The position numbers and the translations under genes are program-made. The notes below the pieces were generated by a model that ran no database searches, was not told the origin of the DNA, and saw only the letters and a list, made by a program, of their open reading frames with translations. DNA of 64,000 bases from Vitrella brassicaformis CCMP3155 (Eukaryota > Protista > Chromerida): the NCBI GenBank assembly GCA_001179505.1, contig CDMY01000770.1, forward strand, positions 62,001 to 126,000. Reading direction: 5' to 3'. How positions within the stretch are numbered: the stretch's first letter is position 1; each line of letters starts with the position of its first letter. Of this stretch, positions 1-64,000 are shown piece by piece.

Positions 1-533
1 ATGGGCCGGACAGGCGATACATCGTCACACTCGATGCACCCACGTCAGTCAGACACGGCACATGAGACACAAACACACACAGCGACATGGCAAGTGTCTC
101 TTGTGTGTTCAGAGGTCGTCTGTTGCTCAAATCTCAGAACGCCGCCTCCCCAGTCGTCATCGCATCCAACTCCGTCCCACTCACATCCGGGTGAGATTGC
201 CCAACGCCAGCGTCATGTGTGTGATATGATGTGTGTGTCCATGTGCCTCAGTTTGGTGTATGACGTGCAAGTGACTGACAAGTCCATCACGCCGACCACC
301 TCACTCGTGTCGATCAGCATCGACGGCCACACAAAACTGCACAAGGAGATCCCCAAAGACAACACACCAGGCAACCAGACACACTGACACACAGACATTC
401 ATGCAGACAGATAGCTAAGGTGTGTGTGTGCATGTTGCGTGCAGGTGGTGTGGGATTGTTCATCGAGAGGGGTGATGTCGAGTTCAAAAAATTTCATGTC
501 GGCCCGCCCAGCGACACAGAACAATTCGACTGA
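1..533 (+). CDS. 3' end (4 exons) of a gene entering from the left; beta-sandwich, concanavalin-like C-terminus
   Basis: Exons 1-43, 113-191, 252-370 and 445-533 join in frame: GPDRRYIVTLDAPT-GRLLLKSQNAASPVVIASNSVPLTSG-LVYDVQVTDKSITPTTSLVSISIDGHTKLHKEIPKDNTPG-GVGLFIERGDVEFKKFHVGPPSDTEQFD*. The end resembles the GxVGL...V.F.. strand pair of ConA/LamG-like domains. The third intron needs a GC donor. Confidence 0.6.
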
Positions 534-726
534 TCAACGCGTTACACAGACAAACACAGACAGACAGACAGACAGAGAGACAGACACATGGATGTGTACA
601 TGCTGCATGACTCATGGATGACCAAAGTCACCGACAGATTGATATCCGTGTGTCTCGCCTTGTCTTGAGACTTGCATGTATGTCTCTATGAAGACGGTCC
701 GCTACAGCTATCCACCCACATGCGAA

Positions 727-1659
727 TCACTTACTCCTCTTCAGCTCGAATACCTCAATCTCATTTTCATCCAACACAAGCGACTTCAGAAACTCACAGT
801 CACGCCCCCTGCCGGCAGCCGACAAACCATGCGACTTCTTATCAAAGAAAGTGCGTATGGTGGCCTCTGTCGCCACTCGCTTCACCAACACATCAGAGGG
901 GAGGGAGGCGAAGAACTCTCTCTCCTTCTCGCTGTCTCGCCACATGTGGGCGAGGAGACACACAGTCTGGGGCGATAATAGCTCCAGCAATGTCTCTTTG
1001 AGGGGCTCATGAGCATCAGAAAAGGCGAGCACGTCACAGCACAGCAAAACATCGATGCTCCTGGCACCGGACTGCAATAGAACATTTCCCGAGTCGGCCG
1101 TCCCCCACTGCAGGCGCTCCACTTGCGGCATGACGGCGGGCAGCCGGCTGTCTTCGTCTGCTGGGCGCAGCCCAAAGAGAGAGCGGTTGTGCTCGACATT
1201 GGACGACAGGAAAGGAAGCACAGACTCTGAAGGGCACATACAGCACCACTTACAAGAACCCCCACGAGATGAACGACTTACCCTGGTCGGTGAGGACTAC
1301 TCTGGCTCCGAGACAGGCGGCAGTCAGGCCACACAGGCCACAGCCGGCCCTACAAGCAGACACATGAGGCTGACATGCGGCAATGCATGCACGCCTATCC
1401 GGCGACTCCCATCCACCCGAGTTCCACGATTGTTGTCGGGGTCGCAAAACTCATCGTGCCCTCGTGTGCGCACTGCTCGAGGTATCTGAGGATGTTCCGC
1501 CTTTTGATCGACGCATGGCTGTCTGTTTGAGCTTGATCACCTTGATGCGAACCATGCGCATGGCCAGACTTGCTGTCCGACGAGGCCCCATTTGTCTTGA
1601 TGCAGCACAATGGTCGCTGAAGAACGAGGCAGCAGCTCGTAAGTGAAGTCCCGACTCAT
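727..1659 (-). CDS. METTL21/EFM-family protein-lysine methyltransferase (Methyltransf_16-like)
   Basis: Spliced product MSRDFTYELL...GLVGQQVWPCAWFAS...[42 protein letters not shown]...ERLQWG...DVLLCCDVL...HEPLKETL. It shows the family's G..VW, ELGAGCG, TD, L.WG and D(V/I)L motifs. All introns are GT-AG. The start could lie slightly further upstream. Confidence 0.85.
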
Positions 1660-1977
1660 TGTACGTTTGACCTTTGTCCACACTTGCCTGACGTCTGTTC
1701 CATTAGAGAGACGCCCCCACATCGCCCCCATGTATTTCAAGCTCGCGCAGATCTTTCCCCTTTTCTCTTCCCCTCAAACAGACCTCATGCATCAGTGCAT
1801 TTGTCCGATGAAGCGCAATTCCATCAGCATCTGGGATCTCTCCTGGGACGAAGACGAGTTGAAGACGAGGACTGCATCGGTAACGAAAGCCTTAGGCTTC
1901 ACGATGATTCCATGTTGTGATGTTCATGTCCATTTTGCACCATCCATGTTTGCAGGAAGGTGAGTACAGTATCACAC

Positions 1978-2697
1978 ATGGGCGGAGCGGGTAGTCGCCG
2001 TCAAGTGACTCCCCACCCGCAGTTCAAGTGACTCAACAACCCGGGGCCCGTGGTCACCAAATCGCTCGATGTGCCCTCCGGTAAGGGGATGATCAATGCA
2101 TTGAGCTGCACCGTGTACGCGTATCTGGTCAATGACATGCAGCCACAGCCTCGTCAGCCCTTGTGCCCGTCGCCGTTTCAGCGCCCCCGTCACAGGCAGG
2201 AGCTAATTGCCTGTGACGGGAGGCAATCCGATGTATTGATGGATGTCAGACCGACATCTTCGAGGCCGGGGAGGCCGGCGATCCTGAGTTGGTCCGGGCA
2301 ATTCTCGACACAAGTGACGACGAGCGCATCCTCGACGGGCGAGACGGAGACGGATTCACACCCTTCATTCTACCATGGCCATGTCGCTCTAATGTCCCTC
2401 ATGAGTGAGCGAGACCACCAAGGTACATCAATATCGATGGTGTTGGTGGTGGGGAGATGTCGTGGCTGTCTGATGGAATGCAGGGCCGCGTGACAGCAAT
2501 GCACTGGGCCGCCAGGGGGGGGCATGTTGCGGCCGTCAACCAGCTGCTCAAGTGGGATCCCCATTTGTGGGGTGCACACAGCGAGGTAACAGAACAAACA
2601 CATGTCGCTGTGTGGGTTCCCTCCTGTGTTTGTGTGTTACTTTCAGAATCGCCGCACACCATTCATGCTGGCTGCCGCGTATGGTCATGTATGAAAG
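1978..2697 (+). pseudogene. Ankyrin-repeat pseudogene
   Basis: Exons give DIFEAGEAGDPELVRAIL...DGDGFTPFI/[frameshift]YHGHVALM, ETTK-GRVTAMHWAARGGHVAAVNQLL and NRRTPFMLAAAYGHV*. In-frame TGA codons occur at 2029-2031 and 2692-2694, with two frameshifts near 2370 and 2405. Confidence 0.7.
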
Positions 2698-3520
2698 GTG
2701 GGTTGGTTGGTTGATCGGGACACACATAAGTGTCGCTGCAATCAATGGGTGGGATGCCCCTCACAATCCATCCATCCCTTCTGTGCCTCTGTGTGGCCGT
2801 GAATGCGAGCGAACCAACCACGGAATCGACACCAGGCGCGTCGCTCGCAACGCAGCATGCATAATTCACTCACTCGGCTGTACGTCTGTTGTTGTTTTTG
2901 AGGTCCAGCTCATATGCATCCATCTCACGTGGACTGATCGATCATGCAAATGAGGCACAAAGAAGCACCACCAACCGTCCGTACGTGCAGGCAATTCAAA
3001 ACGACTGCACTCATGCACAGTCATGTGCGTGCGTACATGTGTACGTGTCATCGATCAGGTCCTGAATGGGTTGGGACACGCGTCTTTCTTCTTGTCGACC
3101 AGCCTCTTGTCCTCGTCTCTGATCTTAAAATAATCCCAGTTCCCTTTGTGACGCACGTGCCACTCACGCATCTTGTCCAGATAGATCCCAAGCCCTCGCA
3201 GCTGACACACACACACACACACACACATCCAACATGCATGGATCTCGTATTTCCCCTCTACCCGCTTCTGTCTGTCCGACCTTAGCAGCGATTTCGATTT
3301 CTTCCGAGTCGACAAGGTCGATTGCGTCAGGGACGAAGTCAGGGTCGTCCTCATCTCCTGCTGCCGCCATCTGCTGTGCCCTGTAGTGCAGCTGGCCCTG
3401 CTCGAGTGCTGTGATGTCACGGCTCACACAATACTCCACCATGTCGTCCTTGTCGTATTGCTGGTCGATCGATTAATCAACCACCCATCAGTGCACATAC
3501 ACACATGGGTACAGCGTCTG
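2685..3520. repeat. Segmental duplication, copy A (copy B at about 10010-10905)
   Basis: Long near-identical blocks occur at both loci, e.g. tgaaaggtgggtt...cataagtgtcgctgca...gggatgcccctcacaatccatcc and gtgtcatcgatcaggtcctgaatgggttgggacacgcgtc...ccacccatcagtgcacatacac. Similarity breaks down after about 3520/10905. Confidence 0.9.
3055..3460 (-). pseudogene. Truncated duplicate: last two exons of the 10435-11773 gene
   Basis: Encodes QYDKDDMVEYCVSRD...EIEIAAK and LRGLGIYLDKMREWHVRHKGNWDYFKIRDEDKRLVDKKKDACPNPFRT*. The upstream exons of the intact copy are absent here. Confidence 0.75.
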
Positions 3521-3922
3521 GCAATGCGTTTGTGTCGATGTTGTGGATTGTGTTTGGGCGGCATAGTGTTTGTAGTTGTGTTTGAGCTGCTAGTAGTGTA
3601 TGTGGTGATGTATGATCAGCCAGTTCATCCGTGTCCAGTTCGTCGCATGCTGCTATCAGTCATGCACTAGAGTGCACTTGCGCTTTTGTGATACGTGGAA
3701 TGTCACCCATCTGTCTGTTTCTTCCATGACGTGTTGGTCTCAAACAAAGACACAAGCCCGATTATGGGCGTCCTCCTTTCCCTTGGCACGTAACCTGTGT
3801 CAAACACCAACCCCAAAGTCGACGAGTGAGGGATGACACACAGCACGCAGCACGAACCGACACGACGCAACGACACTAACTACCCGCCTTCGAAAAATGT
3901 TCACACACCCACGGCAAAGGCA

Positions 3923-4140
3923 TCAGCATTGGAGGCAGTCGAAAAGGCAATCCTCTATGTCATCGGGGTCGTCGAATTCGTCATCGCACTCCGAACAACA
4001 GATCTGCAGATAGACAACAGACCACAGATGAGTACGAGACTTCGTCGTGTACACATCTCACTCACGAGTTGTCCCGAAACAGGGAACGAATGACTCAGGA
4101 ACACAGCCAGGACCACGCTGACAAACCACAGGAACCTCAT
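3923..4140 (-). CDS. Small secreted six-cysteine acidic peptide (module 1 peptide), 51 aa
   Basis: Exon 4140-4066, a gtgagt...ctgcag intron (4065-4004) and exon 4003-3923 give MRFLWFVSVVLAVFLSHSFPVSGQL-ICCSECDDEFDDPDDIEDCLFDCLQC*. It has a hydrophobic signal peptide and a CC-x2-C-x12-C-x3-C-x2-C core. Confidence 0.8.
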
Positions 4141-4239
4141 CCTGTCGCGTGCACCTCAGCCCACTGTACGAACGTAAAGTTCGCTGCCGGCCGTTACGGC
4201 CGCTAAGTGGTTCCCAGTCGCCGAGTCTGTACTTTCTCT
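4141..4239. promoter_or_regulatory. Putative bidirectional promoter, module 1
   Basis: 99 bp between divergent ATGs. Contains GTAC (4166), GTAAA (4174) and CGTTACGG (4192), matching the other two modules. Confidence 0.55.
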
Positions 4240-7200
4240 ATGCTGCTTGGAGGTTGGTTCATTGTGGTGATCATCCTTCTGAGTCAATGGGAGAGGCGCC
4301 AGGGTGCTGTGGCTCAGTTCACGACCGCCTGTCTGAGCAACAACACGAGAGAGACCGACGACGGACAGTCAACCAACACAAACGCAGACTGCCAGGCGGG
4401 TAAGGACAACAGAGGCGCACTCAACAAACAGTTGGCTGTGAATGGCCTCGCTTACTTCAGCCGTGGACCCTGACGGTGAGATATTTTCGAGTTGTGCGGA
4501 CAATCCGCTGCTGCCCATCCTCGATGACCCCGACCTGGGCAACTTCGGCCAGTGCTTCTATGAGGAGAACGCCCAGGAAAAGCTCAAGGAGCAACAGACA
4601 GATGCGCTGAACGATGAGGACTCGGATACTTTCGGCACTGTCACTGCGACTGGGGGCAACCAGAGCCAGTTGTGCGGCGAGCCGAGCGGCGTCGATCGCA
4701 CAGACGTCACTGATGTGGGAACTGCGGCGCTCGGAGGGTGCGCACTGAATAATTCTGTGGTTACGGCACGATCGGAATGTGTGATGCTGTCTGTCAGTTG
4801 CCCATCGGACAAGATATGTGCGCGCACGAGCGACTCCCGCTTCTGCTACTGCATCGAGGAGCCCATTGGTCTGTTCGGCGAGGTGGCAGAAGTCTCGCGC
4901 GGCGATGTCAGCTTGACGAGGGGCGTCGTCAGCGGCCAGCCATCGTCTCTGTGTTTCCCGGCCGAGCTGGATCCTTGCTTCAATGTCGTCAACCGCTTCG
5001 CTGTGCCCTTCGACTGTGCGGACAGCCTGCCCGTTGTGGACAGAAGGGGAGAGGAGGGGCCTAATGCTGCACAGCAGAGCGTGTTTCCGTTCGCCCCGCC
5101 TCCGGTGCCGCAAGAGTCGACATTCGCGCAGATTGTGCCGGGGACCTATCTGTTTGAAGACGTACACTCCAATGCCTACCTGCCGACCATCGACAACATC
5201 GGCGAAGATGTGTCGAGCTGTATGAGGATCCAGGGCAAGAGTGACGATGATAGCGGGCTTGATGGCTTCTTTCTGGACTTGTCGTGCAATACGACAGCGG
5301 GCGTCAGCTCCACTCTTCAATTTACCTGCCCCGAGACCGGCCTCTGCTCCCAACGCGAAGAGAGGGAGCTGCAACCGGCAGTCGCCACCATTCAGGGCGT
5401 CATGCGCGTAGAGAATGCCAGCAATCCGGCATGTAAGGGAGTGGAGGCGCAGATCGAGGTCACATTGACGGGCTTTGTGGATGAGTCGGAGTCCCTCATT
5501 GCGCAGCAGTTTCACTACGACGAGCCGCAGCGGATTCTGATCATCGGAAACGACGAACAAAGCGATCTGGTCATCGCACGGGTTATCGCTATACTATCCC
5601 CCGCGGCTCACACACCTCTCGGCCTCTTGACCTTCCCCGATGACGTTCCTGAGGAATGTGATGTTCTGCTCAACGAGCGGATCTTTACGGTGACATCGGG
5701 CGAGACAGAGGCGGGCGGCATCCTTGCGCTGGCTGTCTCGGGCTACGGAAGGGATGTATCGACCAGGGGCACCATCTCAAAGGTATGCGGGATGGGCGGC
5801 GGACACCAGTACATTAGTATGTGTCTCGTTTGCCTTTACGTATCATCATCAGAAACCGTTGGAGGCCAGCGACTTCGCTTTTGACAACCAAGAGGCGTTC
5901 TGGAACTGCAGTGAGATCTGCCGGAATGCGACGGAAGAGAACACGCAAGACAGGGAAATGGGAACTGCATCAAGTGAGCAAACGGGCCTGGCGGCACCGA
6001 TCCCCATTATTCTGGGCGAAGATCTCAGCCGTGCGCTAGTTGGGGAAGTTCTTCCTACGATCTTGTTTCCCATCTATAATCCTGATGAGTCTCCACAAAT
6101 GTCGTTCAGCAGTGCTTTGATCGGGGACAGGCGGTTTGTCGTAACAAGCTTTGACGTAACGTGCTTGGACAACACGGACGCCGGCATCAAGTTCAGCAAC
6201 TCGTCGGAGGTGCGTCCGCACACTGTCTCTGTGCTGTGTACGAAGCCTCCCGACGAGGAGCGGCCGTCCCAGGAGAGAGGACCCAGATCATTCGAACTCT
6301 ACAACGCGGAGACGGGAGTGCAGCTCGATCTGATCCTGAAAGGGCAGCTGGGGCCGCTGGTCGACGGCAGAGAAGGTACACAGCGATGGACGTATCAGTC
6401 AGGCAGGGGATGACGATATATTCTTTGTTGTGCGTGTCTGGATCAGCGTTGACAAATTGCCGCGGATTCAGGCTGCAGGACCTCCCTGTTGGTGCGAACC
6501 CTGGTATTAGCTTTCGCTACGAGATAACCAACGCTAGTTTCCTTGGTGAATACGTGGGTATTGCTGTCCCGCCGGGCGATTCGCCTGAAGAAGGAGTCCT
6601 TGGAGGCGACCTATGTGTGGGTGCTCGGGTAAGAGGAAGACACAGCTGTGCGGATCGAGAGGCGGGCGAGCACAGCTTCAGCATCTCCATCCAAGTGCTG
6701 CGATCCAAGGATGATGACATGGAATCCAACTGCAGAGACAGAATTATTGCCCACTTTAATGAGACGGATGGCCTCCCAGAGAATGAAGAAGTCATCTGGG
6801 ATGAGTACTGTGAAATCAGATATGAATGCTGTAAGCAAGCCATCAGAATGGTCCCGCAGATCACTGCCATGTATTATGCCCTTGTGAGCTATCTCAGTTG
6901 AGGCGTGTCCTGAAGTGGCTCTGAATGCCTCACCTACCGCTCAGCCATCAAGTTATCGCATGATGGACGCAAGTGAAGGCTTTTGCATTAAGCTAGTCAA
7001 CGGCACGACAAACGCGGAGGAGTCCTTTGAAGCCCGGTTCAGCTGTGAAGGCGAAGGGACTGATAATGTTGCAGCTGGTTTGCGACTGGGAATCAGATAT
7101 GATGTGGAGGAGCTGGATGGACGAGTCGTGCCCTTCGACCGTTCCACGGGGAAGCCTCTGGAGCCGGCTGGCTTTGCCAATGTGGACTTCAAGGGCACAG

Positions 7201-8367
7201 TGAGACAGCTGTCTCCAGAGGAATGCGCTGGGACCCTGATGTTTGTCGAGGGTACATGTACACTCATACACACCGATGCACACACGCACACACACATCGA
7301 GAGAGAGGGAGAAAGATGCCTGCTTCTTTTGTGTTGTCCTGCAGGCACTCTAGTTGGCGCCTTGAGCTTTGATACTGTTGGCTCTGAGACTCTCGAAGAC
7401 CCTCTAGAAGAAAGATACCTCCCTGTCATCCAGCGGTCACGGATCCGGCTTGTGCCTGAGCTTTATATCACAAGTAGTGCATCCTTGGGAACTATGGACT
7501 ACACCATCATCTCTACCCCTACTGACAGGAAAGAGTGCTTCGACGTCACAGATAGGCTGACCTATAAGAAGGAGGCTACGATTGACGTTCAGCAGCCAGA
7601 TGGCACCGTCAAGGAGGAAACAATTGTCTTTCTAGCCCCCCAGCTGGATGTTCGGGATTCGGAAGAAGACAGCAATACGACCGAAGCGTTTGCTGAGTTC
7701 AGAGTCTACGATGAGAAGGATGTAAGGAGTGGAGGTTTTATTACAGAGATGGCAGGGCTGCTGCGTCAAGTCTGCGGGATCGAGGAAAGAGGTGCGACAA
7801 CTCACTGATATGCGCGCAGACTTCGTTGCTTCTTCTTGCTTTTTTACTCAGGCTCGACTGCCGTCCAGATTCAATGTCTCGCTCACAAGCCTTTCAGGCT
7901 TTTCGCCAATGAGACAGACATCGAGTTAGGGGAGAGCGAGCTGAAGTAAGCACACGACGAGAGAGGAGACCCACATGGCTTGACTTGTCGCTCTGCGTTT
8001 TTTCCCTTTTCAAGTTCCATCGCCCGAGTGCAGAGAAACGGGAGCGATCCCGACGATTTGACGCTCCAGACGCTAGCAAACTTTACCATCAGCTGCTCGT
8101 GTAACGACGTCGAGCGCATCAAGAAGGAGACCAATGGCGGGGATGGGTTCATTGTGCGGGCCATCCCTTTGTTTGTTGACATCGGCGCGAACGTTGATGG
8201 AGACAAAGTGCAGCAGCTGTGCCCCGTTCTCACCGTTTGCGGTGCGCTGATCAACTTTTTCAGAACGATAAAGAGATGGCTCTCGCGATCAACTTCGTTT
8301 TCCTTCAGATCCGCCGTCTCCTGGACACTGCGACGAGAATGACCAGGAGACGTCATCTCGTCCATGA
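4240..8367 (+). CDS. Large secreted Cys-containing beta-rich protein of unknown family, paralog 1 (10 exons, about 1,150 aa)
   Basis: Signal exon MLLGGWFIVVIILLSQWERRQGAVAQFTTACL. The GT-AG exons join in frame through LLPILDDPDLGNFGQC, CPSDKICARTSDSRFCYC, KPLEASDF, LTNCRG, EACPEV, GTLVGALSFD and SIARVQ to DPPSPGHCDENDQETSSRP*. No C-terminal TM segment. Confidence 0.85.
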
Positions 8368-8637
8368 CTGAGACCTACGGCGCGGCAAAATAGAGCTGGG
8401 AGACACCTTTCGCATGGGATGAAGGGACGGAGATTTTCCATTCTCTATAATCACATTCTCTGCGGCAAGTAATCGTCAGCCACACACGCATGTGTGACCT
8501 GCGACAAGGTACGCAGCAAAGAGACACAAAGGGTGCTCTTGCCGCCTAATTCATTGGACGAAAAGGATTCCTTTCTCGTGTGTGTCCATATACTCAGTTG
8601 CCATTCGCCATGTGTGCAGACGAAGACAGCAGTGGCG

Positions 8638-9415
8638 TAATCGACGTGTGAGCGGCTGTGAAGCACGTCAACAGATAGATACACATCTGATAGGAGGATA
8701 TCCGGATATCCATTTATGGCGTTCCTTCTGAACCTCGCTTCAAGTCAACTACCCCTCTCCGCCACCCTTCCCTCTTCCCCATCTTCACGCCTGTGAGCTT
8801 CCCCGACAGCGTGTCCGCGTTTGCCGGCGTGGTGCCCTGCGAGATCTTGCTGATGGTGCATCGGCGAGAGTCCTGCAGGCCACTACCCGACGGACGTCCC
8901 TTCTCCCTTTCGTCAATAGTCCGCTGAAGCACGAGGTGGACTGCCTTGGCAAGGGGGTTTGTCGCCGTGTCTGCTGGCAAACGCCGGGAGGGCGGTGACA
9001 CGAGCATCCGGTTGATGGTGTCATAACCTTCTCTATGTTTCTCTGTTTCTTTCTGTCATGGCATGGTTGACTGGATGTCTGTGATTGGCTGGCAGTGTTC
9101 TCGTCTGGGTTCTTTCGTGTGATGTGACCATCCACCCTAATCCACCCCCTCCCCCTTTCCCCCACCCCCTGTCCACCCTGAGTGCCTGGTACGTACGGTT
9201 CGTCTGTGTGATATGGGTCAGTTTGGGTGAGATTTTTCACGATTTCTCTTCGATGTTGTGCCTTGGTCTGCTCCCCCTCCCTGCCTGTCACCGCATATCT
9301 CTACAGTGCCTCGTACGCCAAAAGGCGACCGTTAACGCACAGACTTCCTTTCGTGCAGCCTTTGACTTAATCGACGTGTGAGCGGCTGTGAAGCACGTCA
9401 ACAGATAGATACACA
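8638..9415. repeat. Pair of identical 48-bp direct repeats (8638-8685 and 9368-9415)
   Basis: taatcgacgtgtgagcggctgtgaagcacgtcaacagatagatacaca occurs twice, 730 bp apart. Confidence 0.9.
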
Positions 9416-10009
9416 CGTATTTGTCCTGTAATTTGTCGGTAATTGCATGCATCTATGTGTCGGTAGGTCGAGACCGCAGTCTGCTGTGATGCGCCTCGCC
9501 ACCTGTGGATAGATAGGGTAGTGCGCGAGAGACGATGGCCAATGAGACACGCGCTCGTCCATTCGGCCATCGATATACACATGCGGATACATATGGCGGC
9601 GGAAGCACAGATGTATGGCTGCCTGTGAATCGGTTGCTGTTCGACCAGCAAAAATACACACGTGTGGACGTCCTGTGTATGCACGTCTGGACGTAGATAC
9701 CCCTTTCAGTGAATGAATGCATCTCATTCCGCACCATCCACAGACATGCATGTGTCCAATTGACCGTCAAACACACACATTTATGCACGTCTGCGGTGCG
9801 TGTGCATGATATTCACTGTCACTCTATCTCTGTCTTGATGCTATACATTGTAGAGTGATGCCGCAGCGGCAGGCCGAGAGCGAGACAGAGACACATGCGA
9901 ATAGACTGATGCCCGCATCAGCAAGAGACAGACAGACACACACACACACGCACCACGTCACCAATGCTGTCTGGCTGTGGTGCCGACAGATACTGTATAT
10001 TCATGTACA

Positions 10010-10905
10010 TGTGTCTGAAAGGTGGGTTCGTTGGTTGATCGGGACTTGATCGGGACAAACATAAGTGTCGCTGCAGTCAATGGGTGGGATGCCCCTCACA
10101 ATCCATCCATCTTTTTTGTGTCTCTGTGTGGCCGTGAATGCGCGCAAACGTACCAACAAATCGATATCAGGCGCGTCAGCATAATTCACTCACTCAGCTG
10201 TACGTGTGTTGCTGTCTAGATCTATGCTTGTGCACTTGTTGACGGTCAGCTCATCCATGGCCATCTCACTGGTCGATCATGAGACACGAAGAAGCACCAC
10301 CAAAAGTCCGTACGTGCAGGCAAGTCACAACTCACGTACACACATGTACGTACACAATGTGTAGATCGATCGACGCATGATGGATATGTAGAATGATGCA
10401 TCATGTACGTGCGTACATGTGTACGTGTCATCGATCAGGTCCTGAATGGGTTGGGACACGCGTCTTTCTTCTTGTCGACCAGCCTCTTGTCCTGGTCTTT
10501 GCCCTCAAAATAATCCCAGTTCCCTTTGTGACGCACGTGCCACTCACGCATCTTGTCCAGATAGATCCCAAGCCCTCGCAGCTGACACACACACACACAC
10601 ACACACGCACACACACAGAAACATCCAACATGCATGGATCTCGTATTTCCCCTCTACCCGCTTCTGTCTGTCCGACCTTAGCAGCGATTTCGATTTCTTC
10701 CGAGTCGACGAGGTCGATTGCGTCAGGGACGAAGTCAGGGTCGTCCTCATCTCCTGCCGCCGCCATCTGCTGTGCCCTGTAGTGCAACTGGCCCTGCTCG
10801 AGTGCTGTGATGTCACGGCTCACACAATACTCCACCATGTCGTCCTTGTCGTATTGCTGGTCGATCGATCAATCAACCACCCATCAGTGCACATACACCC
10901 ATATG
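10010..10905. repeat. Segmental duplication, copy B (copy A at about 2685-3520)
   Basis: Shares long blocks with 2685-3520, including the last two exons and the 3' flank of the 10435-11773 gene. Confidence 0.9.
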
Positions 10906-11773
10906 GCTGCAACGTCTGTCAATGTATGTGTGTAGGCTGGACGGATGTGTACCTTGAAGTAGAGTGCGCCTGTCCCGGCAGCCTCGAGCGATGCATACCG
11001 ATAAAGGGTGAAGAACATGGGCGTCAGGACCAACAACTGCACGCAACCAACACATCAACCGACCAACCACACACAGAGCGACGTCATACGTGGAATGGCT
11101 CACCCGTGCAGGTATGACAGTGTGGGCCCCTTCGGGCACTCTCCACGCGAGGAATGGCAGCAGGGCGCAGTTCATGGCGAGCCACCCGAACATTCCCTTG
11201 GTGTAGGTCGCACGCACCAGCGGACACACACGGTACAGATACGCCTGCACCAGCCGCTGCGGCGTGTCGCTGCCGTGGTACACTCGCACAAACGGACGAT
11301 GCTGCAGCGAAAGAAAACACGCAGACAGACAACTCATCCGTTCGTCCATCCATCCATCCGTCCATTGCACCGCCCTCCCTCCCTCGTGTTACGCTTGGGT
11401 CTGCAGCCGTGTACTGTGATTTTGCGCATGCGAGGTTCCTGAATGTCAGCTCGTGCGGGCTGGTCGTGGACAAGGCGGGATCGACGAGGTAGCGCTTCAG
11501 GTAGTCCTTAAAGACGTCACGGTCCTCTCTCGGGTAGAAGTACTCGTTGTATCTCCTCTCGCCCTCCTGCAGAAGCCGCCGCACCGAGCTGTCCTCCTCG
11601 ATGATGTTGTTGCGCACGGAAAAGAGCACCGGCACCTTGGCGAACTCGGGCAGACGGATGAAGTACAGATCTGCAGACAACGGCATACAACAAAGTGAAT
11701 CAATCAAATGGATAAATGAATCAATGAATGCATCGCCTCTTCGCGCGTGTGTTTGCTCACTGCATAGTGCCAT
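10435..11773 (-). CDS. Hypothetical membrane protein (6 exons, about 300 aa)
   Basis: MALC-NLYFIRLPEFAKVPVLF...TAADPS-HRPFVRVYHG...GMFGWLAMNCALLPFLAW...PAR-LLVLTPMFFTLYRYASLEAAGTGALYFK-QYDKDD...AAK-LRGLG...NPFRT*. All splice phases are compatible and there are two hydrophobic segments. No family recognised. Confidence 0.75.
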
Positions 11774-11906
11774 TTCACTCCAACTATTGCGAGCTCAGAT
11801 GTGCGGAGCTTGGTTCGGCGAATCCGAAACAAACGTGGACGTGACCAATTGGACGTGACGGACAGCAACGTGCATCAGATTGTGAGATTTCTGTGTTGGT
11901 TGAAGC
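11774..11906. promoter_or_regulatory. Putative bidirectional promoter
   Basis: 133 bp between divergent ATGs. Contains a tandem GGACGTGAC flanking a CCAATTGG palindrome (about 11837-11858). Confidence 0.4.
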
Positions 11907-14150
11907 ATGCTTGTTGAGTTGCATTACCGCACGGGTTGGTCGAAGTGTCTGCTGCACTACTGCCCTTTCGGAGGATCATGGGAGGACGCAATCATGGAGG
12001 TGACGAGCAGAAACAGGACGGCCACGACACCATCTCGCATCAGCGTCTCATTGTGTCTGGTCTGCATGTGCATGTGCGTCTGTGTGGTGCAGGCAGACAA
12101 GCAGGGGTGGGTGAAGGCCCGTGTGGAGCTTAGTGGAGGCGGCATGGAATTCGTATTGCACAACGGACAAGGCGCATGGGACAACCCACCACCCTGGTGC
12201 ACAGAACCAACGCGCACCAGTCGAAGATACAACATTCTGTCTTGGCTCTCTGTGAACGTCTGCGTGCAGGTATGGCCACCCGAACTATCGGCTCGATCTG
12301 CCGTCCCCCCTTCCCCCGGCCCCTCTGAAAGTCACGGTGATGAATGGGCGCGTCTGTCTGCTCGACGGGCCTCGCGTGTTGGTGGCCACCGACCTTGACG
12401 GCACACTTGTGGGCCACGATGACTACCTCGAGGCATTCAAGGAGCACTGGACGGCCTACCACGCATGCAGAGGATCCATCCTGGTGAGGGCCACAGAGGC
12501 AAAGCACGTGCATGCATCAACGGGGAGATCATCCCTCGCTCTTTTTTCCGCTTCGGCAGGTGTATTCGACTGGCCGGAACTTGAAGGACTTTCTTCGCGT
12601 GGCGTGTGAGAAGAAGCTGCTTCGCCCCGACTATGTGGTGTGCGGCGTGGGGACTGAGATCTACACCTTTCCCGACTCGCTCCCGCCCGAGGTGGGCACC
12701 GCTCGGCTGCCGCAGCACCTGGCTGCTCTGGCGAGCAAACACCAGAAGGAGGGCAAGCCGCCACTGGAGGAATTCGACCGTAAGCACGATAGAAAGAAAG
12801 AAGAAGGAATACGTGTGGACGTGCATTCTGTCCTGTTCCTTGGTGTTGCCAGCCACTGTGCAGGATGGCGACATTTGCTATCCGTCGTGGTGTCAGTCGC
12901 GTGCTGGAGCTGTGTTCGATGAGGAGTGGCTGAGCAAGATGGTCGATGAATTTGACCGACCCGCCGTCATTGACGACATACACGTACGCACAGAGGGCAT
13001 GTCGGGGCGGGGCTATGGCAGCCATAATTTGCTTGGCTCGTTTCCTTCAGTCGAAGTTTTCCTGGCTGGATCCGAAGGGCAATCTGTATCATGACCCTTT
13101 CCGCGTGTCGGCCATGGCCAAGGCGGACGACGTCTACACTGACGGACACATTGACGTGAGAAACGAAGGGACATATCTGCTGTGTTGCATTTCATGCGTC
13201 CATGGATGTGATGTGTGGTGTATGCAGTCGTTGCGTCATCACTTCAAGGGCTGCCACATCATCGTCAGCGGCGGGGGCGAGTTCAGGTACTCAGACAGAC
13301 AGACTCACACAGACAGAGACGGGCCGTCTCTTCCTATCGCGTGTCGTTGGGATCTGTGCCATGTGGGTGTGTTGCAGGTATGTTGACGTGACGCCTCACT
13401 CGGCCGGCAAGCTGCGGTCGCTCCTCTACTTGATGGAGAAGCTGTCGTTCGGCCCTCGAGAGGTGCGCACGGCAAAAGCAGCACACATCAGCAGACACAT
13501 TGTATCGCTTCATGTGTGCAGACATTGGTGTGCGGCGATTCGGGCAATGACCTCTTTATGTTCCTGCACCCCGACATCCGCGGCTGCTGCGTCGCCAACT
13601 CACAGCCAGACATGATCGCATTCCTCAAGGTTGGCAGCACACAACAAAACGCATAGCCAGAGGGCAGCGAGCCACACACATCAGGGATGCATGCCTCCTC
13701 AACGTAGGGCGACGCCGAGGAGATGGCCAAGCACCCGCACCTGCAGAACCTGCACGCCCACCACCACGCCCCGCCGCCTCCCTCCAACCCGTCGGCGTCC
13801 ACCAAGGCCACACCCTCATCGAGCGTCCAAGGCGGCGCATCGCCCACCCACAACGACCCATCACTAGAGCCCGAGGCCGAGACCATGACTGAGGAGGACC
13901 GACGGGGGAACAATGCCGCGGCCGCCGAAGACGACACCGAGGAAGAGGACACGCCAGACCCACACAAGAAATCACAGCATGTACGTGTGTGCGGAGAATG
14001 GGGATGGGGCACGGAGGGATGGCGGCGTGTCCGTCTGTCTGTCGTATCAATCAGGTGTGTTTTGCGAGTCGCGATTGCGCTGGTGGCATCTTGGAGTCGC
14101 TGGTTCACCACGGATTCGACAAGGCCGAGAATGTCCGCTTTGCCTACTAG
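11907..14150 (+). CDS. Starch-binding module (CBM25/26/53-like) fused to a sucrose-phosphatase-like HAD-IIB hydrolase
   Basis: The N-terminus LHYRTGW...MEFVLHNGQGAWDNPP is a starch-binding-domain signature. HAD motifs follow: VATDLDGTLVG, VYSTGRN, PDYVVCGVGTEIY, AGKLRSL, CGDSGND and C-terminal FASRDCAGGILESL..HGF. About 10 GT-AG exons, stop at 14148-14150. Confidence 0.85.
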
Positions 14151-14165
14151 CCGAATGAATGCTGC

Positions 14166-14615
14166 CGTGGTGCGAATGTGTAGGCAGGCTGATGTGGCTG
14201 GTCCACGAGATTGTTGTGTGTAGAATCAGTGAGTAGGGAGGATGATAGTGCCTGCTGTGTGCTATTCAGTGAGGTGAGAGCATTCTTTTTGAGTGCGGCA
14301 GTTTTGATCTGACAGTCAGTGGACATGGCACGCCGAACTCACATCAAGACCAACATTAACATAAGGGAAATGACGACAACATAACCAAGAGCCGCCCCAA
14401 GACCACCACACATACACACAGGCTGTCCACACGTGCACACAATAGTATTCTAATTGGCGATTCCGATTCAGTAGACGCACACGTCACTATGGCACAATGA
14501 GATGACACAGCAGCCCGCCACAGTACCCAACTCACTCATACGCGTACACAGTGTGAGTGCCTCTTGGACACCCATATATATCGAATCGAGAACAAATACA
14601 CAGACACTAGCCCTA
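14166..14615. repeat. Duplicated 3' flank of the peptide genes (second copy at about 20189-20650)
   Basis: cgtggtgcgaatgtaggcaggc...gagattgttgtgtgtagaatcagtgagtaggg...tattctaattggcgattccgattcag...gagtgcctcttggacac is shared by both loci. Confidence 0.85.
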
Positions 14616-14658
14616 TCCTCAGACGTACCGATGGCTCGATGGCTGCACGCACGCATCA

Positions 14659-15157
14659 TCAGTTCAGTTGGCGCAGAGGGGCGTCGCGTGGTGCAGTGGC
14701 CTCAACACAGTTGGGATTGCAGTTGGCGAAACAGGCCGATGTAGTGCAGCTGGACGCCGACGTCACCCACACGCATAAGAAGACAGAGCCAGCAGCCAGC
14801 CAATTGGGGGATGAACTTAGACAGCCTACGAGCATTACTCACCTGCTGCAGCACGGCTGGAGGTGGCGCAGAAGAGCGTCATCGCCTGCATCCACCAATG
14901 GCCGAGAAAGGCACAGATAGTGGATTTCATGAGTTGCTCCTGTGTCGGCCGGCGTCGTGTTGACTCACCGCCATGGATGTCGAGCGTCTGCTGGCCGCTC
15001 GCTCCTCTCAGCACATTCCCGACACGGTCATTCTGCACCACATCACACTACAGCTGACTTCGCAGTGTCGGCCTTCCGCTCGTGTGTGTCTCACCTGTGC
15101 GAGTGAAGGCGTGGCCGGCATAGCCAACAGCATGCAGGCAAACCACAAGAGGCTCAT
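14659..15157 (-). CDS. Secreted six-cysteine peptide precursor (module 2 peptide), 86 aa, 4 exons
   Basis: Exons 15157-15095, 15032-14969, 14885-14843 and 14749-14659 (all GT-AG) give MSLLWFACMLLAMPATPSLAQ-NDRVGNVLRGASGQQTLDIHG-GDDALLRHLQPCCS-SCTTSACFANCNPNCVEATAPRDAPLRQLN*. Confidence 0.85.
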
Positions 15158-15290
15158 CTCCGACCTCTGATCTCGTACGGGAAGGTAAATTCATGCCCCC
15201 TTCGCAACGGCAACGAGGAAGGCATCAGAAATGACCACGAGGCTCAGTCACTTGCCGGATGCACGATGGAGTGGTGGCTGATTGAATCGC
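15158..15290. promoter_or_regulatory. Putative bidirectional promoter, module 2
   Basis: 133 bp between divergent ATGs. Contains GTAC (15175), GTAAA (15185) and CGCAACGG (15203). Confidence 0.55.
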
Positions 15291-18200
15291 ATGTGGGGAG
15301 GCTGGCTGATTACAGTACGTGTAGCGGTCATCTTGCTGAGTCAATGGGAGGAAAGAAGGGCGCTGGCTCAGTTCACGACTGCCTGCCTCACGGGCAACAC
15401 CTTTGTTGAAGGCAGGTCAGAGGCCAACCGAAACTGTCTGCCACGTGAGGTGCACACGCGGTGTGATGCCGCGCCACGCTCCTTTCGCTGACTCATTCTG
15501 TTTTGTTTTCCTTCAGCTGTTGAACTGCTGCCGCCTGGGCTTCCAGGCAGTGACGAGCCACCTATGAGATGCGAGCCCAATGCGCTGCTTCCCATCGTCG
15601 ATGACCCCGAGCTCGGCAACTTCGGGCAGTGCCTCTACAATGACGCCGCCGAGGAGTGGCTGCGGATCCAACAAGAAATCGCTCTCAACGACGCGAACAG
15701 ATCGGACACGACGGGTGATGTGACAGCGTCGGGCGAGAACCAATCAATTCTCTGTGGCGAGCCGAGCGGCGTCAATCGCACAAACATCACTGACCTGGGC
15801 ACAGCGGCACTGGGAAGGTATGCACAGCCGATAGGTGATGATGTTCACTAACATTGTGTCTGCCTGTCTGTCAGTTGTCCATCCGATAAGCCCATTTGCG
15901 CGCGGACGAGTGAGTCCCGCTTCTGCTACTGCATCGAGGAGAGCGTGGGTCTGTTTGGCGAGGTGGCAGACGTCGCGCAAGGCGATGTCAACCTTGTCAA
16001 GGGTGTCGTTAGCGGTCAGCCATCGTCCCTGTGCCTCCCTCCTGAGCTGGATCCTTGCTTCAATTCCGTCAACCGCTTCGCTGTGCCGTTCGACTGTGCC
16101 GGCACTCTGCCCGTCGTCGAGAGAAGGGAAGACATTGGGCCAGATGCACGGCAGCAGAGCTTCAAGCCGAACGAGCCGCCCCCAATGCAACAAAATGCGA
16201 CGTTCGCCCAGCTGGTGCCCGGCACTTATCTGTTCGAAGACGTGCACACCGACGCCTACCTGCCAACCATCGAGAACGTGGGTACCAACGTGTCGAGCTG
16301 CATGAGGATTCAGGGCAAAAAGAACGACAGCAATGGGCTTGATGACTTCTTCCTGGACCTCTCATGCGACACGGCAGAGGGCGTCAGCGTGACCCTCCAG
16401 TTCACCTGTCCTCTTACCGGACTGTGTTCTAATCGCACCGAGAACAAACTCATGCCGGCCGTTGCAACGATCCAAGGAGTCATGGTTGTGGAGAAGGCCA
16501 GCAACCCGGCGTGCGAGGGAATTGAGGCGCAGATCGAGGTCACTTTGACTGGCTCGGTGGACGAGTCGGAGTCCCTCATTGCCCAACAATTTGACTACCA
16601 GGACCCGCAGCGGATTCTCATCATCGGCAACGAGACACAGGACGACCTCGTCATTGCACGGACTGTCGTCATACTATCACCTGCGGCGCACACGAGCCTC
16701 GGCGTCATGACATTTCCGGATGATGTGCCGGAGGGGTGTGATGTTTTACTCAACGAGCGGGTCTTTTCAGTGACTTCAGGAGAAACAAGAGCAGGCGGCG
16801 TCCTTGCGTTCGCCACGTCGGGCTATGGAAGAGACGTGTCGACGAGCGAAACCTTCCCCAAGGTACTTGATGATACATTTACACATACACGTGTGCCTGA
16901 ATTTGTCTTTGCATCCTCAGAACCCCTTGGAGGCCAGCGAGTTCGCCATAGCCAACCGAGAGGCGTTTCGGGAGTGCAGTGAGATCTGCGTTGAGGCGGC
17001 AGAGACCTACTGGGAACAGCAGGAGGATGGTCTTGCGGTGTCCAATCAGAAGGAGTCGGGATTCAGTCTGGGCGCAGACCCCGAACGTCAGCTGCTCGGC
17101 GAGAAAGTTCCGACGATTCACTTTCCCCTCTTCTGGCCCGAAGAATCGCCAGACCTGTCCTTCGGCAGCGTCTTGACCGGGGACTTCTTCTTCGTCGAGG
17201 AGGGGCGGCTGAACGACACTTTAGAAAATTGCAGCGTGACAGAGTCCATGCTCGACAACATACCCATTCCCGTGTCTGTCTCTTGCGCCGTCGGCACTGA
17301 TCCCATCGTGCCCTTCCGATCTTTTGAGCTCTTCAACGAGGAGACAGATGTGCAGCTCGACTTGGTGTTGAAGGGCCAATTGTCAAACCTTCAGGACAGA
17401 GAGGGTACATGTACTAGGCAGTCAGAACTTATCATCCAACATGTCCAATGTCTCTGTCTGTCTGTCTATCTGTCTGTCGGTATGTATGACAGTGCTCACA
17501 AATTGTCGCGGACCGAGATTGCAGACGTTTCCGTCCGGCTTTGGAGAGTTTGACGCGGCCTTTCTTGCAGAACTTGCCCGTACCGACATCGTTGGCGAAA
17601 TCACGGCCGTCGCTCTGGCGCCCAACGGGGGGGTTCTCGGAGAGGACACGTGCGTTGCAGCCCAACTAAGGCAATCAAGTAACTTCTCGTGCCGGCATGA
17701 CGGGAAGGATTTAAAAGGCGACCACAACGTCGTGGCAAGCGTCAAAGTGGTGAGAAGGGAAGGTGATGAAACGTCGGTGATATGCAAAGAAACAATAGCA
17801 AAACTCGACAACGATACGATAGCGGAAGACGACGTCACAGTCATTTGGGAACAGGAGTGCGAGATAGGATTTGAGTGCTGTAAGCTACAAGAAGAGGCGT
17901 CACTCGCCTGTCTGCTGTGTACATCCCTGTGGTTTTCTGTCTCAGTTGAGGCATGCCCCGATGCTGTTCTGTCTGCCCCACCCACAGCACAGCCGTCGAT
18001 ATACCGCATGACGGATATCCAGTTCAACAGCTCAGCTCTCGAAGACGGCGACGAACCACCACCTGTCGACCGCTGGTGTCTCCAACTAATAGCCGACACA
18101 GAGACTAAGACTTCTGCTACTGATAAATTCGCGCCCACAGACGAGTCGACGTATTACTTTAGCTGCGAAGGAGGGCTCGCTGATGTGCAAGTGAGGATCC

Positions 18201-19588
18201 GCTACGATCTGGACAGCTTGGATGGTCGCATAGCAGCAATCAATTATTCCAGCAACGATCAGCCGCAGGTGGGCTTTGCGAATGTTGATATCAAGGGGAC
18301 GGTGCGGCAAGTGTGGCCCGAGGAATGCAATGGCACATTGATGTTCGTGGAAGGTAGGTACGGACACAAGGCAGAAATCGCCCTCTCATAAGTTCCTTTG
18401 CTCCCCTGTGTGTTTGCTGTGTGTAGGGACGCTCATTGGTGGTGTTTCCTTCGATCCAGTGGGCAACGAGACCCCGGACCCTGGCAAAGAGAACACCACG
18501 AGGTTCGCACCTGCGATTGCGGACTTGGGGCCTGGTGGGAACCGCACAGGGATCCTTCTTCCGGAAACGTTTGTCACTTCAAGCGTACCGATCGGAAACA
18601 TGCAGTACGCCGTCCTGAATGCCAGCGATGAGTGTGACCAAAGTGCCGCCCAGAGGCTCACGTACAGGCGAGACGGCTTCACGGATCAGGGTGTTGGCTT
18701 CTTTTCTATGCCTGAATTAGAGGTAGGCACAAGCACACATACAATTGCGTCCCCCTCTGGTGCATTTGATGTTCAGATTAAGGACTCATGGGACTCAGAG
18801 GATAATGAAACCGTTCTAGAGCTCAACAGCTTCTTTAGAGTGACTGAGGAAGGAAGGAACATCTCGGAATTCACGTCGTCAATCGCAGGACGGCTGACAG
18901 AAGTGTGTGACATTGGGATTGAAGGTAAGTCAAGAGCACACATTCTCCGCCCTCGTCACGACACTCCAGTACCTGTCGTCTTCTCAGGGGTGCCAGCAGT
19001 GCAGATTCAGTGCCTTCCCCGTGAGCCCATCGTCGTTGATAGCATCGGTCTCTTCACCGAAACTGACGTCAACAACATCAACACCACCAACCTGACAATG
19101 ATCGAGGGCATCGACCTGACAAGGATCGGAGACATCGAGCTGAGGTGACGCGCAGATCTGACAACATTCCATGAAGACACATGTGTTAACTATGTTGCTG
19201 TTTGGCGTTTTTGCGTTGCGTCTCTGCCCTGCAGCACTATCGCGCGAGTGCTGATCAAAGATGGCGATGATGTCAATAGTACCCTCCGCCTCTCAGTCCC
19301 ATACAGCCTCGCATGTTCCGACAACGATATCGAGCGCATCAATCAAGAGACCGACGGGCGCGGCGGGTTTATCGTGCGGACCATTCCATTGACTGCCGAT
19401 GTGGCTCGGATTGACACTGGCGACCTCGTTTTGCGTGTGGAGCAGGATTGTCCTGTGCTTTTAATCTGCGGTACATCGGATGGAAGAAACAGAAGGGGAG
19501 GAGCTCCAAACAGCTTGCCGCCTGTGTGTTTCGATTGTCTCTTGCTGCAGAAGATGCTAAACCCACCCCTGGACCCATGCAGCCATGA
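15291..19588 (+). CDS. Large secreted beta-rich protein, paralog 2 (11 exons)
   Basis: Signal exon MWGGWLITVRVAVILLSQWEERRALAQFTTACL. It is colinear with paralog 1 (LLPIVDDPELGNFGQC, CPSDKPICARTSESRFCYC, NPLEASEF, LTNCRG, EACPD, GTLIGGVSFD) with matching intron positions, and ends EDAKPTPGPMQP*. Confidence 0.85.
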
Positions 19589-20188
19589 GCAACTGAGAAT
19601 CGAGGTGATGTGAGTGTGTTATGGTGTGAAGTGCATTCGAGGCCCCCAATGGGTGGATACACCTCTGTTCAGCCGCACCTCCTGCTGCTACAAGGTCAGG
19701 AGACATCACGCGACAGATGCGAGACTTCTCTCATGTACGTTTTCCCAGATCTCTTCGTTCGTTGTCGGTGTCCCGCTGACCCATCTGCAATGACGGCGGG
19801 CTTATTTGTCTGCTTGTCACCTTTTTGTGCCTCTGCGGGGGCGGGTGCATGCCCTGTGATTTGTGCACATAAGAGGATAATCGTTTGACCCGCCGTTCTC
19901 TCGCTGCTGCTATACTGCAAGAGGTTTGCGGGGACGGCTATGTCAATTGATAGACAGCATTGCATCGCTTCGTGGTGTTGGGTCCGTCGATGGTTTTGTT
20001 ATGAGTGTCCACATGCAATTCAACTCAGATGACTCGTTTTCGAATTGGTGTCAACACACACACACACACACGTGCTTGCCATCCATCAATCGTATAGTGC
20101 CAATGAACAGTTTTCGAGTTGGAGCGTCTATGAATATACTCCATCATCATCTCCCACAACAAACACGAGCTATACCAGCCAACTAGCA

Positions 20189-20650
20189 CGTGGTGCGAAT
20201 GTAGGCAGGCTTATGTGGCTGGTCCACGAGATTGTTGTGTGTAGAATCAGTGAGTAGGGTGATTGTCCCTGCTGTGTGCCTGCCGTGTGCCATTCATGCG
20301 TATGTCAGTGAGGTGAGAGCATTCTTTTTGAGTGCGGCAGTTTTGGTCTGACAGCCAGTGGACATGGCACGCCGAATTCACACTGACACAAACATTAACA
20401 TAAGGGAAATGACGACAACATAACCAAGAGCCGCCCCAAGACCACCACACACACAGGCTGTCCACACATGCACACAATACGATGAAGGACGCGCAAGAAG
20501 TATTCTAATTGGCGATTCCGATTCAGCAGACGCACACGTCACTATGGCACAATGAGATGACACAGCAGCCCGCCATAGGGCCCGTACCCAGTATGAGTGC
20601 CTCTTGGACACGCAATCGAATCGAGAACAAATACACCGACACCTGGCCCG
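20189..20650. repeat. Duplicated 3' flank of the peptide genes (first copy at about 14166-14615)
   Basis: Shares blocks with 14166-14615 and lies immediately downstream of the module 3 peptide gene. Confidence 0.85.
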
Positions 20651-20679
20651 ACCGTCGTACGACGTTTCCCCATCGGAGG

Positions 20680-21386
20680 TCAGTTGGCGCAGCCGGGGTT
20701 GCAACTAGCCCAACAACCCGATGAGGTGCAGCTGAAGGAGAGAGCCAGTCAGCCAGATGAGCCATGCACATACTGTGTCAGATACCAGTGGCGCTGACCT
20801 GCTGCAGCAGGGTGGAAGGCGGCGCAGAGGTGCATCGTCTGGGGCCTCGACACACCCGGGATTGCAATTTGCCCAACAAGACGGTGAGCTGCAGGAACTG
20901 CAGCACTGTAGGCGTCGCACAGGTGTGTCGTCGTGGGCACAGCCAGGGTTGCAGTTCGCAAAGCAGGAAGGCGTAGTGCAGCTGCAAAGATAGCACCACA
21001 GAAAAGCAGGCAGGTGAATAGAGAGGGGGCAATTCATCGATGGAAAAGTACCCGCTACAGCACTGCAGGCGGCGCAGAGGGGCGTCGTCGCCTGCACGAA
21101 GGAACGGCGAGGGAACGCACAGCATGACATCGTGTGAACAGATGGACGGAAGAGTGCTCGTGCGTCGTCGTGCGCGTGTGGCTGACCTTGGTGGACGTCG
21201 TTTGTCTGCTGGCCACTCAGTCGCCCCCGCAGCGCAGTCCCGCCAGACACCTCCTGAGCCAATGTGCACAACATACAGCTGACACACTGTGCCGCACGTG
21301 TGATTGCGTCCCTCCCTCACCTGTCCGAGTGCAGCACTCGTCAACACAACAGCCACAAAGAAGCAGGCACACCACATGAGCGTCAT
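20680..21386 (-). CDS. Multi-core secreted six-cysteine peptide polyprotein (module 3 peptide), 135 aa, 5 exons
   Basis: Exons 21386-21321, 21253-21187, 21091-21052, 20981-20799 and 20731-20680 (all GT-AG, in frame) give MTLMWCACFFVAVVLTSAALGQ-EVSGGTALRGRLSGQQTNDVHQ-GDDAPLRRLQCCSG-CTTPSCFANCNPGCAHDDTPVRRLQCCSSCSSPSCWANCNPGCVEAPDDAPLRRLPPCCSS-CTSSGCWASCNPGCAN*. Confidence 0.9.
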
Positions 21387-21591
21387 GACGACAGAGAGGA
21401 GCGGTTCTACCAAAGCGAGCTCACGTACACCGCGTAAATTTCCACTCTGGCCGCAACGGAACTTGCTCGAGCTGTGACAGACGATGAGACGGAAGCCCAC
21501 AGGCACACACGAGCTCAAGTGCCTCGTGAGGGCCCGAGTTTGCTTCAGAAAGGGCAGGGCTGAATGACCAAGCGGACCAAGCATCGGTCGC
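21387..21591. promoter_or_regulatory. Putative bidirectional promoter, module 3
   Basis: 205 bp between divergent ATGs. Contains GTAC (21425), GTAAA (21434) and CGCAACGG (21452). Confidence 0.55.
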
Positions 21592-22716
21592 ATGCTGCGG
21601 TGGCTTCTCGTGGGTGTGTTGGTCGTATTGTTGAGTGAGAGGGAGAGGAGAGGTGCCGTGGGTCAGTTCACGACAGCCTGCCTCTCGGGCAATACCTTCG
21701 GACCTAGCGCTGAAGCCAGCAAAGACTGCCTGCCACGTGAGCACTCGAGGACAGGCTCCCTCCGTTGATCATTCTCTGTTTTGTGTGTGTTTCCAGCTGT
21801 CAACCCGTTGTTACAACTACCTGGATTTCCAGGCAGTGATAAACCCCTTTCGAGATGTGAACCCAATGCTCTGCTGCCCATCGTTGACCACCCCGAGCGG
21901 GGCAACTTCGGCCAGTGCCTCTACAATGAGAACGCCGAGCTCTTGCTGCAAATCCAACAGGAAATCGCCCTCAATGACAACTTGAATAATAGCAGGAGCT
22001 CAGATACGGCGGGTGACGTGACTGCGTCGGGCGAGAATCAGTCCATTTTGTGCGGGCAGCCCAGCGGCGTCAATCGCACAGACATCACTGATCTGGGAAC
22101 GGCAGCTCTCGGAAGGTACACACACGTGATTGGTCGTGATGGCAACGTCGGTATGCTGTCTGTCTGCCTGTCTGTCAGCTGCCCATCCGATAAGCCCATT
22201 TGTGCCCGCACGAGCGAGTCCCGCTTTTGCTACTGCATCAAGGACGACAGGGGTTTGTTTGGTGAGGCGGCCGAGGTCTCACATGGCGATGTCACCCTCG
22301 CCAAGGGTGTCGTCAGCGGCAAGCCATCGTCCCTGTGCCTCCCTCCTGAGCTGGATCCTTGCTTCAATGCCGTCAACCGCTTCGCCGTGCCCTTCGACTG
22401 TGCGGACAGCCTGCCTGTCGTCGAGAGAAGGGAAGACATTGGACCAGACCCAAGAAACCAGAGTTGGCTGCCGAACGAGCGGTTTCCAGTGCCGCAAGAG
22501 TCGACGTTCGCCCAGCTGGTGCCCGGCACTTATCTGTTTGAAGACGTGCACTCGAATGCCTACCTCGATACCATCAAGAACGTGGGCACCGGTGTGTCGA
22601 GCTGCATGAGGATCCAGGGCAAGAAGAATGATGATAGTGGGTTCGATGACTTCTTCTTGGACCTCTCGTGCGACACGACAGAGGGCGTCAGCGTGACCCT
22701 CCAATTCGACTGCCCC
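21592..22716 (+). CDS. Large secreted beta-rich protein, paralog 3 (5' part, cut by the assembly gap)
   Basis: MLRWLLVGVLVVLLSERERRGAVGQFTTACLSGN..., then LLPIVDHPERGNFGQC and CPSDKPICARTSESRFCYC...GVSVTLQFDCP, followed by Ns. Confidence 0.85.
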
Positions 22717-23016
22717 NNNNNNNNNNNNNNNNNNNNNNNNNNNNNNNNNNNNNNNNNNNNNNNNNNNNNNNNNNNNNNNNNNNNNNNNNNNNNNNNNNNN
22801 NNNNNNNNNNNNNNNNNNNNNNNNNNNNNNNNNNNNNNNNNNNNNNNNNNNNNNNNNNNNNNNNNNNNNNNNNNNNNNNNNNNNNNNNNNNNNNNNNNNN
22901 NNNNNNNNNNNNNNNNNNNNNNNNNNNNNNNNNNNNNNNNNNNNNNNNNNNNNNNNNNNNNNNNNNNNNNNNNNNNNNNNNNNNNNNNNNNNNNNNNNNN
23001 NNNNNNNNNNNNNNNN
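22717..23016. other. Assembly gap (300 N)
   Basis: Run of N. The sequences on either side belong to unrelated genes. Confidence 0.99.
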
Positions 23017-23082
23017 CAGAGAGACCTGTATCTGAATCTGCGTCTGTGCCTGTCTGTGCGTCTGTGTGTCCAATCCCACCAG

Positions 23083-23303
23083 TTCCTGGTGGCGTCACCG
23101 ACTTTGTCGAGTTCGCCTGTTCGAGTGTGAGATCGCTGCTGCAGCTCAAGTGCAAGACGGTGGACCTCCTGCTGCGGGGCCTGGACGCCGACACACGCAG
23201 CCGGCTCGAGTCTGCCGTGCCTTCCCAACTTAGCAGCAGGAAGGGCACGACCATATTGTGCTTGCAGCAAGGCAATAAGCTCGTGATAGCTACAGGTGTG
23301 TAG
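23083..23303 (+). CDS. Terminal exon of an unidentified gene whose upstream part lies in the gap
   Basis: A polypyrimidine tract and cag acceptor at 23080-23082 precede PGGVTDFVEFACSSVRSLLQLKCKTVDLLLRGLDADTRSRLESAVPSQL...NKLVIATGV*. It does not match the paralog 1 or 2 C-termini. Confidence 0.55.
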
Positions 23304-23739
23304 CGGCGTATGGGAATGGGCCAGCATTGATACGTGTGTACAGGGCCCATGGATGGGGTGAGACGGTGGGGATTGAGACGTTGCAGAAGCCCAGCTGGCT
23401 AGCTTGATCCCTGATCCTTGAGCTTGACTGTGTGTTGTGTGTTGGCGGCTGTATGCCAGGCGGGACATATTGGTGGATTGTAGCACAGCACACAGCACAG
23501 ACAGTGGGGGCGTTGTCTGTCTTGTGGGCTGCATGGTGACATTCATGTGCAGCTGCGTACCTGCCTGCTTCAATACGTGTTGATGAGCAGCTATACGCAA
23601 TTGCAATCACCGTTGGTATTCAGATCGATATCAACAGTGTCTATCGCCAAGTCACTAGACAGTGCATTCGTCCACCAACCATCCACATGCGATCGACCAG
23701 CCACATCCATCCATCCATCCACTTCGTCGCCTCACAGCT

Positions 23740-26700
23740 TTAAGCTCGTCTTCTCAGAGTGCGCGTCTGCGTCAGCTCAAATGATGCGCCAGACAGCACC
23801 GCCAGGGCTGCACACAGTGCACCACACACACATATAGATCACCGACATGAACACAGCCGCGTGTGTGTGCCCTGCCCCACGCACGTACCTCTCTTCATGC
23901 TGTCGATCTCATCTGACCGCGCCTTCTGGCGGAAGTCGTAATTGTCCAGCAGAAAGTCACACTGACAGAGCGAGAGAGAGAGAGAGAGAGAGAGAACTGT
24001 CCAGTGTGCTTCTCCTTGTGTTTGGTGCGGTGTCTGTCTGGCCGACCGAGCTGTGCAGTTGGGCCTGATACTCGTGAACGGCCTGAAGCTGCTCCTTGGC
24101 AGCCTTGCGCGCATCCTGGACACATACATGAGAGAGATGTTGACGTGAAGAAGGCGTCAGATGGCCTGAGGCAGAACAGAACAGGTACCTTGCTCTCTTG
24201 AATCATGGCGAGAGACTCTGATCTGGCGGCCTCCTTGTCGACAATCGACTGACATTCAACACAACACAAACACAATACACAGATGGAGAGAGACATCCCT
24301 CCCTCCCTTCATCCATCCACCCCTCTCGTCACCTTTGAGTCTGCGGCCCTTTTGTCCTGTGCGTCGCCAATCATGGTGTCGTAGTCACGCTGCGCCGTCT
24401 CCTCGTCCTTCTTGGCCTCAGCCATCTGACACACACACACACATGGGCACATGTGAGGAAGGAGCCTGGTGTGTCTGGTCGGGTGGTGAGGCCATTACGT
24501 CGACGCCGAGTCCGGAGATCATTTTGGTCATGATGGACATGACGCCGCCCGACTGCTCCGTCTTGGTCTGGTAGGCGTCCCATGTCTCGGGGGGCGGGGG
24601 AGGCGCGTCGACACTGCCGCCTCCACTCTGCACTCACAGAGAGACACGCAGAATGTTTATTGGCTACATATGTGGATTGGATTGAACGTGCCTGGAAGAG
24701 TAGGGGGTAGGCATATGGCGACGGCGGAGAGGTGGTGGGGGCAGCCAACTCAGGATTGTAAAACTGATTCAACCTGCATACACACACACACGAGTCCTCT
24801 CTCTATCTGTCCCTTCACACACACACACACAAGCCCCAAGGCACCTGTCGGCGGCCTTGTTGAGTAGCGCCTTGGCCAGATTGAGTTCGCTCATTTCCTG
24901 TGTAAACTCCTTCTTCTCCTGCTGCCGCTGCTCCGTGGCATCCTTGACCGACTCATCGAGGTCCTTGATCTCCTGCGTGACAGTGGCAATCTCCTCCGTC
25001 AAGACGTCAACCTTCTCCTGAACAGCCGCAGACCGACACGCAGGGAGGGAGGGAGACAGAAAAATGGGCGAATGGGTGCATGACGGGGCGTGTGGTGTGG
25101 TGTGTTGTCTCCTGCCTTCAGCTTGGACAGTTTGGTCTCCAGGTCGGTGATTTGGGTCTCGGTGTCCTGAAAAGGAGACAGGAGAGAGGCGGACTCTTAT
25201 CCGGGCTGTCATGTGATGGGTCTGGTGTGGTGATCCTACGTCTTTCTTGTTTGCGTTCTTGTGGGTTTCGGCCACACACCAGTCCTTCTGCCTGCGGCAC
25301 ACAAGGCAATGGAACGGACGGACAATCATGAGGATGTGTGCGTGTGTGTGGATGGCCATGCTTACTTGTCGTCGGTCTTCTGTTCCTGCCCCAGGACACC
25401 GATCATCTTCTGTATCATCTTCTTGACGCCATCCATATTGATCGCACCTTCACACAGACACAATTACACACACACACACATACACACGGAGAGAGAGGGA
25501 GGGAGGGAGAGAGAGAGAGACAAAGGCCAGGATGTGTTGTGTTTGGGCGCAGGTGCAGTCATGTGTAGCCATACCGACCTGATCGCACCCTCATGGCCAG
25601 GGCGGCCAGCTGTGGTTTCTTGAACTCCTTGGCCGTGTCCATCAGCATCTCATACGCACTCTGCCGGGGGTTGCTGCCCGTCTGCACACAGATGGACCCT
25701 TGGTAGCATCTCCTCGCTCCGCCCACCCATCTGTCGGTCTTGTACGTACCTGTATGAGTGCGGGTGCCTCCTCCTGGTTGGGTGGCGGGAGTGTCTTCTT
25801 AAACAGGTCCAGTGCATCGTCATCGTTGAGAATCTTGATCGTCTCTGGAGGAACGAGGAAAAGGGAAGCATCCGGCAGATCCATCCCAAAGCCCACGCAT
25901 ATTTGTTCTCCTTTCTCGGTGTGCGTACCCGAGATTGCGGCCATCTCCTGTGCACGAACCTTCTGGCGGTCCTCCCTGCGACAGAGGGGCATCCACCCAT
26001 GCCCATACGTCATGTCGATGTGTGTGTGGTAGGCACCTACCATTCGTCAGCTTTGGTCTTGCAGTCGGTGGCCATGTTGGCGACGAACTTCTTGTTCTCC
26101 TCCAGAGACCGCTGCACACACGCGAAACGAGAGCAGAGGCGTGCTGAGTGATTGAGTGGAGGCTATGTATCCTGTCCTCGCCGACCGTGGTGTCCTCAAT
26201 GTCGTCTTCGCTGTCTGCGAGTATCTTGGTTGCGTCCGCCAGCTGCACCTGCTTGCTCTCCACCGCTTTCTCGGCTGCCATAATCTCCTCATTCTTGGCA
26301 GCCGTCAGCTCTGGATGTGCACAGTGTCACACAGAGGGCGGGCGCAGAGAGAGACACACACTGACAGGCGAATGCGGCAGCTTCACCCCATCTCTGGCCG
26401 ACCTTCGAATGCCGCCTTCGCTTCCTCCTCCTGAGAATCGAGACACGAAGGGTTAATGATGTGGTGTGGGCGGGCATCTCTGTCTCTTTCACGTGTGTGA
26501 CGGCTCCATTGAGGTCCTTGTCAAACTCGGCCAGCATCTGCTTCAGTATCCCAAGGATCTCACCTGACTGCACACAGACGACAACAGACACAACAGACAC
26601 AACAAATCAACTGCATAGACACCCTCCTGCATGTGATGTGGTAATGGGGGCCACCCACCTGTGCGGCATATCCGCCCTTCATGTTGGGTTGCTGGATGAA

Positions 26701-27686
26701 GGAGTTGAGCAGCTGACGCTCATCCATCGACAAGTTGCTGCACACACAACGACACGGCCATCAACAGATCCACAACATGACCATGGAGGTCTCTGCTCTC
26801 CTTGTGTGTACCTCATTCGCGTGATGGCGTTGACGCGGCGAAGGGTCTGCGCCACACTCAGGAAGGCGCCACCCATCCCTGCAGCACCAACCAACGAGTT
26901 ATGCTTGCTGGGGCGAGTGGCTGGCTGCCGACCTTTTTCAAGTGCGGGGATCGCCTTCTGCAGTGCTGCAATGCTCTCCTGCAGACGAAGAGAGGACGGA
27001 CAAGGAGAGAGGAAAAGGCGGATCAGCTGCAGGAAACGACCGTACCTTGAGATCTCCCGACTCCTGTGCGAACTCAGCGGCTTCCTTCTCACGAATGGAT
27101 GTCGCCTCTGAGACCGCTTGACGGTCCTGTGCAAAACGCACAGTGCAAAGAAATGATATGAGCACAGATCTATCTCCCTCTCTCTCACCTCTTCGATATC
27201 TTTCTTGTGTTCCTCTATCTCCTGCGTGAGCCGTGTCTTGGCGGCCTGGGCCTCCTTAACGTGACCGCCGAGCTCCCTGCACACACAGAAGGAAGGCATC
27301 CCAACTGTCCTGGCAGTCCATCCCTCTCTGCGTTTCTCCCACTCGAGATGGGTCTCGGCGTCTGCGATCTGTTTTTCCAGCTGGGCAGTGCCCTGCAGCA
27401 CACCCACACAGATCAGATCACCCCTCACAGTGGTAGATCTGGCCACTGACGCCTCCCTTGGCCCGACCTTTTTGCAGTAGCATTCAAACTTGTTGTACAG
27501 CTTCTCCTCCCTCCTGCCTTCCTCCTCGGTCTGCTTCTGCATCTCCTGCAGCAGCCGGACCACCTTGCGGATGGGGTTGTCTCCCAGCCCTGACGCTGAC
27601 GTCAAGCGAAGGCGGCTGCAGTGCGCCGGGGACATGAAGAGACATGCGGAGAGGAGCAAGATCTTCACAGTGAGCAAGGCCTTCAT
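23740..27686 (-). CDS. Secreted long coiled-coil protein of the dinoflagellate/chromerid NPIRKVV family (multi-exon)
   Basis: Signal MKALLTVKILLLSACLFMSPAHC. Recognisable motifs: NPIRKVVRLLQEMQ...EEKLYNKFECYCK, GGYAAQSGEILGILKQM, GVKKMIQKMIGVLGQEQKTDDKQKDWC, PPPPETWDAYQTKTEQSGGVMSIMTKMI and CDFLLDNYDFRQKARSDEIDSMKRALAVLSGA. Confidence 0.85.
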
Positions 27687-27770
27687 TATGATCCCGTCAG
27701 CCTTCAGGGGAAAATCGGCTGCAAAAGGCGAAAAAAGAAGTCGGCCAGGTGGATGGGGGCGAGCTTGTAA

Positions 27771-30700
27771 ATGCCTTCACCACCAGAGATGAGCGATGCC
27801 AAGGAGCTTGACCAGCTGCTGACCCCAGGTCCGTACGAGCAGCTGTACCACAGATGCGAAATCGACGCTCTCATCCGCAAGTGGACATCGCACGCTGGTC
27901 GGACTCCCGGCGACGGGCAGCGCACGCCGCCCTCGCCTTCGCAGCACCTCTATCTGCCGCCCACACCCGGCCCGGCCTCCGCCAACGCCAATGAGCCCGT
28001 CCGCACGACAACACACCGGTCCGTGCTGCCGATATCGGCTGTATTTCTTGCTGAAGAGCTGCTGCGGCAGGTGCTCCAGGGATACGAGGACGTGCCGTTT
28101 GATGAGGTTCGCAAGATGGCAGAGGAGCTCGGGGGATGTGGCGGCGCTGCCGAGGAGCCCGTGCGCCGCACTGCCAGGATGGTCTTTGATGACAGCCTGG
28201 ATGAGAGGGACCTGATGCCGCCGTCGCAGCATGACGACGACGTAGACCAGCCGCCGGGCGATGCGGTGGACCGACATGAAGAAGGTGGTGGGGATGTGGG
28301 AGATGAGGCCGATGAGCTGGGCGGCAGAGCTGAATCGCTAGAGAGTGTCGAACCTTCTTACTCTGACCATCCGGACCATCCGGGAGTGGAGGCTGCGGCG
28401 GGTGGTGGGGCTCCAGCACGCCAGTCTGTATCGCCTCTCCCCCTCAGCCCCTCTCCCTCGCCCTCTCCCTGTCCCCCTTCCCCTGGCGCGCCTCTGGCCA
28501 TCTCTGACGAGCCCTTTGTCCCCTTCACCCAGCTAGATTCCCCTGTTTACGGCTCGCCCTTCGGTGCGGGTGAAGCCGCTCTGCAGCAAGACGAGGTCCT
28601 CGATGGCTTCGACGTGGACGACTCGGACCAAATCGCATACGACGACGACCCCTACTCGACCGAGAGATTCCGCATCGTCGGCGAGTTAGAGGCAGAGGCA
28701 AGAGGGGACGAGATAGAGGAGGAGGAAGAGGAGGTGCATGAGCGATCCCAGGCGGCCAGTGGGTTTTCTGGCGTCTTCAACAACGCCGGTGTCCTTGACA
28801 GCGAACCGCTGGCCTTCATCTCGCCCACCCCCCCAAACCCTGACCGCAGCGGTGGCCCTCCGTCCTTCGGCGCCCCTGCAGTCCCCATCCCTCCCCTCAC
28901 GCCACCCGAGAGCCAGCACCAGCAGGACGATGATTGCGATGAGCTCACAGAGGGAGAGGACAATGGCGACGATGACGGACAGGAAGCCCCCCGGGAGCCA
29001 GCCGAGGACACGCCCAAGTTCGGCGGCTCGGCTGCCACGCCGCATTCACTCACGGATGTGTCAGACGGGGAGGCAGAGGGAGGGCCGCGGGAGCGCCCGC
29101 TCCTGTCCAAGTCGCGGCCTGTGTACCAGCCGCTGCGCATGGGGGCGAGGAAGTCGAGTGCGCCCCGTCGGAAGAACCTGGTGCAGGGGTTTGCGTGTCT
29201 GCGTGAGGGCAAGCCACGGAGGCGCCGTGAGGGGCTTATCGACACATGGAGGGATGGAGAAGGGGAGACGGAACACGGGGATGGGCGGAAGGGTCTTAGG
29301 AAGAAGCTGTTCGGGTGAGTCGATGGAGAGGCAGGATGAACAGACAGTATGAATGCCCTGTCTCTCTTTCCTCTGTTGTCTGCTGCAGTTATCAGGAGGT
29401 GGCCTTGGAGTGGATGATCCAACGTGAGGAGGCGGGGGTGACATACCCGTCGGGGCCCATCGACGAGTGCAGAGACTCGGCTCACTTCTACGCGCACAAT
29501 ATCCGGGGAGGTGTCCTCGCAGACGCGACAGGTGGGTGCATCGCGTCGCCGTCGTTCGTCCATGTGGAGTGTACACGCGTGTGCGTGTGTGTGTGTGTGT
29601 GTGTGTCAGGTCTTGGCAAGACGATAGTGACGATAGCATTGATCGAGCAATGCCAGCAGCCGGGGCCCACTCTCGTAAGCGCTCCACCAGACCATAATGG
29701 CCCGCAATCCGTTTCTTGTCGTCAGGTTGTGTGCCCATCCAACCTGGTTGACCAGTGGGTGTCTGAGGTCCGCAAGTTCGCCCCTCAGCTGACGGTGCGG
29801 TCGCTCAAAGGTCCGTGTTACGGCAAGGACGGAAGAAACCAGCGCGCAACGAGCAGTGTTGGCTTGGCATTGTCTGTGTTGTTATCATCAGGCCCCAAGA
29901 AGCTCCGTCCCGGTGTGACGCAGCTGCAGAGATATGACGTCATAGTGGCCTCCTACAATCAGATCATAGCCAAGGTGAGAGAATAGCAATGCCCGGCCAT
30001 CCATCCCAACACACACACGTGCACATGTCTCCCGGCCGTCACCAGGATCACGACCCTCCCACCGACGTGCCACCCCTCAGCAAGACTCCACACCCAGAGT
30101 ACTCAGCTGACGCGGACTCGGACGATGCCGACCGGCCCCATAAGCCACCACCGCCCGTCACGCCATCCCGCTGGACCAAGAAAAAGACCAACAAGGGCAA
30201 AGGCGGCATACCCATTCCTTGCTCCATCGCAGCCAGCCCCTCCCCTTTGACCCACTCGAGGAAGGTCAAGACCTTCCGCAGGCTGCGGCCGGCCAGTGCG
30301 GTCGACAGGCCACATGAGACCAAGAAGAAGGCCAAGGCCGTCCGCAAGAAGCCCTCGAGCGACAGCAGTGACGACATCGAGGAGTGCGGCAGCAGCGATG
30401 GTGACTCTGAGGGGGCGAGCGACGCGGGGGGCAAGGGGGCGGCGGGGAAGCGGCGGCCTTTCGCTGCCAAGCCCAAGGGCGGCAGGCGGGGTCCCCCCGG
30501 TGTGTCTGTGTTCCACCTGATGGAGTGGCTGCGGGTCGTGCTCGACGAGGCGCACCTCATCTCAAACGCCAGGTGGGTGACCAACACACCAGACCCGAGA
30601 CACAGCACACGCCTCTCTCTCTCCCTCTCTCTCTCTCTCTCTCCCGTCCCTGCGCTCAGGAGCCAGCGTGCCAAGGCGGCGTGCAGCCTGCGGTCTCGCT

Positions 30701-32294
30701 ACCGGTGGGCTCTCACAGCCACGCCCTTCATCGGCTGTGGGGACGGCTGCTGGTCCAGAGGCAAGAAGAAGCGCCCCACGCTGCTGTCTGCGAGGAACGG
30801 CTCGACCGGCTCGCAGGTCTTTTGCCGCGTCAACAGGAGCGTCATGGCGTTTCTGGGGTTCCCGCAGCCGACCAAGGGGACCCCTCCGTGCAACGAGGCG
30901 GATATGTGGCAGATCGTCACTCTGAGACGTAGCAAGAAGGAAGTAGCCGAGTAAGGAGGGAATACACAACAAAATGGCGGCACACGGACAAGTCGGGCAG
31001 CCAGCTGCTTCTTATTGTGTCGTTCGTTCATGTGTGTCAGGTTGATGGATGATGAGGTGGCACTGCCCGACATGGCCTACTCTGTGCAGCTGCTCGACTT
31101 CGCACACCCAGACGAGGCCCAGCTGTACTCCCACATCGAGGAGTGCGCCCTCGCCCGACACACGACACCGCAGCACCAACACCAGCACAGCCCCACCAAA
31201 GACGGCACCCGCCTCAAACACAAGAAGCCACAGCCACCACAGCCACCCTACGTGACCCTCAACCCTCTCGAGTCGCTGCTGCGTCTGCGGCAGGCCTGTC
31301 TCCACCCATCCCTCGTCGACCAATGCAGAGAAGAAGACGAAAAGCCCCCACGGGTGATCCGCATCAGCACACTGGCCCTCAGGCGCATGCTCGAAGAGCA
31401 GAGGGGCCAGCGGAAGGCCTCCGGTGGTGTGGTAGAGACACAAGGGGCGGGGGAGAGGGTGGACGTCAAGAGTGAGGGGTTTGTGAGCAGCAAGGTGGGG
31501 GCGCTGGTGGGCGAGTTGGAGCGGGTGTGGGGGGAGGGGTCGGCGGTGGCCCGCGAGAAGGTGGTCGTCATGTCGCACTTCGCCAGCTTTCTGAAGCTGC
31601 TAGAAAAGAACCTCAACAAGCATTTCGGGTGGGTGGGTGTGTCTGCGTGAGTGCGGGTGTCTCGCCTTGGTAGGTATATCTGTTTTTGTGCGTTGTTTGT
31701 TGGGTGTCAGGTTGGGCGGTTGTGGCGTCTGTGTGCGTCTTGACGGCAGCGTCACCCCCATCGAGCGGCAGCTGAGGCTGCATCGACTCAAGAGAGACAG
31801 GTGACACAGACACGACCCCCATATATGACATGTACACATCTGCCTACCTGTGTGTGTGGGTGCAGTCACATATCGGTGTGTCTCCTATCGACGACGGCCA
31901 ACCTGCAGGGCATCAACCTACAGGTCCACACGCACATTGCGAGACACACACACACACACGTCCATACACCAGGCATGTGTGTGTGGGTGTGATCTATGCA
32001 TCATCAGGCTGCGGGTCGTCTGTATCTCTGTGAGCCATCCCTCGGTGCCGATCGGCTCCAGCAAGCCATCGGCCGACTCGTGCGCATCGGGCAGACACGG
32101 TGACCAAACAACCATCCCACCTGGAGGCCGTGTTGATATGTGTGTGTGTGTGTGTGTGGTGCAGGTCGGTGATTCCTGTAGTCGTGTTCGCCATGCGTGG
32201 CACTGTTGAAGAGCGCATGATGGATGAGGATCCCTTTGGCGAGCGGCAGGCGCAGACCGCCTCGGCAGCAGACAGCGATGACGACTTTCGGTAG
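27771..32294 (+). CDS. SNF2-family ATPase (RAD5/RAD16-like) with a long acidic, Pro-rich N-terminal exon
   Basis: The first exon splices (gtgagt at 29315) into YQEVALEWM. Helicase motifs: GGVLADATGLGKT, TLVVCPSNLVDQW, VVLDEAH, RWALTATP, SSKVGAL...KVVVMSHF, RLDGS, VCLLSTTANLQGINLQ, QAIGRLVRIGQ and RGTVEERM. Confidence 0.85.
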
Positions 32295-32480
32295 ATAGCT
32301 ATAGCTAGTCGCCCGTGTGCAATGTGATCGTGATCGAGAGCTCTCGCGTACATGGACCATTCTTGTACATGAAAGTGCCCATTCCAACACACATCAAGTC
32401 ACCGGAAAGTCACGAAACAACTGACAGACAGACAGACAGACAGACAGAGGGCACCAGGCCTGCCTACATTGTCCGTCCCA

Positions 32481-33402
32481 TCAGATAACGCGCGCTGCCG
32501 CAATTGCGAGCCAGAAGGCAGACATGAGAATCGCCGACAACACATGAATGCGGGCCCACTTCTGCCGCTGGCTGCCTTTCCGCGCATCCAGGTTCAATAT
32601 GAATACGCAGCATCCAATCAGGGGCAGACCGAGCGTCGCCAGGAGCAGACACTGCACACACAGATCCATGCCGTATGCGAAAGAGACATATATACAGACA
32701 GTGAGGGAGACAGAGAAACATGTTCACCTGTATGCAGACGACTGAGCCTTCCTCGACCAGTGCCTCCGGGTGTTTGTCTCCCACTCTGGCCGCCACCGCC
32801 GGATACGGCAACTCCGACCCGTCGCTTTTCAGGAAGACCGACTCTTTTATCCCACCCGTATACAGCCGGAACATGTTGTTCCACCGGCCGCTCAGGGACG
32901 ACCGCACCGGGTGGTTCCTCGCAGCTGTGGACGCGTTCTGAGGCCTGGCCTTGGTTTGGGGCTGGGTCTGCTTGTTCCCTCTGGCTGCCAGCTCTGGGAT
33001 GATGTCCGTGGCGCTGATGCGCGGCGCCTCTGTCCTCTGTGAGGGGGCCGTCATGTTGGATGCTGATGGCTGGTTGCTGTCGTCACCGCTGAACCGGAGC
33101 GAGCGGGAGACGTCGCCGGCGTGTGCCTTCGGTTGGGCAGTGAGCCGCATGCTGCTCGATTCTGCCGTGGGGGTCATCTGCTCTGGTGACACTGTCTGCC
33201 CGTATCCATATCTCTCGTAGATGGACAGAAGAGACGACGGGTGTCGCGGAGGGGAGGGAATGACGAACGCGGCTGTGGCCGACACATTCTCGAGCTTTGG
33301 CTGGTGTGGCTCGTCAGGGCTCACTAGCATTTCATCCTCATCCCCGGATGCAGGGGGCACAACAATGCTCTGCGATGAAGACAGAGGCAGGTTGAACGCC
33401 AT
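32481..33402 (-). CDS. Hypothetical membrane protein: disordered N-terminus and a C-terminal hydrophobic hairpin (2 exons)
   Basis: The ORF from 33402 splices after VVCIQ to CLLLATLGLPLIGCCVFILNLDARKGSQRQKWARIHVLSAILMSAFWLAIAAARVI*. The topology is reminiscent of CD225/dispanin-type proteins. Confidence 0.7.
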
Positions 33403-33488
33403 CGGGGAATGGTCGCCCGTGGCCCCAAAGATGGTCTTCGGGGGGCGCCGGCGCGACCGGTGCCTCTTCCTCCCTCCCCTTCGCAGGC

Positions 33489-36400
33489 ATGAAGATCGTC
33501 GTGCTCGCGTGCCTCCTCTCCGTGGCGGCCTATGCCCAGGGCGACCCCATCACCTTCAGTGACGAAGAGCTGAGCCGTGCCGTGAGCAACACGAGACTCT
33601 TCCTTCGTGGCCTCAGAGAGGCCCTCCAAGTTAGTGAGCTCCGGCGGCTCGAGACGCCCCTGAGTGATTTGAGGTGGCTGAAGGCTCCTGGCTGTCCGCC
33701 CAACCGAGGGCAGCCCAACTGCTGCGACGCCTTCACGAGAATGGAGGAGCTCTTCGACGATCAGACAATGCCTGAAGGCTGTACCGATGCCTTTGAATTG
33801 AACTCGACAACCCTGGACGAGACAAAACTCGTCAACGTCTGCGGAACTGACGGCTGCGTGGATGAGCTGCAGGAGGCTATCTACAACAAAACGAGAAAAA
33901 GAGGCGCGGGGTGCGCCTTCTATCGCTCCGTGCGTCGTCAGGTGGGCCGAAGAAAGAAGCAAGAGTTTCGATCTTATCCGTTGGCCCAATCGTTCAGTAT
34001 GACGCCATATGCAAGAAGGATGCGAACGACAACTACTGCTGGCCCGACCTCGATTACCATATTGAGCTGATCACGCGCTCTCTGAAGGGGGAGGCTGTGA
34101 TAAACGACACGAATCTCGACGACCTTTATGCCCGTGGTAAGTTCACCGGGCCGACATTTGTCTGCTGTATGATTGTCGCTGTTTTCACCCACAGGCAGCT
34201 GCTTCTACAGCAATCTCCGGTTTGTCAAGAAGCGCCTGACCGCCGAGTGGATAGCGAAAAACTGGCTGTCGAACATCCGAGCAATGAACTTCTTCCTGCC
34301 GCAGGTAGGTGGCATGATGTCATTCACGCATGGGGCTCGTTCGTGCTCACAACTTACTTCTTGGCCTGTCCATGTATATCTGCATATGATGTGCGTCGCA
34401 GCTGGCTGTCAAGATTGGCACTACCTACTGTTGGCCCAAGGCCGTCGAGATCCTCGCCCGTGGACCGGAAGGGATGCAAGAGGTGAGTTGAGGATCTGGT
34501 GCTGCCATGGATATGTATGTGTATGCCAGCCACACGCACGCAGACGAACATGTGTACATGTCTCTCTATCTCTCTCTCTCTCTCCCTCTGTGTGTGTGTG
34601 TGTGTGTGTGTGTGTTCCTCTGGTGCAACCGCCATGCATTCATTCGAGCAGTGGTTAAAGAAGAAAGTGAATCAGATGTGGACTGAGCCCGAGGACTTCT
34701 GCAGCGAGGCATGCAACCCCTATATGCTGCGCATTGTTGCGACTTTCGGGTGGCTGGCGGTCAGCCCGACAGATATCGACGACCTCGACGACCCGGACGA
34801 TTTTGTGGGGGAGCCTTCTGGCGACAGCCTGTGGGAGACCCTCAGCCCTGAGGGCAGAAAGTTTGCTGGTGTGGCACGCACAACAAGGTTCACATGCATG
34901 AAGAACGTCAATGGTACCTACTGCGGTGAGCCAATGAATCGGTGGGACATGTCTCCCTTACAAATATAATATATATAACTCACCTCGGCCTGTCCCTTTA
35001 TCTGGATATCAGGGAAAGCGATCCGCGAAGGCGGCGACCTTGGCGCAGTAAGCACAGACACACATTTTAGTTAAGCATACCTGCCGATTCGTTCCTCCCT
35101 TGCAGGACGACGATGATGTCACGTTCCCCACTGAAGCCGCCAGTGAAGCCCCGGTTAGCACGACAGGTAAGGCCGCAAATGACACACATATACACATGCG
35201 ACACATCGCAATGTCCTCTAGGCGCAGCTCCTGTTGACGGCATGTCCTCTAGCACCGAGGACATCACTCAGGGAGAAATCAGCACCAGCACCGAAGAGAT
35301 CTTTCAAGGGGTCAAAAGCACCACGGAGGATGTCAGCAGCGAGTCACCAGACCCCGACGACGACATGTCATCGACTACAGACTTCCCCTCGCCCTCTCCC
35401 TCGCCCTCCGGTGGTCGCCTGCTCGAGGCCCTCTACGATGAGTGGGCTGCTGATGACCCTGCCCTCCGCTCTCTCCTCAGGGTCGAAAGGGGAGAGCTCT
35501 GGGACTGGCTGCGGCGGGTGGCGAACGCCTCTGGTACAGGCGGACAACGAATGTAGAGAGGGAGAACGGGAGACGGTAGCTTGACATCACGTTGGTGTCT
35601 CCGTCTTGCAGAGTACTGCATGGACATCCGGCAGATGGTTGACGACTACGGCTGCTGCGGGGCTGCCTTCTTCGGTAAGTGCTACTAACCCCGCGGGGAC
35701 ACGTAGGCTGACACTCACATGCACGCTGACTGACGCAGAGTGGAAGGCCGACATGCTCCGCATCGGAGCCATCGACGGTGACGAGACACCCGCTGCACGG
35801 CGTCGGGAGGCAAGGTACATCAAGACTCAGCTCGCCGTCGCCCCAGCCATCTGCAACAGGCGCCTCGACAGGACATGCGCCGCGGGTCGAGCCCTCAAGT
35901 AAGGCACGGACACAACACGCAAAAAGACAACATCCGTTTACGCTGGTTGTACTGTGCAGACGGCTGAAGCGCCTGAAGGCAGTGGCAAAAATCGCGGGTT
36001 TCAATTGCGCTCAAGCGCGAGCAAAGCAGGAAAAATTCGACGACTTCATTTCCAAACTCGAAGAACAGCTGGTGACTAACGGACGGACCATTGCGCCCGT
36101 TTCCACGCCTGTCTCTCTCTCTTCCTCTGTCCCCTTCTCTGTGTTCTCTGTGGGTGTACTTGTTCGTGCAGATGGCCCTAGGTTTGGCGGAGACGGACTC
36201 GGACATCAGCATCACTATCTGTGACTACAATCCTGACCACGAGCTGGTCAAACAGACAGACAGATACACATACACACAGATGGATGGATGAGCTGTGTTG
36301 GAATGTATGTGTACAGGTGGACCTGGGCACAGGAAAGAAGCCGCCTCCAACCACGGCCCCGCCGGCCGGCGGCGGGGTGCCTTTGTCCCCGCCCAACCGA

Positions 36401-36956
36401 CTCCTCTCGGTATGTATGGAACATTCATGTCGGCAGTATTAGGGGGAGGGGGTGGAGGAGACACTGCATGAGAGCATCATATGCAGGAAGGGACTGACAT
36501 CGAGATATCCGTGGAGGGCAGCGACGATCTCGCCGACAACACCGAGGTCGCGATCCAGCAGCTCTACGAGTCAGGTCAGTAACAGGCACGGAGGCTGGCA
36601 GGCGGGCCCTCTCACCTACCGACCGAAATGGATATGTGGATGTGCAGGTGACTTGGCTGAGGCCATTGAGGCGGCCGCAGAAGGCAACGACATCTTCGAT
36701 GGCGTCCCGGAACTCCTTCAGCTCGAAGCAGTAAGTACTCAACCAAAGCACCACTCACAGTCTTGGCGTGTCTCCCTGCGTGTCCACTTTTGCGCAGACT
36801 ACCGAGACCGAAACACCCCCCGAGGCAGGGGAGGGCGGTGAGGAAAATGGCAATGGCAACGGCAATGGTGGCGACAACGGTGCGGCCCTCATGACCGCCG
36901 CCCCGGTGCCCATGATTTCCGTTCTGTGCATCGCGGCTATGAGTGCGTGGATGTGA
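33489..36956 (+). CDS. Cys-rich secreted, probably GPI-anchored surface protein (multi-exon)
   Basis: Signal MKIVVLACLLSVAAYAQG. Repeated Cys modules (CKKDANDNYCW, CMKNVNGTYCG, YCMDIRQMVDDYGCCG) are followed by an acidic Ser/Thr linker with three roughly 12-aa STE(D/E) repeats. The tail NGAALMTAAPVPMISVLCIAAMSAWM* looks like a GPI signal. Confidence 0.8.
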
Positions 36957-37645
36957 GCCGGAAGGCCGATAACAAGGACATATAGTAGCGTGCGATATAC
37001 TATATGTATATGACCTATACATAGTACATACATACATACGGAGGGCCGTCGATCATATGTATGTACATAATAGATAGGTATATAGATCTTGCTGTCTTCC
37101 TTGTTTGTTTCGTTGGTTGGTTGGTGTGGTCGTGCGCTGTTCTTTGGGTCTTAGCTGTCTGTCTTTTGGTCGGTTGGTTGATTCAGGCACCAGCACTGGT
37201 GGCTTTCTTCTCTGCTGTCTGGTGTCTGTTGCTCTCGCGGACAAGCATATTACGTACATATTCTATACACTGAACTGTACGTATCCTGCACGCCAACGAA
37301 TGGATGAAAGAAAGAATGAACGACAGCATCAAGTGTCTTCAGGGAAAGGGCGACAAAGAAGGCCATTTCTCGTGCTTCTTCTTGCAGCTGGTGTCGGTCG
37401 TTGCCAACGCGACAAAAAAGTACTGCTGCGAGTAGGTCCACTGCAGCAGGCCAATCGCGTCGCCCATGGAACGGCCGACACCAGCGGCAGATCGATCAAC
37501 GGAAACTCGTGTATCAGCCGACACACAGGTAGATAAAGGAAAGGGCAACCTGTCTTCCATCGCATGAAACCCGCCGCATCAGACCAGACTGTACAAGCAT
37601 CCACCCTCGCCACGCCCGCACAATAGAGGGAGTCGCACAGCCTCG

Positions 37646-38762
37646 CTAGTCGTCGCTCATGAGCATCGAAGGCCCCACCAGAGTGCCCTCCAGGGCCTTC
37701 GCCCTGCTCTGCTCCTCAATCAAAGCATCGGGGAAGAAATACGAATACCTTATTGACAAACACACACACACACACACACAGAGAGAGAGAGACAAGAGTG
37801 AAGCAGGTGAGCATGGAGATGGAGGGAACCCACCGTCTCTGTGAATGTGTGTGTGTGTGTATGTGTGGCGCCTTACTTGCACTCGTCTGGTTCTGGTGCT
37901 GGCCGATAGGCGAGGACCATGCCGCACTCCTTGCACACATACCTGGAGCCACGACAGGCGGACAGGTGCTCGTGCGAATGATTGCCTATGTGTGCGTCGT
38001 GGGCGCTGTGTGACACACACCTGTATTGAGTCTCGACGCCCGTCCCCCGCATGATCAGGACCTTGTCGCCCTCGTTCATGTAGCGCTTCACGAAGTACTC
38101 GGCCTCCTGCGCACATCCATCCAACATCGACCACGCCGTGCGGAATGTCTGCTGTCGCTCGGCTGCCGTGTTTGTGTGTTTACCTCGAGTGCCGCCGCTC
38201 CATCGGATGTGCGTGTCGGGAGGGAACTGAGGTCGGCGTCGGTCACCAGGGAATGCGTGCCGCAGACCTGCACACACCAGCTGAGTGGATGATGGACAGA
38301 GACTGGTGTCCTTAGTGTTCCCTACCTCGCAGTAATAAGTGCGCAGTTGCTTCTCTGTGCGCGTTATGTGGCTGTCCTCACTGGTGTAGTTCTGATATAT
38401 ACACACACACACACACACAGAGACAACAGACAGACATCAGCACACTCCGATGAGGCCGGCTGACAAGTGGCTTAGTGTGTGACTCACCAACAGCTGCATT
38501 TACAGAGAGGAACGAGCGAACGAAGCGATACAAACAACACACAGACAAGCAACGCACATTCCCCCATGCTGATGTTGTGATCTGTCTGTCTGTCTGTGCA
38601 CCTTACCTTGACTCTCTGCAGGTGCCTTTGTTCGATGGTTTCCTCAGCTTCCTCCTTCTGCCGTCGCCGAATGGCAGCCAAACTCTGACCGCTGGCCGGC
38701 TTCTGAGGCGGAGGCATCGTGGGAGGCACCTCCATCTCCGGACGACTCAACAGCGCCATCAC
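37646..38762 (-). CDS. STEEP1: STEEP1/CXorf56 (UPF0428) homolog
   Basis: Spliced QLRTYYCE-VCGTHSLVTDADLSSLPTRTSDGAAALE-...VLIMRGTGVETQYR-YVCKECGMVLAYRP...YFFPDAL matches the family pattern L.VYYC.CG...LP.R..D...G.E.QYR..C..CG..L.Y. Confidence 0.8.
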
Positions 38763-39003
38763 GCAGGCAACTTATCAGCAACGGACAGCACCACCGACAC
38801 TCACTGAGCTAAGATGACGCTCCCAATCCTCGTCAGCAGCGGTTTCAGGTCTGCGAGCTTAGCTCAAAAAAGCTCGCAAGTCGGAGAAGGGTGAAGGCAG
38901 CAGTTCAGGAGCCGCGCGTGAATCTCCAGTGCTGGCTGATCCGTCTGTGTGCCAGTGCGACCATCGGCATTGACGCATACGCAACTCAACGATCAAGTCA
39001 ACG

Positions 39004-40840
39004 ATGATGCATCGCGGCGCAGATCCGTATGACCCGTACAGCCACAGCGGGATGGCGCCGCAGTTCGACGGGCCTCTGGGCGGGATGGCTGCGGCAGCCG
39101 CACGGCAAGGCAGCACGCCGTCGATAGAGATCACCGAGATGAGCGACGAGGTCCTCAAGTTCACTCTCACCAACTGCCACGACTCGATGGCAAACGCACT
39201 CAGGAGAATCATGGTACGTTCTTCTCAGGGGAAGTGAAGTTCCCACCCGACGGTTGGTCATTGGTGTGTGTGTGTGTGTGTCGGGTGGTCAGTTGGCGGA
39301 TGTGCCCACGTTGGCCATCGACTTGGTGACGGTTGAGGAGAACGAGGGCGCGCTGCACGACGAGTACCTCGCGCACAGGCTGGGCCTGCTGCCCATCGAC
39401 TCGCGGCACGTCGCGGAGTACAGGAGGAGACAGGTACAGGCGCACGCACACTCACAGTCACACTCACACACGCTGTCCTGAATGTGACCATTGATTGCGT
39501 CTGACTGACTGTCTGCAGGAGTGCTCGTGTGCGGAGAGCTGCGTGCACTGCACTGTGCAGTATGACCTGGACATTACCAACTCGGGGGCCGACCAGCGGT
39601 GTGACGACAGCGGCGACCTGCCGGTCTACCATACGGACATACAGCCAGGGCAGGAGGGGGCTGACGTGCCCATGCCCGTCCAGCCAGGACAGGTAGGTAT
39701 GCCGGCGGGCAGGGCAGGGCAGACAGACACGCACCCATCCATTAGGCAGACGCCCCTCTCTGTGCGTGTGCGCTTCACAGGATGAGCACGGCGGCATCTT
39801 GTTGACCAAGCTGGCCAAGAACCAGCGGATCAAGCTGCACCTGACCGCCATCAAGGTAAGAAGTAGCAAACGAGATGCACACAAAGAAATGCCGGCCACA
39901 ACACGGCGGTATGTCATTCGTTGGCGCTGCAGGGTTCAGGTCGCGTGCACGCCAAGTGGATGCCCGTGCAGACAGCATGCTTCAGGGTGAGCCTGGGAGG
40001 GAGGGAGGGAAGGACGGGCCAAATCTCACCATGTAAACCTGCTGTGGTGTGTCCTGTCCTGTGTGTGTGCAGAGGGACCCGATCATCACTGTCGACCCAG
40101 ACCGTATGCAGGCCGCCCCTCTCGACCACAAACTCAGAATGTATGTCCACACATGCACTTGTCCAGGCAGACACCGCAGCCACACGTCCTCACACACCCT
40201 GTGTGCTGTGTGTCCCCCGCAGAGCGGCCGCATGCCCCACAAAGGTGTTTCGCGTCGACGAGGAACAAGGTGACGAAATGACTGACGGCAGAACCAAAAG
40301 ATAGTCTGGCTCTGTGCATTGCGAATGGTGTCTGTGCACCCTTGTTGACACACAGAGGAGGGCGGCACCTTTATCGTCGAGAAGCCCCAGCAGTGCATGT
40401 GAGCATCCGACCGACCAAGCATTAAATCGACCAGGAACGTGTAGACCAACGTGTGTTTCATGACACTCTCTCTGGTGTTCAGGTTCTGCGATGAGTGCAC
40501 CATGGCAGCCGAGGAGCTGGGTTACCGGGACCTGGTCGCCGCTCGGGAAGACCAGCACAAAGTCCACTTCACCATCGAGGTACGTAACACACGAACCACA
40601 CCACCACCACCACCACCACCACACTCGCGATGTCTTGCTGCCGTTCTGCAGAGCACGGGCGCGATGCCGGCGGTGATGATACTGAAGAAGGCGATGGAGA
40701 TACTGTCGGGCAAGGTCAACGAGCTGCGCGAGAAGCTCAAGGAGATCCAGATGGAGCAGGGCGGCGAGGGGGCCGAGGGCATGCGGGAGGGAATGGACCT
40801 CGACCACGACATCATACCTGACGAACTCATGCTGCCTTAG
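39004..40840 (+). CDS. RPB3: DNA-directed RNA polymerase II subunit RPB3
   Basis: PSIEITEM...[22 protein letters not shown]...[56 protein letters not shown] and HFTIESTGAMP. Confidence 0.95.
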
Positions 40841-41099
40841 ACACACACAGACAGGCAGACAGGCAGACGAGACGAAACGACTGTGTGTGTCGATGATGTC
40901 TGGGAGCCTCATGCGAGAGACAAACAAACGTCTTTATCTGTCTGTCTGATTCGTCGGCACACGTGGACACACACAGACAAACTGCCCTTTATCCGATGAC
41001 TCAGATCCTGCTGCCTGACCATCCGTCGCCACACCTACTTCCTCACTCTGTAGCACTCACTCACGCCCTCTACCAGGGTGCGGGTGAGAAGACAGTCAG

Positions 41100-41847
41100 T
41101 CAGTGCAATGGGTTGAGGACGGCCATGATGCCCATGAGCACCAGCAGCACACACCCTATGGCGATGACGGCGATGGGCATACCCTCGTCCTTCGTCTTGC
41201 TCTGCTCCTGCTGCTGGGACTCAGTGGCCTCCCTGGCCTCACTCTCGGTGAACGACGGGCGAACCAGAGACGTGATGCTCAGCTCGGCCGTGGCTAACAC
41301 ACACACACACACAGAGTGCCTGTCGGTCTGGGGCTTGAGGATGGCTGTGTACGTGATGGCATCGGGGCTTCTGATGCGGCAGACGGGCCGTCGAGCTGGA
41401 GCATGCGTTGTGGTGGCGGCTGTGGGCTGCCGCCCTTCTCGGACACTGCAAGCCGAAGCATAGGCATACGCATGGCAAACCTATTCTCTGCCTTGGCTGA
41501 CATGTTGGGAGTGGCTGTTGATACGCAGACTGAGGATGCCCGCCTGCACGGCCGACGCAGACACAAACACAGACACAAACCGGCCAATCACATCCAGGCA
41601 GACAGAGACACCCGCGCCTGCCCCACCGTGAGTTCTGCGGCGATGGCGGTGCCGCCTCCACATCAGCCGTCGCCCTCTCGTCCCACCCGCCCTGTGGGCT
41701 CCCCTCTCGCCCCTCTCGATTGACCGATGGTGTCTGTGGCTGGCCAGTGTGTGAGACAACAAAGCCATGTGGGCCAAGAACAGGCAAAGCTGCGGAAGAA
41801 GCTGCATGGAAGGGCTTGCTTGTGGATGGATGCTCGAGCAATGGCAA
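41100..41847 (-). CDS. Hypothetical tail-anchored membrane protein
   Basis: Low-complexity exons end in DEGMPIAVIAIGCVLLVLMGIMAVLNPLH*, a C-terminal TM segment. The internal splicing is less certain. Confidence 0.5.
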
Positions 41848-42084
41848 TTAAGGAAGGAGGTTTGGTCTATATCAATCAACGTACTCTCAAAGAGGTGGAC
41901 GAATGGAAGGATCACGGATGGGGGCCGGGTGGGGGGTGCATGCGACGTCCAGTCGCCCCGTTCTTGCTGCAGCCTCGCTTCCTCTCCGGCCTTACCACCG
42001 TGCCTCTTTGGGCTGAATTCCATCGGTTTCGATCTCTCCTTTACTTGCGAGCTCAGAGGAGAAAAGGAGCGCTTTCTCGCAGCG

Positions 42085-43927
42085 ATGTCGCAGCATTCAT
42101 CGTCCCCAGCCGCAGAGGGCCCTTCATCTCCGTCTTCATGCCTCTACCAGCATCAGCACTCCCGCCGTCACAAGCCGCGAGGCAACTTCCTCTCCGATGA
42201 CCAAACGCGCCGCACCAACGCAGCACTCGCACGCCAGGAGCGGGACCGCGCCGACCTGCTCGCCCAGATCCGACGCATAGCGTCAGAGAGCATCACGGAT
42301 GAGGCACCGGAGCAACACGCATACGCCGATGAGCAAACCGAGTGTGACGATGAGGAGCATGTGGATGTGGTCTATGAGGAGGGGAGGGGCGGCGAGGTCG
42401 GCATGGAGGAAGACGACGAACAAGAAAATGGCGATGAGTCTCACGCCGACATGGCTGTCGTCGAGGGAGAGGGAGGAGAGAAGAAGCATCAAGGGCCAAG
42501 TCGGCGGGCGAGGATGGCTGCCCGGCTGCAGGTGTTTCGGTTCTTCGCCGGGCAGCTGGTGCATCCCGACTGGCTGGTCTCCCCTCCCCCCGACCTCGCA
42601 CACAACTGGCTGGTGGCCGCGCGGCCCGAGGGCAACCGGATGCTGGTCATCTCGAAGCACGGCTGGGCGGTGGCCCGCAACAAGAACGGCCGGTTCCAGA
42701 TGAAGTTCCCCTGCCTGCTGCCGCCGCGTGGCGTGACGATAGTGGACGTGGCCTTTGCTGAGGCGACGCGGACCATGCATCTGCTGGACGTGCTGTGCTG
42801 GAACGACTGCCTGCTGATGGACTCCTCCACAGAGTGCAGACACTTCTTCCTCAAGTCGAGGTGGGTGGGGGGTGTGCGGTGCGGTGCGGGCAGGACAGGG
42901 CAGGGCGGGGCTCTGTGAGTGATGGACACAACTAACGAACTGGTGTCTGTGTGTGTGTGTGTGTGTGTGTTATAGGTATGAAGAGATGGAGTCTGAGCTT
43001 CGTGAGACGTCTGTCCATCACATGTGAGGGACGGGAGGGGAGTGCAGTCACACACCCACACCCACACCCACACCCACACCCACGCCCACGCAGATTCGCC
43101 GACACATATCACCGTGTATGTGGATGCGTGTGTGTGTGTGGATGTCAGGTATCCCATGGTGCTGGTGGACCTTCACGAGTGCACGCAGCAGCACCTCCTC
43201 AGACTCTACTACGAGTAAGCAACGCAACCAGCACGAATGAGTATGGCCATTTATATGTATGTTTTCCGTGCACTGCGCTGATCGTGTGTTTGTCGGTCAG
43301 GGATTTGGACTATCCGAAGGACTCCCTGCTGTTTGTCCACAAAGAGGCCCACTACGACCCTGGTACGCCACGCTACACTCGCACAACGTGCTCTGCATTC
43401 ATTCCACATGGGGGTGGTGTGCTGCGTGCCTGTTGGTGCTGACAGGTCTGAATCCCCTGTGGCTGCAGTGGCGTGACGCCCACCTGAGCAGGTTTGCCAT
43501 CGACACCACCGACCCCACGGGCAAGGACCACCCGCACAGAGAGGTCGGCACGCTGCAGCTCACCAAGAGGCACAACAAACTCAAGACCATGGGTGAGATG
43601 AGAAGCCGGCCGATATGGTCATCACATCACTGGAGGGCAACACAGGCCGGCAGAGAGACGATTTGTTGGACCCTCAGATGGGCGGATTGTCGGTGCGATT
43701 GACGACACCACCCGCAAGCAGCACCGCTTGAAGCCCGGCCAACTCGTCAAGTAAGCAACGGAGAGAGAGGACACACACACACACACACGTACGACCGAAT
43801 ACACCTGTGCTGCCAGGTGCGAGATGGACGGCATCGACATGGACACGATGGAGGTCCAAAACCTGATGCCCCTCGGTGAGCGACACACCACACCAATACA
43901 CACAAACCGACACAGCCAACCACACAC

Positions 43928-43958
<31 letters not shown>

Positions 43959-44133
43959 AGGTCGCGGCCCGAAGACCCGTCTCTACCCCGACTCGTTCAG
44001 CCGTCTGGTGGTGCAGGCCTTCATGCGCATGGACAGCCCCCCGATGGACTTCAACAGGATTCTCGACGCAATCGCACAGAGCCATGACCATGAGGATGGT
44101 GCTGGTGGTGGTCATGCTGACATGGATGTGTGA
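42085..44133 (+). CDS. SNUPN: Snurportin-1 (m3G-cap snRNP import adaptor)
   Basis: An IBB-like QTRRTNAALARQERDRADL is followed by the cap-binding domain FAGQLVHPDWL...PDLAHNWLVAARPEGNRMLVIS...LLDVLCWND...STECRHFFL.SR and DSLLFVHKEAHYDPG-LNPLWLQWRD. Confidence 0.9.
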
Positions 44134-44681
44134 GGGCCGTACGGGCGATAGGGTGGGATCCATGGGACCGGGCAGATGCATTGCCTGCATAGAAGTGGGT
44201 GGTGTTTATTTGGTATGCGGACGGACCGATGGCTGGTGTGGTGTGTTGGGGATGGATTCATGTGAACGAGTCGACAGAGGCCTTGATGGTGAGACATATG
44301 AGCCGCGTTCAAGAGCGTCACAGCCAGCAAGGCGAGCGAGGATGGCAGACCGGGGGCGCTTGGGGCGCGATAGAGGGCTGGGTGTCAGTGAATGTTACCC
44401 ACTGGCAGCCACATACATATTCTTTGTGTCCTCATCCAGTCGATAAATCAAGCACGTCTCTCTGTCAGCCGACAAGCAGTCGAATGATCTCCCTGGGGGC
44501 CTCAGCGAAACCTGCAGTGTCATCCCCTGCCGTAGGACAGAACTGCGCCTGTGCGGCAGCACTAACCGGCGGCAAGACACGACCAGGCAGCTTTCGTGGA
44601 AGGCCTTCTGGTGGGGAAATGAATCCATCCGCTGATCCATCCACACGTCACAGCATCTTCCTCTGTTGGTTCCTTGGATGA

Positions 44682-47600
44682 TCATGTAGCGGCGGCCTGT
44701 CCGGCCTCCTCCTGAGCCTTCTTGCGCTTCCACGCACGGGCGACCTCGAGGATCCGCATGTTCTGATAGGTGGACGGATGGATGGATGGAAGCAACAGAC
44801 CAACGTTGGCACACTGTTACGGTGCAGACGGGCTGTGTGTGCGTACCGCGGCTGACGAGTCGTCTTCGGGGAAGATGTAGGAGATGTACTCCTCGTAACC
44901 CTGCGCAGTGCTGCACACAGGGGAGGGGAGTGGAAGCGTGTCGGTCTGTGTGCCTTGTTCGTCTCCCCTCCCTCCCTCCCTCCATTGTGTGTCTCACTCA
45001 CCCGTCGTCAGCGACGATGTTTCTTTTCTTGCGGACCTTCTTGGGCTGCTTCCGGAACACCTCATCCACCATCTTGGCGTCGCCATTCTCACGCTCCAGC
45101 GACAGCCAGTGCTACACACACATACACACATACACACACACACACAGTGTTGGCGGAGGTAGACGTACGTACCTCTAGCAGCATGGCCCGCTCCTCGTCG
45201 AGCTGGTTGTCTCTGCAGTGCTCGAGGCCCTTCTGGATGACCTGACGGGCCTTCTCCATGGAACCAGCGTGACGATACTCAAACTCAGAGTAGCCACGGT
45301 ACACCTGCAGACACACATTACACATGAGGGGGCGGGGCAGATGGCCTTGCTGCCTGAAGGAATGGATGGACAGATGGAGGCGTTGCTGGCTGGCTGACCT
45401 ACCTTGAAGTGCTGCGTCTTCTCGAGGAGCTGCTCGTACAGCCGCCTGGCGCGCTCCAGCTCGCCGAGGGTGGTCTCCATGTCGATGTAGCACTTCCACA
45501 CCTACACCCACACCCACACACATACATGGTATTGCACTCTGCCTGTCGATCTGTGTGTGTGGAGACATGAGGTACCAGCTCAGGTCTGTCCATGACTTCC
45601 TGTCTGATGGCGAGCTCGCACAGCCCCCTGGCACGATCGTGCTCCTCGGCCGCCGTCTCGAGCTCCACAAAGGCCGTCCACGCCTAAACCCACACACACA
45701 CACACACACACATTTGAGGAAGGAAGTACACTTCTGTCCCCCTCTCTCTGTGTGGAGACTCTGTGCGGCGTGTGCCTGCCTGCCTACCTTCGGATTGTGC
45801 GGCTGCATCGAGACGAACTGAGCGTAGATCTTGCGGCAGCGGTCGATGTTGCCCAGCTGGAGCTCCAAAGCGGCGTACCTGACGCAGCGAAGGAAGGAGC
45901 CCACAAAGAGCTTTCAACGCACCGTGACATGAACATGCGTATACTGGCGTATGTGCGTGTGCACGGCTCACTCACTTCTCGAATATTTTCTCCTTGCCGC
46001 ACCGCGCGATGGCCTCGCCGTAGATCTTGCGGGCCCTGTCGATGTTCAGCTGACGCACCTACACACACACATATCAGTGCACCGCAGCTCGTTGTGTCCC
46101 CTGGACGAGTGGCAAAGTCTCTCTTGCCCACTTCAAACTCAGCGAAAAGGGTCCACAGCTTGGCGAATGAGAACGACTGGTGCGGCACCAGGTCGAGCGC
46201 CTTGCGGTACACCTGACGCGCCTTCTCCATGTCGCCTTATCACACGCACACACACACACACACACACATGCATGGATTGTGTCTATGGTCGTCTTGTCTG
46301 TCTGTGTCTCCCTCCCACCGCACCGGTCTGCATCTCCTCGAAGAGGGCGTAGTAGAGCCAGAGGTAGATGTACCTTTTCCAGAACCGCTTCTCGGGGGCA
46401 GGGGGCAGGTTGGCGACTGCGCGCTCGTACACCTCTCGGATGCGCTCCACGTCGCCCGCCGACTCCTCCAGCCTGACGTAGTCGAACCAGTTGTCGTAGT
46501 TACGGGGGTTCTTCTTGATCGCCTTGTCAACGAAACACACACACACACGTGTGGCTGGCTGTGCCCACAACCATCCCTCTGTGTGTGTTGTGTGGTTACG
46601 TCTTCGTAGACGAATCTCCGTTTCTCGAGTATGGTCTCCTCTATGGCGTTCTTGGCGCCGTGCTGCTTCTGGAAGGCCACGTACGAGCGGTACAGCTCCT
46701 CTGACTCGCCCTTGGGCAGAATGTTCAGCGCCTGCTTGTAGATCATCGTCGCACTGCAACCACACACACACAGACAGAGAGGGGCGGCGTGTGGCGGGGC
46801 GTGTGGCAAGGTGCGGCGCGCTGGCGTGGCTGCATTTTCTCTTCGGTACCGTTCGTTCTCCCGGCGTCTGTGTTCGAACTGGGCGAACTTGATGTAGAAC
46901 TGCTCGCCGAGCGCATCGTCGCCCAGGATCTCAATCTACACCACAAACAACACAACACCGGCCGCACACACACATGTGCCTTGCACCTCTCTGTGATGTG
47001 CAGGTGTGTGAGATAGATGTGGTGTGGTGTGGTGTGGTGTGGGGCCGCTTACGGCCTTCTCGAACCCCGCCCGAGCCCTGTCGTAGTTGCGGTGTTTCTC
47101 CTCGAACTTGCACAGCTTCAGAAACGACGCCTCGCTAGGGCGGTTCGACAAGAAACTACACACACACACACACACACGGAGAGAGGGAGGGGATGCCTTA
47201 TTGTGCGGCTGGTGTGGTGGCTCTGCTCACTTTTCGAAGATGCGTCTGCATCTTTCGATCTCGCCGCACCGCTCCTCGAACTTGATGTAGAGCATCCAAC
47301 CTACACACAACACACACACATACACAGAGGGGTCGATCACATCCCTCCGTCGTGGCTGGCACCTCTCTCTGTGAGAGTCGGGGTGTCATGACTGACTGAC
47401 TGGCTGACCTTTACCTTTTTCATCAGGGTTCCACTCCATCCAGCGGTCGTAGATGGTGCGTGCGCCGGCATAGTTGCCCAGCAGCTCCTCCATGTGAGCG
47501 TACTTGAACCTAACACCCACACACATATGCCCGACCGTCATCTCGCACCTCGTGTGTGTGCGTGTGTGCGCCTGTGTGTGTGCCCACCCACTTACCAGAA

Positions 47601-47695
47601 CTGGTCTTCCCTGGGCAGCAGGTTCGTCACGCGATCGTAGAGGTTGCGGGCCTGAGCGAAACCCACAAAGACGCACGCACAGACCAGTATGTGTC

Positions 47696-47727
<32 letters not shown>

Positions 47728-47839
47728 ACCGAGTTGATGAATTTGTTCTTGGTTTCCATCTCGATGTACTTGACCCACAGGCCCACATTCGTATACTCGA
47801 CGTTCAGCGCACGCTCGAACACCGAACGGGCACTGCACA

Positions 47840-47890
<51 letters not shown>

Positions 47891-48431
47891 TCAGTGCCTT
47901 GTGTGGCACGTGCCGCTCTCACGCAAGCACCCCGCCTCCCCACCGATGTGTGAATCCGTACCGCCTGAACTCCTTCTGTGCGGCCTCCCACGTGGCGTAT
48001 TTGATCCACGAGCCGATGTGGTGCCGCTGACGACGCAGCGTGTCCTCAAACTCCTTGCGCTTCCGAATCCTGAGACCACACACCACCACACCACACCAAA
48101 CCGCACCGCACCATACAAACAAGTGGCGCCTCACGCGACATGAGTCAGTCGTGTGTGCGTTGCGTGTCCTGACGCACCTGTATTCCGCCAGCTCGTCATC
48201 GTCGACGATTCGTTGTCTGGGTCTGCGCGCCTCCTCGCCCTGCCTGTCGACGGCCTCGCGCAGGAGCTGCTCGGCGGTGATCTGGATGGGAGCCGGAGTC
48301 TTGTTCTTGACCTGAATCAACCACACACAAGACGGACACAACGAGCACGATGGAGTGAGTCGGTTGGTGTCTTGCTCGTGGCTGGTTTGGTCTGCTTGGT
48401 TACTCAGACTCACCGCTGCCTGCTTGCCCAT
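44682..48431 (-). CDS. CRNKL1: Crooked neck / CLF1 HAT-repeat splicing factor
   Basis: [26 protein letters not shown]...[12 protein letters not shown]...[73 protein letters not shown] and [12 protein letters not shown]. Confidence 0.95.
47841..47890. repeat. Compound (CA)15(GA)10 microsatellite, representative of many intronic CA/GT/GA/CAGA/GATG tracts
   Basis: Directly visible. Similar tracts occur at about 3205, 10585, 23970, 34570, 43060 (CACACC) and 53744. Confidence 0.95.
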
Positions 48432-48762
48432 GGAGGTCCTGGGACCTGTCGGTGGGCCAAACAAACACAGCACACACACACATTCAGCATCAATGATCAG
48501 ATCTGGTGCAGTATGACATGGTCCTCCATCTGCCTCTCCCTGCCTCTCTGTCTGTGTGCGTGTGTGTATGAGTGTACCTCTGCGTCCCCTTCCCTCGTCC
48601 TCATCCATCGTGCCGCTGCTCAACCAATATCTATCAGCGGTCTGTCGGGATCTGACACGCACGAAGGGATGCCCACGATGTCAAAGGATTTAGGGCGCTT
48701 TTGCGTTTGACAGTCACTTTCGTCGATTCGCCCGTAAGAGGCCTTTCAGCCAGTGTGTGAGC

Positions 48763-50008
48763 ATGTCTGACGACGATTCTCCCCGCCAGTCCAAGTCCAA
48801 GAGCAAACCTCGCGAACAGACTGACAAATCAGGACGAAAGGTGCGACAGACACGACAGACAGAGACCGGCCTGACTGCCTGCGTGTGCGTGTGTGTATCT
48901 GTGCGTCTGTGTGTGTGTGTGTGACAGGTATGGGACAAGGAGTATTATGCGAAGCGTGCCAAGGAGCGTGCCGAGGATGAGGAGATTCTCGCCCTGGTGC
49001 CCGAGAGCAAAAAGAAGAAGGTCGCGCCGCCGCCGCAGGAGAGGCAGCCGCTCAAGGAACGACACGACTTCATCGATCTTGAGGAACGGTCAGTCAGGAT
49101 CCACACACAACACACACAGCACAGCATCTGTTGGTTCCCCCCCTCTCCCTATCTGTCAGTGTGGGCAAGACGCAGGTGGTCACGCAGTTCACGCCCAAGC
49201 AGCAGCAGGGCGGCTACTGGTGCTCAGTGTGTGAGTGCCTCATCAAGGACAGCCAAGGTCAGTCAACCGCTCACCCACCCACTCGCCCACCCGCACGCTC
49301 ACACACACACACACAGACACACACACACAGACGGGCCCCTCTCACCTCCCCTGTGTGTGTGTGTGTGTCCCTCTTCTCTGTGTGTGTGAATCGGTTGTCC
49401 AGCATACCTCGACCACGTCAACGGCAAGCGCCACAACCGCATGCTGGGCATGACCATGAGAGTCGAACGTGTAGACGTCAACAGGGTACCCGACCACTCC
49501 ACCACTCCACCACCCCACAAGACAGGCAGAGACGAGACGAGACCTCACACACACACACGCATTCATGTGTCTCCCTTGTCTGGTCTGTCTGCAGGTGAAG
49601 GATCGTCTGGCGTCGCTCAAGAGGTCCGGCGAGGCGGACACCTCGGCGGCTCCCGTGCAGGTGGACGACATCCAGCAGCGGCTCAGGCAGCTGCAGGAGC
49701 AGGAGGAGGAGAAGAAGCGACGCAAGAGGGAGAGGAGAAGCAAGAAGCACAAGACCGAGGCCGCTGATGACATCGGCGACGGCGTCAAGGAGGAGCCAAG
49801 AGCCATCAAGGACGAGCCTCAGGAGGCTGCTGCGGGGGTAGAGAGGGAGGGGCAGGGGGGGGTGCGGGTCAAGACAGAGCCGGAGGAAGACGAAAAGGGC
49901 GGGAGTGCTGCTGGTGCTGCTGCTGACGGTGGTGGTGGTGGTGGTGACGCAGAGGAAGATCTGATGAAGCTGATGGGGCTGCCTGTAGGGTTTACGGCCG
50001 GCGTGTGA
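48763..50008 (+). CDS. ZMAT2: ZMAT2/Snu23 matrin-type zinc-finger spliceosomal protein
   Basis: GRK-VWDKEYYAKRAKER...VGKTQVV...GGYWCSVCECLIKDSQ-AYLDHVNGKRHNRMLGMTMRVER...VKDRL, and a C-terminal DLMKLMGLPVGF. Confidence 0.93.
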
Positions 50009-50340
50009 CTTACGGCCTGGCTGCATGTGTGTGTGAGACCAACATGACGTTCAGCATCATGTCGATTCATGCCCTCTTTGCTTTTCTTGTCAATAGCATG
50101 TTTCCGGCCGATGCCGATCGTTCGCACGAACACTCACTCACTCACTGATTCATTCCCGTGATTGATGTGTCCGCTCTCCTCAGTCAGTCAGTCCATTTGC
50201 CCATCACGATGGATGCCCACGATCGCTCGCACCATCACACTCCCCCCCCAGCCCCTCTCTCTCGGCACATTCATCCATCCATCCATTCATCCATCTGGGT
50301 GATTCTTGGCACTTGTCTGTTGGCCTGGTCGTCGTGTCGT

Positions 50341-52672
50341 TCATTTCGTCACGAGTGACGTCAGCTCGATGCACAGACCCACAAACAGCGCCAGGGCGCC
50401 CAGACTCGCTACCGTAGACACTGCCACACACACACACACACACGCACCCAAACACAGCACAGAGAGAGAGACAGACAGAGAGAGAGCTACATGCCATGCA
50501 CACAAATGAACAAGTGTGTGTGTGTGCACAGACCCACCGAGTTTGCGGACATCGAATCGCCACTTGGCTGCGGCGTGCGATGCGTCAGCAGCATGGTTGC
50601 AGTGTGAGCCCTGGGGGCAGCACGGGTCGGTGCGGGCTCGCTTCAAAGCGAAGTCCCCCGACCCCCCCGCCTGCTCGATGCTCGGCGCCCGTGTCGAATA
50701 CGTGCTGTCGCCGCCACCTGCACAGCCACACAAGACACACACACACGTCTTCATATAGACCTTTCCTCTCTCTCTTCTCTCTCTGCAGACCGTGTCGGTA
50801 GAGAGGCCCCTTGCCGCCCCCGCCCGCACCCAGTGCCGCCCCCCTCTGCATGACGACACCGCCAGTGCCATGGCCATGGCCATTGCCACTGCCAGTGGCC
50901 ACGGCATACGAGCCGATGCCTCCGCTGACGGTGCTGGGGCTGCTGTAGGACGTCAGGGTGTTAGTGGTGGACTCGCCGATGGACCTGGCGCGGCGGTCGG
51001 GGAGGTGGTTGAGGTGGGCCAACGACCCACAGGGACGGTCCACACACAGGGGGCGGCTGGAACTGGTAGTGCCGCTGGCCATGCTGCCCGGACCTGGTGC
51101 GCTCTGATGGGCCAGAAGGAGACAGAGAGAGGGAAAGAGAGGGAGACATTTGTTTACGTGTGTGTCTGTCTGTCTGTCTCTTTTGTGCACATGCCCAAAG
51201 GCACAGGATCACCTACCTGTTGCTGCGTGATGAGTTTGTTGAGGGCCATCCGCAGCGATTCTTCCGCCTCGTGCTTGGACGCCGCGGCCGCCCCACTACC
51301 AACCACACCCACGCCCACGCCCCCTCCCCCTCCCAAGCCCCCCACACCCACACCAGCACCAGCTCCCACACCAAAAGCCCCCGGGCTGCTATTGCCAGTC
51401 AGCAGCGGCATCGAGGTGCTGTTCCTGGCCGTGGGTGCCTGGTCGCCGCGCCCGCTGGTCTCTGGGAAGGCGTCTTCCTCCTCGTCTGGCTCTTCAGTGT
51501 GTGTGGGTGTGGCCGAGTTGCGCACCTCCATGTGCAGACGGCGCAGGGCACCCAGACGGCCTGTCGGGCTCGCATCGGAGGACGGGCTGAATTGATCAAA
51601 CAAAGGACAAACATGGAGCGTCTCTGTCTCTGTCTGTCTGTGGGAGCGGCTGTGGGGTTGCCTGCCTGGTGATGTTGGTGTCGAGTGTGGGTGTGTTGTT
51701 CGGGGCGGTGTTGGCTTTGACATCTCGAAGGGAAGCCATCGAGGCCTCGCTCAACCGAGGCAAACTGAGCAATGAATATTGCCATCCATCCATCCATCCA
51801 TCCAACCAAACACAGCCAGGTTTCTCTCCTCTGCCTGCTGTGCTTGTTGGTCGTTGGTGTGGTGTGTCCTGACCGTTTTTCGGCGACTGAGAGTGCGACG
51901 GCAGCGAAGTCTTTGGGCCTGATGCGGCCCTGGCTGCCACTCGCACCACACAAACCCTCAACCGTCGATTGGACTGACACAATGAAGCGCACACACAGAA
52001 GAAGGGATCCGGTTCGTGTCAGAAGGAGCAACCTTGCCGTTGGCTGGCTGACCTTCGATGAAGAAGCCGCGGATCTGCGTGTCGACAGGGTGCCTGCAAC
52101 AGACACACACACGAAGCGGAGATATTCAGTGTGTGTGCGAGTGAGGCGTGCTGCCCACTCACAGCAGCGTCTGTGCGCCGAGGAGGATCTCGGCACCCTG
52201 GTAGGGCTTCAATGTCACCACCTGCAGCACATCCTCCACATGGACCCATTGATGTCTGTCTCCCTTGTGTGTGCTGCGTGCACTGACCGGATAGGAGCCC
52301 TGGACTTTGTGTGTGGCGAGCAGCCTGCGGACGCGGCTGCGGAGGGTGGCCGTGCTGCACACGTGCAGCTGGGCGAAACGGCCTGAAGGACACGCATGAC
52401 CGGAGTGGTCCGGTCATTTCTCCACCATTTGCTGTCCACCGCGCACCGGTGTGCTGTTTGATGAGTTTCTTGAGGTTGGCCACACACGCCGTGTCGTTCT
52501 CGGGCGTGTACTGCAGGTTCTTGGGACACTCCACGTACACACAAAACACACCTGCATCCATATCCAGCCAGCCATCCAGCAGAAGGGTCAGTCAGTTAGC
52601 CATTCAGTCAGCCCACCATGTCTGTCTCTCTGTCTGTCTCTCACCTTCTTCGGTACGGTCGTTGGAGTTCAT
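50341..52672 (-). CDS. Hypothetical protein: globular N-terminus, low-complexity middle, C-terminal TM
   Basis: MNSNDRTEE-GVFCVYVECPKNLQY...GRFAQLHVCSTATLRSRVRRLL...VVTLKPYQGAEILLGAQTLL-HPVDTQIRGFFIEG...WFVWCEWQPG, ending ASLGALALFVGLCIELTSLVTK*. One GC-AG intron is needed. Confidence 0.65.
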
Positions 52673-53365
52673 TATTCTGTTGCGGACGACACAGTGAGCA
52701 CGAGGGCGGACAGACCAGATCAGCGATGAACGACGGACGGAACCAGCTGGCGACCCCAACAAGGGTATAAGAGATGCTCAGAGAGGTCAAAGGGGATGGG
52801 GGCCGCGACGGGGCTTCAGACGATAAGAGAGACGGACGGCCGGGGGAGGGGCGGGATCTCCAAGGCAGCTCTGCTTCAGTGCTTCCTTCCCCCAGGCCCT
52901 TTGCAATGCTCACGCAAATGAGTGGATCCGATGCGAGGCGCCGTCAGCAATTGGCCGTCAGCCGGTGGTGCAAAAACAGAGGGCGCCTGTCACCTCGGCG
53001 CGTCCCCCTGCAATGGCGGAAGGGCTGACGACAGGCTAGCTGACGGGATGAACGATGAGGGCCGCTGCTCCGCTGACAAAGGAGAAAGCCAGAAGGGCCT
53101 CGGAAGAAGATGCTCAAGAAACAAAGCGGCCGATGCAACACGACGCAAGGGATGGAAATACGATAGGCAAAGCCCTCAGTAGCCTATCCAAAGCCCTCTT
53201 TGCTCGAGAAAGACATGCGAGCTTTCGCGCGCCGAGCTTGCAGATTTTTTGAGTGTTGCTGAGTGGTGTGCGGATTGTGTGACGGCTGTCGATGCGAGAG
53301 GCGTGCGGCCCCCCTAGTTCGCTTGAATCAGAGAGGTCGGCCACCGACCTCGGCAAGACAGAGCC

Positions 53366-53738
53366 ATGCGGGGCCTCTTTCGATTGTCAAGGACGCTCTT
53401 CGACCACTACCGGGTGCTCGGTGAGCAGACGGAGCCATCTTGATGCACACAACGGACGGCGAGAGAAGCAGCCAGCCATGCGAGTTGTCTGACTTGTGTG
53501 TGCTGTGCCGTGGTGTGGCCTGGCTGGTGTGGTGTGTGTGTGTGTGTGATGTGGTGCAGGCGTTGCTCGCGACGCGAACAAGGCCAAGATCCGGTCAGCG
53601 TATCTCGAGAAGGCCAAGATATACCATCCCGACGTCAACAAAAGCAGAGAGGCCGAAGCCATCTTCAAACAGGTAGACCTTTGTGTCTGTCTGTGTGTCT
53701 GTGTGTATCCATCGGTGCCTTGTGCTGAATGCTCTGTG

Positions 53739-53770
<32 letters not shown>

Positions 53771-54686
53771 CAGGTGCAAGAGGCCTACAGTGTGCTGAGC
53801 GATGACACGATGAGGAAAGACTACGACGTTTCTTCCGGTCAGCAATTCCTCCAAGACCGACAGACGAACTCGACTCTTCATGGTGTGTGTGTGTCCTGCA
53901 GGTTTGCGGACAGAGGACGGGTTTCGTGGCACCGGTCCGGGGCCGACGTCGAGCGCTTTTGCCGAGGCATATCAGAGGCAGTATGAGCGGATGAGGCGGG
54001 AGAGGCAGGCAGAGAATGAAAACTTCTGGGTACGCCGCCCACACACACACCCTCTCACCACACACAGCAGGATTAGTGGATGGTGTGTATGTGTATGTGT
54101 GTCAGAATCGTCAGCGTCAGCGAATGGAGGAGAAGTACGGCGGCTCGTACCGGCGGCCGTACGACCCCTACTGGATGTTCAACCCTGACCTCGCCAGCAG
54201 GGTCGTCCGCATGATACCGCTCATACTCATTCCGCTGCTCGTCCTATCCTGGTTCGCAAGAAGTGGGTAAGTATGTAGGCCCCGGTCGACGGATGACGGA
54301 CGGATGCACCACCACACACACATACAGAGAGCCTCTGAGAGGGGGCAGGAGAATGACTGGATGTGTGTGTGTTGCCTATGCTTGTGTGTGGATTGGTCAG
54401 TAATCGTCATCGCTTGTCGGATTTGAGGATGGAGTATGACCAATTAGGTGGGCGCCAAACTGACACACACGCACACAGGCGGACAGGTCAGGTGCCTCAC
54501 AGATGTGTGTGCGTATCGCTGATATATATGATTAGGTCGCGCTTGGTTGGTCGACAGCTTCGGGAGGGCTCACAGGGCGCCCAACTACGACATCAGAAAG
54601 TAAACGCGCGACAACATACTTACACACAGACCTGCAAAGGCACACACACAGCTTTCTGTGTGTGTGTGTGTGTGTCCAGGGCGTAG
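53366..54686 (+). CDS. DnaJ-domain membrane protein, probably mitochondrial
   Basis: [46 protein letters not shown]...FKQ-VQEAYSVLSDDTMRKDYD is a J-domain with the HPD motif. A TM segment (RMIPLILIPLLVLSWF) follows and the protein ends RAPNYDIRKA*. Confidence 0.85.
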
Positions 54687-55451
54687 CAAGCAGCGTGTGG
54701 CCGGCCACGGCTGTGCTGTTGTTTCCTTCATTGTGCGGCCATCGATCCCTCCATCCATCCATCCATGTGCTGCGCTGCGCTGCACGCCCCCCTGTAGATA
54801 GATCAGATCAGACCAGACGGATGCCTTGATGCGTTTGGGAGTGCAGACAGACAGACAGACAGACAGGCAGAGATGTGTTCATGTGTGTGCACAGTCGATT
54901 GAGCAGACAGACAGACAGAGGGAGCACCTGCATCATGTGTATGTGCTGCTGCTGAGAGAGAGAGAGCGAGGTGGTGCTCATCGACAATGGCTATCGGTGT
55001 TGGTGTGTCTGTCTGACGGGTGATTTTGAACGACCTCCTCCCCCTCACGGCTGTGTCGGTCTGTGGTCTCAGTGTCTGTCTGACTATTCTCTCTCTCTGT
55101 GGTGGTTTACAAGGCCTTCCTATATGCGCCATATGCATGCCCTGTCGAGCAATTTTGCGAAGGGCTGCACTGCATGCCATCCATGGTGGTGGATGAGTGG
55201 TGGCGGCGTCTGCCGGTGGACGGATGGCTGTGTGTGCGCGTGTTGGTGTGTGTTGCTGTGTGTGTATCATAGACACATCCAGCACGCGATTAACGGTTTC
55301 GCTGGTGGCGCCGAGTTTCGTCTGTGAACCCTGCTGAACCCTACACTTGACCTAACCCTACTAGCCATTCCATTTTCCCGCGTGATGGTTTTGACGGACA
55401 TCTAAGCGTGGCCGAGTCGGCACACCCGGCAGCTACTGCTCAATATTCGCT

Positions 55452-57608
55452 ATGCCGCGCGAGACCCATGGCGGGTGTCTGAACAGGCACAACTGGTATG
55501 TCCGCCGGGCCGTCATCATCCTCAAGTCCCCCGTCGTGGCCTTCTTCGTCTCCTACCGCTTCTGGATCATCGCGCTTGTCGTGCTGCGGCTCTTCTACGA
55601 GTGGCTCAAGAGGCGGGAGGAGGCGCGACAGTGGCGGGACCGCTCTATGATGAACACTCTCCAGGCCGCCATATACAGCACAGAGAACCTGCAGGACCTC
55701 CGCCGAGTCGAGAAGAGGTACCTACAGACCCACACCACAAACCACACCGACACAGACGACAGACGCATGCGCCTGTGTTTGGCCATGCATGGCATCAGGA
55801 CTCTGTTCGAGCGGGATCTGCGTGAGGTTTTTCGTAACGAGATAGAGGTGCAGGCCATCCTCACCGCCGCACGGCAGGCCGCACGCTCGACGGCCGACGA
55901 CACCGACGGACAGTTCAGCGCCAGCCACGACTGGGACCTTGGCGCCTTCCTGCTCATGGGCAGCGGCGCCGCCAGTCTACAAGACCCCTGGGACGACATA
56001 TGGCGCCTGCTGCCGGGGGGCGGGCAGCATGCAGCCAGGGGTGAGGGGCCGGTGGACGACCCTTGTGTGATGACTTACATCGCCCCTGCTGACCGGTGGC
56101 ACATCCTGAACCAGCTCCTGAACCAGCTGTCCAGCATCTTCGCGCCGCACCACGTTTACTTCAACGAGCGGGGCAGGAACACGCGAGTCCACTACAAAAG
56201 CGCGTGAGCCTTGGCGCATCAATGGCATGAGTGGCAACCAGACGACCAGTGTGTGTGTGTGTGTGTGTGTGGCAGTTGGTACGTGTTTTCGCTCTACTGC
56301 ACGCGAACCAGTGGGCGAGGCCGGTAGGCGCACACGCGGCTCGGCTGCATCCACACAGGCAGGACACACGAACAAGACCTTATTTATTGTGGCCCCGTCC
56401 CCCCCACCCCACAGGTACTTCATCACGCCCTTCATGCCACTGCCCGAGAAGCATGACGTCAGCAACCTCAAGATCAGGTGACCAACTGACCGAATGCACC
56501 GCACCCACCGGCCTGCAGACCAGACTGTGTCATGGATGTGTGTGTGCGTTGTGTTGTTGACTTCAGGATAGTGTTGGCGTCCGAGCAGACACTCCGGGAG
56601 ATCGGTATGGGATTGATAGCGCGGCCTGAGAAATTCTTCAGCGACCGGCACGAGGGCAGGTGGCGCATTCTCGTCAGACTCTCTCAGCTATACATGGTCA
56701 GTCAGTCAGCAGTCGGCTGGGCGAGGCGATGGGGACACACACAGAGACACACTTGTGCACTTTGCTGACGGCATGCGTCTGTTGTGTCCCCCCCCATCGA
56801 TCAGCGTCAGTTCCAGCGGAACCCCCAGGAGATGACCTTCTCCAGCCCCCACACCCACTTCCACCACCCCTCATCCCGCCTACACGCACCACCAGCTCCG
56901 GCACCCATACCCAAACACCCACACGCCACCAGCAGCCACGCTGCGTCGACCGAGCCGTCCGAGAGCAGCCCCGCGCTCGAGAGCGACAAGACAGTGAGCC
57001 CCTCCCCGGCCCCCATCTCCTTCGCGTCTCTTCCCCCACGCGCCACCAGCTCCGGCACCCCACGTGTGCCCAACGCCATGCACTCGGGGTCGATCTCGCT
57101 TGTGCGGCCGTCAAGGTCCACCCCGTCGCTTAAGGACTTGGTTGCCGGTACGGGCACGCCTGCATCGAGGGGGCCGGGCCCCGAGAGGGTGCCGCTTCCC
57201 CCTCCCCAATATAGGAGGCCTGCTGCTGGTGGAAGGGGTGGTGGCGCTGGCACGCTGCGGCTGCATTTGCCGCGGTGGATGATGCGGCGGTTCAGCTACC
57301 CGTCGTCGCGTGACATGAGGGTTGGGGGCGGGCTGAGGTGGCCGTCGCCGGAGCGGTATGAGCAGCTGAGCATCGAGGACAACTGCTGCAGCAGGCTGCA
57401 TGTGCCCGTACCCACCCTCAAGAGCACGGTAGGGACGTCAGTGACCTGACCCAGCGAGTGGATGGATCACTGCATGCGCCAAGGAAGAGATGCACTGCAC
57501 CCCACGCTGTTCGTTTGTATGAGTGTGTTGTCTGTTCAGGTGGATGAGGAAGAGCTGGCGGAGATCAAGGCTTCAGATGAGTATGTGGTTTATCGGTGTG
57601 GGGACTAG
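55452..57608 (+). CDS. Hypothetical membrane protein with an N-terminal TM segment
   Basis: MPRETHGG...VVAFFVSYRFWIIALVVLRLFYEWL...DRWHILNQLLNQLSSIFAPHHVYFNE, ...KIRIVLASEQTLREIG...GRWRILVRL, then a Pro/Ser-rich region. The exons join via GT-AG; the last exon is uncertain. Confidence 0.7.
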
Positions 57609-58826
57609 CCGAGGGCCGCTGGCTGGCTGGCTGTATGGCCGGCTGAGGGGTGCATAGGGCCGAACGGGGGCAGGTGGACGGAGGGGGAGGGAGCGAGGGT
57701 GGGGGAGGTTTTGCATGCGGACGTGGACGTATCGGCGCTTTTTCGTCTGTGCAGACCTTGCTTGCTGTCTTGGCAATTTAAGGAAAGGGCCATTTGGACA
57801 CACACACGCAAACCAATCAACCAGTCCATCTTCGTTTACACGACATCCGTGTTGATACATCACATCCATCCAGCCGTCCAACCATGTTTCCGCGTTAATT
57901 GGGCGTGCGATGGTCAATTGAGCTGGTCATGGCGTGGCATGTACCAGATCTCTCTCAAGCCGTCTCTGCCGTACTGGCACTTCCATGCAGAGGCGGCGAG
58001 AGACACACACGTACACACGCACTGTTCGGCAGCGCTCAGCTACAGATAGACGTCAGGGGGGGGTGCTGTGGTATAGAACTTAGACGAAGCGCAGCGCAAA
58101 GCGGTGGTGGTGACAACGCCCTGGCTGACATGTGGGCCCGCCCGCCTTGCTGTCTGTCTCCCTTCCTTGTTGGCTTGGTGCAGTGCCCGCCTGCCTATGG
58201 TGTATAAGTACCCATGTGTTCGCGATGGATGGAGTCTCTCTGCCCTTTCTGCCTGCCCTCCCGCCCGCTCACCTGTCCCCACAAGTACCTACCTAGTGCT
58301 CTGGCTGGCCTGGCAAGTGACTGACATCCACAGGGGAGGAAGGCCCACATCGAATCGACCTGTCTGTCTGTCTGTCTGTCTCGGCGGGCCGAGGGAGAGG
58401 GCACAATATATGGGAAAAAGACACGGACGGACGGACGGCACGAGAGACAGACAGTATTTAGTTTTCTCGCTCGTCGATGGGTCACGACACCGCACAAACT
58501 GATCAAGGGAGGGCGCCTAGTAGTAGTAGTGTCGCTGCAGCAGAGCCCCGGCCCTCCCTCCATCCGTTCAGGCAATGCACCCCCACGTGAGCAGCATAGC
58601 TATCTGGTCTGTCTGTCTGTCTGTCTGGCTCCCTCCTCCACCAACAACACTCCACCCAGGTGTGTGTGCACGCCACGCCCACAAAGGGTGCAGGCAGGCA
58701 CTCAGGCAGGCAGCTCTCACGCAGCGCATGCACTGCACGGTCGCCGCCACCAGCCCGTGAGATGAGATGAGACAGATAGAGAGGCCTCTCGGCCATCCAT
58801 GCTGCTGTCTGTCCCTCACACGCCAC

Positions 58827-61800
58827 TCACACCCAGGGCGTCCAGCCCTCATACATCTGGCTCAGCCGATCCACTCCCATCGCCTCCTGCAGCAGCTCAT
58901 GGGCTGCGCGGGCCGCGGGAGCCTGTGACCGACCTCCAGCACCACCGCCACCGCCCCCTCCACTCACAGGGGCTGCGCGGCGTTCCATCGAGGACGACGA
59001 GGCCGCCGGGATGTCGTCAGCGACGGCTCCAGACTGCTGCTGCTGCTGCTGCTGCCTCGGTCGTCTTCGGCGGATGAGTGCGGTGAGCTTGCGCTGGACC
59101 GACTTGACGGCCATGGTGGCCTGCCACTTGTACACTGACGGCCGGTCGACACGAGGCCGGGGTGCCTCGGCTGCTGGGCGGGCGTGGGTGCGTGAAGGGC
59201 TGAGAGCGGATTGGGCAGGAGCAGCCTGGCGCTCTTCTTGCAACACTGCGGACGTACACACGCATACAGACAGACACAGACACAGAGAGATCAACAATGG
59301 CCACTTCAATTAAGTTCCTTGGTGTGTGCCGATTGTCTGTCTTACAAAGGTCGCTTTCGATGTCGTCAAGCTCTCCCTCCAGCTCCCACTCATCGATGGC
59401 CTCCCCCTCGCCCGCCCCGTCCCCTGTCTCGTGCACGGCTCGCTTGCGCTGCTGGTCGAGTTGTTCCCGTGGCTTGGAAATGGCGTCGGTGTCTGCGTCA
59501 GCTTTGGCCTCTGTGCGGAGGATCTGCAGGTTGATGGCGTCCTCGTCGATGTCCTGGGCCAGCTGCTCCATGTGAGCCGCACCACCAGCACCGCCCTGAC
59601 AGACACCACACACGACACGACAGACACCACACACATCGGCCATGGTGGACGGGCAGAATGCTCTGATGGATGTGCGCCTGTCTGTCTATTTCCAACTTCA
59701 CTCACCTCTTGTGCGTCCTCCTCTTCCCCTTCGGCGTCTTCCTCCTCTGTTTCCTCCTCGAGCACATCCATGATCTCATCCGACGCCTCACCAGCAGTGT
59801 CCTTCTCCTTCGCCACACCGCCGCGCGCAGACGAAGCCGACCCGACGTCCTGCCCATCTGCCATGATGCCTTCGCGAGGGCTGCCGTCTGCTGCTGCGGC
59901 CTTGGCCCCTTCCTGTGGGAACGGTGGCAGCGACGGGGGCGCGGCGTCGGGGGCAATGGGTGTGAGGTCGGTGAAGTCGCGCGATGTTGGTGGCTGGTGT
60001 GTGGTGGATGAGAGCTGCTCGCCGAGGTCGGCAGCTTTGCGGTCTGAGAGGAGGGCCAGGGTGTAATCGTTGAGGGCCTTCAGGTCGTCCTTCACCACAG
60101 ACATTGGGGCCGACAGGGACGCCGGAAGAATGGTCGACTGCATCGACACCACACATGATGTGCATTGTTCCCGCGTCTGAGTGACTTCCTCCCTCACCCA
60201 CTCACTCACACACCTGTTCGATGCGTTCGTCGAGCAGCGGGTCCTTTGTGGCCTGGCCGGCCCTGCGGTCCTTCTTGTCGATGGTGGGCACCAGCAGCAG
60301 CTGCTTGACGTCAAGGGCCTTCTTCTTGCCCTCCAGCAAGTGGTTCTGCAGGCTGTGCAGCGTCGTCACAATCCGCTCGCACCGCTCCCCCGACTTGGCC
60401 AGCAGAATGGGACACATGCTGGGCAGCAGCGTCTTCAGCCGCCCCTCGACGGCACCCTTGTCTCTGCCCAACAGGTGGGAGTACATCTTGTAGAGCTTCA
60501 GCAGGGTGGCCAGCAGCCGTGGGTGGGTCTGCCAAAGGTCCATGGCGTGACGGTTGACGGCCTCCCGTGCCTCTCGCAGCTTCTTGACACGCACCGTGCC
60601 CTCCTTGTGCAGCACCATCTGCTCCTGCACAACGTCTTCCGTCGGCAGGGGGCGGGGCGACGGCAGCCGAGCCAGGGCCGCCTGCAGCTCACCCCTCCTC
60701 CCTTGATACTCCTCGTTCTCTCGCCCGGTGGCCTCTCTCATCGCCCTCGCGTCCACATACGCCCGCAGTGGCGGCAAGGCCGATGGCGCGATGGCCGCAC
60801 CGCCCTGGAGAGTGAGCCCAACGGCCAGCCCAAAGGACAGCAGCTGCCTGCCCCAGCTGAGCAGGTTGGTCTCGAGCTCGTCCTCGGCGTGTGTCATGGC
60901 CCCCATGCACTCGGACAGCTCCCCCATGACCGGCTGGACCTCACGCACATGCGACGCCAGGTCGATCCACCCCTCCCTGCCACCTGCCAGCAGCGGGGGC
61001 CTCGGTGGCGACGGCAGGGTAGAGAGCGTCACCGAGACAACGCTCGCTGAAGTCATGCCTGGGGGCGGGGCGGCCGGGATGCTGTTCTGGCCGTTCTCGA
61101 TCTCCTTTGCCACCATGGCTGCGTTGAGCAGAGGGAAGTGCACCCAACGGGCTGCGAAGGCCAGCTCCAGCATCTTGCCACGGTAGACGGGGAGGGACGC
61201 TTCGAACGCCCCCCAAAGGTACGCCTGCCGCTGCACCTCATAGCTTCTGAGCCGCTGGCGCGACGGCTCGTTCAGTGCCGCCATGAAGTTCTCCACAAAC
61301 GCCGTGGGGCCCGACCCCCCCATGGCCGGCTGGTGCTGGTGAATGAGCGTCTCGACTGCCTCCTCAAGACCGCGTAGGCTGCAGCGTGTCAGCACAAAGC
61401 CCTCTGTGCTGTCCCCGCCGCCCTTGAGCGCCTGTGTGACCGAGTGGGCGCTGCCGTAGACGGCCAGAAGCAGCCGATCCAACACCGAGGCCAGTGTGTA
61501 GGTCACTGTCTGCGCCATGAGGGGCGCGAGGCCGACGGTGGCCACCACGTCGAGGAAGTCTTGTGATGCCACTCCGGCCTGCAGCTTGTCGGTCCTCTTG
61601 CCGTACATCTTGGCCATCAGCCGCCCCAGCGCCATGGCCACCCACTCCCGCACATCCAGCCGCAGCGCCCTGGCGTAGTGTGCACGCAGAGCCGGGTCCA
61701 TCCTCTCTCCATTGGCTCTATCGGCCGACCCTCCCGCCCCTGACGAGCCTGCTGCTCTCTTCGGCATGGGTGAGCGCTGTGGGCTGGCCGATGTCGACTG

Positions 61801-64000
61801 AAGGTCGGGGAAGTCGGCCAGCGATGGCGCTGACTGCCGCGCAGAGCGTGCCGGGCCCCAAGCCACGGCGGGCTGCTCCTCGCCATCGTCGCTTTTCTGC
61901 GGTGTAGTGGTGCCGTCATGGACTCCCGCATTGGCGATCTCGGCCTTTTTGTCCTCCTCAATGAGCTTCTGCCTCCGCTCGTCCGACAGAGGGGCTGCGG
62001 CGAACGCCAGGGGGAAGTCGTTCTCGAGCGCCTTCTGCACCAGACAGAGGGTGACGGCCGACGAGCAGAAGCTAGTGGCGGGTGCGTTTGTCGACGCGAG
62101 GGATGAGGAGAAGGATATGGCGCTCTTGATGTTTGGCGTGGCGCCCCGCGCCCAGTTGGACGACTGGCTCGACGCAGTAGTAGGGGGCGAGGCCGACGAC
62201 GGTGAGGATGGGCCGAGGTCCACATCGTGCTTCCGCTGCGCCGCCGTTATGTCGTCACGCAGTCGGGTCTGACGCAAAAGAGAGAGAGAGAGAGAGATTG
62301 GGGAGTGGGGGAACGGTGCGTGAGGGAGAGGGACCTACCAGCTCGTTGCTGATGGTGTGTATGGCTGATTGGAGTTCCTTGATGTGGCCGTCGAGCGGGG
62401 CGAAGTCGGTGGGGGGCGCTACACTGTCACGGCTGGACTCTGACGGGGAGGTGGCCGCGTCGGTGTTGATCGACAGCAGGTGATCCAGATGCCCGGACAG
62501 CCCACGCAGACCCTGGAGAAGACACACGATGTCCAGCACGAGAAGAAGAACAGTTTCGTTCTCCAGTCAGTGTCTGTCATTTCTTCCGCTTGTGTGCGTG
62601 CGTACCTTCTTGACACGCTCGGTGCCCTCGGCCATCCCAGTGAAGGACACCTCCTCTCGGCTGAGTGCCGCACTGCACCATACAAACGTTATATATGTTA
62701 TAAGACAGAAAAGACCCATCCATGCATCCATTTGTGAGTCAGACCGCCTCGCCCCTCCCTCCCTCCAACCCACACCACTCACCTGAGTCTCTTCCACTCA
62801 TTGGCGGCCCTGTCGCCCTCGGCCGTCACCTCCCCCAGCCGCTGCAGCCACGGCGGGACAACACCTGCCTGCGGCCCGCCATCACCCAGCGCCGTCGCTG
62901 CACCGACGTTGCGCACAGGGTGGTTGGTCAAGGCCCAGTCATCCACATCAAACAGTACCCCGAAACGGACCTCCGCATCGGCCTTCTCCAGGTCTGCCGG
63001 GCTCTCCAGCAGCGGGCCGGTCGGCGGCGGGTCGGGGGGTGTTCGGTGAGTGTCGGTGTGTGTCTCGTGAAGGTCGCTGGGGTGCAGCACTTGCAGGCGC
63101 GATGGTGCAAGGGAGAGTGCGGACGCCTCAAAGGCGTAGAGCGCCTTGACTATCGTCTGCCACCCCTTGAGCAGCTCCACCAGGTCAGCGGGCACCCCGC
63201 CGCTCGAGCAGTTCTTGAGCACCTCCAGCACATCGTCCATTATAGCCACCAACTCCACCAGCGTATTCAGGCCGCCCTCGCCTTCAATCATGGTCTTGGT
63301 GGCCTTGAGGAGGTGGACGCACCACTTCCAGCAGCCGCCGATGACGGGCAGCTGCTTCTTGCGGGCCGTGGCCGACTGAGAGCCGCCGATGCCGCCCATT
63401 CCCACGCCGACGGCCTTTGGTTTGAGGGATGCCAGGGAGTCGCTGGCGTCACGACGCATGCATGAAGCGCGACGCTCCAGACGCACTCGGAGGCCGGACA
63501 GCGCACCGTCTGCAAGCGTGGGCAGGGGGAGGTGAGGTGTGTTGGTCGGATGCGCGTGCGCGTGGCAACCTACCTACCTTTGGCGAAGAGCTGCATGGCT
63601 CTGTCGAGCTGGTCGGCCACGGCGACGAAGTTGTTCTCCTGCTGCTGGGCCGCATGGCGCATCGTCTGAAGCTCTTCATCCAAACGCTGACAGAGAGAGG
63701 GAGGGAGAGAACACGCCCATCCGATCGCACCCACCCGTCTCGCCTCTGCGTCAGCCTGTGTGTGTGTGTGTACCTGGACTGCCGTGTTGAGTACGGCTGT
63801 GTCGGTCGTGAGCTGGAACGGCTCGTCAGGTGAGTGTGTGGGCGCCTTGAGCTCAGCGAAGAGCCGCATGAAGAACTGCAGGGGGTGGTGGTTGGACCAC
63901 GCCTGTGTCAACATCCCCAGGGGAGCCACTCGCTCAGACAGCCCCTGCACACGCACCACATCAGATAGACACCACTGAGGGAAATCGCTCCGTCTGTCCG
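58827..64000 (-). CDS. SMG1: 3' part of an SMG1-like PIKK (post-kinase insertion and FATC domain); the gene continues beyond the window
   Basis: The C-terminus ...HELLQEAMGVDRLSQMYEGWTPWV* is a FATC domain closest to SMG1's L.QLYEGWTAWV ending. It is preceded by AVKSVQRKL and by more than 1,000 aa of helical, non-kinase sequence, which is the SMG1-specific layout. Confidence 0.75.

What the first reader, a model, noticed from the sequence alone, without database searches (positions are those of the whole stretch)
3923..22716. Thrice-repeated two-gene module: secreted six-Cys peptide gene head-to-head with a large secreted protein of unknown family
Seen in sequence: three divergent pairs (3923-4140 with 4240-8367; 14659-15157 with 15291-19588; 20680-21386 with 21592->22716) have ATG-to-ATG spacers of only 99, 133 and 205 bp. 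Both partners carry signal peptides. All peptides share a CCSxC...C-x3-C-x2/3-C core, a similar M.(F/L)(L/M)W signal start and a phase-0 intron right after the signal. The most divergent peptide (acidic, no pro-region) sits with the large paralog whose N-terminus is most divergent. Inference: this is a co-expressed, co-duplicated secreted system. It could be a peptide ligand or toxin with its carrier, receptor, immunity or delivery protein, or a self-recognition pheromone-like locus. I recognise neither family. Co-divergence could also simply reflect shared duplication history.
Basis: partly seen in the sequence, partly recalled or inferred. Interest (0 to 1): 0.92.

Follow-up and report, generated by a model that had tools for sequence, protein, structure and literature searches.

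The report
Secreted peptide plus large-protein gene cassette
The coral-associated alga Vitrella brassicaformis carries at least nine copies of a species-specific cassette in which an unannotated gene for a small, secreted, six-cysteine peptide is read back-to-back from a tiny shared promoter with a gene for a large secreted protein of no known family; both are expressed, but what they do together is still unknown.

Summary
The genome is Vitrella brassicaformis CCMP3155. All three divergent pairs lie at the stated coordinates, with ATG-to-ATG spacers of 99, 133 and 205 bp.

For pair 2, contigs of three RNA-like runs from two studies carry all three predicted peptide introns and ten introns of the large gene. 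A DNA-like run is colinear with the genome. Large gene 2 encodes a 1198-aa acidic protein with 38 Cys, about 25 N-glycosylation sequons and no membrane span after the signal.

The large family has about 20 loci and was found only in Vitrella among 1.84 billion representatives. It has no Pfam or PDB sequence match. Both AlphaFold2 runs failed (pLDDT about 30).

Six more head-to-head pairs lie on contigs C257 and C297, with spacers of 63-272 bp. That makes 9 of 12 assessable close paralogs paired and 0 of 5 distant ones. Peptide exons were found only beside large paralogs and are absent from protein databases. Peptide type follows the large-protein clade.

Type-A precursors carry one to three 18-aa cores, each preceded by DDxPxRRL. 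This resembles the Toxoplasma RRLxx (TEXEL) cleavage site and also a dibasic site.

A co-duplicated, co-expressed secreted cassette is well supported. Physical partnership between peptide and large protein is untested inference.

The parts
3923..4140 (-). Peptide gene P1. It encodes a 51-aa precursor: a leader (MRFLWF...), then directly an acidic six-Cys core (ICCSECDDEFDDPDDIEDCLFDCLQC). Exons are 4140-4066 and 4003-3923; the intron is 4004-4065.
   Evidence: Sequence reading and spliced translation. The leader and intron position are shared with paralogs on C257. Splicing was not tested with reads.
4141..4239 (.). 99-bp shared divergent promoter of pair 1. It holds an ACTTTAC...GTACA element about 24-40 nt upstream of the peptide ATG.
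4240..8367 (+). Large gene L1 (about 10 exons). First exons are 4240-4399, 4461-4737 and 4798-5782. Later exons start at about 5853, 6446, 6900, 7344, 7851, 8016 and 8308.
   Evidence: Homology to L2 and GT..AG reading. Exact match of the transcriptome-derived protein P0007 from 5402 to 8364.
14659..15157 (-). Peptide gene P2. It encodes an 86-aa prepropeptide: leader, pro-region ending DDALLRHLQP, one core (CCSSCTTSACFANCNPNC), and a vestigial spacer ending RQLN. Exons are 15157-15095, 15032-14969, 14885-14843 and 14749-14659.
   Evidence: All three introns are skipped in RNA-like contigs X1 and X2 (X8 shows two) and in none of the DNA-like X3 contigs. Translation.
15158..15290 (.). 133-bp shared divergent promoter of pair 2, with an AATTTAC...GTAC element. 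RNA-like contigs of the two genes approach each other from both sides.
15291..19588 (+). Large gene L2 coding sequence: 11 coding exons, 1198 aa. The transcript runs on to at least 20242 and has a 3'UTR intron at 19695-19748.
   Evidence: Ten introns come from RNA-like contigs. Intron 1 (15445-15516) is inferred from sequence. Assembled ORF.
20680..21386 (-). Peptide gene P3. It encodes a 135-aa prepropeptide with three 18-aa cores (CCSGCTTPSCFANCNPGC, CCSSCSSPSCWANCNPGC, CCSSCTSSGCWASCNPGC), each preceded by DDxPxRRL. Exons are 21386-21321, 21253-21187, 21091-21052, 20981-20799 and 20731-20680.
   Evidence: Sequence, exon translation and spliced translation. Intron positions match the RNA-confirmed P2. 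Not tested with reads.
21387..21591 (.). 205-bp shared divergent promoter of pair 3.
21592..22716 (+). Large gene L3, 5' part only. Exons are 21592-21735, about 21799-22113, and 22177 onward. It is cut by the 300-N gap at 22717-23016.

Best explanation
This is a Vitrella-specific, tandemly amplified two-gene secretory cassette.

One gene is absent from the protein databases searched. It encodes a small prepropeptide made of three parts: an ER signal, an optional pro-region ending in R-x-L or RR (DDxPxRRL in type A), and one to three short cores with six cysteines, presumably forming three disulfides.

The other gene starts 63-272 bp away on the opposite strand. It encodes an acidic, heavily N-glycosylated protein of about 1130-1370 aa with about 38 Cys. 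The protein is beta-rich, soluble and extracellular, and belongs to an orphan family.

Shown here:
- The arrangement recurs at nine loci.
- Both genes of pair 2 are transcribed and spliced in the same cultures.
- The cassette duplicates as a unit, so peptide type follows the large-protein clade.
- Peptide cores differ almost completely between types, while the large protein's core domain stays 70-83% identical.

Inferred:
- The tiny shared promoter co-delivers both products into the secretory pathway.
- The precursor is cut at the RRL/RxL sites, either by an ASP5/plasmepsin-V-type aspartyl protease after Leu or by a kexin-type convertase after RR. This releases 18-27-aa knotted peptides, several of which would begin with Gln.
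- Each peptide acts outside the cell together with its neighbouring large protein, as a ligand or cofactor of a wall- or surface-associated binding protein.
For: Arrangement:
- Anatomy and spacers in the window.
- Six further head-to-head pairs with spacers of 63-272 bp.

Expression:
- Thirteen GT..AG joints appear in RNA-like runs (12 of them in more than one of X1, X2 and X8) and are absent from the DNA-like run X3. They include all three P2 introns.
- This yields a complete 1198-aa ORF.
- L1 exons equal a transcriptome-derived protein.

Linkage:
- Peptide exons searched genome-wide hit only sites beside large paralogs.
- A clade of L2, L3 and two C297 copies (support 99/99) holds all the CNPGC-type peptides. 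Acidic MRFLWF-type peptides sit with C257_130k and C257_138k.

Large protein:
- The family was found only in Vitrella among 1.84e9 representatives.
- It has 38 Cys, 14-29 sequons, pI about 4.2 and no hydrophobic span beyond the leader.
- A local SdrD-B/Cna-B-like beta-sandwich motif is present.

Peptide processing and divergence:
- There are three RRL sites in P3 and RHL/RQL in P2.
- The consensus substrate of Toxoplasma ASP5 is RRLxx, with Arg at P3 and P2 (PMC4764566).
- Between tandem copies, divergence is concentrated in the core.
Against: - There is no evidence of physical contact. The complex prediction gave no answer and both AlphaFold2 models were unusable.
- Three close paralogs (C770:~19.6k, C257:~3.8k, C502:~61.6k) and all five distant paralogs have no peptide gene upstream. 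The large protein therefore does not strictly need a peptide partner.
- One peptide copy is solo and one sits beside only a remnant first exon.
- Head-to-head pairs under 1 kb are generally over-represented in Vitrella and usually give only modest co-expression (PMC4501334).
- Contig depths cannot rank or correlate expression.
- Cleavage at RRL, disulfide formation and secretion are all unmeasured.
- In the L040 tandem pair, core pS is raised as well as pN. Gene conversion of the 5' part could therefore explain some of the focal divergence.
Confidence: 0.5

Rival explanations
1. Passive linkage. The two genes share only a compact bidirectional promoter and a duplication history, and their products act independently. 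The peptides could be allelopathic, antimicrobial or metal-binding. The large protein could be a wall or adhesion glycoprotein.
For: - Head-to-head pairs under 1 kb are over-represented in Vitrella as a whole (PMC4501334).
- Segmental duplication alone predicts that peptide type follows the large-protein clade.
- Eight large paralogs lack a peptide.
- There is one solo peptide copy and one beside only a remnant first exon of a large gene.
- An earlier scan note reports other unannotated secreted Cys/His-rich peptide genes lying head-to-head with an unrelated gene in this genome.
Against: - The pairing has survived in nine cassettes. Their peptide cores have diverged beyond alignment and their spacers stay at 63-272 bp.
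- Peptide genes were found nowhere else in the genome.
Confidence: 0.35
2. Self/non-self or mating-type recognition system. A variable secreted peptide ligand is encoded next to its cognate recognition protein, in the manner of the Brassica S-locus SCR/SRK pair or pheromone/receptor loci.
For: - Tight linkage of a small Cys-rich secreted peptide with a larger secreted protein.
- Strong divergence of peptide cores between cassette types, with pN/pS 2.1 for one pair on small counts.
- From my own knowledge, not checked here: zoospore fusion has been described in Vitrella.
Against: - The large protein has no transmembrane segment or signalling domain.
- The variants are paralogs co-resident in one genome, not alleles.
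- Type-A cores are conserved rather than hypervariable.
- No polymorphism was seen in P2 among the three RNA-like runs.
Confidence: 0.08
3. Toxin, or antimicrobial peptide, encoded together with a carrier or immunity protein.
For: The peptides are disulfide-rich. Some precursors carry more than one core and one locus has tandem copies, as in many toxin and defence peptide precursors.
Against: - The cores are uncharged or strongly acidic, not cationic or amphipathic.
- A soluble protein of about 130 kDa is an unusual immunity factor.
- No similarity to any toxin family was found.
Confidence: 0.05

Closest known systems
Multi-core secreted peptide precursors (fungal Kex2-processed repeat proteins / alpha-factor-type precursors, conotoxin and cyclotide-type prepropeptides)
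   Same: The layout is a signal peptide, a pro-region, and one to three short disulfide-rich cores, each preceded by a repeated basic processing motif (DDxPxRRL). The copy number of cores varies between paralogs: one in P2 and the C297 copy, three in P3.
   Different: No sequence relationship was found. The motif is RRL/RHL rather than KR. Phase-2 introns split some cores at CCS|C. The gene is constantly paired with a large partner gene, which is not a feature of those families.
Toxoplasma TEXEL (RRLxx) / Plasmodium PEXEL (RxLxE/Q/D) substrates of ASP5 / plasmepsin V
   Same: RRL lies downstream of a signal peptide in a secretory protein from a close free-living relative of Apicomplexa. In PMC4764566 cleavage needs Arg at P3 and P2, and ASP5 also processes sites far from the N-terminus.
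   Different: The motif is repeated here as an inter-core spacer. There is no host cell to export into. An ASP5-clade enzyme in Vitrella was not checked here, and cleavage is untested. A kexin-type cut after RR fits equally well.
Brassica S-locus SCR/SP11-SRK and other linked ligand-receptor pairs
   Same: A small secreted Cys-rich peptide gene is tightly linked to a larger extracellular-protein gene, and the peptide diverges much faster than its partner.
   Different: The partner has no membrane anchor or kinase. The variants are paralogs, not alleles. There is no homology.
E. coli heat-stable enterotoxin STa / guanylin, and framework-IV conotoxins
   Same: An 18-aa peptide with six Cys, a CC start and a C-N-P-x-C turn. 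The CC-C-C-C-C order equals conotoxin framework IV (from my own knowledge).
   Different: The spacing is CC-x2-C-x4-C-x3-C-x3-C, against CC-x2-CC-x3-C-x2-C in STa. No sequence hit was found. The resemblance lies in the cysteine pattern only.
SdrD B-like / Cna-B (prealbumin-like) adhesin stalk domains
   Same: Residues about 256-294 of P0001 (F-x-Q-L-V-P-G-T-Y...Y-L-P-T-x-x-N-x-G) match the repeat core of a bacterial SdrD_B protein many times. Profile-profile probability is 75% over 33 columns.
   Different: Only a third of a domain aligns. Pfam SdrD_B does not score on the Vitrella proteins. The fold could not be predicted.

Membership tests
Thyroglobulin type-1 domain protein (name given by UniRef to P0009, P0010 and P0006) | Match to the thyroglobulin type-1 repeat (Pfam PF00086) | tested here: not met
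   hmmscan of seven full-length paralogs at E up to 10 returned no Thyroglobulin_1 hit. HMMER's filters drop many weak matches, so a sub-threshold resemblance around ...RFCYCIEE... cannot be excluded.
SdrD B-like / Cna-B prealbumin-like domain | Full-length match to the domain profile of about 110 aa | tested here: inconclusive
   There are repeated BLASTP matches of 26-39 aa to the repeats of P0008. hhalign gave probability 74.7% over 33 columns. Pfam gave no hit.
Multi-core (Kex2-processed-repeat-like) secreted peptide precursor | N-terminal signal peptide followed by repeated cores, each flanked by a conserved basic processing site | tested here: met
   P3 has a leader and three cores, each preceded by RRL at residues 51, 80 and 111. 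P2 and the C297 copy have one core with RHL or RRL.
Multi-core (Kex2-processed-repeat-like) secreted peptide precursor | Release of the individual cores by endoproteolysis | not testable with these tools
   Needs peptidomics or mass spectrometry of culture medium or cell wall.
TEXEL/PEXEL-type substrate of an ASP5 / plasmepsin V protease | RRLxx (or RxLxE/Q/D) motif after a signal peptide | tested here: met
   RRL occurs three times in P3 and once in the C297 peptide. RHL and RQL occur in P2, and RRL or RHL in the C257 type-C peptides. The motif definition is from PMC4764566.
TEXEL/PEXEL-type substrate of an ASP5 / plasmepsin V protease | Presence of the cognate clade-D aspartyl protease, and cleavage after Leu | not tested
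   PMC8540915 includes Vitrella aspartyl proteases in its tree, but the text read does not say whether any falls in clade D. No reference sequence was available to search with.
S-locus-type linked ligand-receptor pair | Partner is a membrane receptor (transmembrane segment, signalling domain) | tested here: not met
   No hydrophobic 19-mer above a Kyte-Doolittle score of 1.75 lies beyond the leader. No Pfam domain was found.
S-locus-type linked ligand-receptor pair | Allelic polymorphism of both partners between individuals | not testable with these tools
   P2 showed no variant letters in X1, X2 or X8.
Bidirectional-promoter gene pair | Divergent starts less than 1 kb apart, with both genes transcribed in the same samples | tested here: met
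   Spacers are 63-272 bp. Spliced contigs of both P2 and L2 are present in X1, X2 and X8.
Bidirectional-promoter gene pair | Correlated expression across conditions | not testable with these tools
   Only contigs were available, and their depth cannot rank genes.
STa / guanylin peptide family | Cysteine spacing CC-x2-CC-x3-C-x2-C (STa) | tested here: not met
   Type-A cores read CC-x2-C-x4-C-x3-C-x3-C. The STa pattern is from my own knowledge.

The most novel reading that the evidence does not exclude
In a free-living photosynthetic relative of Apicomplexa, RRL (TEXEL-type) sites serve as the cutting points of multi-core precursors of secreted knotted peptides. This would imply that the ASP5/plasmepsin-V export-motif protease originally matured secreted peptides. 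Each released peptide would be the specific ligand of the large orphan extracellular protein encoded head-to-head with it. Together they would form a diversifying family of cognate peptide-protein recognition pairs, used for cell-cell, cell-wall or symbiosis-related recognition.
Probability: 0.12. Interest if true: 0.85.

Novelty: new variant of a known kind. Interest (0 to 1): 0.6.

Why it matters
- It adds a family of at least 11 expressed small secreted peptide genes that I did not find in the protein databases searched. It also adds a 20-member orphan family of large extracellular proteins in Vitrella, a key organism for reconstructing how apicomplexan parasites evolved.
- The constant head-to-head pairing gives a concrete, testable case of possible ligand-partner co-evolution in a protist.
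- The repeated RRL spacers offer a way to ask what PEXEL/TEXEL-type processing did before parasitism.
- Practically, short intron-split secreted peptide genes are systematically missed in chromerid annotations.

Tried and rejected
- Pfam on ORF pieces and on seven full-length paralogs gave nothing relevant.
- A PDB sequence profile search gave no hit.
- ESM Atlas searches for the large protein and for the P3 core exon gave no usable hit.
- AlphaFold2 on full-length P0001 with 12 paralogs, and on the conserved 329-aa exon-3 domain with 19 paralogs, gave mean pLDDT 30 and 31. No fold search was attempted on these models.
- The complex prediction of P0001 residues 27-480 with its neighbouring peptide's pro-plus-core exon gave no answer, score 0.00. 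It is not evidence either way.
- The search for homologous proteins with two peptide exons found no candidate.
- The look-up of encoding contigs for P0009 found nothing on record.
- BLASTP self-comparison of P0001 found no internal repeats.
- I looked for peptide genes upstream of C770:~19.6k, C257:~3.8k, C502 and the five distant paralogs, using regular expressions and tblastn. Only low-complexity Cys runs turned up. C297:~130k is cut by the contig end, and C764 and C481 look 5'-truncated, so these three could not be assessed.
- Codon-based pN/pS was computed on tandem peptide copies. It is suggestive for L038/L039 (2.1). It is not above 1 for L040a/b, where pS is also raised. I therefore do not claim positive selection.
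- The idea that the ORFs are chance was rejected on RNA splicing and paralog conservation.

Full report
ORGANISM AND SETTING

The window is contig C770:62001-126000 of a 72.7-Mb assembly in 1064 contigs. Database proteins identical to genes of this family are named Vitrella brassicaformis CCMP3155. The DNA is eukaryotic and intron-rich, so the ORF lists show exons only.

THE OBSERVATION

Reading the minus strand and the plus strand confirms three divergent pairs. Peptide ATGs are at 4140, 15157 and 21386. Large-gene ATGs are at 4240, 15291 and 21592. The spacers are 99, 133 and 205 bp.

The spliced peptide models are:
- P1, 51 aa: a leader followed directly by ICCSECDDEFDDPDDIEDCLFDCLQC.
- P2, 86 aa: leader, a pro-region ending DDALLRHLQP, the core CCSSCTTSACFANCNPNC, and a tail ...RDAPLRQLN that looks like the spacer of a lost second unit.
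- P3, 135 aa: leader, pro-region and three 18-aa cores, each preceded by DD(A/T)P(L/V)RRL.

All three have a phase-0 intron right after the leader. P2 and the first and third P3 units have a phase-2 intron inside the core, at CCS|C.

EXPRESSION

One run search and one read-laying run of 6000 letters (window 14500-20499) were allowed.

Three RNA-like runs from two studies (X1, X2, X8) carry spliced contigs. Each listed joint appears in at least one of these runs:
- The three P2 introns are skipped: 15033-15094, 14886-14968 and 14750-14842. They read CT..AC on the plus strand, which is GT..AG on the minus strand.
- Ten introns of large gene 2 are skipped.
- The DNA-like run X3 is colinear with the genome.

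With intron 1 inferred from sequence, the joints assemble into an uninterrupted 1198-aa ORF. It stops at 19586-19588. One further intron (19695-19748) lies in the 3'UTR.

For large gene 1, a transcriptome-derived UniRef protein (P0007) matches exons from 5402 to 8364 exactly. P1 and P3 splicing is inferred from homology only.

Contig depth was higher for P2 than for L2 in all three runs, but the tool warns that such depths cannot rank genes.

THE LARGE PROTEIN

- Pfam finds nothing in the exon pieces or in seven full-length paralogs.
- A PDB profile search finds nothing.
- phmmer of the best-conserved exon (329 aa) against 1.84 billion representatives finds only seven Vitrella paralog clusters and one marginal bacterial protein.
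- A word-indexed search of 5.8 billion proteins finds only Vitrella proteins.
- UniRef calls some of them 'Thyroglobulin type-1 domain-containing'. Pfam PF00086 does not score, so I do not file them there.
- The marginal hit, P0008, is a bacterial protein built of SdrD-B-like repeats. Residues 256-294 of P0001 (FAQLVPGTYLFEDV..AYLPT..N.G) match the core of many of its repeats. A profile-profile comparison gives 75% probability over 33 columns. This hints at one prealbumin-like beta-sandwich, nothing more.
- After the leader the proteins have 35-48 Cys (38 in L2 and in P0001). They have 14-29 N-x-S/T sequons, a pI of about 4.2, and no hydrophobic span or C-terminal anchor signal. They look like soluble extracellular glycoproteins.
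- AlphaFold2 failed twice, with mean pLDDT 30 and 31.

GENOME-WIDE PAIRING

The family has about 20 loci. I fetched their upstream regions and scanned them in six frames.

Six more large genes have a leader-bearing six- to ten-Cys peptide gene head-to-head:
- C297:125514(+), spacer 272 bp.
- C257:14995(-), spacer 82 bp.
- C257:65982(+), spacer 64 bp.
- C257:71725(+), spacer 63 bp.
- C257:128783(-), spacer 108 bp.
- C257:137112(-), spacer 91 bp.

Two extra tandem peptide copies exist. One is solo (C257:74304). The other (C257:127244) lies beside a remnant first exon of a large gene.

The tally:
- Three close paralogs have no peptide: C770:~19.6k, C257:~3.8k and C502.
- Three could not be assessed, because of a contig end or 5' truncation.
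- The five distant paralogs (39-51% identity) have none. Three of them (C130, C429, C332) share a conserved divergent neighbour gene; the C332 copy has a Peptidase_S74 domain.
- In all, 9 of 12 assessable close paralogs are paired.

Searching the genome with peptide exons of three types found copies only at these cassettes. Protein-database searches with two peptide exons found nothing, not even the genes themselves. The peptide genes therefore appear to be unannotated.

CO-VARIATION

A maximum-likelihood tree of the exon-3 domain shows the following:
- L2, L3 and the two C297 copies form one clade (support 99/99). All known partners in this clade are CNPGC-type (type A) peptides.
- The acidic MRFLWF-type peptides sit with C257_130k and C257_138k.
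- L1, with the acidic P1, falls outside the type-A clade.

This is exactly what duplication of the cassette as a unit predicts. It is not independent evidence of co-evolution.

Peptide cores differ almost completely between types apart from their cysteines, while the large domain stays 70-83% identical. Within type A the cores are conserved.

Between the tandem copies at C257:71.7k and 74.3k, exon 1 differs at 1 of 186 nt and the intron at 0 of 76. The inter-cysteine loops differ at about 20 of 57 nt. There, pS is raised as well as pN (pN/pS 0.72). For the C257:15.0k and 66.0k pair, core pN/pS is 2.1, on 18 non-synonymous against 2 synonymous changes. These figures suggest diversification of the cores. 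They are also compatible with gene conversion of the 5' part.

PROCESSING MOTIF

Every type-A core is preceded by RRL (RHL in P2). Type-C peptides have RRL or RHL, and type D has LRRT.

Toxoplasma ASP5 has RRLxx as its consensus substrate and needs Arg at P3 and P2. It also processes sites far from the N-terminus (PMC4764566). A cut after Leu would leave Gln as the first residue in five of the cores, which could cyclise to pyroglutamate. That last point is inference.

A kexin-type cut after RR is an equally simple reading. Whether Vitrella has a clade-D aspartyl protease was not established.

PROMOTER

Most peptide genes have an AATTTAC...GTAC(A/G) element ending 8-38 nt before the ATG (126 nt at C297). 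The spacers are so short that the two core promoters must interdigitate.

Woo et al. report that head-to-head pairs under 1 kb are over-represented in Vitrella, and that such pairs are usually only modestly co-expressed (PMC4501334). This tempers any inference drawn from orientation alone.

VERDICT

A lineage-specific, co-duplicated, co-transcribed secretory cassette is well supported. The peptides being processed single- or multi-core disulfide peptides is a strong inference from sequence. A physical or functional partnership with the large protein is plausible but untested. The single complex prediction gave no answer, and eight large paralogs manage without a peptide.

I rate the coupled-function reading at about 0.5, passive linkage at 0.35, and recognition or toxin models lower.

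Earlier scan notes on the same window describe the same three peptides. Another note reports unrelated unannotated secreted Cys/His-rich peptide genes lying head-to-head with a ZIP transporter elsewhere in this genome. That suggests such hidden peptide genes are a wider feature of Vitrella.

Noticed in passing
L049:4242-4988 (-) = G000:C332 about 20.2-21.0 kb; similar sequence at C130 (L047) and C429 (L048): Three of the five distant paralogs of the large protein (C130, C429, C332) have no peptide neighbour. Instead they share a conserved divergent neighbour gene. In the C332 copy it carries a Peptidase_S74 (endosialidase intramolecular chaperone) domain, E 9e-6.
   Followed up: partly
G000:C257:127244 (-) with 127346 (+), and G000:C257:74304 (+): These are extra tandem copies of peptide genes. 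One unit of about 1.5 kb carries the peptide gene, the promoter and only a remnant first exon of a large gene. Another peptide copy, about 2.6 kb from the pair, is solo.
   Followed up: partly
window 4164-4180, 15175-15191, 21425-21440 and the matching sites at C257/C297: A conserved A(A/C)TTTAC...GTAC(A/G) element ends 8-38 nt upstream of most peptide ATGs (126 nt at C297). It may be a core promoter or initiator of the peptide genes.
   Followed up: partly
window 19695-19748: An intron lies in the 3'UTR of large gene 2. It is spliced in three RNA-like runs, and the transcript extends to at least 20242.
   Followed up: yes
window 22717-23016: A 300-N assembly gap truncates large gene 3. The database model P0005 bridges the gap and has an unrelated-looking C-terminus taken from 23085-23300.
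   Followed up: partly
window 4738-4797: The predicted second intron of large gene 1 is 60 nt long, in frame and free of stop codons. Retaining it would add 20 residues without breaking the frame. No reads were laid here.
   Followed up: no
G000:C257:2300-5300 (L037) and G000:C502:60300-63549 (L044): Two peptide-less close paralogs share the same upstream sequence, which is different from that of the cassettes. This suggests that one ancestral copy was moved away from its peptide gene and then duplicated.
   Followed up: partly

Follow-up and report, generated by a model that had tools for sequence, protein, structure and literature searches.

A genuine, expressed gene on the minus strand of the window (the whole 64,000-nucleotide stretch of Vitrella brassicaformis CCMP3155 DNA that was analysed) encodes a protein with three tandem six-cysteine modules, each preceded by a conserved spacer containing an RxL motif. 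The splicing of the gene, its expression and the anatomy of its repeats were all observed. The product is almost certainly real, secreted and disulfide-rich, and the release of three peptides at the RxL sites is plausible. Plants and animals have multi-copy precursors of cysteine-rich peptides, but no such precursor is known from chromerids or from any other relative of Apicomplexa. The unusual feature of the Vitrella precursor is the conserved RxL motif before each copy.

The gene occupies positions 21386-20680 and has five exons, with an ATG at 21386 and a TGA stop codon at 20682-20680 (Table 1). On the plus strand all four introns begin with CT and end with AC, as GT..AG introns of a minus-strand transcript do. 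The exact joints 20731/20799, 20981/21052, 21091/21187 and 21253/21321 are carried by contigs from three RNA-type runs, X1 and X2 (study P1) and X6 (study P2). A contig from X3, a DNA run that shares its sample with X6, is unbroken and collinear with the genome over 20546-21096. The original prediction, made from the letters alone, had joined the five exons in frame, and the transcripts from two studies are spliced exactly as it proposed. By sequence the start of exon 2 is ambiguous, with five in-frame acceptors, and the RNA contigs fix this boundary. A minor NAGNAG variant uses the acceptor at 21250 and is one codon shorter; it accounts for ~1% of word depth, although contig word depths are no basis for ranking expression. 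The RNA contigs reach at least 21406 upstream and at least 20450 downstream.

Table 1. Features of the three-core gene, of its relatives and of the neighbouring large gene (positions are those of the window).
Feature	Position	Strand	Evidence
Exons 1-5	21386-21321, 21253-21187, 21091-21052, 20981-20799, 20731-20680	-	Sequence and RNA contigs
5' UTR, minimum extent (contigs do not mark the true transcript start)	21387..21406	-	X2 record 8 reaches 21406
Exon 1: residues 1-22, signal-peptide-like leader ending ...SAALGQ	21321..21386	-	Sequence; joint 21253/21321 in X2 and X6
Intron 1, 67 nt, GT..AG; minor acceptor 3 nt downstream	21254..21320	-	Spliced out in contigs of X2 and X6
Exon 2: pro-region, residues 23-45	21187..21253	-	Sequence and RNA contigs
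Intron 2, 95 nt, phase 1, immediately before spacer 1	21092..21186	-	RNA contigs
Spacer 1, DDAPLRRL, residues 46-53, candidate RxL cleavage site	21066..21089	-	Sequence
Core 1, residues 54-72, QCCSGC...CNPGC; interrupted by intron 3 after CCSG	20939..21065	-	Sequence and RNA contigs
Intron 3, 70 nt	20982-21051	-	RNA contigs
Spacer 2, DDTPVRRL, residues 75-82	20909..20932	-	Sequence
Core 2, residues 83-101, without intron	20852..20908	-	Sequence
Spacer 3, DDAPLRRL, residues 106-113	20816..20839	-	Sequence
Core 3, residues 114-133, PPCCSSC...CNPGC; interrupted by intron 4	20689..20815	-	Sequence and RNA contigs
Intron 4, 67 nt, splits core 3 (after CCSS) where intron 3 splits core 1	20732-20798	-	RNA contigs
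Ala-Asn tail and TGA stop	20680..20688	-	Sequence
3' UTR, at least this extent	20450..20679	-	RNA contigs cover 20450-20731
Paralogue A (P0003), 86 aa, four exons, one core, spacer DDALLRHL	14659..15157	-	Sequence
Large secreted protein gene, 5' part, unassigned family; interrupted by assembly gap 22717-23016	21592..22716	+	Sequence; contigs from 21457
Distant cousin, 51 aa: related signal exon, then acidic CC-C-C-C-C peptide; without pro-region, without RxL	3923..4140	-	Model from sequence only
Cousin L080, ...GQD/DTLPSRRL-QF-DDEPRPM-QFQG-ICCTDC...			Inferred from sequence
Cousin L083, ...GQD/DDFPPRHL-QFQG-VCCSSC...			Inferred from sequence
Cousin L081, ...GQN/DRPFLRRT-Q...VCCDDC...			Inferred from sequence
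Cousin L084, 10-Cys peptide, no spacer			Inferred from sequence

The spliced product is identical, letter for letter, to P0001, a 135-aa "unnamed protein product" of V. brassicaformis CCMP3155. The proposed signal peptide, short pro-region and three cores behind DDxPxRRL are all present in this annotated protein. Residues 1-22, which correspond exactly to exon 1, form a hydrophobic leader (mean Kyte-Doolittle hydropathy of residues 4-18: 2.13) that is kept in two further Vitrella proteins, P0002 and P0003. A pro-region block, LRG..SGQQT.D[VI]H.G, is conserved in the paralogues. The three units that follow each consist of an eight-residue spacer and a core of 19-20 residues with the cysteine spacing CC-2-C-4-C-3-C-3-C. 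They are linked by AH and VEAP, and the protein ends in AN. The RRL motifs are found at residues 51-53, 80-82 and 111-113, downstream of the predicted signal sequence. All cores have a net charge of 0 with no charged residue, contain 30-32% Cys and have one aromatic residue each. Structure prediction was uninformative: the AlphaFold model of P0001 from a three-sequence alignment had a pLDDT of 44 and was unusable, the ESM Atlas model had a pLDDT of 0.47, and the Atlas search gave no usable match.

V. brassicaformis is a free-living alga related to malaria parasites. Searches of protein, structure and metagenome databases show the three-core gene to be restricted to this species. A word-indexed search of 5.8 billion proteins, with the 189-aa open frame and P0001 as queries, returned only P0001 and P0002. 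In an exhaustive HMMER search of 1.84 billion representatives with a four-unit profile, the only relatives were P0002 (74 aa) and P0003 (86 aa), both from Vitrella; the other matches (an EGF-like repeat protein and two very large proteins, one of them from a sea anemone) were judged to be unrelated cysteine-rich sequences. A word-based protein search with the 60-aa exon 4 gave no match. No family was matched in Pfam (all family members, E up to 10) and no chain in a PDB sequence search (E up to 10), and of 597 pattern matches in a metagenome scan for exon-4 relatives none was confirmed. Within the Vitrella genome, the pattern C[FW]A[NS]CxxxC produced convincing matches only to known members. 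A match on C795 (FTCCRCFANCLATC, L025), whose cysteines are spaced differently, was put down to chance. The pattern DDxPxRRL was not enriched (20 matches versus 29 in the reversed control), but its search yielded a decayed relic on scaffold C297.

The two paralogues differ in their resemblance to the target. P0003 (paralogue A) has a single core, interrupted by the same intron as target cores 1 and 3, and its tail VEATAPRDAPLRQLN carries RDAPLRQL, the vestige of a second spacer, with a single Asn between it and the stop codon. P0002 is located on scaffold C297; over its first 326 nt, counting introns, it shares 95.7% identity with the target, after which its single uninterrupted core is divergent. 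P0002 is transcribed too, as X6 yields loose ends and a variant contig matching its 5' end and exon 2. The relic lies 6 kb upstream of P0002 and comprises an exon-2-like piece, an intron, GDDTPLRRL and a core minus its first three Cys. Both single-core proteins keep the target's layout: a leader, a pro-region, a spacer (RRL in P0002, RHL in P0003) and a core. A prepropeptide would be expected to have this order. Among the family members seen, the three-core gene alone has more than one core.

The target is one of a wider group of six-Cys peptide genes, found in Vitrella alone, each of which is paired with a copy of a large gene. Its ATG at 21386 stands head-to-head with the ATG at 21592 of a gene for a large secreted protein, ~200 nt apart. 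The large gene is multi-exon and encodes a signal-peptide protein; the copies beside the target, P0003 and the 51-aa cousin start near 21592, 15326 and 4300-4485, respectively. At least 15 close copies of this gene family are present in the Vitrella genome, one of them head-to-head with P0002 on C297. Besides P0002, the same arrangement of peptide gene and large gene is found at paralogue A, at the 51-aa cousin and at the inferred cousins on scaffold C257. The exons of the large protein had no match in Pfam or the ESM Atlas, and a single-sequence AlphaFold model of a 345-aa exon of the large neighbour was unusable (pLDDT 31.5). It is conjecture that the peptide and the large secreted protein encoded head-to-head with it could act as a cognate pair.

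The gene models of cousins L080-L084 were drawn up from genomic sequence alone. The phase-1 intron immediately before the spacer is common to all spacer-bearing members, and this position, that of intron 2 in the target, recurs in paralogues A and B as well as in L080, L081 and L083, which are inferred cousins. The spacer is still recognisable in the distant cousins, whereas their cores are almost unalignable. When the inferred cousins are included, the nine spacers have Arg at P3 in every case, Leu at P1 in eight and Gln at P1' in six. Exceptions to the spacer are the 51-aa cousin (4140-3923) and L084, which have none, and L081, in which it ends in RRT.

A codon-level alignment of five units from three genes points firmly to purifying selection on both the cysteines and the spacer. 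Over the ten pairwise comparisons, which are mutually non-independent, pS was 0.63 (synonymous sites near saturation), pN 0.18 and pN/pS 0.29. The six Cys are invariant in all five cores, with TGC/TGT variation at four of the six Cys positions. Spacer residues D1, D2, R6 and L8 are likewise invariant with synonymous variation, and the Leu is written in four different codons. The pN/pS of the spacer was 0.23, compared with 0.46 at non-Cys core positions; by these measures the spacer is clearly constrained as strongly as the cysteines. The pattern of the units is not a chance one, because it recurs in two paralogues and the Cys are invariant despite near-saturated synonymous divergence. The original prediction had made preferential conservation of the cysteines among homologues a test of itself, and this was found, with the spacer conserved as well. 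At spacer position 7 (P2 if the cut is after Leu) R or H is present, and Q in the vestige, with P3 Arg and P1 Leu fixed. Variability at P2 beside a fixed P3 Arg and P1 Leu fits RxL recognition and not a dibasic site.

The best explanation, to which we give about an even chance, is that the gene encodes a secreted prepro-polypeptide with spacers cut after Leu, most likely by a plasmepsin V/ASP5-type protease, and that the peptides act extracellularly. Secretion, the disulfides, cleavage, the cleaving enzyme and the extracellular role are each things that we infer. The signal peptide of exon 1 would direct the protein into the ER, where each uncharged module of 19-20 residues, ~30% Cys, would form three disulfides. 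The DDxPxRxL spacer before each module would be the processing site, most likely cut after Leu in the ER or Golgi by the alga's own plasmepsin V/ASP5-type aspartic protease. Among the released peptides, those of cores 1 and 2 would start with Gln, which could cyclise to pyroglutamate, and that of core 3 with Pro; their acidic C-terminal tails would be either trimmed or kept, and they would serve outside the cell as ligands or toxin-like effectors. This last role is conjectural. Since the peptides are uncharged, they are probably not cationic membrane-active antimicrobials. A cut after Leu would leave C-terminal tails of 10 residues on core 1 (AH+DDTPVRRL) and 12 on core 2 (VEAP+DDAPLRRL), and no second trimming site for these tails is evident in the sequence. 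The release of "three roughly 20-aa peptides", as originally envisaged, thus requires a second trimming step.

A candidate protease is encoded in the genome. Vitrella has about ten pepsin-family loci, and one of them clearly encodes a plasmepsin V/ASP5-type protease. This gene fragment (L034:1468-2631:-, scaffold C688) matches the plasmepsin V structures 4zl4/8tyf with an E-value of 4e-39, with the next aspartic proteases at 3e-7, and the aligned region takes in both the DTGS motif and an insert that is Cys-rich and of nepenthesin type. L044, another aspartic protease locus, instead resembles cathepsin D and plasmepsin X. In both parasite enzymes the cut falls after Leu, at RxL for plasmepsin V and at RRL for Toxoplasma ASP5; ASP5 also cleaves internal and C-terminal sites, and the P2' residue is non-essential for it (PMC4764566). 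Where PEXEL has E/Q/D at P2', the Vitrella sites have Cys in units 1 and 2 and in P0002, and Pro in unit 3 and in P0003. Toxoplasma ASP5 requires Arg at P2, and a strict specificity of this kind would exclude the RHL of paralogue A. A plasmepsin V-like enzyme is our predicted cleaving agent, and we hold this identification with somewhat less than even confidence. RxL processing appears to be undescribed in chromerids: among the papers searched, Vitrella was mentioned together with plasmepsin V or PEXEL only in a phylogeny of Babesia proteases.

The protein might instead be secreted and remain uncut between its modules, as a tandem-repeat cysteine-rich protein (resembling the SCREPs of venoms) or a wall or matrix component in which DDxPxRxL is a conserved linker or docking motif. 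We consider this unlikely. Secreted proteins that keep several cysteine-rich domains together without cleavage are well established, and SCREPs resemble the Vitrella protein in stringing small disulfide-rich domains along a single secreted chain (PMC6262176). SCREPs, however, stay intact and have short neutral linkers, whereas in Vitrella each domain has a conserved acidic-RxL spacer that is also found at the propeptide junction of single-core members. There the motif lies exactly between pro-region and core, the classic propeptide position. Moreover, it is the R and L at RxL spacing that are invariant and not a general linker composition, and the motif persists in cousins whose cores have diverged beyond alignment. 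An uncut chain would agree better with the spacer-like tail that paralogue A retains with nothing behind it, and with the lack of an evident C-terminal trimming site. We slightly favour cleavage into separate peptides.

If the precursor is cut, another protease could be responsible: a subtilisin-type enzyme acting after Arg-Arg, which would leave an N-terminal Leu, or a site-1-protease-like subtilase. This is improbable, more so than an uncut chain. Dibasic processing is the rule in animal and fungal multi-copy peptide precursors, the Arg-Arg pair occurs in four of the five aligned units, which come from three genes, and the genome is rich in subtilase genes without a P-domain (about 70 exon-level PF00082 matches). 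The dibasic pair, however, is not kept at all junctions: P2 is His in paralogue A and L083 (RH) and Gln in the vestige (RQ), and the following P1 Leu is more conserved. The kexin/furin P-domain PF01483 had no match in the genome at E 0.01 in an exon-by-exon search, from which a split domain could escape in this intron-rich genome. Site-1 protease prefers Arg at P4 (the RxxL/RRLL motif), but the spacers have Leu, Val, Pro or Ser in that place.

A metal- or cluster-binding cysteine protein (4Fe-4S ferredoxin-type or metallothionein-like), possibly aimed at the plastid through a bipartite leader, is very improbable. The Cys content of about 30% and the CC and CxxC motifs speak for it, as do small S/T/G/N/P/A-rich loops of a metallothionein kind, and the UniRef automatic name of P0001 is "4Fe-4S ferredoxin-type domain". 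Neither this name nor the automatic name "SREBP regulating gene protein" is supported by any profile search. Even at E 10 there was no Fer4 or metallothionein match in Pfam, P0001 is without the CxxCxxCxxxCP motif, and its N-terminal signal leader points to the oxidising secretory pathway. Complex-plastid transit peptides usually have an aromatic residue after signal cleavage; in P0001 the predicted cleavage is followed by Glu, and the region behind the leader is just 23 residues long and contains acidic residues.

Among known systems the nearest working analogue of the proposed prepro-polypeptide is the Ib-AMP polyprotein of Impatiens balsamina, in which several ~20-aa cysteine-rich peptides with CC and CxxxC motifs come from one transcript and precursor (PMC4695807). 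Compared by description, the Ib-AMPs are basic plant peptides with four Cys (two disulfides), whereas the Vitrella cores are uncharged, have six Cys, belong to an alveolate and follow an RxL motif. Tailor et al. reportedly found in 1997 that acidic propeptides separate the peptides in the Ib-AMP precursor, and that Gln stands at the N-terminus. The resemblance to PEXEL/TEXEL lies in RxL/RRL behind a signal peptide, the first Vitrella copy being 29 residues after the predicted signal cleavage. The known PEXEL/TEXEL substrates, however, are single-site parasite effector or dense-granule proteins and not multi-copy peptide precursors, and at the Vitrella sites, where cleavage is a prediction, P2 is variable and P2' departs from the PEXEL residues.

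The cores had also been likened to conotoxin framework IV, which is described together with the A superfamily in PMC3397437. The cysteine order CC-C-C-C-C holds for all five Vitrella cores, as do a length of ~20 residues and the prepro organisation. The loop lengths do not agree, those of the cores being CC-2-C-4-C-3-C-3-C; the taxa are unrelated, and conotoxin precursors are single-core. AlphaA and kappaA conotoxins have longer first loops. The likeness to framework IV is a matching cysteine order and does not extend to the loops. The original prediction had been right to claim no homology to conotoxins: no conotoxin or other family was matched in Pfam (E up to 10), no PDB chain was found, and the exhaustive HMMER search returned no mollusc toxin. 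A likeness to heat-stable enterotoxin and guanylin (CC..C and CNPxC), seen by eye, was dismissed as superficial, with no Pfam match. Pheromones of the ciliate Euplotes are alveolate and secreted, they too arise from prepro-proteins, and their roughly 40 residues contain three disulfides. They differ from the Vitrella peptides in having one peptide per precursor, another cysteine spacing, a helical fold and no RxL spacer, and no search found any similarity to them.

If the Vitrella plasmepsin V-like enzyme does cut the precursor, these 135 residues would offer it three sites in one small natural substrate. This would let the pre-parasitic role of the plasmepsin V family be tested, and it bears on the origin of protein export in malaria parasites and Toxoplasma. 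A wider proposal is possible but, in our view, somewhat unlikely: that the RxL spacers are true substrates, that the chromerid plasmepsin V/ASP5 orthologue is a general proprotein convertase for single- and multi-copy precursors in free-living relatives of apicomplexans, and that PEXEL/TEXEL descends from a propeptide-processing site. The predicted peptides (uncharged, about 2 kDa, three disulfides), for which no relatives were found outside Vitrella, would be a new scaffold from a reef alga.

The 3' UTR did not fold more stably than shuffled sequences (z = 0.97), and Rfam gave only a sub-threshold snoRNA-like match over 14000-21700. A flank of ~450 nt (20189-20642), which includes the 3' UTR, is 81% identical to the flank of paralogue A, and these are its only two copies in the genome.

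The large secreted protein gene that is divergently transcribed from the three-core peptide gene belongs to a multi-exon family with at least 15 close copies, plus more distant ones. The close copies share 68-80% amino-acid identity across a 345-aa exon, and the protein had no match in either Pfam or Atlas. In many cases a small six-cysteine peptide gene was found head-to-head with a copy of the large gene. The copy adjoining the three-core gene contains a 300-nt run of N (an assembly gap, window 22717-23016).

Coordinates of the features discussed (G000, Vitrella genome; C-numbers, its scaffolds; L-numbers, fetched regions)
Feature	Location
Large secreted protein gene copies	window 4300-10000, 15326-20100, 21592 onward
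Further large-gene copies	G000 scaffolds C257, C297, C502, C764, C481
Decayed family member	G000:C297:119374-119537 (L048 about 1350-1565)
Region L080, containing the cousin's inferred exon 2	G000:C257:65200-68400
3' flank / 3' UTR (~450 nt), three-core gene	window 20189-20642
3' flank / 3' UTR (~450 nt), single-core paralogue A (P0003)	window 14166-14607
Plasmepsin V/ASP5-type aspartic protease gene	G000:C688:132600-133091 (L034)

The peptide family also includes a relic on scaffold C297, in which an exon-2-like piece is followed by an intron and then by GDDTPLRRL fused to a core. This core lacks its first three cysteines and ends prematurely, suggesting that the family undergoes birth-and-death turnover. 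In the cousin L080, the spacer seems to have been tandemly duplicated within the inferred exon 2 (DTLPSRRL-QF, then DDEPRPM-QF), and the second copy has lost its Leu.

The 3' flanks of the three-core gene and its single-core paralogue A are 81% identical overall and >90% identical inside aligned blocks; the two genes' coding exons and introns are far less well conserved. The indels between them are of non-triplet length. Only these two copies are found genome-wide and the flank is therefore not a transposon. Its high identity could result from gene conversion or from a functional UTR; the RNA stability of the flanks was unremarkable (z = 0.97).

Intron 1 of the three-core gene has a NAGNAG alternative acceptor (window 21253/21250). 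The alternative form, which drops Glu23, accounts for ~1% of contig depth (RNA run X6). The open exon of the plasmepsin V/ASP5-type protease gene encodes 388 aa, including the two D[TS]G motifs of the catalytic site and the cysteine-rich insert; the C-terminal part would be encoded by further exons.

The window also carries exact or near-exact short repeats: a 48-nt sequence present as a direct pair with 100% identity (8638-8685 / 9368-9415), and an element of ~50 nt that occurs in both inverted and direct orientation (34563-34615 / 47841-47891 / 50419-50481).
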